Shown: positions 1 through 64,000 of the stretch, one piece after another
Layout: each line of letters opens with the position of its first letter
Position numbering within the stretch: position 1 is the stretch's first letter
Source of the DNA: an uncultured Flavobacteriales bacterium
GTDB lineage: Bacteria; Bacteroidota; Bacteroidia; Flavobacteriales_G; NORP312
Length of the DNA: 64,000 nucleotides
Assembly: GCA_905480125.1 (NCBI GenBank)
Contig: CAJQPE010000025.1
Coordinates: forward strand, 3,949-67,948
Reading direction: 5' to 3'
Made by a program: the position numbers and the translations under genes
The notes under the pieces: generated by a model
What the model saw: the letters and a program-made list of their open reading frames with translations, nothing else
Database searches by the model: none
Told to the model about the DNA's origin: nothing

Positions 1-326
1 GTATAACTCGAGCCATTATAATTAATTGCATTTACAAATAAGGCCGGAACAGAACTTACACTATAAACATTCTTTCTTGCACTGCCTTCGTTAGTGTAGT
101 ATGGATCGCCTGTACCTGGCCAACTCATTTGATATTTAACAACTGCAAACTCTCCGTCATTTATTGGATCTTGAAATATGGGAGTTAAGTTGTCATTAGC
201 CGGAGCGCATGGCGGACAAGTAGAAGAGGTAAATAACTCATAAAAAGGAAGTTTAGGTACGGCCGTTTGCGCAAAAATAGAATTGGAGATAGCAACAATT
301 CCAATCAGAAATACATACTTTTTCAT
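1..326 (-). CDS. Secreted CxxC (thioredoxin-fold-like) protein, 3' part cut by the window edge
   Basis: Seen: own minus-strand translation from ATG 326-324 gives MKKYVFLIGIVAISNSIFAQ (signal peptide), then ...YELFTSSTCPPCAPAN...WPGTGDPYYTNEG..., open to position 1. It is absent from the ORF track because it has no stop in the window. Inference: function guessed from the CPPC motif only. Confidence 0.6.
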   Translation of the reverse strand, partial: MKKYVFLIGIVAISNSIFAQTAVPKLPFYELFTSSTCPPCAPANDNLTPIFQDPINDGEFAVVKYQMSWPGTGDPYYTNEGSARKNVYSVSSVPALFVNAINYNGSSY

Positions 327-403
327 TATCGTTGGGTTTTGCAACTAAAGTAAGAATTTAAACCTAATTCATCTAATGTAAATATCGTTTAAGATTATAA
401 CTC

Positions 404-2491
404 CTAAAGCCTTACTCCCATGATACAAACATCATCAACTTGCTGATAATCTCCCATCCAGCTAGTGAAATGATTTTCCAATTCTTTTTTGTGAAATCCA
501 ATCGGCCTTTCTTGTAGTGAAATTAGTAGCTTTTTGAACGATTTATATTTAAATTTCTTGCCTGCTTCTCCTCCAAATTGATCTGCGAACCCATCACTAA
601 ACAAGTAAAATATATCACCTTTTCCAAGTTGAACTTGGTTGTTTTGAAAAGGCTGGGCATACTCAAAATAACCAATAGGCTGCCGATCTCCCTTAATTTC
701 AATAATTTCTTGCTCTCCAGATTTTAAGACCCAAAGTGGATTGTTAGCCCCTGCCCACTCCGCTTTCAATGTCTTTAAATCGATTCTTATGAGAGAAATA
801 TCCATCCCGTCTTTGCTTTCTCCCTCGCCACCAAACTGGCTCAATTCCTGAGTGATTTTGTCTCGCAAACGATCCAATATTTCCGCGGGAGACAAAAGCT
901 CCATTCCTTGATTAATTTCATTCAAAAAAGAACTACCTAACATGGTAAGCATGGCCCCAGGAACACCATGACCTGTGCAATCAGCAACTGCGACATACCA
1001 ATAATTTTCTTTCTTTAATGCCCAATAGAAATCTCCACTCAAGATATCTTTTGGTTTGAAAAAGATAAAATGTTCTGGGTGGTTATTTGAAATATTTTCT
1101 TCCGATTTCAACAATGCGTGTTGAATTCTCTGAGCATAATGTATGCTATCTATAATTTCTTTGTTCTTTTCGTCTACAATACTTTTTTGATTTGCTAACT
1201 CTTCGTTTTTCTCTTCTATCAGCAGTTTTTGCCTATTAGTAATTTTTAAGCGATTATAGATTACATATGAAAACACTATCACAATTAATAAACCCGCAAT
1301 AGAAAAATAGTTGACAAGTTGGTGTCTTTTTTGCTTTGCATCTGCCACCAAAAGCTGTTTGTCGTGTTCAGCTGCAGCAATAGCATTTTGTTTTTCAAAC
1401 TGATATTGCAATTGTTGTTTTTCTGTTTTTCTTTCAGTTTCAATATTCTTTAAACTGTCTCTCATCGAAATAAACAATTGCTGCATCTCTAGAGCCTCCT
1501 TCCAGTTTTCTTGTTCGAGATTAATTCGAAATAACAATTCAGCTGCATTTTTCACAGAAGACGGTTGGCCCATTTTTTGGCCAATAGCCAAAGCCGAGTC
1601 CCCGTATAATTTCGCATTAGATATGTCCCCTTCTTGCAACAATAACACTCCAATATTGTCCTGAACTAATGAAATTCCACTTTGCAAGTCTACCTTGCGA
1701 AACAAACTCAAAGCCGCGATAAACTGCTCAAGCGATTCTTGTGGCCGTTCTGTCTTCATATATATATAACCTAAATTACTAAGTGAGTTCGCTGCTCCCT
1801 TTAAGTTGTTAATTTCAAAATCAAGTTCATAACTTCTTTCGAAATACTCCTCTGCCTCATCTATCGCTCCATTGTTAAAATAGATTCCAGCTATATTGTT
1901 TAACGAAAGAGAAATGCCCCTCTTATCTCCAATCTCCTCGTTAATTTTCAATCCTTGGTTAAAGTTATCTAGGGCCTCATCGGTCATTCCTTGATCCATG
2001 TATATAGAACCAATATTATTCAAGGAGGTAGCAACACCTTTATCGTTGCCAATACTTTCATCTATTTTTAAACTTTGTTCGTAATAATCCAAAGCAAGAG
2101 GGATATCTCCAAACTCTTTAAAATAATAACCTTCATTATTCAAAGCCTCTGCAAGAATACTTTTGAGCTTGACAATCAGTTTATCATTATCCGCTGCGGA
2201 ATTTAAAAGCTGTTTTTTTACCAATTCTAACACTAACCTATTATACTTTGGCCATACGTTGTCATTCCAACACGCTTCAACAAGCTGGATCAAAATATCG
2301 AGCTTAACAGTATCTATTGTCGCCTTATGATAGTTAGTAATATTAGTGTCTAACAATAGCCGGTCAGCCTTAGTTAGCTCAGAAAGTTCTAACCCAGTAA
2401 TTAAATACCTTGTAGAGTCTGCATATTGTGCGTTTAAATTATGTACGAACAAAATAAAAATCAGGAGCAATATTTTTTTTATGACCACCAT
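404..2491 (-). CDS. TPR-repeat / SpoIIE (PP2C-type) protein phosphatase, single-pass membrane protein
   Basis: Seen: signal peptide MVVIKKILLLIFILFVHNLNAQ; about 7 TPR-like units (ALNNIGSIYMDQG, SLNNIAGIYFNNG, SLSNLGYIYMKTE); a coiled-coil; a TM helix LVNYFSIAGLLIVIVFSYVIY; then GDFYWA...VAVADCTGHGVPGAMLTMLG...FSDGFADQFGG. Known: the last block is the PPM/SpoIIE phosphatase signature. Confidence 0.9.
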   Translation of the reverse strand: MVVIKKILLLIFILFVHNLNAQYADSTRYLITGLELSELTKADRLLLDTNITNYHKATIDTVKLDILIQLVEACWNDNVWPKYNRLVLELVKKQLLNSAADNDKLIVKLKSILAEALNNEGYYFKEFGDIPLALDYYEQSLKIDESIGNDKGVATSLNNIGSIYMDQGMTDEALDNFNQGLKINEEIGDKRGISLSLNNIAGIYFNNGAIDEAEEYFERSYELDFEINNLKGAANSLSNLGYIYMKTERPQESLEQFIAALSLFRKVDLQSGISLVQDNIGVLLLQEGDISNAKLYGDSALAIGQKMGQPSSVKNAAELLFRINLEQENWKEALEMQQLFISMRDSLKNIETERKTEKQQLQYQFEKQNAIAAAEHDKQLLVADAKQKRHQLVNYFSIAGLLIVIVFSYVIYNRLKITNRQKLLIEEKNEELANQKSIVDEKNKEIIDSIHYAQRIQHALLKSEENISNNHPEHFIFFKPKDILSGDFYWALKKENYWYVAVADCTGHGVPGAMLTMLGSSFLNEINQGMELLSPAEILDRLRDKITQELSQFGGEGESKDGMDISLIRIDLKTLKAEWAGANNPLWVLKSGEQEIIEIKGDRQPIGYFEYAQPFQNNQVQLGKGDIFYLFSDGFADQFGGEAGKKFKYKSFKKLLISLQERPIGFHKKELENHFTSWMGDYQQVDDVCIMGVRL

Positions 2492-3784
2492 TTATAAAGC
2501 CGCACTTAAAATATTGCCAAAATGATATACATCTTCAAAAGAATTATACAATGGAACTGGGGCTAATCGAATTACATTCGGCTCGCGCCAATCAGCAATT
2601 ACTCCTTCTTTCATTAAGTGATCAAATATTGGCCTTCCGTAACCGTTTGCCACAATAGATACTTGACATCCACGCTCATTCCATGATCTTGGGGTGATAT
2701 TCTCTAATCCTTTGACTTTGGGATTAGTAAATCCTTTTTGGGTATTAATATCTTCAACGACAAATTCCAAATACCCTGAAAGTTGTTTTTGTTTTTTCAG
2801 CAAAGCTGCCATTCCTACTTCATCGAAAATATCAACTGACGCTTTATGAGCTGCCATGGTTAACACGGGGGCATTACTCATTTGCCAAGCTTCGGCTGTT
2901 TTCATTGGCTTAAAGCCTTTTTCCATTAAAAATCGAGTTTCTTTCTCATGACCCCACCAACCAGCGAAACGGGGTAACTCAACATTATTACAATGCTGTT
3001 CGTTGACATAAATTCCAGATACACCCCCTGGACCAGAATTCATGTATTTATAAGAGCACCAGCAAGCAAAATCAACATTCCATTGATTTAAATCGAGCTT
3101 AATATTACCGGCAGCATGGGCTAAATCGAATCCCACGTTTGCTCCAACCTTATGTCCTGCAAGGGTTATAGTTTGCATATCAAAAACTTGACCAGTGAAA
3201 TAATTAACTCCTCCAAACATAACAAGAGCAAGAGAATCCCCTGCTTCCTCAATTGCTGTGTATATATCTTCATGGTTAATTGTATGTTCCCCTTCTCGCG
3301 GAGCAATCTCAACTATTGCAGCTTCTGGATTAAATCCTGCACATTTTACCTGCATCTCCAAGGCATATTGGTCAGACGGAAACGCTTTTGCTTCGCAAAT
3401 AATCTTATACCTTTCCTTTGTTGGACGATAAAACGAAACCATTAATAGATTTAGATTTACGGTAAGATTATTCATTACAACAACTTCCTTCGGTTTTGCT
3501 CCAACAATTTTAGAAATAGGTTCGGCAAATATTTCGTGGTAGTGCATCCAAGGATGCTTTCCTTTAAAATGACCTTCTACTCCCCAATTCGCCCATTCAT
3601 CGAGCTCTACTCCGATATATGCTTTTGTCTTTTTCGGTTGAAGACCGAGTGAATTTCCTGTAAAGTATTTCACCTCTTTTCCCTCGATAACAGGAATATA
3701 AAACTCACTTCGCCAATTTGCCAAAGGATCTATACTATCCATTTCTTGAGCAAACGCTATGGTATTATGGTAATTTCTAGTCAT
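2492..3784 (-). CDS. kynU: Kynureninase
   Basis: Seen: ...WCSYKYMNSGPGGVSGIYVNE..., FAGWWGH and an N-terminus MTRNYHNTIAFAQEMDSIDPL typical of kynureninases (known family pattern). I moved the start from the ORF-track 3826 to ATG 3784. The longer form adds 14 non-conserved aa and shares a CATG with the hemL start. Confidence 0.9.
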   Translation of the reverse strand: MTRNYHNTIAFAQEMDSIDPLANWRSEFYIPVIEGKEVKYFTGNSLGLQPKKTKAYIGVELDEWANWGVEGHFKGKHPWMHYHEIFAEPISKIVGAKPKEVVVMNNLTVNLNLLMVSFYRPTKERYKIICEAKAFPSDQYALEMQVKCAGFNPEAAIVEIAPREGEHTINHEDIYTAIEEAGDSLALVMFGGVNYFTGQVFDMQTITLAGHKVGANVGFDLAHAAGNIKLDLNQWNVDFACWCSYKYMNSGPGGVSGIYVNEQHCNNVELPRFAGWWGHEKETRFLMEKGFKPMKTAEAWQMSNAPVLTMAAHKASVDIFDEVGMAALLKKQKQLSGYLEFVVEDINTQKGFTNPKVKGLENITPRSWNERGCQVSIVANGYGRPIFDHLMKEGVIADWREPNVIRLAPVPLYNSFEDVYHFGNILSAAL

Positions 3785-3824
3785 TTTATCTATTTTCGCG
3801 ATCGAACCAAAAGTAGGACAAAAC

Positions 3825-5117
3825 ATGAACCGAACAAAGTCTAATGAACTGTATCGAAAAGCAGTAAAATTGTTCCCGGGAGGTGTGAATTCTCCAGTTA
3901 GAGCTTTTCAGTCTGTTCAAGGAAATCCAGTATTTATTGAAAAAGGATACGGAAGTAAAATAACCGATGTTGATAATAACGATTATATAGATTATTGCTG
4001 CTCATGGGGTCCGATAATTTTAGGACATGCTAATCCTATTATTGTTTCTGCGGTGAAAACTGCAATCGACAAAGGAATGAGTTTTGGTGCGCCAACAGCC
4101 TATGAAAATGAGCTAGCGCAGTTGATCCTTGACAATCACTCATACATAGAAAAAATACGTTTTGTAAGCTCAGGAACAGAGGCAGTGATGTCAGCTATTA
4201 GGCTTGCGCGTGGTGCAACAGGCAAAAACAAAATCATAAAATTTGACGGTTGTTATCACGGTCATGCGGATCATTTATTAGTTAATGCTGGATCAGGGTT
4301 AGCTACATTCGGCACATCTTCATCTGCTGGTGTTCCCGAAGCCTTTGCGAATGAAACAATTGTGCTTCCGCTTAACAACAAAGAAGTTGTAAAGAAAGCT
4401 TTCGATAATTACGAAAACGATATCGCATGCATAATTATTGAACCTTTACCAGCAAATAACGGACTACTCATTCAAGACAAAGATTACTTAGATTTTTTGC
4501 GAGAAATTACAGCAGTAAATGATTCCCTGCTGATTTTTGATGAGGTAATTAATGGTTTTAGAATTGGTTTTGAAGGCGCAGCAGGACTTTATAATATTCA
4601 ACCTGATATACTTACTTATGGAAAGATTATCGGTGGTGGAATGCCTGTTGGAGCCTATGGTGCAAGTGCAGAAATAATGAGCAACATTGCGCCAGAAGGG
4701 GGAGTCTATCAAGCTGGAACGCTATCTGGTAACCCAGTGGCCATGGCTGCAGGAATTGCTCAACTAAAAGAGTGCCTAAAATCAGGATTCTATGAAGCTT
4801 TAGAAGAAAAGACTGAATATTTAACTTCTAGAATTGAATCATATGCAATAGAAAAAGGATATGAATTTCGTTTTCAAAAAATTGCTTCTATTTTTTGGAT
4901 TTCTTTTAGCTATAATCAAGACATTAAAACCGCTGATGGCATTGATGCTTCAAGTATGGATAAATTCAGCATTCTACACAGTGAATTATTAGAAAGAGGT
5001 ATTTATATTGGTCCTTCTGGTTACGAAGTTTCGTTTTTGTCTTCAGCTCATTCAAAGGGAGATTTAGACCATACAATTCAAGCTTTTAAAGAAAGTTTAG
5101 ACATTCTTTTTGCGTGA
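3825..5117 (+). CDS. hemL: Glutamate-1-semialdehyde 2,1-aminomutase
   Basis: Seen: FPGGVNSPVRAF, SGTEAVMSAIRLARG, DEVINGFR, GTLSGNPVAMAAG; 430 aa. Known: hallmark HemL class-III aminotransferase motifs. Confidence 0.95.
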   Translation: MNRTKSNELYRKAVKLFPGGVNSPVRAFQSVQGNPVFIEKGYGSKITDVDNNDYIDYCCSWGPIILGHANPIIVSAVKTAIDKGMSFGAPTAYENELAQLILDNHSYIEKIRFVSSGTEAVMSAIRLARGATGKNKIIKFDGCYHGHADHLLVNAGSGLATFGTSSSAGVPEAFANETIVLPLNNKEVVKKAFDNYENDIACIIIEPLPANNGLLIQDKDYLDFLREITAVNDSLLIFDEVINGFRIGFEGAAGLYNIQPDILTYGKIIGGGMPVGAYGASAEIMSNIAPEGGVYQAGTLSGNPVAMAAGIAQLKECLKSGFYEALEEKTEYLTSRIESYAIEKGYEFRFQKIASIFWISFSYNQDIKTADGIDASSMDKFSILHSELLERGIYIGPSGYEVSFLSSAHSKGDLDHTIQAFKESLDILFA

Positions 5118-5758
5118 ATGAACCACGATTAATAAAAGGTTTCGATTTTCTAGCTCCGTTTTATGATGTTTTGGTTAAACTATTTTTTGGCCATTCAATA
5201 TTAAAAGCCCAAACTCATTTTCTTTCGGAAATAAAAAATGCAAAAACCGTCCTTATATTCGGAGGAGGCACAGGTCGACTATTGTTAGAATGTCTTAAAA
5301 TAAATAACAAAGCGAATTATTGTTATGTCGATATTTCTCCCAAAATGATTAAACAGACAAAACAAAAAACCAGTCACACTAACGTCAAATTTATTATTGG
5401 CAGCTATAATGAGATTCCTAAACAATATTTTGACATCATCATCACGCCTTTTATATTAGATTGCTTTCGCCATAATGAATTAGCAGATCAAGTTGTTTCA
5501 ATGTTGAAAATAAGATTAGCTCCAAATGGAAAATGGTTGTTTAGCGATTTTAACTACTCTAAAAAGTCAACTGTAGCAAACATATTTTCAAGGATTACTA
5601 TTCGTTTTCTATACTTTATATTCAACTTAATATGTGGACTAGAGATTATAAAACTGCCGGATTTTAAACAAGCTTTTAAGCAAAATAGTTTAATTCGAAC
5701 AAAACATCAAGAATTCCGGAATGAACTCCTTGCCTCTTCTGTCTATTGCAATAGATAA
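5114..5758 (+). CDS. Class I SAM-dependent methyltransferase
   Basis: Seen: glycine-rich motif I VLIFGGGTGRLL followed by YVDISPKM. The GTG start overlaps the hemL stop (GTGA). Substrate unknown. Confidence 0.8.
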   Translation: MNEPRLIKGFDFLAPFYDVLVKLFFGHSILKAQTHFLSEIKNAKTVLIFGGGTGRLLLECLKINNKANYCYVDISPKMIKQTKQKTSHTNVKFIIGSYNEIPKQYFDIIITPFILDCFRHNELADQVVSMLKIRLAPNGKWLFSDFNYSKKSTVANIFSRITIRFLYFIFNLICGLEIIKLPDFKQAFKQNSLIRTKHQEFRNELLASSVYCNR

Positions 5759-6555
5759 ATCAAAATGAGCTGCACGATCATCATCCCCTCAATAGCAAGT
5801 GAAAAGAAGTATTCATTTCTGCTAGAAGTTGCAAACCAAACTGCTATTGAAGCCACTAATGAGCTAATCAAAAATGTAATTCCGTTTGGTAAAAAATACC
5901 ACGCTAATAGGCCGCTTAAAAACAATAGCGCAACTGCCAATTGAATCGCTTTTCGTTCTCCCAGAATGAGAGGTATTGTTTTCAATCCAGGTTTATCAAT
6001 TTTCAAATCTCTAACATCAAAAGGAATTGTTATTCCTAACAAAAACAGCGATTGAATAATAAACAATAGAAATATTTTTCTGCAGGAAACTTCTGCCACT
6101 ATTCCGGGCAAAACAACCACTACAACTGACACAACAATGGAAATCAAATAAATTTTTATCGAAGGCACATCCCTTAGCCGTCTATTAAAAAAAAAGGAAG
6201 TGCTATACCCTATTGATATTACTCCGCAAGGAATCAATAAAATCAACGCCTTAATAGGTATTTTAAAAACCATTGCCGTTGAGATAATTCCAGCCATGAT
6301 TGTAATCCACATCAATGACCACTTATTCGCTAACGACCATTTTTGACGAAAAATTATTTTGTCAGCTGTCAGTGAGCTCAATCCCCAAACCTGATGAAAT
6401 GCATAAAGCGATAATGTGGAAAAATAAGTAAATCCAACTATCCACCAATCAATAAAACATCCATATACTTTGAAAGACATTATTGACAAACACGTTACAC
6501 ATAACGCAACATAAATCTTACTAAAGATGAAAAAATTAAGTACTTTTTTGAACAC
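5743..6555 (-). CDS. Polytopic membrane protein, UbiA-prenyltransferase-like (putative)
   Basis: Seen: about 8 hydrophobic helices. FDVRDLKIDKPGLKTIPLILGERKA resembles the second Asp-rich motif of UbiA-family enzymes (compare E. coli UbiA DRDDDVKIGIKSTAILFG, from memory). I could not find the first NDxxDxxxD motif. GTG start lies 3 nt after the upstream stop. Family assignment is inference. Confidence 0.6.
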   Translation of the reverse strand: MFKKVLNFFIFSKIYVALCVTCLSIMSFKVYGCFIDWWIVGFTYFSTLSLYAFHQVWGLSSLTADKIIFRQKWSLANKWSLMWITIMAGIISTAMVFKIPIKALILLIPCGVISIGYSTSFFFNRRLRDVPSIKIYLISIVVSVVVVVLPGIVAEVSCRKIFLLFIIQSLFLLGITIPFDVRDLKIDKPGLKTIPLILGERKAIQLAVALLFLSGLLAWYFLPNGITFLISSLVASIAVWFATSSRNEYFFSLAIEGMMIVQLILIYLLQ

Positions 6556-6558
6556 AAA

Positions 6559-7167
6559 CTAGTTAGTAAGCAACGCAATAGTTACCCCTATAACAGCTCC
6601 CCCTAGTGCCGATACCATTCCTCTACCCAGTCGTTTCGATCTTATCACTCTCTTGTAGCCTTCTAAGAAATATTTTTCTTTTAACAATTCTTTATCTACA
6701 ACATCTTCCGGATTTATCTTCTTTGGTGGAGGAATCAATGTTGTAAATCCAAAAGCGATCACAGCGGGTGCAACAAAAATACTGGATCCTTTTATTAACA
6801 ATCCAGATAAAGCACCTGTTAAAACACCATAAATTACTGTCCCCGTGCCATTAAAATGTTCAAAGGCGTAACGCTCTCCAGCCACAAAAGCACCCATTTG
6901 TTTAACTGTGTAATTCCGTCCTGCAATTGAATCTCTCTTATAAATAACCTCAGAATTACCATTAGCGTAGTCTAAGGAATATATTCTGTAGTGATCTAAT
7001 ACAACTACTTGGGGCTTTCCTTTCTTTGTGTATTGATAATTAACTCCCGAAGTATCAGAAGACAATATTTTGCCTTGTAATACCTTTCCACTAAGCAGCA
7101 TAATTTTGTCTTGAGATACCCCGACAAAAGATGCGAAAACTGCTAAAAAAACTAATATTAATTTCAT
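6559..7167 (-). CDS. Hypothetical secreted/membrane protein
   Basis: Seen: ATG at 7167 gives MKLILVFLAVFASFVGVSQ (signal peptide), preferred over the ORF-track TTG at 7188. The C-terminal half has Gly-rich hydrophobic helices (VIYGVLTGALSGLLIKG, ALGGAVIGVTIALL). No family recognised. Confidence 0.7.
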   Translation of the reverse strand: MKLILVFLAVFASFVGVSQDKIMLLSGKVLQGKILSSDTSGVNYQYTKKGKPQVVVLDHYRIYSLDYANGNSEVIYKRDSIAGRNYTVKQMGAFVAGERYAFEHFNGTGTVIYGVLTGALSGLLIKGSSIFVAPAVIAFGFTTLIPPPKKINPEDVVDKELLKEKYFLEGYKRVIRSKRLGRGMVSALGGAVIGVTIALLTN

Positions 7168-7270
7168 TTTAATTGCTTTAATTGTCAAAGATACAATCTT
7201 TGCCTCTACCGCTTCAATATTGTGACAATTTCATGACATAATTCAATGCTCTTAACTCAAAAAGAGTATT

Positions 7271-7278
7271 TATATTTG
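7271..7278 (+). promoter_or_regulatory. Candidate Bacteroidota -7 promoter box (TATATTTG) for gcvP
   Basis: Seen: TATATTTG 20 nt upstream of the gcvP ATG. Known: Bacteroidota sigma-A -7 consensus TAnnTTTG. No clear -33 TTTG element seen. Confidence 0.35.
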
Positions 7279-7297
7279 TAATTATTAATTTTAACCT

Positions 7298-10147
7298 ATG
7301 AGTGATAAATTTATAACACGGCACAACGGTCCAAGCAAAGAAGATGTTGCAGAAATGTTGAAAACTGTAGGAGTCGATTCCATTGAGACGTTAATTGATC
7401 AAACTATTCCCAGTAATATAAGATTAAGAAACGATTTGAATATTGGAAAGCCGATGTCAGAATTTGAATACGCTGCTCATATAAACAGCCTAGGGGCGAA
7501 AAATAAAGTATTCAAATCATATATTGGTTTAGGGTATTACAACACGATTATTCCTCCTGTAGTTCAAAGAAATATATTGGAAAATCCAGGTTGGTATACT
7601 GCATATACTCCCTATCAAGCAGAAATTTCACAAGGAAGGCTAGAGGCGCTATTAAATTTCCAGACTATGGTAAGCGATCTTACTGGGATGGAATTAGCAA
7701 ATGCTTCATTATTAGATGAATCTACTGCTGCTGCAGAAGCTATGATTATGTTTTACAACACTAGAAGTAGGGTGGAACAGAAGGAAGGAAGGAATAAATT
7801 TTTTGTTGCTGAAGACACTTTCCCGCAAACCATTGATGTGCTTAAAACAAGGGCAATTCCTTTAGATATTGAATTGGTAATTGCCCCACTTGAAAATATA
7901 AATTTTGATGATAATTATTTCGGAATATTATTACAATACCCTAATATAAATGGGGCTGTTTCTGACCACAGCTCACTTACCGCTAAGGCCAATGAGAACA
8001 ATTGTAAAGTTGCTGTTGCCGCAGATTTATTGAGCCTTTCTCTATTAAAACCACCTGGAGAATGGGGTGCTGATGTAGTTGTTGGAAATACACAGCGTTT
8101 TGGTGTCCCTCTTGGTTATGGTGGACCACATGCAGCTTATTTTGCTACTAAAGAAGATTTCAAACGCAATATACCGGGCAGAATTATTGGTGTTTCTGTT
8201 GATAGAGATGGTAATCCTGCTATGCGAATGGCATTACAAACCCGCGAACAACACATTAGAAGAGATAAAGCCACTTCAAACATTTGTACAGCGCAAGCTC
8301 TTTTGGCAATTATGGCAGGAATGTATGCCACGTATCATGGTCCAGCTGGCATAAAAGACATTGCTGAAGAAATTCACAAAAAAACCACAGCGTTGGCTAA
8401 CAGTTTATCAAAAAATGGATTCACTCAGCTAAACAAAAATTTCTTTGATACAATAACTATTGAAACTGAAAAAGCACATTCAATTCATGAAGCCGGTATT
8501 GAAGCTGAAATAAATCTTAGAATAAATGGAAATAATATTAGTATTAGTATCGACCAAACCACTACCATTAAAGATCTTAATGATATATTGGCTGTTTTCG
8601 GAGTCACAGAAGGTATAACTACTTATAATATCTCTTCGATTGATAATGAAGTTATACGAACTTCTGAGTTCTTAACGCATAGTGTTTTCAATAGCTATCA
8701 TTCAGAAACTGAAATGATGCGCTATATTAAAAGACTAGAAAATAAAGACATTTCGCTAACACATTCGATGATTTCATTGGGCTCATGTACTATGAAATTA
8801 AATGCTGCAGCAGAGCTTTATCCAATTACAAATCCGAATTTCGCTAACATCCACCCATTTGTTCCTAAAGAACAAGCGGAAGGATACATAGAGGTAATTA
8901 ATACTACTATTGAGTGGCTTTCTGAAATTACTGGATTTGACTCTGTATCAATGCAGCCAAATTCTGGAGCACAAGGGGAGTATGCCGGCTTGCTAGTTAT
9001 AAAAGCATTTCATGAGTACAACGGAGATAGTCATAGAAATATAGCGTTAATACCACAATCTGCTCATGGCACTAATCCGGCAAGTGCTGTAATGGCAGGA
9101 ATGAAAGTTGTCGTTGTTAAATGTGATGAAGATGGAAACATTAACCTAGCAGATCTTAACGAAAAAGCTGAAAAGCACAGCAATGAGCTTTCTTGTTTGA
9201 TGATAACATACCCTTCAACCCATGGTGTTTTTGAAGAATCTGTTATTGAAGTTACAGATATCATTCACAAACATGGTGGTCAAGTTTATATGGATGGTGC
9301 TAATATGAACGCTCAAGTTGGCTTAACGAATCCTGGTAATATTGGCGCAGATGTGTGTCATCTTAATCTGCACAAAACTTTTGCCATCCCTCACGGCGGA
9401 GGTGGGCCAGGAATGGGACCAATTGGTGTTGCAAAGCACCTTACTCCATTTCTGCCAACACATTCACTTATTGAAACTGGCGGGGAACATGGAATTCCTG
9501 CCGTTTCATCTGCGCCATTTGGCAGCGCGTTAATTATTCTAATATCATACGGGTATATGAGAATGCTAGGTACGGGACTTAAGGAAGTAACATCTATCGC
9601 GATCCTAAACGCCAACTATATGAAGGAAAAGTTGAAAAACCATTATGATATTTTATATACTGGAGACAACGGACGAGTTGCTCATGAGATGATTTTGGAT
9701 TGTAGAAGTTTCAAAAAAACAGCAAAAGTAGAAGTTGCTGATATTGCCAAAAGATTAATAGACTATGGGTTTCATGCACCTACAGTATCATTCCCAGTTG
9801 CTGGTACACTTATGGTTGAACCAACTGAAAGCGAATCAAAAGCAGAAATTGACCGCTTTTGTGACGCTATAATCTCTATTAAAAATGAAATCACAGAAAT
9901 TGAAAATGGCGCTGCTACAGATAAGGATAACGTACTGAAGAATGCACCGCATACTGCTGCTACAGTTACTTCCGACACATGGGATCACCCATATTCAAGG
10001 GCGAAAGCTGCATATCCTCTTTCTTGGCTGTATAATAGCAAGTTTTGGGTATCAGTTAGTCGAATTGACGATGCACACGGTGATAGAAATTTAATTTGTT
10101 CATGCCCTACAATATCTGAATACGAAAAAGATGCCGTGAACGCGTAA
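7298..10147 (+). CDS. gcvP: Glycine dehydrogenase (decarboxylating), glycine cleavage P protein
   Basis: Seen: 949 aa single-chain P protein with [27 protein letters not shown] and [24 protein letters not shown] (PLP-lysine region). Known: diagnostic GcvP motifs. Confidence 0.97.
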
Positions 10148-10175
10148 GTTTTTATTAAGAATAACCCTAATAATA

Positions 10176-10222
10176 AAGACATTCAAGTTAACCTGATGTC
10201 TTGAAAAGGTGGTTTTTTTTTA
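10176..10222 (+). terminator. Possible intrinsic terminator after gcvP
   Basis: Seen: 7-bp stem AAGACAT / ATGTCTT (10176-10182 / 10196-10202) with a T9 run at 10213-10221. The T run is about 10 nt from the stem, so the geometry is not canonical. Confidence 0.35.
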
Positions 10223-10329
10223 TTTTACAATAGAATTACTTATCTATATTAATTATGTTTGAAATATGCAAGACTTATTAACGTGTTCATGATGTATTAA
10301 TTGAAGCGCTATAAGTTGAGCAAATTTTA

Positions 10330-10337
10330 TACTTTTG
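10330..10337 (+). promoter_or_regulatory. Candidate -7 box (TACTTTTG) upstream of the 10394 ORF
   Basis: Seen: TACTTTTG about 57 nt upstream of ATG 10394. Known consensus TAnnTTTG. Motif match only. Confidence 0.3.
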
Positions 10338-10393
10338 CGTCCTTATTATTTTTTGACAACACGAAAACAATTAAATAACTTAATTAAACCATT

Positions 10394-10627
10394 ATGAAAA
10401 AAATCTATACTATTGCCTTTGCGGTTTTGGCTTTTGGTACTCTTTCAGCTCAAACAAATAACACTGAGCAAATAAATTCTAAAACTAAGGCTAAGAAAGC
10501 GGAATCAAGCATTACAGTACCAATATATAAGCAGACTCCTAAACAGACAACTAAGAAGTCTAAAATTTCTACAACAGAAATTAAAGCTGTTGAAAAGAAA
10601 AAGAACGGAAAAACAGATTCTAAATAA
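10394..10627 (+). CDS. Small Lys-rich secreted protein (77 aa)
   Basis: Seen: signal peptide MKKIYTIAFAVLAFGTLSAQ, then a low-complexity K/T/S-rich tail (KTKAKKAESS...KQTTKKSKISTTEIKAVEKKKNGKTDSK). It ends 13 nt before the next gene. No family recognised. Confidence 0.55.
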   Translation: MKKIYTIAFAVLAFGTLSAQTNNTEQINSKTKAKKAESSITVPIYKQTPKQTTKKSKISTTEIKAVEKKKNGKTDSK

Positions 10628-10640
10628 TAAAATATAAGCT

Positions 10641-13600
10641 ATGAAAATTTTTACAAAACTATTTACGCTTGTTGCAGCCCTATTTGCTGTGCAAGCTGCA
10701 AATGCACAATGTCCTGCAGGTCAAGCACAAGTGGATATCGATTTCACAACAGACGCTTGGGGTTATGAAGTATATTGGGAAGTTGTTCCGTTCGGTGGCA
10801 CATGTGGTACAGCAACGATTGCATCAGGCGGTAACGCTGCAGTTGGTTGCGGTGGCGGTGGCGCACAAGCCATAACATCTGGTGGATATGGAAACAGTTT
10901 GACTGTCAATGAGTCTATTGGCTGTCTGACACTAGGAACTCAATACGATCTTGTTATGATTGACGATTGGGGTGATGGATTAACTGTTGCTGATTTAATT
11001 ATTGACGGAGTTCCTGTTTCATCATTTGAACCGACTGGATCTGATGAAACATTTACTTTTTTAGTCAATATACCTGCTAATAACTTAGTCTTAGACAGTG
11101 TTTTTTACAACGGTATTAGTGATTATACGGAAAAGGATGTGTACTTCTACCAAATTCCATTAAGGCATGCCAAATTAGATACAATGTATTTTGGTGCAGG
11201 AATCACTAATAGAGGTACTAGTGACCAAACTAATGTAACATTTTCAGTAGACGTTAACGGACCTTTTCCTTATTCTGGAAATGAAAATATAGGAACGCTA
11301 TCAAATGGGGCGATTGACACACTTGACATAACCAATTATTATGCTTCAATGAAGCAGATGGGGAACTATAATTTTACTTTTTCAGTTGAGTCTGATTCTA
11401 CTGATGAACTACCTAACGACAACGAATGGTCACACACAATTGCTGTAACAGATACGGTGTACGCAAGAGACAATGACAATACAGACGCAGGTTGGGCTAG
11501 TCAACTTAACCCAGCAACTAACAACTATGAAGCTGCAGAAGTTTCTTATTATATCAATGATGATGACGTTGCCTCTTCTGTTACAATTAGATTATACGAC
11601 TTTTCTCAGATTACTGACGATATAGGTGCTGTCATTCAATTATATGTGGGTGATGGGAACGATCCATTATATAAATCTGCTTACCACGTTGTTGATGCTG
11701 CAGATGTTACTACAGGGCTTCTAACACTTCCATTATTATTTGATGCTAACGATGTTGCGTTAACAAGTGAAGCTGCTATACCCGCCGGATTTTATACCGC
11801 TGGTATTAGTGTTCTTAGTGGTGCTGCCATGGTTGGAATTGATCCAGACTTAGAAGCTGCTCCGCAAACACAATTTGTTAAAGTAAGCGGAACATGGTAC
11901 TATAGTACTGGATCTATTTATCAAATTAGATTGAATGTAAAAACTGACCCTTGTAACTCTCTTGCGCTTAGTTCATCGATTGATGATGTAAGTTGTAATG
12001 GTGGTAACGACGGTGAAATTAGCCTAATTGCTGCTGGCGGTACAGCTCCTTATTCTTTTGTTTGGGATGACGCTTCTACAAACACTAGCATCAACGGACT
12101 TTCTGCTGGCACCTACGGTGTCGTTGTTACTGATGCTGATGGTTGTGAAGTTGAAGGATTATATGATGTTGACGAAGCAGATGTATTAACTGCTTCAGTT
12201 AATACAAATAGTGCCGCTTGCGGAAACGCTAGCGGTAATGCTACTGCTGCTGCAACTGGTGGAAATGCTCCTTACAATTACATTTGGAATAATGCTATGA
12301 GTATTTCTTTTTTAAACAATATCTCTGCTGGTGTTTACGATGTTACTGTTACAGATGATAATGGTTGTGTGACTTCTGCTTCTGGTACTGTTGCATCGAC
12401 TAACTCTACTATTACATTAAGTACTTCTGTTACTTCTGACGATGCTTGTGGTTATAACGTTGGTGGTGCTTTGGCTTCAGCTACTTCTACAGGAGGGTCT
12501 GTTTCTTACCTATGGGATAATGGTGATGCTACAGCGCTTACTTCAGGTCTTGTTGCAGGAACTTATTCTGTTACAGCTACTGATGCAGACGGATGTTCTT
12601 CAGCTTCTTCAGTTACTATTACTGAATTGGCTCCAGCTGTTATGGCGACTGTATCTTCTACTGATGCTTCTTGTGGTGCTTCTGATGGTGCTGCTTCTGT
12701 CTCTATTAATACTGCTTACACCTACGTGTGGGATGATGCTGCTTCGCAAACTACTGCTTCTGCTACTGGTCTTGAAGCTGGTGTTTATTTTGTATTAGTT
12801 ACAAATACAGTTACTACATGCCAAGGTGGATGGACTGCCTACGTAAACAACCCGTCTGCTTCTATTTCTTTAGCTACTACAGTTACTGATGCTGATTGCT
12901 ACGATGCTGCTTCAGGTTCTATTCTTGCAGAAGTTACTAGTCTGACCATAACTGGTGGTTATAGCTTATATACTGCTGATGGTGATAGCATTACTACTGT
13001 TGTTTCTATAAATGCTGAAACATTTAGCGGATTAGAGGCTGACGACTACGTTGTATTCGGTGCTGATTTTAACGGTTGTGTTACTTCTACTACTGTTTCT
13101 ATTAATGAGCCTGCAATGCTTATGGCTTCTGTGTCAAGCAACGATGTTACTTGTAACGGTGATACTGATGGTGACGCTGCTGTTGTTGCTATGGGTGGAA
13201 CTTCTGGTTACACTTACGCTTGGGACAATGGATCAACTACTGCAACTGCTGCAGGTCTGAGTGCAGGTAACGAAAATGTTACTGTTACTGATGTCAACGG
13301 ATGTATGGTTGTTGAAACAGTTAACGTTGGGACACCTTCTGCTATCTTTTTAGATATTTCTTCTGAAGATATTTCTTGTAATGGTGATGGTAACGGCGAG
13401 ATTAACTTAATCGCTTTTGGCGGTGGTGTTGGAGGATTCACGTATGCTTGGGACAATGGTTTAGCTGCTGTTGCTAACCAAGCTAGTTTAGCTGCTGCGA
13501 CTTATAACGTTACAGTTACAGATGCAAATAACTGTTCTGAAACAGGTGCAGCTACGATTGCTGAACCTGCTACTTTAGGCGTTACTATTACTGCTACTGA

Positions 13601-14321
13601 CGATTTCGTTTGTTTCGGTGATGCTGACGGTGCTGCAACTTCTTCAATTAATGGAGGAACAGGCCCATTCACATATGTATGGGCTGGTAACGGAAGCACA
13701 ACTGCTAACAACACTAATGTTGATGCAGGAGCTGAAGACTTAACTATAATTGATGCCAATGGTTGTTCTGCAACTTCAAATAGTATTACCATCAACGAAA
13801 GCCCTTCTGCTGTTGTGGCAGCCGTTTCTGGAACTAACGAATCCTGTTTTAATTGTGCTGATGGAACTGCTTCAGTTGTTGCTTCTGGTGGTACAGCTCC
13901 ATACACTTATTCTTGGAACATTGCTGGATCAACGTCTTCATTAACTGATATAGACCCAATTTGTCCATTCTCAACAATCATCTGTAACGTTACTGATGAT
14001 GATGGATGTGTTGCTTCAGGGCAAGTTAATATCCTTTGTGATGATGTTAATGCTATAGAAAAAGTTGAAGGAATTACTTCAATGGTAGTGTATCCAAACC
14101 CAAACAACGGTATCTTTAACGTAGAGTTAAACTCATCTACTAAAGCTAAATACACTTTCGTTGTAAGAAATGTAATTGGACAAACTGTTTCTATCGATTC
14201 GGAAACGATCAACGGCAACTACATCAAAACAATTGATTTAAGCAACCAAACTGATGGCATCTACTTCCTTACTGTGAAGTCTGCTGACAGTGAGATAACT
14301 GCTAAAATTGTTTTAAGATAA
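10641..14321 (+). CDS. Large cell-surface protein with SprB-type repeats and a T9SS type A C-terminal sorting domain
   Basis: Seen: signal peptide MKIFTKLFTLVAALFAVQAANAQ; about 420 aa unassigned head; nine repeats of the form D.SCNG.NDGEI...GGTAPY.F.W...T......L.AG.Y.V.VTDA.GC; C-terminus VVYPNPNNGIFNVEL...DGIYFLTVKS...AKIVLR. Known: these match SprB repeats and the Por/T9SS type A CTD. Confidence 0.9.
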   Translation: MKIFTKLFTLVAALFAVQAANAQCPAGQAQVDIDFTTDAWGYEVYWEVVPFGGTCGTATIASGGNAAVGCGGGGAQAITSGGYGNSLTVNESIGCLTLGTQYDLVMIDDWGDGLTVADLIIDGVPVSSFEPTGSDETFTFLVNIPANNLVLDSVFYNGISDYTEKDVYFYQIPLRHAKLDTMYFGAGITNRGTSDQTNVTFSVDVNGPFPYSGNENIGTLSNGAIDTLDITNYYASMKQMGNYNFTFSVESDSTDELPNDNEWSHTIAVTDTVYARDNDNTDAGWASQLNPATNNYEAAEVSYYINDDDVASSVTIRLYDFSQITDDIGAVIQLYVGDGNDPLYKSAYHVVDAADVTTGLLTLPLLFDANDVALTSEAAIPAGFYTAGISVLSGAAMVGIDPDLEAAPQTQFVKVSGTWYYSTGSIYQIRLNVKTDPCNSLALSSSIDDVSCNGGNDGEISLIAAGGTAPYSFVWDDASTNTSINGLSAGTYGVVVTDADGCEVEGLYDVDEADVLTASVNTNSAACGNASGNATAAATGGNAPYNYIWNNAMSISFLNNISAGVYDVTVTDDNGCVTSASGTVASTNSTITLSTSVTSDDACGYNVGGALASATSTGGSVSYLWDNGDATALTSGLVAGTYSVTATDADGCSSASSVTITELAPAVMATVSSTDASCGASDGAASVSINTAYTYVWDDAASQTTASATGLEAGVYFVLVTNTVTTCQGGWTAYVNNPSASISLATTVTDADCYDAASGSILAEVTSLTITGGYSLYTADGDSITTVVSINAETFSGLEADDYVVFGADFNGCVTSTTVSINEPAMLMASVSSNDVTCNGDTDGDAAVVAMGGTSGYTYAWDNGSTTATAAGLSAGNENVTVTDVNGCMVVETVNVGTPSAIFLDISSEDISCNGDGNGEINLIAFGGGVGGFTYAWDNGLAAVANQASLAAATYNVTVTDANNCSETGAATIAEPATLGVTITATDDFVCFGDADGAATSSINGGTGPFTYVWAGNGSTTANNTNVDAGAEDLTIIDANGCSATSNSITINESPSAVVAAVSGTNESCFNCADGTASVVASGGTAPYTYSWNIAGSTSSLTDIDPICPFSTIICNVTDDDGCVASGQVNILCDDVNAIEKVEGITSMVVYPNPNNGIFNVELNSSTKAKYTFVVRNVIGQTVSIDSETINGNYIKTIDLSNQTDGIYFLTVKSADSEITAKIVLR
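11970..14030 (+). repeat. Nine tandem coding repeats (about 65-80 aa each, SprB-repeat type) inside the 10641-14321 gene
   Basis: Seen: the repeat starts read DDVSCNGGNDGE, SAACGNASGN, DDACGYNVGG, DASCGASDGA, DADCYDAASG, NDVTCNGDTDGD, EDISCNGDGNGE, DDFVCFGDADGA, NESCFNCADGT. Most repeats contain GG..(P)Y.Y.W and VTD..GC. Boundaries are approximate. Confidence 0.7.
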
Positions 14322-14345
14322 TTGTAGATTACACTTTATATTAAA

Positions 14346-14377
14346 AGCCTCAATCAAAATTCGGTTGGGGCTTTTTT
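14346..14377 (+). terminator. Rho-independent terminator after the SprB-repeat gene
   Basis: Seen: 8-bp stem AGCCTCAA / TTGGGGCT (one G-U pair) with an 11-nt loop, followed directly by TTTTTT. Confidence 0.7.
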
Positions 14378-14462
14378 ATTTCCATTGGTCACGCAATTCA
14401 ACCCGTTCTCATAGCAATTCTTCCTTTGGCTCACAATAAGCCAAAGTAAACAACTTCATTTC

Positions 14463-14470
14463 TATATTTG
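14463..14470 (+). promoter_or_regulatory. Candidate -7 box (TATATTTG) for the TolC-family gene
   Basis: Seen: TATATTTG 12 nt upstream of ATG 14482. A perfect 8-bp inverted repeat CTTTGGCT-N7-AGCCAAAG lies at 14424-14446 just upstream. Known consensus TAnnTTTG. Confidence 0.3.
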
Positions 14471-14481
14471 TGATTCATAAG

Positions 14482-15888
14482 ATGCGCTCGCTACTCATAA
14501 TATTATTTTGTCTCACTCAATTCTTGGCGCATGCTCAGGAGACCTGGAGTCTTAAACAATGTATTGATTATGCTTACGAGCATAATCTGCAAGTGAAACA
14601 ATCCGAAATTAATATTGCTATACAGCAAGAGCGCATAACATCTAATAAGGGTCAAAGGCTCCCAACCCTAAACGGATACGCCTCTCATACATATAATTTT
14701 GGGCAACGAATCGATCCATTCACCAATCAATTTGCAAATACTCGTGTTCAGTCAAATAATTTTTATCTAAATAGTTCTGTCTCTCTGTTCAATGGTTTTC
14801 AGACAAAAAACAATATCAAGAAAAGTTTAATCGATTATCAAATTCAAGAACAAAATACAGAGAAAATTAAGAATGATATTGCTTTAGCGATTGCCGCAAA
14901 CTACCTGCAAATATTATTTAATGAAGAGGCTATTAAAATTGCTCAGCAACAAATGTTGATTACAAATCAACAGATTACAAGAATAGACAAATTAGTTCGT
15001 TCTGGATCTGTGCCCGAAGGAAATTTATTAGATCTTCAGGCGCAGGCTGCAAGTGACGAAATGAACTTGGTGTCAGCAGAAAATCAACTTACAATTTCTA
15101 CACTTTACTTAAAACAATTACTTCAATTAGATAGTATTTCAGATTTTAAAATCGTCATCCCAAAAACGGAAATGGATGAAAAACTTTTAGTTTCATCTAC
15201 TCCTGGACAAGTATATGATGCGGCCATAAATATTATGCCTGCCATTAAATCAAGTCAATTACAAATAGAAAGTGCAGAAACTAACCACCTTTCAGCCCAG
15301 GGCAAACGATATCCAAGCCTCAGCATTAGTGGTTCACTGGGTACTGGTTATTCAGGATTAAGTAAGAACACGGAAATTACAGGTGTCTCATTAGATGAAG
15401 CAGGACAAACTTCTGCAGGTGAGCAAGTTTACCTATACAATCCAATTATTGAGTCGTCAAAAAAATCATTTGGCGACCAATCTGCAGATAACTTTAACCA
15501 ATCGATTGGGTTCAATTTATCGATACCAATCTTTAATGGCTTTAACACTAAAACTGCTATGGAAATTGCCAAATTAAACAAAGATGCGGCGAAACTGCAA
15601 TTGCAACAAACAGAAAACCAATTAAAGAATGACATCGAACAGGCTCACATAGATGCTGTTGCTGCGATGAAAAAGTACATGGCTACCGAAAAAGCTTTAG
15701 AAGCTCAAAAACAAGCTTTCGAATACTCCAAAAAACGGTTTGAAGTTGGGATGATGAACTCAGTAGATTTCAATTCCTCTAAAAACAAGTTAGCAAATAC
15801 AGAGTCACAGCTTATTCAGTCAAAATATGACTACCTCTTCAAGATAAAAATCCTTGAATTCTATCAAGGTAAGTCATTAGAATTTTAG
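14482..15888 (+). CDS. TolC-family outer-membrane efflux protein
   Basis: Seen: MRSLLIILFCLTQFLAHAQ signal peptide; LKQCIDYAYEHNLQVKQSE; two repeated alpha/beta halves; C-terminal YDYLFKIKILEFYQGKSL. Known: typical TolC/OMF pattern. ATG 14482 is preferred over the ORF-track GTG 14470, which lies inside the -7 box. Confidence 0.9.
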   Translation: MRSLLIILFCLTQFLAHAQETWSLKQCIDYAYEHNLQVKQSEINIAIQQERITSNKGQRLPTLNGYASHTYNFGQRIDPFTNQFANTRVQSNNFYLNSSVSLFNGFQTKNNIKKSLIDYQIQEQNTEKIKNDIALAIAANYLQILFNEEAIKIAQQQMLITNQQITRIDKLVRSGSVPEGNLLDLQAQAASDEMNLVSAENQLTISTLYLKQLLQLDSISDFKIVIPKTEMDEKLLVSSTPGQVYDAAINIMPAIKSSQLQIESAETNHLSAQGKRYPSLSISGSLGTGYSGLSKNTEITGVSLDEAGQTSAGEQVYLYNPIIESSKKSFGDQSADNFNQSIGFNLSIPIFNGFNTKTAMEIAKLNKDAAKLQLQQTENQLKNDIEQAHIDAVAAMKKYMATEKALEAQKQAFEYSKKRFEVGMMNSVDFNSSKNKLANTESQLIQSKYDYLFKIKILEFYQGKSLEF

Positions 15889-15907
15889 TACTATTTTTGG
15901 CTTTTGT

Positions 15908-16603
15908 ATGCCAACTATCCTATCCATAGAAACCGCTACCAGAGCATGTTCAGTTTCCGTTTCAAAAGGCAATGAAATAATAGCTGTTGTTGAAGAAGTT
16001 GGTGATGGTTACTCTCATTCAGAGAACTTATCCATTTTTATCGAAAAAGCTCTTGCAGAAAGCAACATGAGTTATAGAAATTTAAACGCTGTTGCCGTCA
16101 GTAAAGGACCTGGGTCATATACTGGCTTAAGAATTGGAACATCCACCGCGAAAGGGCTTTGTTACTCTCTAGATATACCTCTAATATCAGTCCCCACTCT
16201 CCAGGCTATGGCTTACGGTTTGTCAGCTAGTTCTAAATTTACCAACGAAACACTTTTCTGCCCAATGATTGATGCTCGAAGGATGGAAGTTTATTCTGCC
16301 TTTTACAGCAAAGACAATGATTTAGTCAGAGACACTCAAGCAGATATAATAAATGAAAATAGCTACTTAAATTATTTAATAACTTCGGAAGTTATCTTCT
16401 TTGGAGACGGAGCAGAGAAATGTAAAGAAGTATTATCTGCTCAAAAAAATGCAAAATTTATAACTGACTTTCATCCATCTGCTCAATACCTAAGTATTAT
16501 AGCCAACGGCAAATTTAAAGCACAACAAATTGAAGATACGGCCTATTTTGAGCCTTATTATCTTAAAGATTTTGTTGCTGGCAAACCTAAAAAATTAGTT
16601 TAA
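15908..16603 (+). CDS. tsaB: tRNA threonylcarbamoyladenosine (t6A) biosynthesis protein TsaB
   Basis: Seen: ILSIETATRACSVSV...VAVSKGPGSYTGLRIGTSTAKGL. Known: TsaB/YeaZ signature. Confidence 0.9.
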   Translation: MPTILSIETATRACSVSVSKGNEIIAVVEEVGDGYSHSENLSIFIEKALAESNMSYRNLNAVAVSKGPGSYTGLRIGTSTAKGLCYSLDIPLISVPTLQAMAYGLSASSKFTNETLFCPMIDARRMEVYSAFYSKDNDLVRDTQADIINENSYLNYLITSEVIFFGDGAEKCKEVLSAQKNAKFITDFHPSAQYLSIIANGKFKAQQIEDTAYFEPYYLKDFVAGKPKKLV

Positions 16604-16641
16604 ATAAAATTTCGTAATTTTACAAATCAAAATTAAAAACG

Positions 16642-17052
16642 ATGAAAAATATATTTATTGTACTTATAGCTATTGGAACACTGACTGCTTGCAAAAAGCA
16701 TGGTGATTGCCATAAGAATGAGTATACAATTTGTGAAACCGTAAGTCCAGATTTAATGCCAACTAAAGTTACAACTGCTTTTGCTCGTAACTACACTGAA
16801 GCAACTGTTGCTGTATGGTTTAACCAAGATAATAAGGGATATACAGCAATGTTTGATCAAAATGGTGAAAAAACATTTGCTATGTTTCAGAACAATGGCG
16901 AGTTTGTAAAGGAATACTCAGCAAAAGAACAAGCTGAACATTATAGTCATAATAAATATGACAAAAAAGAAGGTAAACTTGGGAAAGGCAAGAAACACCA
17001 TAAGAAAGAATATAAAAAGGATGATTCTTGCATTTGTAAACTAGTGGACTAG
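16642..17052 (+). CDS. Small lipoprotein, PepSY-like (putative)
   Basis: Seen: lipobox LIAIGTLTAC. The block VTTAFARNYTEATVAVWFNQDNKGYTAMFDQNGEKTFAMFQNNGEF resembles PepSY-like beta-lactamase-inhibitor-like domains (recalled pattern). Lys/His-rich tail. Confidence 0.7.
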   Translation: MKNIFIVLIAIGTLTACKKHGDCHKNEYTICETVSPDLMPTKVTTAFARNYTEATVAVWFNQDNKGYTAMFDQNGEKTFAMFQNNGEFVKEYSAKEQAEHYSHNKYDKKEGKLGKGKKHHKKEYKKDDSCICKLVD

Positions 17053-17071
17053 TTCTTCCATTAAATTTAGT

Positions 17072-17105
17072 ATAAGCCCTGCTGTGAAGCGGGGCTTATT
17101 TTTTT
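17072..17105 (+). terminator. Rho-independent terminator
   Basis: Seen: stem ATAAGCCC / GGGCTTAT (17072-17079 / 17092-17099) followed by TTTTTT. Confidence 0.75.
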
Positions 17106-17125
17106 GATATAAATGTATCTTAATA

Positions 17126-17557
17126 ATGGATAAATTCATGAAGCTCGCCATACAAGAAGCCAAGGAAGGGTACAATGAAGGAGGGATACCAATTGGTTCT
17201 GTTCTAGTTAAGGATGGGGTATTAGTTGCAAAAGGCAGAAACAAACGCGTACAAGAACTCAACCCCATACTTCATGGAGAAATGGATTGTTTGAATAATG
17301 CTGGGAGAATAGGCAGTTATAAAAACTCTGTTATTTACTCTACTCTAATGCCGTGCTATATGTGTGCGGGAACCATAGTTCAATTTAAAATACCGAAGGT
17401 AATTGTAGGAGAATCTAAAACATTTGTTGGCGCCAGAGAGTTTATGGAAAGCCACGGTGTTGAAGTTATCAACCTCAACAATCCAGAATGCATTGAAATG
17501 ATGGAGAATTTTATTTCAGAAAAACCAGAACTCTGGAATGAGGATATAGGAGAGTAA
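17126..17557 (+). CDS. Cytosine deaminase, yeast FCY1 type (CMP/dCMP-deaminase zinc-binding fold)
   Basis: Seen: HGEMDCL and PCYMCAG zinc motifs, GGIPIGSVLV and a C-terminus ...KPELWNEDIGE. Known (from memory): S. cerevisiae Fcy1 has GGVPIGGCLI, HGEISTL, PCDMCTG and ends ...RPQDWFEDIGE. Confidence 0.85.
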   Translation: MDKFMKLAIQEAKEGYNEGGIPIGSVLVKDGVLVAKGRNKRVQELNPILHGEMDCLNNAGRIGSYKNSVIYSTLMPCYMCAGTIVQFKIPKVIVGESKTFVGAREFMESHGVEVINLNNPECIEMMENFISEKPELWNEDIGE

Positions 17558-17571
17558 CCTACCTTTGCAAA

Positions 17572-18657
17572 ATGAAAACACCAAATCAATTAATTATTAG
17601 GAGGTATCCGAAGAGCCAAAACAAGTCTCTCCGTTCTTTTAGCGCAGCAGACGAACTCATAAAAGAATACATCGAAACAGAAAAAATTGCCCTCCGAGCA
17701 CCTGTTTTACTGAACGACAGATTTGGTTATTTAGCTTGCAACTTCCATAAATTTTCACCTATTTCGATAGTTAATTATAAAAGTCAGGAAAAGTCGTTAA
17801 GACAAAATATGTTAGACAACAACATCGGCATTATTGAGCAAAATATTATTTTTCCTCTCGATAAAATAAATCATGAAGTTGAAATCGCTATAGTTAAGGC
17901 TCCTAAATCGCTTGATTTATTCCGATTACAACTACAAAAGCTCAGCAAATGCTTAGGCGAAAACAGCCTGGTTATTTGTGGGTTTATGACTCGACATTTC
18001 TCCAAACAGATGTTAGAAATTGCTGGTGACTATTTCGAAGAAGTTGAACAAACAAAAGCCAAAAAGAAAGCTAGACTTATAATATTATCTAAAAAGAAAA
18101 AAACACAATCGAACTCACTTTTTAACGAAATTAGTTTCGGAGATAGAACAATCAAGCAATATTTTGGTGTCTTTTCTGCAAACAAGATTGATCAAGCAAC
18201 GGAATTTTTTCTAGATAATTTAAATGTCGATTCTTCTGCTGGCGTAATACTCGATTTAGCCTCTGGTAATGGTATTATTGCCCGTGCAATTCGTCAGCAA
18301 TATGCTCATGCAGAAATTCATTTAGTGGATGATTCTTACCTAGCCGTTGAATCTTCAAAACTAAATGTAAAAGATGAAAATACACATCATCATTTTAGCG
18401 ATAGTTTAGAAAATTTTACTCCCGAATTCTTTGATTTAATAGCTTCTAATCCACCATATCATTTCGAATATGAAACGAATATTGAGGTGGCTTTAGACTT
18501 GTTTAAACAAGTTTATAAAAAACTTAAAACTGGTGGTCATTTCCAAATGGTAAGTGCTGTTTCTTTGAATTTTAAAACACACCTAACCAAGTTGTTTTCT
18601 AAAGTAGAAATCCTAGCCGAGAACAATAAGTTTATAGTTTACGATTGCGAAAAATAA
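17572..18657 (+). CDS. RlmG/RsmC-family rRNA (guanine-N2)-methyltransferase
   Basis: Seen: two-domain layout, VILDLASGNGIIA (SAM motif I) and SNPPYHFE (NPPF/Y catalytic motif). Known: typical of m2G rRNA methyltransferases. Confidence 0.8.
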   Translation: MKTPNQLIIRRYPKSQNKSLRSFSAADELIKEYIETEKIALRAPVLLNDRFGYLACNFHKFSPISIVNYKSQEKSLRQNMLDNNIGIIEQNIIFPLDKINHEVEIAIVKAPKSLDLFRLQLQKLSKCLGENSLVICGFMTRHFSKQMLEIAGDYFEEVEQTKAKKKARLIILSKKKKTQSNSLFNEISFGDRTIKQYFGVFSANKIDQATEFFLDNLNVDSSAGVILDLASGNGIIARAIRQQYAHAEIHLVDDSYLAVESSKLNVKDENTHHHFSDSLENFTPEFFDLIASNPPYHFEYETNIEVALDLFKQVYKKLKTGGHFQMVSAVSLNFKTHLTKLFSKVEILAENNKFIVYDCEK

Positions 18658-18659
18658 AG

Positions 18660-19547
18660 TCAGTCAAAAGTGACAGTATACTTTACTATCTGAATTGTAC
18701 CTGTAGATTCATCTTTTGTTAGTCGAGCCGAAAGTAACATACGCCCATCATACATAAATTCTCGGGTAGTTTTGTGCGCCCCATCTTCGTACTTTTTTTC
18801 TGATAGTAAATTACCGGCTTCATCATATTTATATTCGTAACGTGTTTCACTTTTACCGAATAAATTATTAATTTCTAACTTTTCAACCGGACGATGATAG
18901 GCATCGTAACTGTATGTTACATTACTCCCTTTCCTGGTCACAACAAGCGTTGACAACTCCTTTTTTTTATTGCCATATTCGTCATATTCTGTTAACTCTT
19001 GCAAGTAGGGTTTATCATCGCTATTATATATTATTCTTTTCGTTTTCTTATCGGAAATCTTAGAATTCTCATAACGCTCTTTATATACTTCGATTAGCTG
19101 CCCCAAAACGAAATTATGAGCTTCAGGATTTGCGTTTACCTCCCTCGAATAAATCATTTTTTCTAAATTATGCATATTATCATACTGATAAGAATAGGAG
19201 TAAAATCCTTTTGAATCAGATAATCTTTTTTTAATTAGATGGTCGCCTGCGTATTTGAATTGCACCAATGATGTATCAATATCAGAACCATTAAAATAGG
19301 TTTCCATCATTCGCTCAACACGGCCATATTTATCGAAATCGAATTGTTGCCATAACGGAGTTTCTATTATCGGCTTCATCTCCCGTTTACTCAAAATAAT
19401 ACTCCGTATTGTTGTTATGCCATTTTTTTTGATGAACTTTTGATTAAAAAAATTATTATCAGAAAACACATCGCAGTTCGAATTATCAAGTATCTGTGCT
19501 TGAACTGTAGAGGCAAATAAATAAAAAATTGCTGCCAATTTGTACAT
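18660..19547 (-). CDS. Hypothetical secreted protein with YD-repeat-like segments
   Basis: Seen: signal peptide MYKLAAIFYLFASTVQAQ; repeated Y.YD..G/H motifs (YSYDAYHRPVEK, YEYKYDEAGNLLSEKKYEDG). Its ATG directly abuts the stop of the upstream gene (19548). No confident family. Confidence 0.75.
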   Translation of the reverse strand: MYKLAAIFYLFASTVQAQILDNSNCDVFSDNNFFNQKFIKKNGITTIRSIILSKREMKPIIETPLWQQFDFDKYGRVERMMETYFNGSDIDTSLVQFKYAGDHLIKKRLSDSKGFYSYSYQYDNMHNLEKMIYSREVNANPEAHNFVLGQLIEVYKERYENSKISDKKTKRIIYNSDDKPYLQELTEYDEYGNKKKELSTLVVTRKGSNVTYSYDAYHRPVEKLEINNLFGKSETRYEYKYDEAGNLLSEKKYEDGAHKTTREFMYDGRMLLSARLTKDESTGTIQIVKYTVTFD

Positions 19548-21674
19548 CTACTTCAACTGTTTAATCGCTTCGCTAATTTCGGTCGTCGGCAACTGACAAG
19601 CCTTGTTCTCACATACGTAAATCATTGTTGCTCCTTTTACAAACTTACCTTCCATTAGTGGTAATTTGCTTTCTTGTGCTGCTCCAAGAATCATTTTATT
19701 AGGATTGTAATATTGGTTCATTTCTACAACTTTATCTGAAGCGCTTTTGCCCGAAATAGCTACCTCATAAAATGGAAAAACTCGATTTAAATAAAGCTGC
19801 GCCCAATTGGAATATCCTGAACCGTAATTAGGAATTTGAGACTGAACATTATTAAGCATCGTTTCACTTTTCGTCAGATAATCTTGATTATCAAGATAAT
19901 GTCCAAGTAGAAATAACCCTTTCGCAATGCTAGAATTAGATCCCGGAATTACGTTATCTCCAACCTCGGTTTTACGAGCAATTAATGCCTTGTCCAAATC
20001 CGAAGTGAAAAAGAACATTCCTGATTTGTCATCATAAAAATGAGTGATAGAATATTGCATTAACTTATCTGCTCGTTGCAACCAAGCCTCATTCAACGTT
20101 GCAGTATACAGATTAATAAAGGCTTCAATCGTGAAGCAATAATCTTCTAAATATCCATTTATTGTTGACCGTCCTTCTTTGTAGTTGTGGTTTAAGCCAT
20201 CGTCTTCTCTTACTTGTTTTGATACTATGAAATTTGCATTTTTTAGTGCCAGATCCAAAAATTTATCATCATCAAAAACATGGTAAGCATCTATCAATCC
20301 ATTCAACATTAATGCGTTCCACGAAGTTAGCGACTTATCATCTAACCCTGGTCGAATTCTAGTGTCTCGAACCGCCATCAATTTCTCTTTACATTGTCCA
20401 GTAAACGCTTTTAATTCCTCCAATGTTAAGTCATTCTTATCAGCGAATTTCTTCTCGTCCTCATCTCTGAGAAGAATGTAATTACCATGTTCCCAAAGAC
20501 CCTTTGTATTTACATTATAGTACTTGGCAAATAAATCAAACTCATTTCCTAAAATGGTTTGTAACTCTTCCTTTTTCCATACATAAAATTTACCTTCTTC
20601 ACCTTCGCTATCAGCATCTAATGAAGAATAAAATGCATATTCTGAAGACATTAATTCTCGTTGAACAAACTCAATTGTTTCGTACACTGTTTCTTTATAA
20701 AGATATTTTTTAGTCTTTTGATATGCTTCTGCATACAAAGAAACGAGTTGACCATTATCGTATAGCATTTTCTCAAAGTGGGGTGCTTTCCACATAATAT
20801 CTGTAGAATATCTAGCAAAGCCGCCACCAATCTGATCATAAATTCCCCCTTGCGCCATTTTATCTAACGTTAGTAAAACATGCTCCATTGTTTTTGGGTC
20901 ATCGACTAAATGGGCATAACGCATTAAGAATTGGTAGTTGTTAGGTATTGGGAATTTAGGTGCTCGATTCGGACCTCCTTGCTTATTATCGAAATTTGTC
21001 GCCCATTTTTCTACCGTATTTGCTAAAGTTGATTTCTCAAATAATGCTGGATCGCTATTTAACGGTAGCATTTCGCTCTGTTGAATTCCTTCAGCTAAAC
21101 GGCTTGCATATTCTTTAATCTTATCAGGATTCGTTTGCCATTCTCCGCTCACTTTATCCAAAATATTCATCCACTGATCTTTGGGGAAATAGGTTCCTCC
21201 AAAAAATGGTTTACCGTCTGCAGTAGCGAAACAATTAAGAGGCCATCCTCCTCGTTGACTCATCAATTGAACAGCATTCATATAGATCTGGTCAATATCT
21301 GGGCGCTCTTCTCTATCTATCTTAATACAAATAAAATTATCGTTCATCCTTTTCGCTACAACCGAGTCTTCAAAAGACTCATGTTCCATAACATGACACC
21401 AATGACAAGCTGCATATCCAATGCTAATCAGTAGTAGTTTGTTCTCTTCTTTTGCTTTTTCTAAAGCCTCGTCTCCCCATGGAAACCAATCTACTGGGTT
21501 ATGAGCGTGTTGCAACAAGTAGGGACTTGTCTCATTTATTAAAGTATTTGTGTGTTCATAACGCGTTGTATCCATTTCAGAAGTGTTAGTGCCAGAATCA
21601 GAGCTCGAAGTGCAAGTCGACATTGACAAAACAACAAACAAAGAAGCTAAAAGGTTAAAATTCATACTGAACAT
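19548..21674 (-). CDS. Thioredoxin-domain protein (DUF255 / YyaL-like) with a six-hairpin glycosidase-like C-terminal domain
   Basis: Seen: [49 protein letters not shown]...[12 protein letters not shown]. Known: diagnostic of the DUF255/SSP411 thioredoxin-like family. N-terminal lipoprotein-like signal (LSMSTC). Confidence 0.9.
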
Positions 21675-21733
21675 TTTGGCAAATATAACGGTAAGATAAA
21701 CCGATTATTCCTTTCTTCGTAAATACTTCCAAA

Positions 21734-22294
21734 ATGAGCAAACAACTTAAAAAAAGAACTATAGCGTATAGACAAGCCAAGCATAAGCGAGCAAAGCCTA
21801 AACTCGAAAGTTACCACCTAATGCCTATTGGTCTTTTTGCAGGAATGGGGTCCGTCCTTTTTTTGAGCTCCAAATTATTAGTTCCCAAGTTATTTATAGC
21901 ACAAATCGTGGTAGTTTGCTGCTTATCAGGACTATTGATCCCAATGAAGCTGTACGGCAAATATTTAGGATGGGAGCGAATAGAATCTTTTATTCTTAAT
22001 GTTTTTGGCGTTGGCCCCATAATATGTGCACTATTAATGTGGTGTAATTTCCTTATTTCATCTGAAACAAAATTGGTCAGCTACAAAGTAACTCAAGTTC
22101 AACTAATCACAAATTTAGATGCCTATTTTCAACTCGAATTAGAAGGAAAGGCCATGGATGAATTTCCTGAATTCAGAGAATTTACATTAACAGAAGACAA
22201 TCAACACTATGCAAATGCCAATTTTATCCAATATGAAATATCAACAGGTATTTTAGGTTACGATGTGGTAAAAAATATTGAAGTTTTATTGTAA
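21734..22294 (+). CDS. Hypothetical membrane protein
   Basis: Seen: basic N-terminus, 3-4 hydrophobic helices (MPIGLFAGMGSVLFL, IAQIVVVCCLSGLLI, VFGVGPIICALLMWCNFLI), then a soluble tail of about 75 aa. No family recognised. Confidence 0.65.
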   Translation: MSKQLKKRTIAYRQAKHKRAKPKLESYHLMPIGLFAGMGSVLFLSSKLLVPKLFIAQIVVVCCLSGLLIPMKLYGKYLGWERIESFILNVFGVGPIICALLMWCNFLISSETKLVSYKVTQVQLITNLDAYFQLELEGKAMDEFPEFREFTLTEDNQHYANANFIQYEISTGILGYDVVKNIEVLL

Positions 22295-22793
22295 TCAATA
22301 CACTCCTAAGTATTGTTTTTGCCGTATCGCTGGAGAATTGCATTAATTATATCTTCTTAACCCTGGGGTATCGCTTCCAATTATTTCTGTGATAAAGTTC
22401 AACAGAAAACACCGATTAATAGAAAATAATATCTCGAATATCATAAAACGCTCCGTAAGCATATGGATTTCTATAACAACTTCTCGACCAGGGATTTGTG
22501 GCTTTGGTCCAACTATGTTGTCTTTCATCTTTGTAATCAAGCTCTTATTTCCAACCAAGGCGTCAGCAGAAATTTGTAAAACAGATCAGTTTTATATGAA
22601 CTCCCATGCTTAATATATGGTTTTAGAAGAAAATACCTTTAAAGAAGTTTCAAAAGTACGAGCATCAATATTTATGGGTTCAGGCCTTGCTTAAAGGATA
22701 TTATTCACTTAAAAAGTATAACTACCAAAGGCCTTTTTCTGTTGGAAAATGATATTTTAACAGAACCTCTATGCATTTCGAATAATTAAAGGT

Positions 22794-23246
22794 TTAAAAT
22801 ACAATCTCCTCAACAAATTCAATTGGAGCTTTCTTATTCATGCCCAAAGCTTTAGCGAAAATATCGCCCTTTACTTTAACTTTTGCCTTGCCTGTCATTA
22901 ATATCGGAAACAGCAATCCAACTTTTGAAGACAACCCTTCCATGTCAGCTTTTATAATAAATGGGTATATTTCTTGGGTCTTTTTTGTTAAAATAATATT
23001 ATCGTCAAACCTAGCCTTTCCTAATTTGGTTCCGTTTACTATAAAGTCTAAATCAGAATCAAAAATTTTGATGTCGAACCCGTTAGGGTTATTGATGATC
23101 GCTTTTACTTCAATAATGATTGCCGTGGCGGTAAACTCTTTAACCAATATATCTTCAACACCAATAAACTCTACTTCTTTATATATACCGCAAGAATTTA
23201 GGCTAACGCAGATTGCAAATAGTAAAATAAATTTAATGTGCCTCAT
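22794..23246 (-). CDS. LEA_2 / NDR1-HIN1-like lipoprotein
   Basis: Seen: lipobox VSLNSCG, then EFIGVEDILVKEFTATAIIIEVKAIINNPNGFDIKIFDSDLDFIVNGTKLGKARF. Known pattern (recalled): LEA type 2 / water-stress domain lipoproteins. Confidence 0.75.
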   Translation of the reverse strand: MRHIKFILLFAICVSLNSCGIYKEVEFIGVEDILVKEFTATAIIIEVKAIINNPNGFDIKIFDSDLDFIVNGTKLGKARFDDNIILTKKTQEIYPFIIKADMEGLSSKVGLLFPILMTGKAKVKVKGDIFAKALGMNKKAPIEFVEEIVF

Positions 23247-23287
23247 CTAAGTTCAAATGATAACAATAATCATCCGGTAAAAGACGA

Positions 23288-24679
23288 TCACTTCGATTTT
23301 ATTTCAGCGTAGTTTTTATAGAATAATGGAATCGTTTCAATCCCTTTCATGTAATTAAAAATTCCATAATGTTCGTTGGGAGAATGAATGTCATCAGAGT
23401 TTAATCCAAAACCAAACAAAATAGATTTTAGGCCTAATTCCTTCTCAAATAAAGCTACAATTGGAATACTGCCGCCGCCTCTTTGGGGAATTGGCTTTTT
23501 ACCATAAGTTGTTTCCATTGCAGCACTTGCCGCTTTATACCCGTCAAAATCGACAGGAATAACAATTGGCTCTCCACCATGATGAGGTGTTACCTTAACT
23601 TTTACAGTATCTGGCGCAATAGACTCGAAATGCTTTTGGAATAGATCTGTAATTTCTTCTGAAGATTGGTATGGCACCAAACGCATCGAAATTTTAGCGT
23701 AAGCCTTAGAGGCCAACACAGTTTTAGCACCTTCACCGATATAACCACCCCAAATGCCGTTTACATCTAATGTAGGGCGAATTGAACATCCCTCTCTTGC
23801 TGAGTATCCAGCCTCTGTATCAACTGCGGTTATGCTCAATCCCTTTTTATAATTTTCTTCACTAAAAGGAGCCAGTGCCATTTCATTTCTATCTGTATCG
23901 CTAACCAACTCAACGTTATCGTAGAATCCTGGAATCGTAATATAGTTGTTTTCATCTTTTAATTCAGAAATCATATCACAAAGGATGTTGATTGGATTCC
24001 CAACAGTGCCACCATAAACTCCAGAATGTAAATCTCTATCAGGACCTGTAACTTCTACCTCTACATAACTCAAACCACGCAAGCCAACACAAATTGAAGG
24101 AGTATCATTTGCGATAATTGATGTGTCTGAAATTAAAATTACGTCCGCCTTTAATTTCTCTTTATTCTCTTTAACGAAAATTCCAAGGTTACTAGAACCA
24201 ACTTCTTCTTCCCCTTCAATCATAAACTTTACGTTACAAGCCAGCGTATCAGTCTGCATCATAGTCTCAAATGCCTTAACGTGCATATACATTTGCCCTT
24301 TATCATCGCAAGCACCACGCGCGAAAATTGCACCATCAGGATGCAATTCCGTTTTTTTAATAACCGGTTCAAATGGTGGCGAATCCCATAATTCAACTGG
24401 GTCAGCAGGTTGGACATCATAATGTCCATAAACTAATACCGTTGGCAAACTGGCATCAAAGAGTTTTTCACCGTAGACAATCGGATGACCTGCAGTTGGG
24501 CATATTTCAACCGAATCAGCACCTGCTTCAATTAAACGCTGCTTAACCACTTCCGAAGTTTTTGCAACATCATTCTTGTATGCAGGGTCTGCACTCACAG
24601 AGGGTATTTTTAGTAACTCGATGAGCTCATTAATGAACTTATCCTTATTCTCTGCGATATAATTGTTTATTCGCTCCAT
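23288..24679 (-). CDS. M20-family dipeptidase
   Basis: Seen: LVYGHYDVQPADP, ARGACDDKGQ, MIEGEEEVGS and a C-terminal HSPNE. Known: M20/M25/M40 metal-binding and catalytic motifs. Confidence 0.9.
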   Translation of the reverse strand: MERINNYIAENKDKFINELIELLKIPSVSADPAYKNDVAKTSEVVKQRLIEAGADSVEICPTAGHPIVYGEKLFDASLPTVLVYGHYDVQPADPVELWDSPPFEPVIKKTELHPDGAIFARGACDDKGQMYMHVKAFETMMQTDTLACNVKFMIEGEEEVGSSNLGIFVKENKEKLKADVILISDTSIIANDTPSICVGLRGLSYVEVEVTGPDRDLHSGVYGGTVGNPINILCDMISELKDENNYITIPGFYDNVELVSDTDRNEMALAPFSEENYKKGLSITAVDTEAGYSAREGCSIRPTLDVNGIWGGYIGEGAKTVLASKAYAKISMRLVPYQSSEEITDLFQKHFESIAPDTVKVKVTPHHGGEPIVIPVDFDGYKAASAAMETTYGKKPIPQRGGGSIPIVALFEKELGLKSILFGFGLNSDDIHSPNEHYGIFNYMKGIETIPLFYKNYAEIKSK

Positions 24680-24855
24680 TATTCTTTCGTTTTAAAGTAA
24701 CCTTTCTTGTATAAAACCGTTTTTCACACATATTCCATAACGGATTTCAAATGTATAATTTTAGACTTATTAAGGAATAATGAAAATGAAAAACAAGCAA
24801 ATAGCATTTCAATAATAAATTTTTGATTTCTATTTTTCTGATTTTCAGTGACTTT

Positions 24856-24882
24856 AAAAATCTTAAATTTGCTAAGATTTTT
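24856..24882 (+). promoter_or_regulatory. Perfect 10-bp inverted repeat enclosing a TAAATTTG -7 box, upstream of the adhesin locus (candidate operator/promoter)
   Basis: Seen: AAAAATCTTA-aatttgc-TAAGATTTTT. The string TAAATTTG (24864-24871) matches TAnnTTTG and spans the left-arm end plus the spacer. It lies 67-93 nt upstream of ATG 24949. The regulatory role is inference. Confidence 0.3.
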
Positions 24883-24948
24883 AACACTTAATAAAATATC
24901 ACAACTGATGGCCCATCGCAAGGTTTATCAACGTATATGTAGAAGTAA

Positions 24949-27678
24949 ATGCTAAATTCAGTTCTAAAATTCACTATTAATGCATTTATTGCTTTAACTT
25001 CACTGATATTTTCTGTTGTAAATTCTTTTGCTCAACCCCTTCAAGTTAATGCCGCTGCGCCTTATAACACTGCTGTTGGAGCAGGAGATGTCTTGTTAGG
25101 TAATGGGGTAACGGCAACCAACTTTACTTTTTATGGAAACCCAATCCAAATGGGATTATTTTTTGACGGAACGAGTTCAATCGGACTAGATAGCGGAATC
25201 GTGCTCTCTTCTGGTGACGTATTAGATTTACCCCTCCCAGGATTCGGCGGGGGAGGTTTTATTAACGCTGGGGCAGCTCCTGGCACTGAAGGATACTGGG
25301 GGACCGCAGATATGGGGGTAGCAGGAAACAATGACCTTTTCAATGTAGCCAATTCTGTACCTGCACTTATTGGGCAAGTATTTGTAGTTGGTAGCGCACA
25401 AGATGCTGCAGTTTTAGAATTTGATTTTGTACCAACCGATGACACTGTTCAGTTTCGATATGTTTTTGGTTCAAATGAATATTTAACATGGATTAATTCT
25501 ATGTTCAACGATGTATTTGGATTTTTCGTTTCTGGACCAGGAATAACAGGACCTTTTACAAGTCCTGCGGGATTTCCTAACGGGTCAATAAATATTGCAA
25601 ATGTACCTGGTTCAGTGCCTCAGCTGCCAATTACAATAAGTTCAGTTCAACCTGCCCTGAACCAACAATATTACATCGATAACCCTATGAATACTGATGT
25701 AGCTATGAATGGATACACAGTAGTTTTAACCGCAACAATGGTTGTTGTTCCTTGCGAAACCTATCATATTCGTTTAGCAATTGCTGATGGTAGTGATTCA
25801 GCTCTAGATTCATGGGTGTTTTTAGAAGCTAATAGCTTTTCTAGTACAGCAATTTCGGTAACTTCAGAACCTTCTTATCCTTCAGGAATCGGAGGAGATA
25901 GCACCTTATTCGAAGGCTGCGGTAGTATTGATATTAACTTTGAACGATTCGATTTCTTGGCCGATACTTTTACAATCAACTATATCCTTACTGGCACTGC
26001 GACTAATGGTGTAGACTTTGCATCCTTGCCTGACAGCATCGTATTCTTGCCGGGACAAAGCATTTACAACTTAACAATAGAAGCATTAGACGATAATCTT
26101 ACAGAAGGGTTTGAAACCATTGAGTTGGAAGTAGATGTCGATATTGCGACCTGTGGGGTTAGTGATAGCAGTAGTAGCATTACCATTTACATTAACGACC
26201 CATACCCAGTTGAGATATTAGTTGAGGATGATACCTTAGATTATCATTTTATATGTGATATTGATTTAGGAGTTCAAGTATTATCGGGGCTGCCTGGATT
26301 CACTTACAATTGGAGCACTGGAGAAACAACCGACACGATAAATGTGAACCCGATTTCTCCGCAACGATATTCTGTAACGGTAACTGATACTTGTGGAGTT
26401 AATTATGCTGTCGACTCTATCTCATTAGTAGTTATCAGAGATCCTGTAGAGGTTATTGCAAAAGACACCTCCGTTAACTGTCCTAATGACCCTGCAAAAA
26501 TTAAACTTTTTCTATCTGGTGGTAATCCACCTTACGATATTGTATGGGATAACGGAGCTACTGACACTACTCAGCAAAACTTATTTGCATTTACTACTAC
26601 AACTTTCCAAATTACAGTTACAGACGAATGTGCGGTAGATACTACAATTGTTAACCCAACAGTATTTGTGCCTGAACCGCCACCACTATTAGCACAATTA
26701 AGCACAGACACCTTAACGGTGACCTGCCCTGGTGAAATGGTTGCTGCTGTTGGCCGAGCAATAGGCGGATTTGGCCAGTATCAAATGACTTGGGATAATT
26801 GGGCTTCGCTCAACACGACTACAATAGTTTATCCAGAAGTAACAACTACTTACTTTTTCGATGTGCAGGATTATTGTCAAGCAACAACAGTAACTGCTCC
26901 ATTCCATGTTATTGTGCCTGACTTTGACAGTCTTACTTTGGATATTTACTATGAAGATCACATGTGTTTGGGTGATTCTGCACAAATTTTAACCTTTATT
27001 CAAGGTGGCGCAAGTCAATACACCTATGAATGGAATAATTTTGCTGGTAATAACGACACAATTATAGTTTCTCCAGTTAATGATGTTACTACCTATTCAA
27101 TTGAGGTAACTGATATGTGTGATAATGTGGTCACCAATGAAGCTGTCATATTCATCGATATGCCAACTGCAGATTATGACTTCCTATTTCAAGGAAGTAA
27201 TCTTGTCGAATTTACCGATAACTCAACAGAAAACGTTGACACATATCTTTATTCCTTCTCAAGTGGAGACAAGATAAGTGAAGCCGATTTTTCATACACC
27301 TTTCATGAGTCTGGATTAGAAAAAGTACAACTATTAGTTACAACAGATTATGGATGCCAAGATTCAATCACAAAGGTATTGATACCTCCTTTCCAGTTAT
27401 GGGTTCCAAATTCATTTTCCCCAAATGAAGACGGGAAAAATGATGTACTTTATGCTGAAGGTATTGGTTTTATTCCCGGCACCTTTAAAATGTGGATTTA
27501 CAACCGTTGGGGTAACCTAATTAAAATTATAGAAGACCCAACACATGGCTGGGACGGTGGCGGAAAAAGTGGTGATGAAATCGGATCATACGTTTACCGG
27601 GTTGAAGTTCAAGGGTACGGCAAAAATGGCTTTATTACAGATTTTGTGTCAATGGGTACCATTACACTAATTAGATAA
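24949..27678 (+). CDS. Surface protein: choice-of-anchor-L head, Calx-beta-like, Cys-bracketed Ig-like repeats, PKD, T9SS type B (gliding-motility CHU_C) sorting domain
   Basis: Seen: signal peptide ...VVNSFAQ. Head: GLDSGIVLSSGD...DAAVLEFDFVPTDDTVQFRYVFGSNEYLTWINSMFNDVFGFFVSGPGI...YHIRLAIADGSDSALDSWVFLEANSF. Calx-beta-like: TGTATNGVDFASLPDSIVFLPGQSIYNLTIEALDD. Repeats end in VTVTDTCG. CTD: LWVPNSFSPNEDGKNDVLY...IYNRWGNLI...WDG...GSYVYRVE. Known: these match the choice-of-anchor L and T9SS type B CTD patterns (recalled). Confidence 0.9.
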   Translation: MLNSVLKFTINAFIALTSLIFSVVNSFAQPLQVNAAAPYNTAVGAGDVLLGNGVTATNFTFYGNPIQMGLFFDGTSSIGLDSGIVLSSGDVLDLPLPGFGGGGFINAGAAPGTEGYWGTADMGVAGNNDLFNVANSVPALIGQVFVVGSAQDAAVLEFDFVPTDDTVQFRYVFGSNEYLTWINSMFNDVFGFFVSGPGITGPFTSPAGFPNGSINIANVPGSVPQLPITISSVQPALNQQYYIDNPMNTDVAMNGYTVVLTATMVVVPCETYHIRLAIADGSDSALDSWVFLEANSFSSTAISVTSEPSYPSGIGGDSTLFEGCGSIDINFERFDFLADTFTINYILTGTATNGVDFASLPDSIVFLPGQSIYNLTIEALDDNLTEGFETIELEVDVDIATCGVSDSSSSITIYINDPYPVEILVEDDTLDYHFICDIDLGVQVLSGLPGFTYNWSTGETTDTINVNPISPQRYSVTVTDTCGVNYAVDSISLVVIRDPVEVIAKDTSVNCPNDPAKIKLFLSGGNPPYDIVWDNGATDTTQQNLFAFTTTTFQITVTDECAVDTTIVNPTVFVPEPPPLLAQLSTDTLTVTCPGEMVAAVGRAIGGFGQYQMTWDNWASLNTTTIVYPEVTTTYFFDVQDYCQATTVTAPFHVIVPDFDSLTLDIYYEDHMCLGDSAQILTFIQGGASQYTYEWNNFAGNNDTIIVSPVNDVTTYSIEVTDMCDNVVTNEAVIFIDMPTADYDFLFQGSNLVEFTDNSTENVDTYLYSFSSGDKISEADFSYTFHESGLEKVQLLVTTDYGCQDSITKVLIPPFQLWVPNSFSPNEDGKNDVLYAEGIGFIPGTFKMWIYNRWGNLIKIIEDPTHGWDGGGKSGDEIGSYVYRVEVQGYGKNGFITDFVSMGTITLIR

Positions 27679-27685
27679 AAAGGTA

Positions 27686-30082
27686 ATGGCGATAGGATTA
27701 CGAATAATTTCATTATTTACTTTAATTCTAGCTGCATCCTATAGCCATTGTCAAATGACAGTATCAAACACCTTTCCTTATAACAACCCCGTATATTTAG
27801 TGGAAGATGTTTTAGTTGGACAAGGCGTTACAATTTCAAATGTTTCTGTAACTGGGCAAAGTGCACAAATCGGATATTTTGATGGAACAAATTCCAATAT
27901 CGGTTTAGATGCGGGAGTTGTTCTTTCCACAGGCGACATTTTCGACATCCCTAACACTGGAAATCCAAATCCAATGCTTGTATCTGGACCAGGCGATCCA
28001 GATTTGTTGACAATTGCCCAATCGGTTGCGTCTAATCCCTCCGCCGTGAATATCAACGCTACTAATGACGCTGCCGTGCTAGAATTTGACTTTGTTCCTA
28101 CTGGAGATACCGTTCGATTTAATTTTGTTTTTGCTTCTAATGAATATACTACCTGGATAAATTCAGTTTACAATGATGCTTTCGGGTTTTTTGTTAGTGG
28201 TCCTGGGTTTATGGGCCCATATATGTCGCCAGCAACATTCCCAAATGGAGCAGAAAACTTAGCTTTTGTTCCTGGAACAACTACTCCTATTACCATCAGT
28301 ACGATCTACAGCGATCCTTTTCAGACTCCACCCACCATGAATGACCAATATTATTTAGACAATGCTAGTGGGTTTAATTTTAATGGATTTACCACGCAAA
28401 TCGAAATAATATTTGCTGTTCAATGTGGTCAAACCTATCATTTCAAATTTGCTGTAGCAGATGGACAGGACGGGGCCTTAGACACTGGCGTATTTTTAGA
28501 AGCTGAGAGTTTTTCATCGGACGACATTGAAATTGCACTATCAACTGGGACAACTTCTCTAGGTTCAGATTCAACAATTGTTGAAGGGTGTACTGAAGCC
28601 ATTTTTACATTTATTAGGGCCGATACAACAGATACTTTGGTAATTCATTTTACATCTAGCGGAAACGCAATAGAGGGATTAGATTTCGACACAATCGGTG
28701 ATAGTTTAGTCTTTTATCCGGGGATAGATTCAATTGCCCTAGTAATAACACCAATAGCTGACGGAATTGCTGAGGGACAAGATACAATCCGATTATCGGT
28801 GTTAAAAATTACTCCCTGCGGGGATTCAGTATACGTTGAGGGAGTCGTTTACATTATGGAAGACTATAATGTTCAAGTCAATACAGATTCTCTATCACTT
28901 AATTGTCCAGGTGATTCAGTCGCCTTGATAGCCGTTGGATCCAGCGGCATACCCGAATTTGCTTACCTATGGGAAACAGGTGAAACCAATGACACCATAT
29001 GGGTAAACCCTACCTTCGGGCAATTTTACACAATTACTGTCACCGATAGTTGCGCAATTTCAACTGTGGTGGATAGCTTTGTAGTCACCGTTCCATATTA
29101 TCAACCCTTACAGGTTTTTGCTGCCGACACGAGTTTAACCTGTCCAGGAGATCAGGTATCTATTTCAGCATTGGTTACTGGTGGTATCTCCGGATATTCT
29201 TACACCTGGAGCCCTTCATCAACTGACACTTCCGTAATAAACGTAAGCCCAAATACGACAACAGACTACACAATAATTGTTACAGACCAATGCAATAATA
29301 TTGAAGACACTGTAATAACTGTTTCCGTTCCAAATCTACAACCACTAGAAGTTTTACCGACTCAATTCGGCACATTAGCTTGTTTAGGAGACGCCTTAGT
29401 TTTAAATGCAGGTACTCAGGGAGGTTCTAGGCACGGTTTAACTTATAACTGGGGTCATGACGGCACCCTTAATGATAGCAGCACAACAGTTATCATTTCG
29501 TCCGATACAGTGTTCACAGTTACTATATCCGATGGTTGTGGAGATTTTGCTGCTGGAGCTTTTAACCCATCAGTTCCTTTGTATAGTTCTGTTGTTGCAA
29601 TAAATCCAATTTACTATTTAATTTGTGAAGGAGATTCATTAGAATTTAACGGCTCTGCATCTGGTGGGGCTGGAACCTACAATTATCTCTGGCGCGGAGA
29701 CGGTTATATCGAAGATGATGAAAACAATAAAACAATAGCGGCTCCCTCTAACGAACTAGGCTTTGCTTTTTCTGCGATAGACCAATGTGGAAATGGAGAT
29801 ACACTTGAAGTAACTATCGAATTTGATGAGTGCGAAGTTATTGCTCCTATTGTCTTCACTCCGAATGGAGATCAATATAACAATCAATTAAAGTTTACCA
29901 ACTTAGAAAAACATCCAAATAGTAGAATTATGATATACAACCGTTGGGGTACAAAAATATATGAATCAGAAAACTACTTAAACAACTGGACTGGAGGAAA
30001 TCAGGGCGATGGAGTTTATTATTATGTACTTTATGTTTCCAATGGTCAAGAACTAAACAGTTATTTCCACATACTTAGATAA
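27686..30082 (+). CDS. Paralogous surface protein: choice-of-anchor-L head, Calx-beta-like, Cys-bracketed repeats, T9SS type B sorting domain
   Basis: Seen: head GLDAGVVLSTGD...DAAVLEFDFVPTGDTVRFNFVFASNEYTTWINSVYNDAFGFFVSGPGF...YHFKFAVADGQDGALDTGVFLEAESF. Calx-beta-like SGNAIEGLDFDTIGDSLVFYPGIDSIALVITPIADG. Repeats CPGD...GG...Y.W...T.Y.I.VTD.C. CTD VIAPIVFTPNGDQYNNQL...IYNRWGTKIY...WTG...GVYYYVL. Starts 7 nt after the previous gene. Confidence 0.9.
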   Translation: MAIGLRIISLFTLILAASYSHCQMTVSNTFPYNNPVYLVEDVLVGQGVTISNVSVTGQSAQIGYFDGTNSNIGLDAGVVLSTGDIFDIPNTGNPNPMLVSGPGDPDLLTIAQSVASNPSAVNINATNDAAVLEFDFVPTGDTVRFNFVFASNEYTTWINSVYNDAFGFFVSGPGFMGPYMSPATFPNGAENLAFVPGTTTPITISTIYSDPFQTPPTMNDQYYLDNASGFNFNGFTTQIEIIFAVQCGQTYHFKFAVADGQDGALDTGVFLEAESFSSDDIEIALSTGTTSLGSDSTIVEGCTEAIFTFIRADTTDTLVIHFTSSGNAIEGLDFDTIGDSLVFYPGIDSIALVITPIADGIAEGQDTIRLSVLKITPCGDSVYVEGVVYIMEDYNVQVNTDSLSLNCPGDSVALIAVGSSGIPEFAYLWETGETNDTIWVNPTFGQFYTITVTDSCAISTVVDSFVVTVPYYQPLQVFAADTSLTCPGDQVSISALVTGGISGYSYTWSPSSTDTSVINVSPNTTTDYTIIVTDQCNNIEDTVITVSVPNLQPLEVLPTQFGTLACLGDALVLNAGTQGGSRHGLTYNWGHDGTLNDSSTTVIISSDTVFTVTISDGCGDFAAGAFNPSVPLYSSVVAINPIYYLICEGDSLEFNGSASGGAGTYNYLWRGDGYIEDDENNKTIAAPSNELGFAFSAIDQCGNGDTLEVTIEFDECEVIAPIVFTPNGDQYNNQLKFTNLEKHPNSRIMIYNRWGTKIYESENYLNNWTGGNQGDGVYYYVLYVSNGQELNSYFHILR

Positions 30083-30122
30083 AAAGAAAAATTTACTTTT
30101 ACGCATATAAAATTTTATAACT

Positions 30123-30515
30123 ATGTTAAAACAGATAATAGTATTTACTTCAATTTCACTTCTCTCATCTTTGGGTTTTTCACAAGAAAAATTTGACCAA
30201 AGATTATTAGAAAAATACAATGTAGAGCAACTCTCTAAAATACAAAGAGAAAATCCTTCTGATTTAGAATTTCTTACTTTTTGTCTAGATAATGCTTTCT
30301 ACATTGCAAAACATGATCCTGCTAAAGACAACAAAGATTTAATAAGAATAAAAATAGCCGATATCGACAACATTAACTTCGCAAGTTTAGGGATAGATTT
30401 ACAAGAAAAAAACTATCAATATTTTTTAATTGAAGGGTTGGATAAACTATTGGTTCTGAGATCTATTGAACACATTAAAAAAGATATGAATATTAAAAAG
30501 GACACGAATAAATGA
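30123..30515 (+). CDS. Small secreted protein (130 aa), unknown function
   Basis: Seen: signal peptide MLKQIIVFTSISLLSSLGFSQ, a helical-looking charged body, and a stop overlapping the next ATG (ATGA at 30512-30515). No family recognised. Confidence 0.7.
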   Translation: MLKQIIVFTSISLLSSLGFSQEKFDQRLLEKYNVEQLSKIQRENPSDLEFLTFCLDNAFYIAKHDPAKDNKDLIRIKIADIDNINFASLGIDLQEKNYQYFLIEGLDKLLVLRSIEHIKKDMNIKKDTNK

Positions 30516-33445
30516 AATATTTATCAGCCCTTATCCTACTCTTTAGCTTTTCGTGTAATGTGATTTATGGTCAAACGACTTTAATGATGAATGGAACTGA
30601 ATATCCTATATCTTCGCCTGTAGATTGTAATAACCTGGGAGCACCCGACAATGTTAATTTCTTTGACATGAGTGGTGGTGGCCCTGGCACGCCATATCTT
30701 AGTAGTGACAGAGATACATTTACAGTTTGTCCTGATTTAGCAGTTGGAAGTAAAATTACTGCTGCATTTTCAACCTCTGCTGGATTTACATGGGATGTGC
30801 ATAGCTCCGACACCTTATATGTTTTTGATGGGGCGAGCGTTTTTGATTCATTAATGGGGAAATACAATAGTAACTCTCATCCAAATGGATTTAATCAAAC
30901 GGCCTCATGGGATAATCCAAATGGTTGTTTAACCTTTATGTTTATAACAAGTAATGTAGATACCGCAGATGGTTGGGAGGCAAATATTTCATGTAGAAAT
31001 CCACAGCAACCATTTGTTGCGCACCTTGAAGGATATAAGAATTTCGATTATGCAGATACATTATACCCTCCTGATAGCGGAATCATTGACATTTGTCTCG
31101 GAGACTCCATTTTGTTTGTTGCTAACCCTGAATTTCCGTATGCTTTAGAAGTTACTGGAACTGGTTATTCTCAAACCACGGCTAACTCAATTATCGAATG
31201 GGAGTTCTCTGATGGTACTTCACAAACTGGAGACAGCGTTTGGTTTACACCTCCTAGTCAACAAGGTTATTTAGCCACCCTTAAAATTACCGATGCATTC
31301 CCCTCCTCAGAATACCTAGTCGGTCTGATTAGAGTCTCCACACAACCTTCGTTTTCAGAAATATTTGCTGAAACTGACTCAATATGTATTGGCGATACTA
31401 CATTTATGTTCGGTGGTGTTACAGCTGCCGATACTGTTGGGGTCTCTGGTACTTCTAGTGCATTCGCAGTCGGTGGTTCCTTTGCTGGAATAACATACCT
31501 GCCAGATGGCAATGGAGTTTCTTACTCAACATCAATAGACATTACGGGATTTATCCCGGGAGATACGGTAAGTCAATCAAGTGATATTTGGCAAATGTGT
31601 GCTACTATGGAACACACTTATTTAGGTGATTTAGAAATGTATTTAGAATGCCCTAACGGAAGTATAATAAACATCTTTGATGGATATAATGGGGTTGGAG
31701 GTTATGGCGGCAATGGATTTGGAGGCGGTGGTACCTTCTTAGGTGATGCTGATGATAATGCGGGAATTGGAATTGGTTGGGAATATTGCTTCTCAACAGA
31801 TAGCGCAGACTGGGGAGATTTCCCAACAGAACATGGCATCAACAATACTCTACCAACAACAATTTCGAATGGAAACGCAATGAACCCAAACGGAATATAC
31901 TTACCTGAACAATCTTTTGCTGATTTAATTGGCTGCCCTGTAAATGGGACATGGACCATATATATTCAAGACAATATAGGCCAAGATGACGGATATATTT
32001 TCGAATGGGGCTTATATTTTAACCCAGTCTTAAACCCATATAGTGGCTCTTATCAACCCCTTATGGTTGCGGATACATGGTTAGCTGATCCAACTATTAT
32101 TTCAGGTCAGAATGATACGGGAATTACTATCTATGGTGCAAGTCAAGGCATTCATCCATATACATATCAAGTACTTGATAATTTTGGCTGTGTTTATGAT
32201 ACAACAATTAATCTTACTGTTGCGCCAACTCCTATTTTAGTGCTAGCAGCATCAGATGATTCGATTCAGTGTATTGGCGATTCGATTGTTCTTTCATTAA
32301 CTGGAAGTAGTGCCGTTGCTCCATACACTTACGATTGGAACACAGGCTATTCTCACCAAAATGATGAGTATATTGTGTATCCTCAAGGTGGAGCTATTCT
32401 AATTGTTACGTTAACTGACTTTTGCGGAACTCCTATTTCTGATTCAATCGAACTATTTTCTCCATATGAGCCACTTCAGTTAACGATGATGGATGATACG
32501 ATTACTTGCCCAAGTGATGGTATTGTTGTGTCTTCATTTCCGTCTGATGGTGCATTACCATTGATATATGAATGGAACACAAATGAAACAACGAACACGA
32601 TAAACGTAACACCGGCTTCTACAACAACCTATACTGTTACCGTGACAGACCAATGTGGCGAAGCTATTATTGGAACAAGTACAATTGAGGTGCCTAATTT
32701 GAGTGCTATGAACATTGCACCTGAAGTTAATGGTGATATAATATGTTCGGGTGATAACAAACAACTTATTGCCAACATTATTAATGGTGCTGGCTTTGGA
32801 TTGACCTACACTTGGAGTAATGACGCATCAATATCAGACTCTAGCATGTTGATAACGATTAATTCAGATACTATTGTATCTGTTTCGGTAACTGATGGAT
32901 GCGGATTTACAGCTAATCATACGTTCTCAATCGCTGTTCCTACATATAACGATGTAACGTTATTTCCTCTGCCAGATTACATAATTTGTGAAGGTGATAC
33001 CGTGGATGCTATTGGAAGTGTAACTGGAGGGACAGGTATTTATACGTTTAAATGGGAAGGAAGTGGTTTAATTAGTAATGCGACTGATTTATCAACGCAA
33101 TTAACACCAACAGACCAATTAGGTTATTCATTGGTTGCCACTGACGAATGTGGATTAAATGCTAGTACAAACATTGAGATACTATTTGATGATTGTTCAG
33201 TTATTGCTCCACTAATTTTCACTCCCAACGGTGACGCATACAACCAACATTTACATTTCTTTAATTTAGAAAAATGGCCCTATAATAACCTAACTATTTA
33301 TGATAGATGGGGACGGAAATTGTATGACTCCAATTACAGAAACGATTGGACTGGTGACGGTCACAATGATGGTGTTTACTATTATGTGCTGACCTTAGCT
33401 GCTGCTGAAGAACCACTAACTGGCTACTTTCATCTAGCTAGATAA
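30512..33445 (+). CDS. Surface protein: CUB-like + PKD-like + proprotein-convertase P-domain-like head, Cys-bracketed repeats, T9SS type B sorting domain
   Basis: Seen: signal peptide ...CNVIYGQ. CUB-like FTVCPD...DTLYVFDGASVFDSLMGKYNS...CLTFMFITSNVDTADGWEANISC. PKD-like IIEWEFSDGTSQTGDSVWFTPPSQQGYLATLKITDA. P-domain-like CATMEHTYLGDLEMYLECPNGSIINIF...CPVNGTWTIYIQDNIGQDDGYIFEWGLYF. CTD VIAPLIFTPNGDAYNQHL...IYDRWGRKLY...WTGDG...GVYYYVL. Domain names come from recalled family patterns, not from a search. Confidence 0.9.
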   Translation: MKYLSALILLFSFSCNVIYGQTTLMMNGTEYPISSPVDCNNLGAPDNVNFFDMSGGGPGTPYLSSDRDTFTVCPDLAVGSKITAAFSTSAGFTWDVHSSDTLYVFDGASVFDSLMGKYNSNSHPNGFNQTASWDNPNGCLTFMFITSNVDTADGWEANISCRNPQQPFVAHLEGYKNFDYADTLYPPDSGIIDICLGDSILFVANPEFPYALEVTGTGYSQTTANSIIEWEFSDGTSQTGDSVWFTPPSQQGYLATLKITDAFPSSEYLVGLIRVSTQPSFSEIFAETDSICIGDTTFMFGGVTAADTVGVSGTSSAFAVGGSFAGITYLPDGNGVSYSTSIDITGFIPGDTVSQSSDIWQMCATMEHTYLGDLEMYLECPNGSIINIFDGYNGVGGYGGNGFGGGGTFLGDADDNAGIGIGWEYCFSTDSADWGDFPTEHGINNTLPTTISNGNAMNPNGIYLPEQSFADLIGCPVNGTWTIYIQDNIGQDDGYIFEWGLYFNPVLNPYSGSYQPLMVADTWLADPTIISGQNDTGITIYGASQGIHPYTYQVLDNFGCVYDTTINLTVAPTPILVLAASDDSIQCIGDSIVLSLTGSSAVAPYTYDWNTGYSHQNDEYIVYPQGGAILIVTLTDFCGTPISDSIELFSPYEPLQLTMMDDTITCPSDGIVVSSFPSDGALPLIYEWNTNETTNTINVTPASTTTYTVTVTDQCGEAIIGTSTIEVPNLSAMNIAPEVNGDIICSGDNKQLIANIINGAGFGLTYTWSNDASISDSSMLITINSDTIVSVSVTDGCGFTANHTFSIAVPTYNDVTLFPLPDYIICEGDTVDAIGSVTGGTGIYTFKWEGSGLISNATDLSTQLTPTDQLGYSLVATDECGLNASTNIEILFDDCSVIAPLIFTPNGDAYNQHLHFFNLEKWPYNNLTIYDRWGRKLYDSNYRNDWTGDGHNDGVYYYVLTLAAAEEPLTGYFHLAR

Positions 33446-34958
33446 GAGATTTTCCCGTCATTTCAGCGGGTTGGTGTACTTCTAAAATACTTAATAATGT
33501 AGGGGCTACATCAGCCAATATTCCATTCTGTATTGACGTATAAGTACTGTCAATCAAAATGCATGGAACGGGGTTTGTACTATGTGCGGTATTTGGAGAA
33601 CCATCAGGGTTAATTACAAAATCGGCATTACCATGGTCGGCAATAATGATAAATGAATAGTCATTTGAAACACCCGATTCAACTACTTTTTGGGCACAAG
33701 AATCGATTGTTTCTACCGCTTTTATGATTGCAGAATAAACTCCTGTATGTCCTACCATATCCGGATTAGCAAAATTGAGACAAACAAAATCGGTTTCTCC
33801 TTTTTCTAACTCCGCTACAATGGTAGCGGTAACTCCTGGGGCGCTCATCTCTGGTTGTAAATCGTAAGTACCCACCTTAGGCGAGCTTACCATCAATCGT
33901 TTTTCGCCCGTAAATTCTTCTTCTCTACCTCCCGAAAAGAAAAAAGTAACGTGCGGGTACTTTTCAGTTTCAGCAATTCTTATTTGATTTTTACCTGCGT
34001 TTTGCAACACTTCGCCTATCGTCATTTTGAGGTTGTCTTTCTCAAATAGCACATTTACATTCTTATACGATCTATCGTAATTAGTCATGGTAACATAATG
34101 CAAAGGAATGGCACGCATACCCTGGTCAGGGAAGTCCTGCTGTGTAAGCGCCATTGTAATTTCTCGGCAACGGTCGGTTCTATAATTAAAACAAACAACC
34201 ACGTCGTTTTCTTCAATTCTACCAATAGCATTACCCCTTGCATCAACCTTAACAACGGGTTCTACAAACTCATCTGTTACGTTATTCTCATAAGAAGCAT
34301 GCATTGCATCTACCAAATTGGTAGAACGTTGGCCTACTCCATTTACTAGTAAATCGTACCCTCTTTTAACACGCTCCCATCGTTTATCACGATCCATAGC
34401 GTAGTAACGACCAATTACCGAAACCAACTCTAAAGATGTACCTGCAATATGCTGTTCTAGCCTTCTTAGAAAACCCAATCCACTTTTAGGGTCGCAATCT
34501 CTACCATCTGTAAAGGCATGTATAAACACCTTTTCCACACCGTGTTGATTAGCAATATCGCATAAGGCATGCAAATGTTCTTGCGATGAATGTACGCCTC
34601 CGTTAGATACTAATCCAAAATAATGCAACGCTCTACCAGTGATCTTCGCCTTATTAATTGCTTCCATCAAAACTGGATTTTGATGAAGTTCTTTACTCTC
34701 TAATGCCCGGTTAATCTTCAATAAATCTTGATAAACAATTCTACCAGCACCAATATTTAAATGCCCTACTTCAGAATTGCCCATCTGTCCTTTTGGCAAT
34801 CCTACATTCTCCCCATCAGTTAGCAATTCACAATGTGGGTGCTTTTCGTACAGGCTATCTATAAATGGAGTATTGGCGTTGAATATCGCGTCAGATTTAG
34901 TTTTATCACCGTGGCCCCAGCCATCTAGAATCATCAACACTGCTTTTTTACTACTCAT
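33438..34958 (-). CDS. gpmI: 2,3-bisphosphoglycerate-independent phosphoglycerate mutase
   Basis: Seen: LMILDGWGHG, QMGNSEVGHLNIGAGR, GLVSNGGVHS, IIADHGNAD; 506 aa. Known: iPGM signatures. Confidence 0.95.
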   Translation of the reverse strand: MSSKKAVLMILDGWGHGDKTKSDAIFNANTPFIDSLYEKHPHCELLTDGENVGLPKGQMGNSEVGHLNIGAGRIVYQDLLKINRALESKELHQNPVLMEAINKAKITGRALHYFGLVSNGGVHSSQEHLHALCDIANQHGVEKVFIHAFTDGRDCDPKSGLGFLRRLEQHIAGTSLELVSVIGRYYAMDRDKRWERVKRGYDLLVNGVGQRSTNLVDAMHASYENNVTDEFVEPVVKVDARGNAIGRIEENDVVVCFNYRTDRCREITMALTQQDFPDQGMRAIPLHYVTMTNYDRSYKNVNVLFEKDNLKMTIGEVLQNAGKNQIRIAETEKYPHVTFFFSGGREEEFTGEKRLMVSSPKVGTYDLQPEMSAPGVTATIVAELEKGETDFVCLNFANPDMVGHTGVYSAIIKAVETIDSCAQKVVESGVSNDYSFIIIADHGNADFVINPDGSPNTAHSTNPVPCILIDSTYTSIQNGILADVAPTLLSILEVHQPAEMTGKSLI

Positions 34959-35882
34959 CTAGTCAACATTAAATTGGATAGCAAAAATACTTCCTTTAGA
35001 CGAATTATTGCTGACACTAATCACTCCGTTATGCATTTCTACTAATGTTTTCACGATATATAATCCTAAGCCTGTTCCTTTAGTTTTTCTAGTATCCTCA
35101 CTCCCTACTCTATAGAATCTTTGAAATATTCTTTCCTTTTCTTCATCAGCAATTCCCTGTCCATCGTCAGCTACTGATAATACAATCTGTTTACCCGTTT
35201 GTGTTAACGACACCAATATTTTTTCGGCACTGTACTTAATAGCATTGTCAATTAAGTTGCTTAGCGCTGTATCAATAGCCTCCGAATCGATGTTCATTTC
35301 AACATTATCATCCAAATTTGTTTCAATTAACAAATGATTCGACCTTAGCCGCGCAGCTATTTTTAGAACTAAGCTCGATACATTTACTTTTTCTTTACTC
35401 AAACTAAATGTAGAATCTTCCATTTTTGCAGCTAGCAACATCTTACCTACCAAAGAATACAAGCGCTCATTTTCGTCTAACATTGTATCTATTGCCTCCT
35501 TCTTTTTTACCTCATCCAAATCCCTTTTGAGTAAGGTTTGCAAGTAAAGCTTTATAGTAGATATAGGGGTTTTTAGCTCATGAGTTATGGATAGTAAAAA
35601 GTTTTGCTGACGCCTGGCCAATTGTATTTCTCGTCTAAACGAACGTAAAATGTATGCCGCACCTATAATGATAAGAATCAAGAAAACTACTCCCTCTCCG
35701 AAAATCATAAATAATTTATTCAGAAATTCTCTCTCGGCAAGATGACCATTATCGAATGGGGTAAGCGAAATATTTTCTTTATTTAGTTGAACTAATTGAT
35801 AAGCCCACCAGCCGAATTGAAGCAAAACATAGCAACAAAGAATATAAAAAATTGTTAAGGTTTTAGATATTCGATTTTTCAC
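34959..35882 (-). CDS. Sensor histidine kinase (two TM helices, short external loop)
   Basis: Seen: two N-terminal TM helices, H-box SITHELKTPIS, N-box NLIDNAIKYS, G-boxes DDGQGI and GTGLGLYIV. The GTG start overlaps the purD stop (GTGA), and its stop abuts the gpmI ATG. No response regulator in the window. Confidence 0.9.
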   Translation of the reverse strand: MKNRISKTLTIFYILCCYVLLQFGWWAYQLVQLNKENISLTPFDNGHLAEREFLNKLFMIFGEGVVFLILIIIGAAYILRSFRREIQLARRQQNFLLSITHELKTPISTIKLYLQTLLKRDLDEVKKKEAIDTMLDENERLYSLVGKMLLAAKMEDSTFSLSKEKVNVSSLVLKIAARLRSNHLLIETNLDDNVEMNIDSEAIDTALSNLIDNAIKYSAEKILVSLTQTGKQIVLSVADDGQGIADEEKERIFQRFYRVGSEDTRKTKGTGLGLYIVKTLVEMHNGVISVSNNSSKGSIFAIQFNVD

Positions 35883-37171
35883 ACAACTGTCGATTCGTTG
35901 ACGAGGTCAAAGCCAATATCAGTACGGTAGTATTTCCCTTCGAAATCGACTAATTTAGCACTTATAAAGGACTTATCTAGCGCCTCTTTTATTGTTTTTC
36001 CAAAAGATGTCAGCGCTAGCACACGACCTCCGGAAGTTACAATATCAGCTCCTTGTTCCGATATTCCTGCATGAAAAAGGGTGCTCTGGGTAACGGAATC
36101 AATACCCTTAATAACTTTTCCTTTCTCATAACTTTCCGGATAACCACCAGATACCAGCATTACCGTTGCAGCAGTTCGTTCATCGATTTCGAGATGGTAA
36201 CCTCCAAGTGTTCCTTTGCCACAAGCCCTAAACATTTCTACTAAATCAGATTTAATTCTTGGGATAACAACTTCCGTTTCAGGGTCTCCCATACGCACAT
36301 TATACTCAACAACTGATGGGTTACCATTATCGTTCATTAAGCCAATAAAGACAAAGCCTTTGTAGTCAAAACCATCTTTTTTAAACCCTTCAATAGTTGG
36401 TTTAACAACCTGTTCTTCAACTTTTTGCATGAAATTAGAATCTGCAAAAGGAACAGGAGAAATGGCGCCCATACCTCCCGTATTTAACCCTGTATCACCT
36501 TCTCCAATTCGTTTGTAATCTTTTGCAGATGGTAAAATCTTGTAAGACTCCCCGTCTGTCAATACAAATACAGACAACTCGATTCCTTTTAGAAATTCTT
36601 CTACAACAACATTTTCCGATGCTTCGCCAAACTTTTTGTCAGCGATCATTGAACGCAATTCAGATTTTGCTTCTTCTAAATCACCAAGGATTAAAACTCC
36701 TTTTCCTGCCGCTAGACCATCTGCTTTTAAAACATAAGGAGGTTGAAGCGTTTCAAGAAAAGCGTAACCCTCATGCAAATTCGATTTATTGAACGATTGA
36801 TATTTTGCAGTTGGCACTCCATGCCGAAACATAAATTCTTTAGCAAATTGCTTACTGCCTTCTAAAGTCGCACCTACCTTTTTAGGACCAATAACAGGAA
36901 CCGATTTTAGCTTGCTGTCATTTGCAAAATAATCCGAAATACCATCTACCAAAGGAGCTTCAGGACCAACTATAACAAGATTTACTGATCGAGACAATAC
37001 TTCATTTTTTATGGCATCGAAATTTGAAATATCTAACGCCAAATTTTTACCACAAGCAGAAGTACCTGCGTTACCAGGTGCAATGTACAAGTTGCCTAAC
37101 TTATCACTTTGTGCTATTTTCCATGCCAGTGCATGTTCCCTTCCCCCAGACCCAAGTAGTAGAATATTCAT
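35879..37171 (-). CDS. purD: Phosphoribosylamine--glycine ligase
   Basis: Seen: MNILLLGSGGREHALAWK, ADGLAAGKGV, EYNVRMGDPE, SGGRVL. Known: PurD ATP-grasp motifs. Confidence 0.95.
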   Translation of the reverse strand: MNILLLGSGGREHALAWKIAQSDKLGNLYIAPGNAGTSACGKNLALDISNFDAIKNEVLSRSVNLVIVGPEAPLVDGISDYFANDSKLKSVPVIGPKKVGATLEGSKQFAKEFMFRHGVPTAKYQSFNKSNLHEGYAFLETLQPPYVLKADGLAAGKGVLILGDLEEAKSELRSMIADKKFGEASENVVVEEFLKGIELSVFVLTDGESYKILPSAKDYKRIGEGDTGLNTGGMGAISPVPFADSNFMQKVEEQVVKPTIEGFKKDGFDYKGFVFIGLMNDNGNPSVVEYNVRMGDPETEVVIPRIKSDLVEMFRACGKGTLGGYHLEIDERTAATVMLVSGGYPESYEKGKVIKGIDSVTQSTLFHAGISEQGADIVTSGGRVLALTSFGKTIKEALDKSFISAKLVDFEGKYYRTDIGFDLVNESTVV

Positions 37172-37428
37172 TTACTATGTTTTGAACAAAAATAAGCACT
37201 ATAAAGAACGAAAGATAACAAGAAGGGAAACTATTTTGCCCCAATGTTACTTCGTAGCCATATATTTAAACTCCTATTTTTCGAATATGACGACAAAGAA
37301 TGACTAACTTAATCAGATCTTTATTGTTTAACAGATAATCTTGCAATGAGAAAATAATGCAATAAATGAATCGTTATCTTTTTTTACTTCAATAGACTTA
37401 TGAGATGTTTGCAGGTCTTTGATTAGAA

Positions 37429-38070
37429 TTAATTCTTGATGCGTTTAATGCTGCAACCTGTTGCTTTAGTATCGGCTGGATCAATTTCTTCTCCGGAAGC
37501 TAAATTATCTATTGCATCAAAAAGAAACGCCTCATCCACAAAATCTGGATTTTTATGGTTATCGTCAATCGCTCCTCGATAAACAAGCTTCATATCAGAA
37601 TCGAATAAAAACACATGTGGTGTTGTTTTGGCACCAAATGCATTAGCTAATTCTGAATTATTATCGATAACATACTTACTAAGAAACGCTTTTTCTTTCG
37701 CCCTGTTTTTCATGTCTTCCATTGAATCCCCCGCAGTCCTTCTAGCTTCATTGGAGTTTACCATAACCATTCCTACTTTGTACTTCTCGCAATCTTTCGC
37801 AACGTTATTATATCGACCTTCCCAGCCTTGATTATCTTTGCTTCCTACTACAAATGGACAAGTGTTGCAAGAAAATATTACACAAAGTCCGTTCGCTTGT
37901 TTTAAATCGTTTAGCGAATACTCTTCTCCTGATACGTCCATCAATCTTTTCTCAGATAAAGGAGCATTAGCTCCTAATTCTATGGTTTTATATTGCTCAT
38001 AATCTCCAACGGCAACAAAAGACATGACAGCAATCGCAACCATTAAAAGTGATAAAATTCTAGTTTTCAT
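37429..38070 (-). CDS. Thioredoxin-fold (redoxin/AhpC-TSA-like) secreted protein
   Basis: Seen: signal peptide, VIFSCNTCPFV CxxC-type motif, TTPHVFLFD. Known: thioredoxin-like fold pattern. Confidence 0.85.
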   Translation of the reverse strand: MKTRILSLLMVAIAVMSFVAVGDYEQYKTIELGANAPLSEKRLMDVSGEEYSLNDLKQANGLCVIFSCNTCPFVVGSKDNQGWEGRYNNVAKDCEKYKVGMVMVNSNEARRTAGDSMEDMKNRAKEKAFLSKYVIDNNSELANAFGAKTTPHVFLFDSDMKLVYRGAIDDNHKNPDFVDEAFLFDAIDNLASGEEIDPADTKATGCSIKRIKN

Positions 38071-38081
38071 AATTATTATTT

Positions 38082-39623
38082 TTATAATGGAATATTGCCG
38101 TGTTTTTTCTTTGGCAATTTTTCTGCTTTGTTCTCTAGCATTTTAAATGCTCTAATTAATTTTTCTCTAGTTTGATCTGGCCTAATAACTTCATCAACAT
38201 ATCCTCTGGATGCCGCTCGGTATGGATTGGCAAACATATCTGAATATAGTTGCTCCATTTCTTTCCATTTTTTCTCTGAATTATCGGCTTGCTTAATGTC
38301 ATTTTTAAATATGATTTCTGCCGCTCCCTTTGCTCCCATAACCGCAATTTCAGCAGTTGGCCAAGCATAGTTCATATCTGCTCCGATATGTTTCGAATTC
38401 ATAACGTCATAAGCCCCACCATAAGCTTTTCTCGTAATAACAGTAATTCTGGGTATAGTAGCTTCACTAAAAGCGTACAATAACTTAGCACCATTAGTAA
38501 TAATAGCATTCCACTCTTGGTCTGTTCCAGGAAGAAACCCAGGAACATCTTCAAAAACTAGTAACGGAACATTAAACGCGTCACAAAAACGTACAAACCT
38601 AGCCCCTTTTTTAGATGATTCTACATCGAGAACACCCGCTAAAACGGCAGGTTGATTTGCTACAACTCCTATTGATCGACCACCGATGCGCGCAAAACCA
38701 ACAACTATATTTTCTGCATAGTTTTTATGCACTTCAAAAAATGTATTTTCATCAACAACACCATCAATAACCTCTTTAATGTCGTAGGGCTGATTAGGGT
38801 TGTCTGGAACAATGTCGTTTAGTTTATGTCTTAACTCATCTCCTTCTTCATAATCTAGACATGGCGGTTCTTCTTCGCAATTTTGAGGAATATAAGACAG
38901 CAACTTCTTGATATTAGTTATCGCTTCAATTTCATTTCCACATGAAAAATGCGTTACCCCAGATTTTGTTGAATGTGTGGATGCCCCTCCAAGCTCTTCG
39001 GCCGTTACTTCTTCGTTTGTAACTGTTTTTACCACGTTAGGCCCTGTAACAAACATGTAAGAAGTGTTCTCAACCATTAAAATAAAATCGGTTAATGCTG
39101 GAGAATAAACCGCTCCACCAGCACAAGGCCCCATAATTCCAGAAATTTGAGGAACAACGCCCGAGGCCATTGTATTCTTGAAGAAAATATCAGCATACCC
39201 GCCTAAGGAAACGACTCCCTCTTGAATCCGTGCTCCGCCAGAATCGTTCAAGCCGATAACAGGGGCTCCATTTTTCATTGCCATGTCCATAACTCGACAA
39301 ATCTTTTCAGCATGAGCTTCGGCTAAAGACCCCCCAAGCACCGTAAAGTCTTGCGAAAAAACATAGGTCAGGCGACCGTTAACTGTTCCGTATCCAGTAA
39401 CAACACCATCACCCAGAAATACCTGCTTGTCCAGTCCAAAATTCTTGGATCGGTGCTTTACCAGCATACCTATTTCTTCAAACGAACCCTCGTCAAGAAG
39501 CAAATTAATCCGTTCTCTTGCTGTGAGTTTCCCCTTGCTATGTTGTGCGGCTATTCTCTTTTCGCCACCTCCCAACTTCGCCTCAGCAATCTTATCCTCT
39601 AATTCTTTAATTTTATCACTCAT
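38082..39623 (-). CDS. Acyl-CoA carboxylase carboxyltransferase (beta) subunit (propionyl-CoA carboxylase / methylmalonyl-CoA decarboxylase type)
   Basis: Seen: [75 protein letters not shown]. Known: carboxyltransferase family. No biotin-carrier or alpha subunit adjacent. Confidence 0.93.
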
Positions 39624-39720
39624 TATGACAGCTTCTCAATATTTGCAGGTAAAAATATAAAATAATAAACAGCGAAGAAATCTATTATACCCGAGCATAC
39701 TACTCTTTCTCTTTGGGCGT

Positions 39721-40719
39721 TTAGCCCCCGATTGAAATCATACTTCTGTTTCTAGAAAATATTTCTTTCCCCTGTTCCGTCTCAAACGAGTCCATTCCTG
39801 CTAGTTTCTCTTTTTTAGACGCAACTGCCGACTGAATCACCGGGATAATATCTTTCCCAGTTCTTAGTTGTGTTAGCAGATCTGATTCATCTGCAGAAAA
39901 TAGACAATTCTTTAACTTACCATCTGCAGTTAAACGAATTCTATTGCAGGAATCACAGAACGGATTAGTCACAGTGCTAATAACTCCAAACGTCCCCGCA
40001 TAACCATTCACGCGATAGTTTCTTGCAGTAGAGTTTGCTTTTTCTTCCAATTTTTGAATTGACATAAACTGCTCGTTTGCAACATTAATAATTTCTTGCA
40101 GTGAAACCATCTTTGATCGATCCCATCCGTTACCACTGAAAGGCATAAATTCTATAAAACGAACGTCAACTTTATTCACTTTTGTGTATTCGATGAAATC
40201 CAATATTTCATCATCGTTTATGCCTTTCATTAGAACAACATTGAGCTTGATATCCATTTCACTGTCGATTAGCAAATTAATATTAGCCATAATTCGGTCG
40301 AAATACACACGTCTTGAAATAGCATTCATTCGCTCTGGTTTCAGCGAATCTAAACTCACGTTTAATGACTTAATTCCAATATTTTTAAACGTATCGATGT
40401 ATTTATCAACTAGCACCGCATTGGTTGTAAGCGTAAGCTCGATTGGCAACTGACTCAACCGAGTGAGAATATTTACGATGTCCTTTTTAATCAAGGGTTC
40501 GCCACCAGTTAATCGAATTTTTTTTACCCCCATTTCCACAAACGTAGAAGCTATTTCGATAATTTCTTCAGAGGTCATAAATTCTGACTTCTCGCGTAAA
40601 ACTATTCCCTCAGCAGGCATGCAATATGTGCAACGCAAATTACAACGATCGGTAAGCGAAATACGCAGGTAATCGTGCACGCGACCAAAAGAGTCTGCTA
40701 TTTTTTTTAGTTCGCTCAA
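39721..40719 (-). CDS. moaA: GTP 3',8-cyclase (radical SAM)
   Basis: Seen: DSFGRVHDYLRISLTDRCNLRCTYCMP, RLTGGEPL, C-terminal CDSCNRIRLTADGKLKNCLF. The start is TTG at 40719, overlapping the moaCB stop (TTGA). There is no upstream in-frame ATG. Confidence 0.93.
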   Translation of the reverse strand: MSELKKIADSFGRVHDYLRISLTDRCNLRCTYCMPAEGIVLREKSEFMTSEEIIEIASTFVEMGVKKIRLTGGEPLIKKDIVNILTRLSQLPIELTLTTNAVLVDKYIDTFKNIGIKSLNVSLDSLKPERMNAISRRVYFDRIMANINLLIDSEMDIKLNVVLMKGINDDEILDFIEYTKVNKVDVRFIEFMPFSGNGWDRSKMVSLQEIINVANEQFMSIQKLEEKANSTARNYRVNGYAGTFGVISTVTNPFCDSCNRIRLTADGKLKNCLFSADESDLLTQLRTGKDIIPVIQSAVASKKEKLAGMDSFETEQGKEIFSRNRSMISIGG

Positions 40720-41621
40720 TTATGTCTGTGTCCTTTAAGAACTTTGAAAACGTGCAAAACAGCAGGGAAGATCGCGTCCATAGACTCTCTGGCTCCGTTA
40801 GTGCTGCCCGGCAATGCCAATACTAAGGTGTCTCCAATAGTGCCTGCTACACTTCGTGACAACATAGAATATGGCGTTCTGTTTTGTCCGTAGTTTCTAA
40901 TTGCCTCTTCTATTCCTGGAATTTTTCTTTCAATTAATCCCTCTAAGGCTTCTGGTGTATTATCGCGTTCTGATAACCCTGTGCCGCCCGTAAAAATTAT
41001 TAAATCAGACGAGAGATTACCCTCAACAATAGATTTTATTTCGCTCTTTTCGTCTGGAATGACCTGGTAATTTGCTATTTTGACATTACAAGACCTTAGT
41101 TTCTCAATAATCGCTTTTCCTGCTTTATCTTCTTTGGTCCCGGCTGATATGGAATCTGAACAAACTACCACACAAGCTGAGAAGCCATTTCCTTCTCCAT
41201 CTTTAAAACTACTCTTACCGCCACGCTTACTTAGCAATTTAACATTATTGATTTCTATGCCTTTGTCTATAGGTTTAAGCATATCGTAAACGTTTAACGC
41301 CACTATACTTGCTCCGTGCATTGCTTCTACCTCGACACCTGTTTTGTAAATCGTCTTTACCTCAACTGTAATAGTAATGTCCAGATCATTAAGCTCAAAA
41401 TCGATTCCGCAATACTCTATTGGCATAGGATGACAATCGGGTAATAACTCTGCTGTTTTCTTTACACCCAACAATCCAGTAGTTTTTGAAGAAGCAAACA
41501 CATCTCCTTTGGGAACCGCTTTATTAATAATTGCATCGATTGTTTCTTGTTTACTCACAGAAACTGTTGCCTGGGCTTTTGCAACCCTAAGCGTGCTGAT
41601 TTTATTTGTTATGTCTACCAT
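40716..41621 (-). CDS. moaCB: Bifunctional molybdenum cofactor biosynthesis protein MoaC/MoaB
   Basis: Seen: N-terminal MoaC block MVDITNKISTLRVAKAQATV...TGVEVEAMHGASIVALNVYDMLK. C-terminal MoaB/Mog block VVVCSDSISAG...IIFTGGTGLSERDNTPEA. Confidence 0.9.
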   Translation of the reverse strand: MVDITNKISTLRVAKAQATVSVSKQETIDAIINKAVPKGDVFASSKTTGLLGVKKTAELLPDCHPMPIEYCGIDFELNDLDITITVEVKTIYKTGVEVEAMHGASIVALNVYDMLKPIDKGIEINNVKLLSKRGGKSSFKDGEGNGFSACVVVCSDSISAGTKEDKAGKAIIEKLRSCNVKIANYQVIPDEKSEIKSIVEGNLSSDLIIFTGGTGLSERDNTPEALEGLIERKIPGIEEAIRNYGQNRTPYSMLSRSVAGTIGDTLVLALPGSTNGARESMDAIFPAVLHVFKVLKGHRHN

Positions 41622-41952
41622 ATAAAAGAAGAAAAAAGACCAAAGCTACAGAGGATCATAACTTGACCAATTTTAGCATGACGGGTTGAAAATTCAAACA
41701 TGAATTGTAGCAATTGTTTCACGGGAGCAAGTTATACATTTTATGGCAAAAAAACAGAGTTATACAAACGCCAATTATGCTGAATTAAAACATAGCTTAT
41801 ATCGATTTGTGATGCTGAAATTACAAAAGCACCCCTACTAATATTGCACAATTTTTATTAGAAATATAGGGTTTAATGTACTAAAAAAAGGTTGCCAAAT
41901 ATTTTAAAGTTCCTTGAGCCGCTCTGTGTTAATTCTTGAAAAGGAATTAATA

Positions 41953-41970
41953 AAATCTTAACTAAGATTT
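41953..41970 (+). promoter_or_regulatory. 8-bp inverted repeat AAATCTTA-ac-TAAGATTT upstream of the glycosyltransferase gene
   Basis: Seen: perfect 8-bp arms, 27 nt upstream of ATG 41997. The half-site is the same as in the 24856-24882 palindrome, but the spacer is 2 nt rather than 7. Function not established. Confidence 0.25.
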
Positions 41971-41996
41971 ATCAAAAGACCTAACTTCGCTTTGTA

Positions 41997-43160
41997 ATGC
42001 GAATATTATTACTCACAGACGGAATATATCCATATACTATGGGGGGAATGCAGAAGCATTCGTATTACCTTACAAAGTATCTTGCCCAAAACAATATAAA
42101 TGTCACTTTATTTCACTGCACAAATTTTAATTCAAAATTAAAAGACCAAGGGGCTGATCTAAATCATTTCAATGAATTGGAACTAAAGAATATTGATTTC
42201 AGACTACATGAATTTCCGAAATTAGATCGTTTTCCTGGGCATTATGTTAGAGAGAACAAAGCATACTCAAAATCCATATATCAAGAAATAAAAGATTCGA
42301 TTGGTAGTTACGATTTAATCTATGCCCAAGGATTTACTGGTTGGCAATTTATAAAAGAAAAAAAATCTGGAAGAATAAACATTCCAGTTGTTATCAATTT
42401 TCATGGGTATGAAATGTTTCAAAAAGCTCCTTCAATTGGTGCAAAGCTGCAATACATTTTGCTGAAGCACACAGCTAAATGGATGTCTTTAAATGCTGAC
42501 TTTGCAGTATCTCTTGGAGGAAAGCTGACTACTATTTTACAAGATTTAGGTGTTCCTAATGCTAGAATTCTGGTGACTCCGATTGGTGTCGAGTCTTCTT
42601 GGTTAAATAAGAATCCGACACCTGGCAATGAAATAAGAAAATTTGTATTTATTGGACGATACGAGCGCAGAAAAGGAATAGAAGAGCTAAACAAATCTCT
42701 TCAGCAGTTAATTGATAAAGGAGTTGATTTTGAATTTAATTTTATCGGGCCTGTTCCAAAGGAAAAGCAACTAATAACATCACAAGTTATTTACTATGGT
42801 AAAATTGTTAACCAAGAAGAAATTCAAAGAATCGTAAGACAATGTGATGCACTGGTATGTCCTAGCCATTCTGAGGGAATGCCAACCGTAATTCTAGAAG
42901 CTATGGCAAGTGGCTTGGCAATTATTGCTACTAATGTTGGAGCGGTAAAAGAACAAATTAAAGGCAATGGGTGGCTATTAGAATCTATTACTTCCGAAAA
43001 GCTTAGTGAGGTTCTTATCGAGTGCTGTCAATGCGAAGAAACTCAACTGAGTGTTTTCAAAAAAGCTTCGATAAAATTGGTTTCAGAGAAGTTCTTGTGG
43101 AATAAAACTATCGAGCTCACACTAAAGCAATTCTCCAAAATATTGAAAAAAACGACTTAA
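41997..43160 (+). CDS. Glycosyltransferase family 4 (GT-B fold)
   Basis: Seen: MRILLLTD...GGMQKH N-terminus and C-terminal PSHSEGMPTVILEAMASGLAIIATNVGA (E-x7-E region). Known: GT4/GT1-type signature. Confidence 0.9.
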   Translation: MRILLLTDGIYPYTMGGMQKHSYYLTKYLAQNNINVTLFHCTNFNSKLKDQGADLNHFNELELKNIDFRLHEFPKLDRFPGHYVRENKAYSKSIYQEIKDSIGSYDLIYAQGFTGWQFIKEKKSGRINIPVVINFHGYEMFQKAPSIGAKLQYILLKHTAKWMSLNADFAVSLGGKLTTILQDLGVPNARILVTPIGVESSWLNKNPTPGNEIRKFVFIGRYERRKGIEELNKSLQQLIDKGVDFEFNFIGPVPKEKQLITSQVIYYGKIVNQEEIQRIVRQCDALVCPSHSEGMPTVILEAMASGLAIIATNVGAVKEQIKGNGWLLESITSEKLSEVLIECCQCEETQLSVFKKASIKLVSEKFLWNKTIELTLKQFSKILKKTT

Positions 43161-43247
43161 TTTTTGCTTGTTTCAATGATCTTTATCCCCTATTAATCAA
43201 AGTGTCTTAAGTGCTTTTGTAAAAGCGAAGCTTTGCCCCTTAACCGA

Positions 43248-44588
43248 CTATTCTTTCCAAAAGTTAATTATCTTCCAACCTTCCCTAAAATTTATTGTTT
43301 TCTCCTCAAAAATATTAGACCGCATTAAATTATTTGTAGCAATTATCTCCTCTCTCGCAGCAATATTTAAGACATGACTACCTGATGGTAAAGAAGAAAT
43401 ATCGATATAATAAATAAAACCTTCTTGATCCGTAACATGATGAGTAGAAAAAAATACTTTGTAATCAAACATTGGAAATGTATCTATTTTTAATTGCCAA
43501 TTACTTGATAAAGAAGATAATGCATATGAATTATAATTAGTAGGGTCTACTTTTTTTATGCTATCAAGATTTATAGAATTAAAATTCTTAAGGAAACTAT
43601 CATAGTGTTTTTGGTAAGGGATAAACACCTTTAAAAACTTACTGTTAATTATTTCAGAAGGAATACAGGCCTGATCTATCATAGAACGGACATCTAAATA
43701 CTCTTCATAATCAGAATAAACTATTTTTTGATTAGCACCAAATGGCCCATATATGCGAGTATCTGAAAATGTGGAAGAATCAAAATTTATATGTACAACT
43801 CCAATAAATAATAGAAAACATATTAATGATATTATTTTCCATTTCGAATTATTCGCTAAGAATGTATATAATATATTTCTATAAAATCGAGCTAAAGTTA
43901 AATGATGATAAAAGATATAAATAGGATAATAAAGCATGCCAATTATTTTATTTCTTCTAAAAACCCCGAATAATATGGAGTCAATTAAATAGAGAAATAA
44001 CGTTAGTATAAAAAAAGCGGAGATCAGAAGTTCCTTTTCTGTTCCGTTCCCATCATTTACAACACTAAATATTAAAATTGGGCAGAGAGTAATTATTGCT
44101 CCTAAAACAATTAATAACATCAGAAATGAAAAAGCATATATCGTACTGCAGATTCGTTCTAAGTAAATAACTGAATCAATGGGTAAATGTTCTTTTTCCA
44201 CAAATTTTCCATACCGCCACTTCAACTTAAATTTTGACTTTTGAACCCCCATCGGGTAAGAATAACTTAACCCTATAAAAGCTACCCAGACACCTCGCAA
44301 TAAAAGGTGGCTAATAAAACAGATTTTTATAATTTCTACTCCTGCTAGAAGCCACAATAGTATAATATCTAATGTTGGACTAGCTAAAACAAAAAATGCC
44401 CATTGGGCAAATTGGCTGAGATATTCATTTACCGAGAATAAGAAAATAATAATGGCTCCAGAAATCAGTATTTCGGGTTCCCAACTATTATTTTGGATAT
44501 TTTTCAGCCATTGAGGCTCCGCTTTTGAAAATTTATCAACTTCTTTTTGCTTTTGCTTGATAAGCTTTTTAAAAGAATCAGTTATCAT
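43248..44588 (-). CDS. Polytopic membrane protein with a C-terminal soluble beta-rich domain, unknown function
   Basis: Seen: 446-aa ORF with about 8 hydrophobic helices in aa 35-265, then about 180 aa non-hydrophobic (…GFIYYIDISSLPSGSHVLNIAA…). The DNA is clearly more AT-rich than its neighbours. No family recognised. Confidence 0.75.
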   Translation of the reverse strand: MITDSFKKLIKQKQKEVDKFSKAEPQWLKNIQNNSWEPEILISGAIIIFLFSVNEYLSQFAQWAFFVLASPTLDIILLWLLAGVEIIKICFISHLLLRGVWVAFIGLSYSYPMGVQKSKFKLKWRYGKFVEKEHLPIDSVIYLERICSTIYAFSFLMLLIVLGAIITLCPILIFSVVNDGNGTEKELLISAFFILTLFLYLIDSILFGVFRRNKIIGMLYYPIYIFYHHLTLARFYRNILYTFLANNSKWKIISLICFLLFIGVVHINFDSSTFSDTRIYGPFGANQKIVYSDYEEYLDVRSMIDQACIPSEIINSKFLKVFIPYQKHYDSFLKNFNSINLDSIKKVDPTNYNSYALSSLSSNWQLKIDTFPMFDYKVFFSTHHVTDQEGFIYYIDISSLPSGSHVLNIAAREEIIATNNLMRSNIFEEKTINFREGWKIINFWKE

Positions 44589-44881
44589 TAATATTTAGTT
44601 AAATGAAATTCGAATTTAATTTTTTGAATTGAAATAAGCAATTATTGGTCTTGCATTTTCCCATCCGACTTTTCCATAAATAGCTTGAAAATTTAAAGCC
44701 CAAACCTTTAAAATGACTGCGCCAATTCCGTTATCCTAAAAATCTATTTATAAACTGATACTGGAGGTCCGTCGAAGAGTTATGATTAATAACAACGAAA
44801 TTTGAAATAAATAGTTTGGTAATTATTTTTTAACAATATTGCTATCAAAACACTTGTCTAGGAGAATAACTCGTTGGCTTG

Positions 44882-44921
44882 AAAAACAAAAAGCCCTAAC
44901 ATCAATGATGCAAGGGCTTTT
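44882..44921 (-). terminator. Rho-independent terminator downstream of tRNA-Phe
   Basis: Seen on the minus strand: stem AAAGCCCTT / AAGGGCTTT-type (plus-strand 44889-44897 pairs with 44913-44921), followed by TGTTTTTC. Confidence 0.65.
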
Positions 44922-44926
44922 AATAG

Positions 44927-44999
44927 TGACGCCTCCAGGAATCGAACCAGGGACACATGGATTTTCAGTCCATTGCTCTACCAACTGAGCTAAGGCGTC
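44927..44999 (-). tRNA. tRNA-Phe (anticodon GAA)
   Basis: Seen (reverse complement): GACGCCT TA GCTC AGTTGGTA GAGC A ATGGA CTGAAAA TCCAT GTGTC CCTGG TTCGATT CCTGG AGGCGTC A. This is 73 nt with a 7-bp acceptor stem and a canonical cloverleaf, one U-U mismatch in the T stem and no encoded CCA. It closely parallels E. coli tRNA-Phe from the D arm through the T loop (recalled). Confidence 0.95.
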
Positions 45000-45094
45000 A
45001 GCCATATAAGGACGGCAAAAGTATAAAAATATTTAAAAAACAATCAATTTTTCGTTATTGCTTCAAAGTCTACGATTTATACCTTTGCACTGCT

Positions 45095-45823
45095 TTGAAC
45101 TTAGTAATAGACATAGGAAATACTTCAACTAAAGTTGCCATTTTCGATAAAAAAAATATTATCGAAGAAACCACCGACAAGCTTGAGAACATTTCTAAAA
45201 AAATTCAAAAAATAAACGAGACACAACATATAAAACATTGTATAATTAGCTCTGTCGTTTCAGATACTGGGTCATTTTTAGCTGCTTGCCAAAAGCATTT
45301 TCCTACAATTCTTTTATCTTCAGAAACCCCCATACCTATTTCAAACCTTTACCAAACACCAAAAACATTAGGTAACGACAGAGTCGCTTGTGCTGTTGCA
45401 CTGCATACTCAATTCCAAAATGAAAAATCTTTGAGTATCGACTTAGGTACATGCATCAAATATGATTTTGTAGATGAAAAAGGCATTTATCAAGGTGGAG
45501 CAATTTCACCGGGCATGCAAATGAGATTTAAATCGTTAGATACTTTTACAAATCAATTACCGTTAGTTCAACCGGCCGAACTCGATAATTATATTGGTAA
45601 AACTACCGAAACATCTATTTTGTCTGGTGTTATCAACGGAATTAAAAGTGAAATAAATGGAATCATTGACCAATACAATGCCGACTATGGGCAACTCAAA
45701 GTAGTAATTACAGGAGGCGACCACAAATATTTTGAAAAAGGACTAAAAAACATCACTTTTGCAGACTCATTGCTGGTACTAAAAGGTTTAAATGAAATTC
45801 TTGAATACAATACAAAAAATTAG
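45095..45823 (+). CDS. coaX: Type III pantothenate kinase
   Basis: Seen: (TTG)NLVIDIGNTSTKVAIFD..., GNDRVA, DLGTCIKYD, VVITGGD. Known: CoaX/Bvg accessory factor family starts MxLxIDIGNT. The ORF-track start 44957 reads across the tRNA gene and is rejected. Confidence 0.9.
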   Translation: MNLVIDIGNTSTKVAIFDKKNIIEETTDKLENISKKIQKINETQHIKHCIISSVVSDTGSFLAACQKHFPTILLSSETPIPISNLYQTPKTLGNDRVACAVALHTQFQNEKSLSIDLGTCIKYDFVDEKGIYQGGAISPGMQMRFKSLDTFTNQLPLVQPAELDNYIGKTTETSILSGVINGIKSEINGIIDQYNADYGQLKVVITGGDHKYFEKGLKNITFADSLLVLKGLNEILEYNTKN

Positions 45824-47120
45824 CCTGACCCTAACTTTCTTAGGATTGTTGCAGTTATCGACTAACGGTCAAAATTCCACTCGGTCTCCTTTTTCATCTT
45901 ATGGTTTGGGCGATTTGGAATCAACCGGCCTAGCATTCAATACTTCTATGGGTGATGCAAAGTTCGCAATCGCAGACCCGTATCAAATAAACATTGCCAA
46001 CCCAGCTTCATACAGCCTGATAAAATTACCCGTTTTTAACGTGGGTGTTAACTATAATTTCTTGCAAATTAATCAAGTTAATTCCACTCAAAATGGGAAT
46101 ATTGGTTACCTGAAAAATATTTCTTTGGCGTTTCCTATTACTAAATGGTGGGGTTTTAGTTTTGGAATGGTTCCTCAGAGCAGAATGGGGTATCGATTTA
46201 AAACTAGCGAAAATGTTACAGGGTTCGGAAACGTAAATTATATTTACCAAGGAGAAGGCGGAATCAATAAAGCTTATCTCGGCAATGGGTTTAGTGTTAT
46301 TAACGATACCATTCAAACCCTTTCATTAGGGTTTAATGCCTCTTATTTCTTCGGAAACATAAATCGTCAAAAACGTGTTGAACCGCAAGAAATTGATGGC
46401 GCTTTCGGCACCTATCAAAGTGAACAACTTAAAATAAGTGACTTTAACTTCGGCTTTGGATTGTTGTACAAACGAAAATTTAATAAAAACTTATCTAGTT
46501 CACTTGGCGCTTTCTATAGTTTAGGTGATAGTGCAAGAGCGTTCAGAAACGAATACGCCTATACATATAGATCTGCAAATTTTAACGATATCATAGAAGA
46601 TACTATCTTTAGCAGACCAGACACAGGAAAACTATATATACCACAAACGTTAGGTCTAGGATTTACAGTTCAGCTCAACAAAAGACAAGATAAATACAAT
46701 AAGCAATACCTTCTAGCTGTAGATTTGAGTAGAACAGATTGGTCAAAAGCTTCGCTTTTTGGAAATAATCTAGGCCTAGCCGTTCGCGATCAAATATCGG
46801 TTGGCTTCCAATATATACCCGATGCTAAAGCTTATAAAAACGTACAGAAAATGATCAACTATAGAGCTGGCTTTCGCTATACCAATACCCACTTAATTGT
46901 AAACGATCAAAATATTGCAGAATATGGCATAAGTTTTGGTATAGGCATACCAATAATAAGTGCGGGAAAAGGAACTATGTTTAATATTGGATTAGAGGCT
47001 GGCCGAAGAGGAGATAAGAATGTAACACCAATTTATGAACAATTTACAACTATATATGTCGGGTTATCGCTTACACCAAGTAAATTTGACCGGTGGTTCT
47101 ATAAATCGAAAATTGATTAA
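45792..47120 (+). CDS. Outer-membrane beta-barrel protein (hypothetical, conserved next to coaX/lptC)
   Basis: Seen: signal peptide ...LSTNGQ, SPFSSYGLGDL start, alternating-hydrophobicity strands throughout, aromatic C-terminal region (…RWFYKSKID). Function not established. Confidence 0.75.
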   Translation: MKFLNTIQKISLTLTFLGLLQLSTNGQNSTRSPFSSYGLGDLESTGLAFNTSMGDAKFAIADPYQINIANPASYSLIKLPVFNVGVNYNFLQINQVNSTQNGNIGYLKNISLAFPITKWWGFSFGMVPQSRMGYRFKTSENVTGFGNVNYIYQGEGGINKAYLGNGFSVINDTIQTLSLGFNASYFFGNINRQKRVEPQEIDGAFGTYQSEQLKISDFNFGFGLLYKRKFNKNLSSSLGAFYSLGDSARAFRNEYAYTYRSANFNDIIEDTIFSRPDTGKLYIPQTLGLGFTVQLNKRQDKYNKQYLLAVDLSRTDWSKASLFGNNLGLAVRDQISVGFQYIPDAKAYKNVQKMINYRAGFRYTNTHLIVNDQNIAEYGISFGIGIPIISAGKGTMFNIGLEAGRRGDKNVTPIYEQFTTIYVGLSLTPSKFDRWFYKSKID

Positions 47121-47140
47121 ATATTTCAAAGTAAATTCAA

Positions 47141-48478
47141 ATGAAAAAAACAATTAAAACAATCGCAATTGTAGTGCTGATGATAAGCACGTTAAGCGCG
47201 TTTTCGCAAAAAGGAAAATATGGTGTAACGCCAGAAGACAGTGTTTCATGTATTGAAAATCTATCTGTATATATGAACCCGTACTTCAGCGGTGGAGACT
47301 ATAAAGAAGCTGTTAAATACTGGAGAGTTTGTTTTAATACTTGCCCTAAAGCAAGTAAAAATATGTACATTAATGGGGCAAAAATGTACAAACAGTTTAT
47401 AAAAGAAACTGAAGACGATTCAACTAAGAAAGCTTTATTAGATACGCTTCTTATGATTTACGATCAGCGCATTGCAAATTTTGGCGAAGAGGGAAAAGTG
47501 CTAGAAAAAAAGGGGGCAGATTACTTGAAGTACAATAAAGAATCACCAGAATTAGCAAATGAGATCTTAAAAAAAGCCGTAGAATTAAGAAATAATGATT
47601 TAGGTCCTGGCGCAGCATTTTCATATTACAAATCTTATTATAAAATGCTTCAACAAAAGAAGGTTGATAAAGTAGTGCTTATAGAGCAATACTTGCCGCT
47701 AATGGAAATTGTTGACTTTAACATTAATAAATACAAAGCTGATGGCAATGAAAAATATGTTGGCTATTGGGAAGGTACAAAATCCAATATCGACAAATAT
47801 TTTATGGCTATTGCAAAACCGCAAGACATTGTTGGAGCATTTCAACCAAAGTTTGAGGCCAATCCGAAAGACACGATTTTGTTACAGCAAATTGTTAGTG
47901 TTTTAGAGAAAAAAGAAAAAGATGGTGGAACTGAAGTTGAGTTATATAAAAATGCTGCAACTAACTTATGTGAAGTTTCACCTTCGTTCACTTGCCTTAT
48001 GGCATTAGGTGGCTTAAACTCTAAAAACAAAAACTATGCAGACGCATATTTGTTTTTTAAGCAGGCTGCGGAGCTAGGAAAAACTGATGACGAAAAAATA
48101 AACTCCAATTTAAAAGCCGCTCAGGTGGCCTATAATTTGAAGCAATATTCCTCTACAAGAAGACATTGCAGAGCGATTTTGGCAGTAAATCCAAACTATG
48201 GAGAAGCATACTTATTAATTGGCGATTGTTACTCTTCTACTAAATTTGGCGAAAACGAATTAGAAAAAAAATACGTGTATTGGGCTGCCATGGATAAATA
48301 CTCAAAAGGCAAATCTGTTGACCCATCAATAGCAGAGAAAGCAAATAAAAAATATGCCCGAGCTAAAGCAAATGGTCCATCTAAAGAATTATTATTCCAA
48401 TACGGTATGATTGACAAACCATCGGTAACTGTTGGCGGTTGGATTAATGAAACTACCGCTGTTAGAGTTCCCCAATAA
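47141..48478 (+). CDS. TPR-repeat protein
   Basis: Seen: signal peptide MKKTIKTIAIVVLMISTLSAFSQ, TPR-like helices (YADAYLFFKQAAELGK, RRHCRAILAVNPNYGEAYLLIGDCY). Confidence 0.85.
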   Translation: MKKTIKTIAIVVLMISTLSAFSQKGKYGVTPEDSVSCIENLSVYMNPYFSGGDYKEAVKYWRVCFNTCPKASKNMYINGAKMYKQFIKETEDDSTKKALLDTLLMIYDQRIANFGEEGKVLEKKGADYLKYNKESPELANEILKKAVELRNNDLGPGAAFSYYKSYYKMLQQKKVDKVVLIEQYLPLMEIVDFNINKYKADGNEKYVGYWEGTKSNIDKYFMAIAKPQDIVGAFQPKFEANPKDTILLQQIVSVLEKKEKDGGTEVELYKNAATNLCEVSPSFTCLMALGGLNSKNKNYADAYLFFKQAAELGKTDDEKINSNLKAAQVAYNLKQYSSTRRHCRAILAVNPNYGEAYLLIGDCYSSTKFGENELEKKYVYWAAMDKYSKGKSVDPSIAEKANKKYARAKANGPSKELLFQYGMIDKPSVTVGGWINETTAVRVPQ

Positions 48479-48479
48479 G

Positions 48480-49070
48480 GTGAAAATAAAAAAATATTCT
48501 CAAATTCTAATCCTTATCACTCTTATGGTAGGGGTTTTTATTTCTTGTGATAAAAACGAAATCGAAAAAATTCGACTGGTTACAGCACAAGAGGATTTAC
48601 CAGCAGAATCTTCTACCAATGTTGAAATATTATTTAGCGATAGTGCTCAACTAACATTACGGCTTATCTCCTCAAAATTAAATCGATATAACAAAGAAAA
48701 ACCATATATGGAATTTCCTGAAGGACTAAAATTGGTTTTTTACAACGAACTTGAAGCGCCAGAATCTCAAATAGAATGCAACTATGCAATCAATTACATC
48801 AATGAAAAAATAATGGAGGCCAAAGATGAAGTTGTTGTAATAAACAATGCCGGAGAAAAATTAACTACAGAGCATCTAATCTGGGATCAAGGTAAACAGC
48901 TCATAACAACCGATAAATTTGTTAGTATCAAAACTGCAGATGAAACATTGACTGGAAGAGGTTTAGAAGCTGCAGAAGATTTTTCGACATATAAAATTCT
49001 TCACCCTTTAGGAGAATTTAATATAGACGAAACTGAACCCAAAGATACAACAGATGAAGACACTAAATAA
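48480..49070 (+). CDS. lptC: LPS export periplasmic protein LptC (lipoprotein form)
   Basis: Seen: GTG at 48480, right after the upstream stop, gives (M)KIKKYSQILILITLMVGVFISC (lipobox). The OstA-like body reads ...EILFSDSAQLTL...YMEFPEGLKLVFYN...LTTEHLIWDQGKQLITTDKFVSIKTADETLTGRGLEA. Family call from recalled pattern and gene context. Confidence 0.7.
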   Translation: MKIKKYSQILILITLMVGVFISCDKNEIEKIRLVTAQEDLPAESSTNVEILFSDSAQLTLRLISSKLNRYNKEKPYMEFPEGLKLVFYNELEAPESQIECNYAINYINEKIMEAKDEVVVINNAGEKLTTEHLIWDQGKQLITTDKFVSIKTADETLTGRGLEAAEDFSTYKILHPLGEFNIDETEPKDTTDEDTK

Positions 49071-49242
49071 TATAATGGAAATGTTCTGGCTCGCTCTAGG
49101 CACAGTTTTGATTTTGGTATTGGGGTACCTATCATTAGAAAATGGTTTCGATTGGACCTACCTGTTAATTATAGCTATGCCATTCGGTATGTTTTTCGCG
49201 AGAAGAATTATGAGAAAGAAAATGGAGAATATCGACAAGTAG
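49054..49242 (+). CDS. Small two-helix membrane protein (62 aa)
   Basis: Seen: two hydrophobic helices (MFWLALGTVLILVLGYL, YLLIIAMPFGMFFA), a basic tail, and a 17-nt overlap with the lptC 3' end. Coding status is uncertain. Confidence 0.5.
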   Translation: MKTLNNIMEMFWLALGTVLILVLGYLSLENGFDWTYLLIIAMPFGMFFARRIMRKKMENIDK

Positions 49243-49273
49243 TTTTATTATATTTGAAGTTGCTCAACGATAA

Positions 49274-50542
49274 ATGGAAATCATAGATCTTGTTGTTATA
49301 TTTATTGCGCTGCTTTTCTCAGCCTTCTTCTCGGGCATGGAAATAGCCTTTGTATCTTCTAGTAAACTTAAAATCGAATTAGAAAACAAAGAGGGCAAAC
49401 TTGCCGCAAAAATCTACTCCCAGTTTTTAAAAAAGGAATCAAATTTTATTGGGGCAATGTTAGTAGGTAACAACACTGCTTTAGTTATTTATGGTGTTTT
49501 AATGGCTAAGGTTTTAGAGCCTTGGTTAGACTTATTTGTAGAGTCTAGTTTAGCAGTTTTACTAATCCAAACAATTATTTCTACACTGCTAGTCCTTGTC
49601 TCCGCAGAATTCTTGCCTAAAACAATATTCAGAATTAACCCTAATAAGGCTCTTAACTTATTTTGTATCCCCGTTTGGATTCTCTATTATCTGCTCCGTC
49701 CCATTGTATTCGTTACTATAGGGCTATCTAACCTGATTTTAAGAGTAGTGCTAAAAGCAGAAATAAAAGAAGATAAACCTGTTTTTGGAAAAGTAGACTT
49801 AGACAATTACCTGCAGCAGATATTAGACCAATCGAAACCAGACGAAGATCTAGATTCAGAAGTGCAAATTTTTCAAAATGCCTTGGGGTTTTCAGATGTA
49901 AAAGCACGAGAGTGCATGGTGCCTCGAACAGAAATCGTGGCCATCGAAATTAATACGAAAATAAGTGATTTGAAATCAAAATTTATCGAAACAGGTCTTT
50001 CCAAAATATTAGTGTACAAAGAAAATATCGACAACATTATTGGCTATACCCAGTCTTTTGATTTGTTTAAAAAACCTGAAGCCGTTAAAAATATTGTAAT
50101 ACCTATTTCGATAGTTCCTGAAACTATACGTGCTAACGAAACGCTAGATATATTTATCAATAAGAAGAAAGGTATTGCAGTTGTAGTTGATGAATTTGGT
50201 GGAACTTCTGGAATGATAACCCTAGAAGATTTAGTGGAAGAAATTTTTGGAGAGATAGAAGACGAGCATGACAAAGAGGTCCATAGGGAACAGGAACTTG
50301 AAAATGGAAAATTTAAATTCTCCGCACGCCTCGAAATCGACTATCTAAATGAAAAATACAAGTTAGGCATTCCCGACTCAGATGAATACGAAACGCTTGC
50401 TGGCTTTATTATAAATAATTATGAAAGCATTCCCAAAAAAGGAGAAGCCATCGTAATAAAAAACTTCAAATTCGAAGTTTTGTCGGTCTCTCAAAACCGC
50501 ATTGACGAAGTTGTTTTAACCCTTACTGAACAAGAAGATTAA
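49274..50542 (+). CDS. CNNM/DUF21-CBS-CorC_HlyC family protein (hemolysin-like / putative Mg/Co efflux)
   Basis: Seen: 4-TM DUF21-like N-terminus (FFSGMEIAFVS), a CBS pair (MVPRTEIVAIE...ILVYKENIDNIIGY), and CorC-type VVDEFGGTSGMITLEDLVEEIFGEIEDEHD. Confidence 0.9.
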   Translation: MEIIDLVVIFIALLFSAFFSGMEIAFVSSSKLKIELENKEGKLAAKIYSQFLKKESNFIGAMLVGNNTALVIYGVLMAKVLEPWLDLFVESSLAVLLIQTIISTLLVLVSAEFLPKTIFRINPNKALNLFCIPVWILYYLLRPIVFVTIGLSNLILRVVLKAEIKEDKPVFGKVDLDNYLQQILDQSKPDEDLDSEVQIFQNALGFSDVKARECMVPRTEIVAIEINTKISDLKSKFIETGLSKILVYKENIDNIIGYTQSFDLFKKPEAVKNIVIPISIVPETIRANETLDIFINKKKGIAVVVDEFGGTSGMITLEDLVEEIFGEIEDEHDKEVHREQELENGKFKFSARLEIDYLNEKYKLGIPDSDEYETLAGFIINNYESIPKKGEAIVIKNFKFEVLSVSQNRIDEVVLTLTEQED

Positions 50543-50607
50543 AACCTTTCAATTCTCATAATGGAGTTGTATATTCGCAGCCTTAATTTTTAAAATATTC
50601 GGATGCT

Positions 50608-52716
50608 ATGGCTATGATTCAAGAAATAAGAAACCGTTCAACATTACTAATGGTTGTAATCGGAGTAGGAATGTTACTCTTTATAGGAGGCGATTTCTTT
50701 TCTTCAAGTAATGGTCCTTTCAGCAGCAATGGCGAAACAGATGTTTTGATTGTTGATGGCAAGGCTGTCAGTAACAAAGAATATCAGCTAAGAATTGACA
50801 AACAAATCGGAAATAATCCTGTTGGTCAGTCTCAACGTGAACAAATAAGTAATGCCGTGTGGAACTTGTTAATTTCTGAGTTCGTCTTTGGGCAAGAATA
50901 TAATGAGCTTGGACTTAATGTTACCGGAGATGAATTGTTTGCCGCCATTAGTACTGGATCAAGTAGAATATTAGAACAACAGTTTACAGGTCGTGATGGA
51001 AGAGTTGACCCTAATTTCGCTGATCAATTTGGTAGATTAGATGGAACCAAAGTTTTAGCTGCAGTAAAACAAACAATGGCCAATCCTGAAACAGAAGATC
51101 AATGGTTAAAATTGGAAGAAAGCCTATTAAGTGAACGATTTCAAACTAAATATAATACGCTAATAAAAAAAGGTATTGCGGTTACCACAGCTGAAGCCGA
51201 AGCAGGAATCAAAGATCAAGGAACACAAGTTGCCTTCTCATACGTTCTGAAAAAATACGATGAAGTGGATGACAATTCTATTGATGTAAGCGATGCAGAT
51301 TTACGAGCCTATTACGACAAACACAAACATGAACCCGAGTATATTCAAAAACAAGCAAGCAGAGGAATCGAGTATGTTGTTTTTCAAGTAAGTCCTTCTG
51401 TAGAAGACATTGCTGCTATCCAAAATGAGTTAATCGAATTAAAACCATACTTTTTAGAAGAATCTGATGACACTTCTTTCGTTAACGAAAATGCTGAAAC
51501 AGCCTACAATATTAGTTACTTCAGTGAAGGAAGTTTTCCTGATAATGTTGACTCAATTATTTTTGCTGGCGATACAGGCTTTGTATTCGGGCCATACTTG
51601 TCTGGAAACACATATCAATTAGCAAAAATTATTGGCACCAAAACTTCACCTGACTCTGCGAATGCAAGACATATTATGTTGCAAATTTCTGATGGTGATA
51701 CTGCAACTACAATGGCGTTAGCGGACAGCCTGGTTAAAGTCATTAATAGTCAAGATAACTTTGAAGCATTGGTCCCTGACTTTTCTAAAGATTTACAAAC
51801 TGCAGCAGAAGGTGGTAATTTAGATTGGTTTACCGAGACTAACTGCCCAGTTCCTGACAAAAAATTTGCTGATGCTTGTTTTACAGGAGCTGTTGGTCAG
51901 ATTCAAATTATCCAATCAGTTTTTGGCGTGCATTTAGTTGAAGTTATTAAACAAACTATCCCTAAGGATAAAAAGCTTATTGCAATAGTTGATAGAGCGC
52001 TTGAACCAAGCAAAATGACTAAAGATAACGTGTACAATGAAGCCAGTGAATTCTCAATTGCAAACGGAGATGTCGCCTCTTTTAGAGCCGCGGGAAACAA
52101 AAAAGGAATTAGAGTTGCAGATAACGTTCTCGAGTCTGATAAGGATATCGCATCACTTGAATCATCAAGAGCGTTAATTCAATGGGCCTACAAAATGGAA
52201 GTTGGAGATATTTCAGAGCAAGTATTCGAATTTGGTGATATGTTTGTTGTAGCCCATCTTAAAGAAATTAGAGATGCAGGCACATTAGACCTTAACATTG
52301 AAAGCGTGAAACAAGGTGTTAAATTACAAGTAATTAATGAAAAGAAAGCCGTGGCAATTGCCGCAGATATGAGCAAGTACACGGATATCAATAATGCTGC
52401 TTTGGAACTGGGGAAAGCGGTTGAAACAGCTTCTAATACAACTTTCTCAAGTTATTCTGTACCAGGAATTGGCACTGAAACAGTTCTACTCGGTGCTATT
52501 TTCAATTTACAACAAGGGCAGCTTTCAAAGCCTATTGCGGACAGAAACGGTGTTTATCTAATTCTAGTAAACTCTGTTACGCCTCCTGCTCAGGGCAATG
52601 CTACCGTTGTTAAGCAACAAATGACCTATAGTGCTGCCGCGCAAGTGGATTATACAGTTACAAATGCTCTGCAAAACAGTTGTGAAATTATCGACAATAG
52701 AGGTAAGTTCTTTTAG
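50608..52716 (+). CDS. Periplasmic chaperone / peptidyl-prolyl isomerase, PpiD/SurA-like
   Basis: Seen: N-terminal anchor IRNRSTLLMVVIGVGMLLFIGG, a parvulin-like block ANARHIMLQ...DLQTAAEGGNLDWF...FGVHLVEV; 702 aa. Confidence 0.88.
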   Translation: MAMIQEIRNRSTLLMVVIGVGMLLFIGGDFFSSSNGPFSSNGETDVLIVDGKAVSNKEYQLRIDKQIGNNPVGQSQREQISNAVWNLLISEFVFGQEYNELGLNVTGDELFAAISTGSSRILEQQFTGRDGRVDPNFADQFGRLDGTKVLAAVKQTMANPETEDQWLKLEESLLSERFQTKYNTLIKKGIAVTTAEAEAGIKDQGTQVAFSYVLKKYDEVDDNSIDVSDADLRAYYDKHKHEPEYIQKQASRGIEYVVFQVSPSVEDIAAIQNELIELKPYFLEESDDTSFVNENAETAYNISYFSEGSFPDNVDSIIFAGDTGFVFGPYLSGNTYQLAKIIGTKTSPDSANARHIMLQISDGDTATTMALADSLVKVINSQDNFEALVPDFSKDLQTAAEGGNLDWFTETNCPVPDKKFADACFTGAVGQIQIIQSVFGVHLVEVIKQTIPKDKKLIAIVDRALEPSKMTKDNVYNEASEFSIANGDVASFRAAGNKKGIRVADNVLESDKDIASLESSRALIQWAYKMEVGDISEQVFEFGDMFVVAHLKEIRDAGTLDLNIESVKQGVKLQVINEKKAVAIAADMSKYTDINNAALELGKAVETASNTTFSSYSVPGIGTETVLLGAIFNLQQGQLSKPIADRNGVYLILVNSVTPPAQGNATVVKQQMTYSAAAQVDYTVTNALQNSCEIIDNRGKFF

Positions 52717-52760
52717 CGGAATAACACAAATATTTTTCATGATTTAAGAGCTTCCTAAGC

Positions 52761-53732
52761 TTATTTTTTACGGTTAATCGCGTATTCAACCAATTCTATT
52801 AAACTAGTCTTGGCCTCTGAATCAATAAAACCCTCTAACAAGGACAATGCTTCAGATTTATATTGTTCCATTTTCTGAGCAGCATACTCAATACCTCCAA
52901 TGTTGATTACATAATCTATAAGTTCAGCAACTCGTTCCTTATCTTGATTATGATTCTTAATTGTATTTATTATTCTTCGTTTTTCCTTGAATGATGACTT
53001 GTTCAACGCATAAATCAAAGGCAAAGTCATTTTCTTTTCTTTAATGTCAATACCTGTAGGTTTGCCGATTTTATCACCAAAACCAAAATCAAACAAATCA
53101 TCCTTAATTTGGAAAGCGATTCCTATCTTTTCTCCAAACTCCCACATCTTTTCTACAGTCTCATCCTTCGCTTTAACTGAGCTTGCTCCGCAAGCACAGC
53201 AAGAAGCTATTAATGAAGCTGTTTTCTGCCTTATTATTTGAAAATAGACATCTTCCTGAATATCTAATCTTCTCGCCTTTTCAATTTGCAGCAACTCACC
53301 CTCACTCATTTCCTTAACAGCCTTAGATACAATCTCAAGTAGCGCATACTCTTTCTTATCTATAGCGAGTAACAAACCTCGAGAAAGTAAAAAATCACCA
53401 ACCAAAACGGCTATCTTATTTTTCCATAGCGCGTTGATAGAAAAAAAGCCTCTTCGATAATTAGCCTCATCTACAACATCATCATGAACTAATGTTGCTG
53501 TATGTAACAGTTCAATTAGTGATGCAGCAGTATAACTCGACTCTTTTACTTCGCCACATAACTTGGCCGATAGAAAAACGAACATAGGTCGCATTTGTTT
53601 ACCTTTTCGCTTAACAATGTATCTTGTTATCTTGTCCAAAAGGGCAACGTTGCTTTTCAGAGAGCCCTTGAACTTCATCTCGAATGCCGCCATTTCAGGA
53701 GCAATTGGAATTTGTATTTTATCTAATGACAC
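52761..53732 (-). CDS. Polyprenyl diphosphate synthase (IspB-like)
   Basis: Seen: first DDxxD region LHTATLVHDDVVDEANYRRG and second FQIKDDLFD. GTG start. Confidence 0.9.
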   Translation of the reverse strand: MSLDKIQIPIAPEMAAFEMKFKGSLKSNVALLDKITRYIVKRKGKQMRPMFVFLSAKLCGEVKESSYTAASLIELLHTATLVHDDVVDEANYRRGFFSINALWKNKIAVLVGDFLLSRGLLLAIDKKEYALLEIVSKAVKEMSEGELLQIEKARRLDIQEDVYFQIIRQKTASLIASCCACGASSVKAKDETVEKMWEFGEKIGIAFQIKDDLFDFGFGDKIGKPTGIDIKEKKMTLPLIYALNKSSFKEKRRIINTIKNHNQDKERVAELIDYVINIGGIEYAAQKMEQYKSEALSLLEGFIDSEAKTSLIELVEYAINRKK

Positions 53733-53743
53733 AAGAAATACTT

Positions 53744-54799
53744 TTATTTTATGGTTGCCTCATTCTTATTCGCTAACTGGCCACAAGCTGCATCAATGTC
53801 TTTACCCCTGCTTCTTCGCACATTAACTACTAAATTTTTACTTTCAAGGTAAATCGCAAAATCATCAACATTCTTAGGAGCAGCTTGCTGAAATTCACCG
53901 TCATCAATTGGATTGTATTCAATGATATTAATCTTGCAGGGTACCTGCTTGCAAAACTCAACAAGTTCTTGGGCGTCTTCTATCTTATCATTAAATCCCT
54001 TAAAAATGATATACTCAAAAGTTGGTCGAATGTCAGTTTTTTCATAAAAATACACTAATGACTTTCCGAGCACATCAAGCGAATTTTGTTCATTAATAGG
54101 CATAATATGGTCTCGCTTTTTATCATTTGCCGCATGTAAAGATAATGCGAGATTGAATTTGACTTGATCATCACCTAGCTTCTCAATCATTTTAGCAATA
54201 CCAGCAGTAGAAACAGTGATTCGCTTGGGTGACATATCTAACCCTTCGGGTGATGTAACATAATCTATAGATTGAAGCACATTTTTATAATTCAACAAAG
54301 GCTCACCCATACCCATGTAAACAATGTTACTCAAAGGAATGTCGTGATTTTCAATCGCTTGTTTATTTATAGCAACGACTTGGTCATAAATTTCTGAAGC
54401 GTCTAGATTTCGTTCTCGTTTGAGCCTTCCTGTGCCGCAGAACTTGCAAGTTAAACTGCACCCTACTTGCGAAGAAACGCACGCTGTAATTCTCTTAGGT
54501 GTTGGGATTAACACCCCTTCTATGATGTTCCCATCATATAATTTGAAGGCATTCTTTACAGTTCCATCCTTGCTCTTTTGCGATTCTGCAATTGTTATAG
54601 CATTTATTAAAAACTCTTTCCCCAGTTGTTCACGGATTGGCAACGACAAGTTGGTCATCTCTTCGATAGAAGTTACCGACTTTTTCCAAAGCCACTCATG
54701 AACCTGCTTCGCACGAAAGGGCTTCTCGTTTATGCCAACGAAGTATGCCTTTATTTCTGCTAATGAAAGCTTTCTAATATCTTGTCTTTGCTCTGGCAT
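53744..54799 (-). CDS. rlmN: 23S rRNA/tRNA (adenine-C2)-methyltransferase, radical SAM
   Basis: Seen: FRAKQVHEWLW, CVSSQVGCSLTCKFCGTG, VYMGMGEPLLN, C-terminal DIDAACGQL. Confidence 0.95.
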   Translation of the reverse strand: MPEQRQDIRKLSLAEIKAYFVGINEKPFRAKQVHEWLWKKSVTSIEEMTNLSLPIREQLGKEFLINAITIAESQKSKDGTVKNAFKLYDGNIIEGVLIPTPKRITACVSSQVGCSLTCKFCGTGRLKRERNLDASEIYDQVVAINKQAIENHDIPLSNIVYMGMGEPLLNYKNVLQSIDYVTSPEGLDMSPKRITVSTAGIAKMIEKLGDDQVKFNLALSLHAANDKKRDHIMPINEQNSLDVLGKSLVYFYEKTDIRPTFEYIIFKGFNDKIEDAQELVEFCKQVPCKINIIEYNPIDDGEFQQAAPKNVDDFAIYLESKNLVVNVRRSRGKDIDAACGQLANKNEATIK

Positions 54800-54817
54800 C
54801 TGAGTGCGAAGATAATC

Positions 54818-54825
54818 TATATTTG
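54818..54825 (+). promoter_or_regulatory. Candidate -7 box (TATATTTG) for the amidohydrolase gene
   Basis: Seen: TATATTTG 10 nt upstream of ATG 54835. It overlaps the ORF-track TTG start at 54823, which supports the ATG start. Confidence 0.35.
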
Positions 54826-54834
54826 GGTCTTGCT

Positions 54835-56004
54835 ATGAGAAAGATTTCAGCTGATTACATCTTCCCTATTTCATCTGCCCCTATTAAAAATGGGATTATA
54901 GTAATTAATGACAGTGGCAAAATTGTCAATCTCTTATCGTCAAGTTCAGGATTAGAAGATGTTGAAAAGTATGAAGGCATCATTTGCCCAGGATTTATAA
55001 ACACACATTGCCATCTTGAGCTGTCCCATATGAAAGGAATAGTTAGCGAAGGCAAAGGATTGGTACCGTTTATTAAAGAACTAATGAGCCAACGTGCAGC
55101 AGATTCTGATTTTGTACAACAATGTATTAAAGATGCTGAAGCCGAAATGATGGCAAATGGAATCGTTGCGGTTGGTGATATTTCTAATGGATCAGACACC
55201 TTCTCACAAAAAGCAAAGCGAAATTTACATTATCATACATTTATTGAGTTATACGGTTTCTTAGACAACCAAGCCGATGAAGCTTTTGAAAATGGAAGGG
55301 TGCTCGGCTCAAAACTAGAGAAACAAAACTCAATTTATTCTTTAGTTCCGCACTCTCCCTATTCTACTTCACAGCAATTGTGGGAGAAAATCTGCCAATG
55401 GAATATTGAAAATAAAGGCATTCTCACGTTTCATAATGAGGAAACGGAAGATGAAAACAAGCTGTTTTTGGATGGGTCAGGGAGCTTAATTGAATTAATG
55501 AAATGGTTTGGGCTTGATACTTCCTTTTGGAAATCGACAGGAAATACCTCGCTGAACTCAATTAAAGGATTACTACCAAAGAACACCAAAACGCTGCTTG
55601 TACATAACACCATGACTACAGTTAAAGAACTTTCATCTTTAAACATGGAACTTGAATCTCCTTATTGGTGTTTGTGCCCTAATGCAAATTGGTACATCGA
55701 GCGAAAATTACCGAACCTAGATAACTTTATCAAAACTGGCTCTAAAATTACACTAGGAACCGACAGTCTATCTTCTAATTGGAGACTATCAATACTATCC
55801 GAAATGCAATGTATTAAAAAACATTATCCTGAGATACGCACTGCGACTATGCTTTCATGGGGCACGCAAAATGGAGCAGAATTACTTGGAATTGAATCCA
55901 ATTTTGGAACCTTAGAAAAAGGAAAGTCACCTGGAATAATCTTAATTACCAATTCAAATAATGGAGAAATTACAGGTAGCAGTCAAGTTGTGAAATTAAT
56001 TTAA
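54835..56004 (+). CDS. Amidohydrolase-superfamily deaminase (aminofutalosine/nucleoside-deaminase-like)
   Basis: Seen: ICPGFINTHCHLELSH (HxH metal motif), LVHNT, LGTDSLSSN. Substrate not determinable from the sequence. Confidence 0.85.
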   Translation: MRKISADYIFPISSAPIKNGIIVINDSGKIVNLLSSSSGLEDVEKYEGIICPGFINTHCHLELSHMKGIVSEGKGLVPFIKELMSQRAADSDFVQQCIKDAEAEMMANGIVAVGDISNGSDTFSQKAKRNLHYHTFIELYGFLDNQADEAFENGRVLGSKLEKQNSIYSLVPHSPYSTSQQLWEKICQWNIENKGILTFHNEETEDENKLFLDGSGSLIELMKWFGLDTSFWKSTGNTSLNSIKGLLPKNTKTLLVHNTMTTVKELSSLNMELESPYWCLCPNANWYIERKLPNLDNFIKTGSKITLGTDSLSSNWRLSILSEMQCIKKHYPEIRTATMLSWGTQNGAELLGIESNFGTLEKGKSPGIILITNSNNGEITGSSQVVKLI

Positions 56005-56011
56005 TAGTCTT

Positions 56012-56266
56012 TTAATTACAAAACTCTGATAGTATTTTCATGGAACCGCTTTCTCCATTCAATGCTACTTTTTTCCAGTCATTACAAGATGCTTTACTAT
56101 TACCCAATTTATATTTTGTTAAACCTCTGTTGTATAACAATATCTAAATTACCGGTTCGCCTCTATACAATTCGTTAAACAATTTTAAAGCTTCATCATG
56201 TTGTGCTTCATTGTAAGCTTCAATAGCAATTTTAAGTTTTCCTTGAAACCTATTTCTGCTAATAAA
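56012..56266 (-). pseudogene. Decayed small TPR-protein gene (no start codon, in-frame TAG)
   Basis: Seen: own minus-strand translation gives FISRNRFQGKLKIAIEAYNEAQHDEALKLFNELYRGEPVI*ILLYNRGLTKYKLGNSKASCNDWKKVALNGESGSMKILSEFCN*. The internal TAG is at 56144-56146, a TGA bounds the frame at 56267-56269, and the upstream part has no Met. Known pattern (recalled): small Flavobacterial TPR proteins ending ...YNRG..K..LGD..GAC.DW.KA..LG. Confidence 0.45.
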
Positions 56267-56285
56267 TCACATAAATTAATCCGCA

Positions 56286-56849
56286 CTACCACTCTTCTCC
56301 ACCGCCCGTTTTCATGGCAGCATTTAAACTTTGAACCAACTTAGTCAATTCTTCGTCCATTTGTACTAGATAAGACGCGTACATTCGCTTGTATTCCAAT
56401 TTGTTAGCTGCATCCCATTTTTCGGCAGGATAAAACGTTTGTTGCTTCTTGCCAATATTAGTAATCACGTACCTGTAGCGGCCAGCTTTGCATAATATAC
56501 TAATATCGTATTCTATCATACCCGCCTGTGTTTTAGTGCCAGTACCTTCTTTCTGATCCCAAATTCTAAATCTCGCTTTCCCAATCAATGTACCACCTTC
56601 GGCATCTTTTGTTCGAATTACATCTGAAGGATTTTTATAGTAAGATTTCATCCAAGCAAGAGCTTTTCCATATAGTTGCGCTGTTTTTCCGGTTGCTTCA
56701 ACTACACCATCATAACTGATCAAATTCGTTTTCGAATCGTAATTAAGTGCCGGTACCTCAATTTTTACTTCTTCGTTCTTTTTTCTTTTCTGAGCGAACA
56801 CAGAAACTGACATAACGAGTACCAGGGCAACTAACAACACATTCTTCAT
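56286..56849 (-). CDS. DUF4468-like (TBP-like fold) secreted protein
   Basis: Seen: signal peptide MKNVLLVALVLVMSVSVFAQ, then SYDGVVEATGKTAQLYGKALAWMKSYYKNPSDVIRTKDAEGGTLIGKARF, which resembles the DUF4468 pattern (recalled). Confidence 0.75.
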   Translation of the reverse strand: MKNVLLVALVLVMSVSVFAQKRKKNEEVKIEVPALNYDSKTNLISYDGVVEATGKTAQLYGKALAWMKSYYKNPSDVIRTKDAEGGTLIGKARFRIWDQKEGTGTKTQAGMIEYDISILCKAGRYRYVITNIGKKQQTFYPAEKWDAANKLEYKRMYASYLVQMDEELTKLVQSLNAAMKTGGGEEW

Positions 56850-56900
56850 GGAAAATAATTTAAGCGACCAATTTAGGAAGTATAATTAAGAGTAAAAATT

Positions 56901-57574
56901 CTATTTATTAACAAATAGAGTTTCCGCCATTAACAAGTCTTCGGGTGTCGTTATTTTTATATTCTCACGATTACCCTCTACAAGGTGAATCTGAATACCA
57001 TTAGCTTCCGCAACACTAGCATCATCCGTAAAATTTGGATGATAAGTCTGTTCAAATGCCTTTTTGATAATTTTCAAATTAAACACTGTGGCGTCTGAAC
57101 TAACTTATAATTTTCTCGCTTAACAGTTGATGAACTAGTCTCATCAACTTTTCGAATTGTCTCATAAACATCAACAACTGGAATCGCATTACCTCTATCG
57201 TCAGCTGCAGTAAAACACCTTTCCAATGTACTATTACTAACCAAAGGTCTTACACCATCATGTATCGCTACAACATCTCCATCTGAAATCAAATTTAATC
57301 CGTTTTTCACAGAGAAAAACCGTTCTGGCCCACCTTTAACTATACGATGCGTAATTTGAAAATCATGTTTTGTACATAACGATTTCCATATCGAAATTTG
57401 ATTTTTAGGAAGTACAACTGTTATTTTAATACTAGAATCAAAACGAAAAAAAGCCAATATTGAATGCATCAATATTGGCTTTCCTTTTAATTCAATAAAT
57501 TGTTTCGGAGTTGAAGACTCCATTCGTTTTCCGCTTCCACCAGCAACTAGTATTACATGTCTTTTGGAAGCCAC
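56901..57574 (-). pseudogene. ispD: 2-C-methyl-D-erythritol 4-phosphate cytidylyltransferase, split by a 1-nt frameshift
   Basis: Seen: ORF 57074-57574 = (GTG)ASKRHVILVAGGSGKRM...[10 protein letters not shown], and ORF 56901-57086 = (V)[54 protein letters not shown]. Known: intact IspD reads ...VQTPQ.F....L..A........TDDAS..E..G..V.LV.G...NIKIT.PEDL. One extra T in the minus-strand run TGTTTAA (plus-strand A3 at 57081-57083) would restore a single reading frame of about 224 aa. Confidence 0.85.
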
Positions 57575-57577
57575 AAG

Positions 57578-58627
57578 TTATAAAATCAACATCGCGTCAC
57601 CATATGAATAGAATTTATATCCGTTAGCTTGCGCTTCTTTGTATGCTTTCATTGCAAAATCGTATCCAGCATATGCTGCAATCATCATCAGTAATGTTGA
57701 CTGTGGCATATGAAAATTAGTAATCATGCAATTCGCGATGTTAAACTCATAAGGCGGAAAAATGAACTTATTTGTCCAGCCCTTAAAGGGTTTAACCTCA
57801 CCGATGGTTGAAACTGAAGACTCTACAGTTCTCATTACAGTTGTTCCAACTGCGCAAACTCTTCTCTTCTCAGATTTTGCAAGATTAATACTCTTTGCAG
57901 CTGATTCCGTAATCTCTATTTCCTCAGAATCCATTTTATGTTTAGTAAGATCCTCAACTTCAACTGGCCTAAAAGTACCTAATCCGGTATGCAATGTAAC
58001 TTCCGCGAAACCAATACCTTTAATTTCTAGACGTTTCATCAGCTCACGACTAAAATGAAGTCCAGCAGTTGGAGCAGCAACGGCCCCAGTATTCTTGGCA
58101 TAAATTGTCTGGTACCTTTCTTCGTCTTCAGGTTCTGTTGGCCTATTAATATATTTGGGAAGGGGCGTATCACCTAGTTTAGTTAATGCTGCCTTAAACT
58201 CATCATACTCCCCATCAAAAAGGAAACGCAAAGTCCGACCTCTTGAAGTTGTGTTGTCAATTACCTCTGCTACTAATTCGTCATCTTCACCAAAATAAAG
58301 CTTGTTTCCAATTCTAATTTTTCTTGCCGGATCAACTAATACATCCCAAAGACGACTTTCCTTATTTAATTCTCTAAGCAAGAAAACTTCGATTCTTGCA
58401 CCCGTCTTTTCTTTATTTCCATACATTCTTGCTGGAAAAACTTTGGTGTTGTTCAATACCATCAAATCTCCATCATCGAAATAATCGATAATATCCTTAA
58501 ACATTTTATGCTCGATTTTACCAGTATCACGATGCAATACCATTAATTTTGACTCATCTCTGTTGGCTGAAGGGTGCTCCGCGATGAATGACTCGGGAAT
58601 CTCCATTTTGAATTGGGATAATTTCAT
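57578..58627 (-). CDS. queA: S-adenosylmethionine:tRNA ribosyltransferase-isomerase
   Basis: Seen: [25 protein letters not shown]-like [34 protein letters not shown]. Confidence 0.95.
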
Positions 58628-58702
58628 TTTCTAATCTTAAGTTACGGCTCAAAATTGAGGAATGCGAAAGTAATTATTTTAATACTAAAATGATAGATAA
58701 TT

Positions 58703-59413
58703 CTACCCATCCCAAAGGTTTTTAACAAACCCATCTATTTCGTAAGCACTCGCCAAAGAATAATCTCCGATTTTAGTTCTACAGAGCTGGGATAAATGCC
58801 CACCATTCTCTAGTTTGACGCCAAAATCATTGGCAATAGACCTTATATATGTCCCTTTACTGCATGATATTCTAAAATGCACATTTGGCATTTCAATTTT
58901 TTCAATCAAAAAGGATGAAATTAAAATAGAACGTGCAGATAATGTTATCGATTTTCCTTTCCTTGCTTCAATATAAGCCTTTTTTCCATCCACCTTTTTT
59001 GCAGAAAAAACAGGAGGCATCTGCTCTGATTCCCCAAGAAAAGACGCTGCAGTTTTATAAATGTCTGCGTCAGTAATGTTCGAAAAATCAAACGTATTAT
59101 CAATTTCTGTTTCTAAATCAAACGAAGGTGTTGTTGCACCGAGCGTTATTATTCCCGTGTATTCTTTCTCTTGCGCTTGGATAGTATCGATTTGCTTGGT
59201 TAATTTCCCCGTACAAATAATCAATAAACCAGTGGCTAATGGATCTAGTGTACCTGCATGCCCGACTTTTAATTTCTTTACGCCTAATTTTCTTTTCAAC
59301 TGATAACGTAGTTTATTTACTACATCGAAAGAAGTCCATTCAAGGGGCTTATTTATTAGCAATGTCTGCCCGTCAAGATACTTTTGGTCCTCTTCTGCAA
59401 GCGCTACATCCAT
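58703..59413 (-). CDS. truB: tRNA pseudouridine(55) synthase
   Basis: Seen: LLINKPLEWTSFDVVNKLR, KVGHAGTLDPLATGLLIICTG (catalytic Asp), GTYIRSIANDFG. Confidence 0.93.
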   Translation of the reverse strand: MDVALAEEDQKYLDGQTLLINKPLEWTSFDVVNKLRYQLKRKLGVKKLKVGHAGTLDPLATGLLIICTGKLTKQIDTIQAQEKEYTGIITLGATTPSFDLETEIDNTFDFSNITDADIYKTAASFLGESEQMPPVFSAKKVDGKKAYIEARKGKSITLSARSILISSFLIEKIEMPNVHFRISCSKGTYIRSIANDFGVKLENGGHLSQLCRTKIGDYSLASAYEIDGFVKNLWDG

Positions 59414-60207
59414 GTTGTAAATATCGCAATAGCCCCAACAATAAAGCAGTAAATTGAGAAGTACACCAGTTTGCTATTCTTAACCAAAGCAATCATCCAT
59501 GTGCAGGCCAATAATCCAGAAACAAATGCAGCAACAAATCCTATACCCATGGGCAGAGCCGAATCAGCTATCAAAACGAATTCACCGCCGAGCATATCTT
59601 TTGCCATTTTTCCTAAAATTAATGGAACAACCATTAAAAAAGAAAACCGTGCCGCCTTTACTTTATCAACCCCAAGCAGAACAGAAGTAGCAATAGTCGC
59701 TCCAGATCTAGAAATACCTGGCATAATAGCAATTGCTTGTGAAATTCCGATAATTACCGAATATAAATTTGAAACCTCTTTAGCTGTGTTTTTTGCCCTG
59801 TCAGCGAGAAACAATAGTGCCCCTGTTAGCAAAAGCATACAGCCCACCAATAAAATTTGCCCGGAAAAAAGTGATTCAATCTGTTCATCAAATAACACCC
59901 CGACAAAAGCTGCAGGAATCATGGAAATAACAATCTTCAATAAAAACTGAGTTTCTTTATTCCACTTAAATTGAACCAATCCTTTTATGATTTCGGCAAT
60001 ATCATTTCTGAAAACAACTATTGTACTTAAAGCTGTAGCTGCATGCAAAACAACTGTCATCATTAAATTTCCTTCGGAAATTTCCTTACCCTCACCAAAC
60101 TTATCCATGATATAGTTTGCGATTTCAAGATGACCACTACTACTTACTGGTAAAAATTCAGTAAGACCTTGAATTATTCCAAGAATTATCGCTTCAATAA
60201 TCGACAT
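59404..60207 (-). CDS. uppP: Undecaprenyl-diphosphate phosphatase
   Basis: Seen: GIIQGLTEFLPVSSSGHL, PGISRSGATI; 8 TM helices; 267 aa. Known: BacA/UppP motifs. Confidence 0.93.
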   Translation of the reverse strand: MSIIEAIILGIIQGLTEFLPVSSSGHLEIANYIMDKFGEGKEISEGNLMMTVVLHAATALSTIVVFRNDIAEIIKGLVQFKWNKETQFLLKIVISMIPAAFVGVLFDEQIESLFSGQILLVGCMLLLTGALLFLADRAKNTAKEVSNLYSVIIGISQAIAIMPGISRSGATIATSVLLGVDKVKAARFSFLMVVPLILGKMAKDMLGGEFVLIADSALPMGIGFVAAFVSGLLACTWMIALVKNSKLVYFSIYCFIVGAIAIFTTWM

Positions 60208-60216
60208 AAAGAGAAT

Positions 60217-60471
60217 TTAGTCTTTAGAAGATTCTTCCCTAGGTTTTTTCATTATTCCATAAAGAACAACACCTAAGCCAACCAGAATAGTGATGGGAGC
60301 CAAAGTAATTCTTCTTGGACTAAAAATTTCATCATAATTAAAATCTTCTAAATTTTCAGCGCCTCCGCCAGCCATCAGAAAAAATCCAATGATTATTAGT
60401 ACCATTCCACCTATAATAAACTTGTAATTTTCTTTACCTAGTGGAAACGCTTCATTATTATCTTCAGCCAT
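60217..60471 (-). CDS. DUF3098-like small membrane protein
   Basis: Seen: two TM helices and FSPRRITLAPITILVGLGVVLYG. It sits between ftsX and uppP, as in other Bacteroidota (recalled context). Confidence 0.7.
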   Translation of the reverse strand: MAEDNNEAFPLGKENYKFIIGGMVLIIIGFFLMAGGGAENLEDFNYDEIFSPRRITLAPITILVGLGVVLYGIMKKPREESSKD

Positions 60472-60480
60472 AATTTCTTT

Positions 60481-61356
60481 TTAATATAGTTCTTCAGGTT
60501 TCATTCTCAAATACTTTCGCACTGCAAAGAAAGTACTTATCCAAGTAATAAGTATAGCTACAATGAAAACACCACCAAATACTATCCCAAACATTTCAAT
60601 ATCACGCATGTTCAAGAAATCTGGAAATTTAGATTCGAAATAATATATCATTCCCATTAATATTCCGTTCGCCAATATAGCCGCATATATTCCATAGCTA
60701 ACTCCTTGCCCTAAAAAGGGCCTCCTAATAAATCCTTTTGTTGCTCCAACTAACTGCATACTTCTAATCAATAGTCGTTTGGAGTATATGCTCAGTCTAA
60801 TACTATTATTGATAAGCACTATTGCAATAAACGCTAGAATAGCAACAATAATAGCCGAAATTAAACTTATCTGTTTGATATTCTTATTTACTGCATCGAG
60901 TAAGTTTGGATTGTACCAAAATTCATGAACACGCGCATCTTTTGCTATATTTTCTTTAATCCAAGTAATACTATCAGGATTCGCATAATCTGCCATTATT
61001 TTTACATCGATTGACGATTTTAATGGAATGTAACCCAAGAATTCAACTGCATTCTCACCATGTTCCTCGTTGAAAATAGCCATTGCCTCTTCCCTTGTAA
61101 TATGCTCTGTTGTTTTAACATAAGCTTCTGAATCTAGCGATTTTTGAAACTGGGTGATGTCTGCATCTTTTACATTATCTTTCAAAATAACACTAAATCC
61201 GATATTCTCCTTAATATAGGTTGCAGCTTTATTTACATTAAATACCAATAAGCCAACAGAACCTAAAACAAGCAAAACAAGCGTAATACTAATAACTGAA
61301 GTTAACGCTAAACTTCTTGATGCTCTTCTCGAAAATTTTTGTCCTTCTGAACTCAT
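60481..61356 (-). CDS. ftsX: Cell division protein FtsX (permease-like)
   Basis: Seen: N-terminal TM, periplasmic domain, and a C-terminal 3-TM FtsX block (IRLSIYSKRLLIRSMQLVGATKGFIRRPF). No ftsE adjacent. Confidence 0.9.
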   Translation of the reverse strand: MSSEGQKFSRRASRSLALTSVISITLVLLVLGSVGLLVFNVNKAATYIKENIGFSVILKDNVKDADITQFQKSLDSEAYVKTTEHITREEAMAIFNEEHGENAVEFLGYIPLKSSIDVKIMADYANPDSITWIKENIAKDARVHEFWYNPNLLDAVNKNIKQISLISAIIVAILAFIAIVLINNSIRLSIYSKRLLIRSMQLVGATKGFIRRPFLGQGVSYGIYAAILANGILMGMIYYFESKFPDFLNMRDIEMFGIVFGGVFIVAILITWISTFFAVRKYLRMKPEELY

Positions 61357-61366
61357 AGCAATACCG

Positions 61367-61374
61367 CAAAAATA
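61367..61374 (-). promoter_or_regulatory. Candidate -7 box (TATTTTTG on the minus strand) for ftsX
   Basis: Seen: the reverse complement of CAAAAATA reads TATTTTTG, 10 nt upstream of ftsX ATG 61356. Known consensus TAnnTTTG. Confidence 0.35.
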
Positions 61375-61529
61375 ATAATATAATCAATCGCCAAACGTTC
61401 GGTTTTCATAGCTTTGCATCCTTTAATGAGAAATTGATTGAATGCAACAAGGAGTTACTATTTTAAAACAAAAGAAACGTAATTCAAATATTCATTTATT
61501 CTCTCATTCAAGCACTAAAAATACTTAGA

Positions 61530-64000
61530 ATGGAATATGATTTTCAACGAATTGAGGGCAATTGGCAAAAATATTGGGCTGCTAACAAAACGTTTAAAGC
61601 CGAAATCAATTCTGATAAACCCAAATTTTATGCCCTTGATATGTTTCCATATCCTTCTGGGGCTGGTTTACACGTTGGGCATCCGCTAGGATATATCGCT
61701 TCTGATATTTATTCAAGATACAAAAGGTTAAAAGGATTTAATGTACTACACCCAATGGGATACGATTCTTTTGGTTTGCCCGCGGAACAATACGCTATTC
61801 AAACAGGTCAGCATCCTGCTATAACTACGAAAGTAAATATTGAGGGTGGGGAAGATAAAAATGGAAACCAAGTTGCTGGTTACAGAAAACAACTAGATCA
61901 ACTAGGGTTTTCATTCGATTGGGACAGGCAGGTAAAAACTTCTGAGCCATTATATTACAAATGGACTCAGTGGATTTTTCTTCAAATATTTGATTCTTGG
62001 TACAACAAAACGAGTAACAAAGCTGAGCATATTTCAACTTTAATTGCAGCGTTCGAAACAAACGGAAACACAAAAGTAAATGCTGCTTGTGATGAAACAG
62101 AATCATTTTCTGCTACTGAGTGGAAATCAAAATCGGAAGAAGAACAACAGACGTTATTGTTAAACTATCGTCTTACCTTTTTATCTGAGGCGGTTGTAAA
62201 CTGGTGCCCTGAATTAGGAACCGTATTAGCTAATGATGAAGTAGTTGGAGGTTTATCAGAAAGAGGAGGTTACCCTGTTGTTCAGAAAAAAATGACACAA
62301 TGGAGCATGCGTATTACAGCTTATGCTGAGCGTCTTTTACAAGGTTTAGACACAATCGATTGGACAGATTCAATTAAGGAAATTCAGCGAAATTGGATCG
62401 GAAAATCTGTTGGTGCTAGTGTTAATTTTGCTATCGATGGTCATTCTGCTTCATTAGAAGTTTTCACGACTAGGCCTGATACGATTTTTGGCGCTACATA
62501 TATGACCTTGGCTCCCGAACACGAATTGGTTGCCCAAATAACTACGAGCGAACAAAAAGAAACCGTTGAAGCATATGTATCTGAAGCTGCGAAAAAATCG
62601 GAGCGAGACCGCATGAGTGATGTAAAAACCATTTCTGGAGCTTTCACCGGTGCGTATGCATTACATCCATTTTCGGGAGAAAAAATTCCCATTTGGATTG
62701 GCGATTATGTATTAGCAAGCTATGGTACTGGAGCAGTAATGGCGGTTCCAGCCCATGACTCTCGTGATTATGCTTTCGCAAAGCATTATAATATCCCCAT
62801 TATTCAAGTTGTTGATGGTGGAAATATTGAAGAAGAAAGTTATGATGGCAAAGAAGGAAAACTGATGAACTCAGATTTCTTAGATGGATTAAATGTTAAG
62901 AAAGCAATTAAACTAGCTATCTACGAAATCGAAAAAAGAGGTTTAGGCGCAGGTAAAACAAACTATCGTTTGCGAGATGCTGTATTTGGTCGCCAAAGAT
63001 ATTGGGGCGAACCAATTCCGATGTATTACAAAAATGGAATTCCTTACCCGATAGATGAAAGTGAATTACCGTTGGAGTTGCCTGAAGTTGACAAGTACTT
63101 GCCAACCGAAGATGGCGAACCACCTTTAGCTAGAGCTGACAACTGGAAATACAAGGGCGAGTTTAACTACGAACACTCAACCATGCCTGGCTGGGCAGGT
63201 TCCTCTTGGTACTTTTTACGCTACATGGATTCAGACAACGAAAACAATTTCGTAGATAAAAATCTTGCAGAATATTGGAACCAAATTGACCTTTATATTG
63301 GTGGTGCAGAACATTCAACAGGACACCTATTGTACTTCCGTTTTTGGACCAAGTTTTTTAAAGACATGGGATACATCAACTTCGATGAACCCGCAAAGAA
63401 GTTGATTAATCAAGGAATGATTCAGGGAAATTCGCGATTTGTTTACCGGGTTAAAGGAGAGAACAAATTTGTTTCCTATGGCTTAAAAAAAGAATACGAA
63501 GTCGCACGACAAAATGTTGACATTTCAATCGTGGATGGAAACATATTAGATATTAGCTCATTTAAAAAATCAAGAGAAGAATACACAAACACTGCATTTA
63601 TTCTTGAAGCTGGCAAATATCTCTGCGGCAGTGAAGTAGAAAAAATGTCTAAATCTAAATTTAATATAGTTTCTCCAGACGACCTATGCGAAAGATATGG
63701 GGCAGACACATTGCGGTTGTACGAAATGTTCTTAGGCCCATTAGAGCAGCATAAGCCTTGGGACACAAAAGGCATTGAAGGTACGCACCGTTTCTTGAAA
63801 AAATTATGGAGGCTATTTACCGAAAATGGTATTTCCGAAGAACCTGCTACCAAATCAGAATTGAAATCGCTGCACAAAATGATTCAAAAAATGGAAGACG
63901 ATTTAGATCGTTTTTCATTCAATACTCCAGTTAGCAACTTCATGATTTGCTGTAATGAGTTAACTGATTTAAAATGCAATAAGCGTGAAATATTAGAATC
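61530..64000 (+). CDS. leuS: Leucine--tRNA ligase, 3' end beyond the window
   Basis: Seen: own translation from ATG 61530 gives [25 protein letters not shown]...[23 protein letters not shown]...[20 protein letters not shown]...[10 protein letters not shown]...EKMSKSKFN, open to position 64000. It is not in the ORF track because it has no stop. Known: HIGH (HVGH) and KMSKS class I motifs. Confidence 0.95.

Follow-up and report, generated by a model that had tools for sequence, protein, structure and literature searches.

Introduction

The type B cargo proteins of the T9SS studied to date are kept on the cell surface by PorP-like proteins (PMC9143113). A neighbouring gene of the PorP/SprF family, usually directly downstream, is typical of such cargo and not defining. 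In F. johnsoniae, three of the 12 type B substrates are orphans, without an adjacent porP/sprF-like gene (PMC12618676). The orphans (Fjoh_1123, Fjoh_1720, Fjoh_4934) employ the distal SprF-like shuttle Fjoh_1677, and orphan substrates whose CTDs are more than 44% identical share one distal shuttle (PMC12618676). The pairing of type B cargo with shuttles and the shuttle of the orphan cargo were published in 2025, and recognition and sorting are still being worked out. Among the relatives of this protein class, only the grappling-hook protein GhpA from Aureispira sp. CCB-QB1 has a solved structure (PDB 9flp; bioRxiv 10.1101/2024.01.29.577165). It carries a binding head at the distal end of a stem, which is built of Ig-like domains linked by disulfides.

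In this study, we analysed a locus of four genes (A, B, S and C) in a 64 kb window, that is, the whole stretch of DNA under analysis. We believe that the locus is probably a lineage-specific version of a conserved type B cargo array in an uncultured marine Flavobacteriales bacterium, marked by export through Sec and the T9SS, by distal shuttles, by the joining of an S-C module and by exchange between B and C.

Results

ORF calling placed all four genes on the plus strand (Table 1). The gap is 7 nt between A and B and 40 nt between B and S, and the stop codon of S overlaps the start codon of C as ATGA. The frames, strand and spacing given in the initial annotation were all reproduced, and the flanks that it named, an M20 peptidase gene and gpmI, were confirmed. 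gpmI is convergent with C, and the two gene ends overlap by 8 nt. The locus was 99.9-100% identical across six assemblies. TAAATTTG is a candidate promoter for the whole A-B-S-C unit. It is the sole intergenic match to TAnnTTTG in 24601-33445; the motif occurred six times in total against 5.3 expected, so it points only weakly to a promoter. Scans for sigma-70 promoters and terminators gave counts below the shuffled expectation, and that for sigma-70 was uninformative.

Table 1. Coordinates of the genes, domains and candidate promoter of the locus (nucleotide positions in the 64 kb window).
Feature	Position (nt)	Strand	Length (aa)	Description
M20 peptidase	23288..24679	-		upstream boundary of the array; flank conserved in related genomes
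TAAATTTG	24864..24871	+		candidate promoter motif; fits Bacteroidota -7 consensus TAnnTTTG; ~78 nt 5' of A start
Gene A	24949..27678	+	909	
A domains				choice-of-anchor L aa 47-297; Calx-beta-like aa 322-397; PKD-like aa 754-808
A repeats and CTD	26155-27120 (repeats)			four Ig-like repeats aa 403-724; class 1 type B CTD aa 819-909
Gene B	27686..30082	+	798	
B domains				choice-of-anchor L aa 39-276; Calx-beta-like aa 297-372
B repeats and CTD	28820-29788 (repeats)			four Ig-like repeats aa 379-701; class 2 type B CTD aa 721-798
Gene S	30123..30515	+	130	
S domains				Sec signal peptide GFS/Q, then ~110-aa alpha/beta domain without known family or fold
Gene C	30512..33445	+	977	
C head				aa 1-560; CUB-like ~aa 39-161; PKD/Ig-like ~aa 195-280; P-domain ~aa 340-505; boundaries approximate
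C repeats and CTD	32192-33151 (repeats)			four Ig-like repeats aa 561-880; class 2 type B CTD aa 900-977
gpmI	33438..34958	-		2,3-bisphosphoglycerate-independent phosphoglycerate mutase; downstream boundary; conserved array anchor in other Bacteroidota

All three large proteins end in a type B CTD, as had been read from the sequence. Pfam CHU_C (PF13585) matched A with 45.9 bits (aa 819-895), B with 65.0 bits (aa 721-789) and C with 57.8 bits (aa 900-974) at a cut-off of 27. TIGR04131 gave 38.7, 43.6 and 34.6 bits, respectively, which leaves C 0.4 bits short of the cut-off of 35. These HMM matches support A, B and C as T9SS type B cargo, and public databases label them "T9SS type B sorting domain-containing" or "gliding motility-associated" proteins. 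The signal peptide ends read from the sequence were SFA/Q (A), SHC/Q (B), GFS/Q (S) and IYG/Q (C). By eye, the n-region is basic and the core hydrophobic in the peptides of A, B and C, and Q comes right after a small-x-small site. According to the Q-rule of Bacteroidetes, glutamine stands right after the signal peptide cleavage site (PMC5837995). All four products are likely to be exported by Sec. No core T9SS genes were found within the 64 kb window; a cargo protein with a type A CTD is encoded in it (10641-14321), which indirectly supports the presence of a T9SS in the organism.

The CTDs fall into two classes, class 1 in A and class 2 in B and C. The CTD of A is 24-30% identical to those of B and C, whereas B and C are 54.5% identical to each other. 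From the two classes we infer that two or more distal shuttles exist, of which one would serve A and another both B and C. The initial annotation had described one shared stalk and export tag carrying swapped heads in all three proteins. This is right for B and C, in which stalk and CTD are colinear and the heads differ, but not for A, which has the other CTD class and an extra PKD domain.

Gene S had been left uninterpreted, although its linkage to C is the most conserved in the locus. No Pfam or NCBIfam model matched the S family, and no homology of S to characterised proteins was detected. A single-sequence search returned only relatives with at least 72% identity, as if S were an orphan gene; this reading was overturned by a profile search and a full phmmer search, by which the S family was found. 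Q21 was invariant in 69 S homologues. Of the 70 metagenome loci, which were retrieved with the C-head alignment, 69 had an S homologue directly upstream of the C-head homologue (median gap 13 nt); the S alignment has no conserved stretch. The same adjacency was seen in all nine look-ups. One locus (L099) has a C homologue without S, and tandem S-C, S-C duplications occur. S is a conserved, uncharacterised partner gene of the C family. The S-C linkage is the one new point of the locus, which apart from it is largely ordinary and matches the existing automatic annotation. Weak sub-threshold matches of the S family to the NCBIfam models LolA3_fam (5/69) and T9SS_sortase_N (4/69) are confined to a minority of members and include the signal peptide. 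A toxin-immunity or enzyme-inhibitor reading of S-C was rejected, as C has no catalytic or toxin fold.

What S does can be outlined only tentatively. It may work in the periplasm, as a chaperone or adaptor from which a shared shuttle receives the cargo, or it may be a subunit exported alongside. We see some chance, although well short of an even one, that S represents a new family of small Sec-exported proteins and the obligate partner of a widespread CUB/PKD/P-domain orphan type B cargo and that, separately, the two CTD classes mark two dedicated distal shuttles. If true, S would be a new class of accessory component for type B secretion. Relatives in culture that allow S to be tested include Vicingus serpentipes and Fluviicola.

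The initial annotation noted that no PorP/SprF gene adjoins the locus, and this extends to the whole window, where PorP_SprF (PF11751 / TIGR03519) matched none of the ORFs of at least 120 aa. Adjacent PorP/SprF genes were also absent, at a limited sensitivity of detection, from the choice-of-anchor-L arrays and C-family loci examined. Near C homologues, none was detected within 5-10 kb, bar an unrelated pair in two loci (L088 and L091). A small CHU_C and PorP pair near the Vicingus S-C module was considered as serving the C homologue there; the CTD identity of 33-37% gave no support. Together with the near-universal S-C adjacency and the weak T9SS_sortase_N and LolA3 matches, this absence could suggest that S functionally replaces an adjacent PorP/SprF, as a dedicated secretion or anchoring adaptor of the C family on an unconventional type B route. 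We consider such a replacement unlikely. S did not match the PorP/SprF models and is predicted to be a small soluble alpha/beta protein and not an outer-membrane beta-barrel, its HMM matches are mutually inconsistent, and C shares its CTD class with B, for which there is no separate S. The sensitivity with which PorP could be detected outside the window is also limited, and the F. johnsoniae orphans require only a distal SprF-like shuttle (PMC12618676). The initial annotation held that the partner of A-C must be encoded elsewhere or be unconventional; a distal shuttle has this published precedent, so no unconventional partner is needed.

A and B are full-length paralogues (37% identity over 792 aa, E 8e-137). 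Choice-of-anchor L (NF038133) scored 207.3 bits in A and 209.2 bits in B (cut-off 27; E ~1e-61) and had no match in C. Calx-beta (PF03160) reached 26.6 (A) and 25.3 (B) bits, just below the 27-bit cut-off, and phmmer matched the Calx-beta-like region to Na/Ca-exchanger CBD structures (E 0.0019). This agrees with the choice-of-anchor-L-like and Calx-beta-like heads previously proposed for A and B. A profile search gave no PDB relative of choice-of-anchor L, and no mention of it was found in the literature.

Of the CUB-like, PKD-like and P-domain-like head proposed for C, the P-domain was supported by HMM and predicted fold and the other two by predicted fold. P_proprotein (PF01483) matched C with 33.8 bits (cut-off 21) over a partial stretch (aa 471-502), and in C orthologues a match to the N-terminal part of the model lies at ~aa 360-390. 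The predicted structure of the C head (pLDDT 83.5) gave Foldseek matches to the P-domain of furin (5jmo), and no subtilisin catalytic domain is attached to that of C. CUB had no Pfam match in C. The predicted fold matched the CUB domains of neuropilin, TSG-6, Kremen and PCPE-1 with a Foldseek probability of 1.0 (TM 0.62-0.66, rmsd ~3 A over ~115 columns), and the predicted PKD matched that of ColG (TM 0.83). The CUB and PKD assignments are thus predictions supported at fold level only.

The stalks consist of Cys-bracketed repeats of ~80 aa, as described before, of which A, B and C have four complete copies each and not up to five. C has an extra degenerate partial unit just upstream of its four repeats. 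The C, W, D and C residues were invariant over the 12 units. The repeat profile matched Ig-like phage decoration proteins (8zvi, E 9.4e-5). The SprB repeat model (PF13573) scored 19.7-21.9 bits, all under the cut-off of 28; against single units, it matched five of the 12 weakly (best E 1.3e-4). The stalk units are Ig-like and SprB-repeat-like, with scores below the cut-off for membership of the SprB repeats. The C-family profile matched the Ig-like stem repeats and the C-terminal T9SS domain of GhpA (E 3.9e-100, 17 stretches); the window's own stalk repeats and single sequences had no match to GhpA.

Choice-of-anchor L has no assigned function, so the word "adhesin" for A-C is a guess from architecture. 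A-C may instead be soluble and released from the cell, as binding proteins or as enzymes that process, for example, polysaccharides or particles. Modules of the CUB, PKD, P-domain and Calx-beta types are common in carbohydrate-active and proteolytic enzymes, and CBM-containing glycosidases were among the Foldseek matches of the C head. However, no catalytic domain was found in C by Pfam, NCBIfam or fold search, proteins displayed on the surface, SprB and GhpA among them, typically have a stalk of Ig-like repeats, and the surface retention of known type B cargo by PorP-like proteins (PMC9143113) argues in the same direction. We therefore regard released proteins as improbable and cell-anchored adhesins as the preferred reading.

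Tandem arrays of 1-4 choice-of-anchor-L/type B genes beside gpmI occurred in at least seven other Bacteroidota genomes. All ten ORFs tested in these arrays carried choice_anch_L and TIGR04131, and their CTDs fell into two conserved classes. The synteny loci came from a contig search with gpmI, in which the best identity among the matches listed was 65%. Empty gpmI-M20 sites were also found (L009, L023 and L062).

The C-terminal ~350 aa of B and C had been described as colinear paralogues, and pairwise alignment gave 303 bits and 41% identity across the final 398 aa (E 1e-101). Among 115 C-head-type proteins, the highest score against the C tail was ~105 bits, in partial stretches, so that B is threefold better. 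Hundreds of orthologues share ~50% identity with the head of C. Over the last 417 aa, however, C has no more than 29% identity to the tails of long-form orthologues, as against 43% to B. B and C formed an exclusive clade among the long forms in 96 of 100 bootstraps, the repeats pair one to one (B1-4 with C1-4), and the same B/C CTD similarity is present in a relative (L087). Since the stalk and CTD of B and C are mutually closest, the module exchange behind the shared tail is real. Shared ancestry in a common CTD/stalk class, or independent genes merely juxtaposed, would fit the wide occurrence of class 2 CTDs and the C-family orthologue CTDs that are 50-59% identical to that of B (e.g., P0014, 58.7%), but is very improbable against the bit scores, the clade, the repeat pairing and the recurrence in the relative.

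Discussion

Based on sequence and predicted folds, we propose the following model. Sec would export A, B, C and S. After folding in the periplasm, each of A-C would consist of a binding head, four Ig-like domains bracketed by disulfides as a stalk, and the type B CTD, by means of which they would pass the T9SS translocon. Shuttle or anchor proteins of the PorP/SprF family, with genes elsewhere in the genome, may then collect A-C and keep them at the cell surface, heads facing outward. The A/B pair would be the ancestral content of the gpmI-M20 site, which the two-gene S-C module may have joined in the present lineage. Stalk and CTD, encoded by the 3' halves of B and C, would then have been exchanged or homogenised, which would place C at the export address of B. 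S would be transcribed together with C, and the translation of the two is probably coupled. The most likely role of S is that of a chaperone, an adaptor or a subunit, working on C or along with it, either in the periplasm or at the cell surface. Secretion, surface anchoring, adhesion, shuttle sharing and the role of S are what we infer in this model. Surface proteins of this kind probably enable marine Flavobacteriales to attach to particles or algae. The natural "tail swapping", with a conserved head on the stalk and CTD of a neighbour, could help to map the parts of the CTD that specify the shuttle, and the syntenic array with two CTD classes across genomes is a ready comparative set for predicting shuttles.

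Compared with known systems, A and B have the order of elements that defines the choice-of-anchor L family (NF038133 / PF26766), the domain followed by a C-terminal sorting signal. To our knowledge, tandem arrays with two CTD classes beside gpmI have not been described for this family. GhpA is a protein of 5898 aa that forms heptamers, with the PorP/PorE homologues ghpB/C downstream, unlike A-C. SprB/SprF, encoded in the sprCDBF operon of F. johnsoniae, resembles the A-C locus in its Ig-like Cys-containing repeats, in its type B CTD and in having accessory genes in the operon. However, SprB is a gliding adhesin of ~6500 aa that is propelled along the cell, with sprF immediately downstream, whereas A-C have no such gene adjacent. 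At 800-980 aa, A-C were overstated as "giant" in the initial annotation, and unlike SprB they have distinct globular heads and PF13573 matches that are weak and all below the cut-off. The orphans of F. johnsoniae, like A-C, have a type B CTD and no adjoining porP/sprF-like gene. Their heads are unlike those of A-C, which in addition are clustered in a syntenic array; the CTDs of A-C are of two classes, and C has a dedicated small partner gene upstream. The shuttle of the orphans has been identified (Fjoh_1677), whereas that of A-C is presumed. The CTDs of these orphans are more than 44% identical, and at 54.5% identity B and C would be expected to share one distal shuttle.

Locus organisation

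Four plus-strand ORFs were found at exactly the positions given by the initial annotation. They encode three large T9SS type B cargo proteins (A, B and C) and, between B and C, a 130-aa protein (S). A and B are separated by 7 nt and B and S by 40 nt, while S and C share an ATGA stop/start overlap. The flanking M20 peptidase and gpmI genes were also as described, and the 3' ends of gpmI and C overlap by 8 nt. Public databases label A-C "T9SS type B sorting domain-containing" or "gliding motility-associated-like". The 8.5-kb region 24949-33445 was recovered at 99.9-100% DNA identity in six independent marine metagenome assemblies (L001-L006) from different projects (ENA, JGI, Logan and SOLA). 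The locus is therefore no assembly artefact, and this near-identity points to a marine population that is widespread and nearly clonal. One TAnnTTTG motif lies 78 nt 5' of A, the motif being no more frequent than expected by chance, and a sigma-70 promoter scan was uninformative. Judging from the spacing and this motif, a single A-B-S-C transcription unit is plausible.

Elsewhere in the window, a BamG-family BAM accessory protein gene (NF053685, 329 bits) is followed by a gene whose product has a single weak TPR_14 match. Both adjoin LptC-like and SurA/PpiD-like genes in an outer-membrane biogenesis cluster.

Positions of the features discussed, in the window and in the loci compared with it
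Feature	Source	Position	Strand	Length
M20 peptidase	window	23288-24679	-	
A	window	24949-27678	+	909 aa
B	window	27686-30082	+	798 aa
S	window	30123-30515	+	130 aa
C	window	30512-33445	+	977 aa
gpmI	window	33438-34958	-	
SprB-repeat protein	window	10641-14321	+	1226 aa
Methyltransferase	window	17572-18657		
RHS-repeat protein	window	18660-19547	-	295 aa
DsbH-type thioredoxin protein	window	19548-21674	-	708 aa
ORF	window	21734-22294		
ORF	window	22794-23246		
BamG-family protein	window	45792-47120	+	
TPR_14 protein	window	47141-48478	+	
M20-A-B-S-C-gpmI	L087	4408-12900		
Second S and C-head homologues	L113	8581-9771		
Second S and C-head homologues	L120	7396-9627		
Type B CTD protein with PorP_SprF gene	L088	14750-16524		
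Type B CTD protein with PorP_SprF gene	L091	13166-14943		
DUF5723 (PF18990)	L089	13509-15041		
DUF5723 (PF18990)	L090	11988-13361		
DUF5723 (PF18990)	L096	11870-13333		
Class 2 CTD matching TIGR04183	L024	3306-5534		
Class 2 CTD matching TIGR04183	L011	11534-13165		
Class 2 CTD matching TIGR04183	L011	13365-15572		

Domain architecture

The N-terminal heads of A and B contain choice-of-anchor L (NF038133; 207 and 209 bits, cut-off 27), a domain for which the literature search found no paper mentioning it. Their Calx-beta-like domains scored slightly below the 27-bit cut-off (26.6 and 25.3 bits) and were matched by Na/Ca-exchanger CBD structures (E 0.0019); A also had a sub-threshold PKD_4 match. 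The head of C had been called CUB-like, PKD-like and P-domain-like. This description was right at the fold level, since an AlphaFold2 model of aa 1-560 (67-sequence alignment, pLDDT 83.5) matched isolated CUB domains (TSG-6, Kremen, PCPE-1 and neuropilin a1; TM 0.62-0.66, rmsd ~3 A), the ColG PKD domain (TM 0.83) and the furin P-domain. The model also matched the neuropilin a2b1b2 fold (E 7e-9), P_proprotein reached 33.8 bits (cut-off 21), and no catalytic fold was among the fold matches of this head model. The C-terminal sorting domain (CTD) assigned to all three proteins exceeded both the Pfam and the NCBIfam cut-offs in A and B; in C it passed Pfam CHU_C (57.8 bits, cut-off 27) and fell 0.4 bits short of TIGR04131 (34.6 bits, cut-off 35).

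Each stalk consists of four Cys-bracketed repeats of ~80 aa; C, W, D and C do not vary among the 12 units, and a degenerate fifth unit lies directly upstream of the four in C. The unit profile matched Ig-like phage decoration proteins (8zvi, E 9.4e-5), and five of the 12 units weakly matched the SprB repeat, below its cut-off. A 1226-aa protein encoded 10 kb upstream carries six canonical SprB repeats (PF13573, E 3e-45) and, at aa 1150-1224, a CTD of type A (Por_Secre_tail), not of type B; the SprB-repeat class thus also occurs together with the alternative T9SS sorting signal. The predicted signal peptides of A, B, S and C (SFA/Q, SHC/Q, GFS/Q and IYG/Q) are all followed directly by glutamine, the Bacteroidetes Q-rule of signal peptidase I substrates (PMC5837995).

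Paralogy of A, B and C

A and B are paralogous along their full length (37% identity over 792 aa; heads 48%), whereas the similarity of B and C is limited to the last ~400 aa (41%, E 1e-101), where their repeats pair one to one. Over the last 100 aa, CTD identity was 54.5% for B-C, 30% for A-B and 24% for A-C. The proposal of a shared stalk with swapped heads holds for B and C and not for A. The C-head family is large and well conserved (at least 492 homologues; 120 listed at 44-60% identity). The tail of C (stalk plus CTD) shares no more than 29% identity with those of long-form head-orthologues and 43% with B; by BLAST it scored 303 bits against B and ~105 bits against the best of 115 orthologues, and 96 of 100 NJ bootstraps joined B and C in a clade of their own. 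Because the tail of C is far closer to B than to the tails of its head-orthologues, B and C must have had their 3' halves exchanged or homogenised within the window's lineage. The exchange is older than the split from L087 (GCA_038142565.1), the nearest available relative, in which the CTDs of the B-like and C-like proteins share 54-57% identity with those of the window's C and B.

L087 has the gene order of the window. Every large gene there, plus many neighbours, is broken into several ORFs, probably through assembly frameshifts and not as pseudogenes. The RHS-repeat and DsbH-type genes, which stand between the methyltransferase and M20 genes in the window, and two further ORFs are missing from its syntenic region.

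The S-C gene pair

S is not an orphan gene, as profile and phmmer searches showed. Genes of 118-136 aa, 28-39% identical to S, lie directly before the C homologues of Vicingus serpentipes, two Fluviicola-like genomes and Tara Oceans contigs. The profile search gave 92 family members and full phmmer 200 representative clusters (E of 1e-3 or better); no Pfam or NCBIfam family covers these homologues, all of which are named "hypothetical". Even an S homologue at 24% identity has a C-head homologue (35% identical) next downstream. Of 70 metagenome loci in which a C-head homologue has 450 nt or more of sequence upstream of it, 69 had an S homologue immediately upstream in the same orientation (median gap 13 nt); the sole exception (L099) is genuinely without S. 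The pair duplicates as a unit, since L113 and L120 carry tandem S-C, S-C. A choice-of-anchor-L gene was near a C-head homologue in only one of 80 metagenome loci, so the co-occurrence of A/B and S-C is specific to the window's lineage and L087.

The confidently predicted structure of S is a small alpha/beta domain (pLDDT 85.9) with no PDB relative by fold or sequence. A few family members weakly matched, below threshold, LolA3_fam and the N-terminal domain of long-form PorU. In the Fluviicola-like genomes, S-C is followed in conserved order by gapA and a gene for a DUF5723 protein of 457-510 aa.

Absence of an adjacent PorP/SprF gene

The initial annotation had noted no neighbouring gene for PorP/SprF, the usual outer-membrane partner, and PorP_SprF indeed matched none of the ORFs of 120 aa or more across the whole 64 kb. 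Outside the window, where detection used a single seed plus a motif and had limited sensitivity, none was detected within 5-10 kb of C homologues except in L088 and L091. In these Vicingus-like loci, a type B CTD protein of 278 aa, accompanied by its own PorP_SprF gene, is encoded ~2 kb from S-C, beyond an opposite-strand Pif1 helicase gene; its CTD shares only 33-37% identity with the CTD of the local C homologue. Orphan type B cargo is already published: in F. johnsoniae, three "orphans" among 12 type B substrates have the distal SprF-like protein Fjoh_1677 as their common shuttle, identity among their CTDs exceeds 44%, and crosstalk was seen between CTDs >50% identical (PMC12618676). Since such substrates are published and the absence is family-wide, the PorP/SprF-free window is not anomalous.

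Tandem arrays of 1-4 genes convergent on gpmI were found in seven further loci (L008, L011, L013, L014, L024, L076 and L080), amid housekeeping genes. Their far side is an M20 peptidase gene in L024 and L076, as in the window; in L009, L023 and L062, gpmI directly adjoins M20. All ten array ORFs scanned had choice-of-anchor L and TIGR04131, and none was a PorP. Their CTDs fall into two conserved classes. Class 1 belongs to the long, M20-proximal proteins (mutual identity 59-85%); A is 35-43% identical to it and has its signature. Class 2 belongs to the gpmI-proximal proteins (51-59%); with L076_2 and L024_2, B and C share 38-44% identity, and with L011_3 and L011_4 they share 30-35%. Applying to these two classes the logic published for the pairing of CTDs with shuttles, we infer two distal shuttles, one of which would be common to B and C.

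The type A model TIGR04183 weakly matched several class 2 CTDs at the same residues (22-28 bits, cut-off 23), which hints that CTDs of types A and B are distantly related.

Proposed mechanism and relation to known systems

To our knowledge, the conserved choice-of-anchor-L arrays that are anchored on gpmI and have CTDs of two classes, the B/C tail exchange and the S-C gene pair have not been described. The S-C pair is the sole element of the locus that could open something mechanistically new. We propose that the cargo would be exported by Sec, would fold and form disulfides in the periplasm, and would pass the T9SS in dependence on the CTD. Distal PorP/SprF-like shuttles would then capture it, so that two kinds of binding head would be displayed at the surface on short Ig-like stalks, and S would act with C. 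Beyond the domain architecture, every step is modelled on characterised systems, namely SprB/SprF, the orphan substrates, PorP anchorage and GhpA. The only solved relative is GhpA, which the C-family profile matches at E 3.9e-100.
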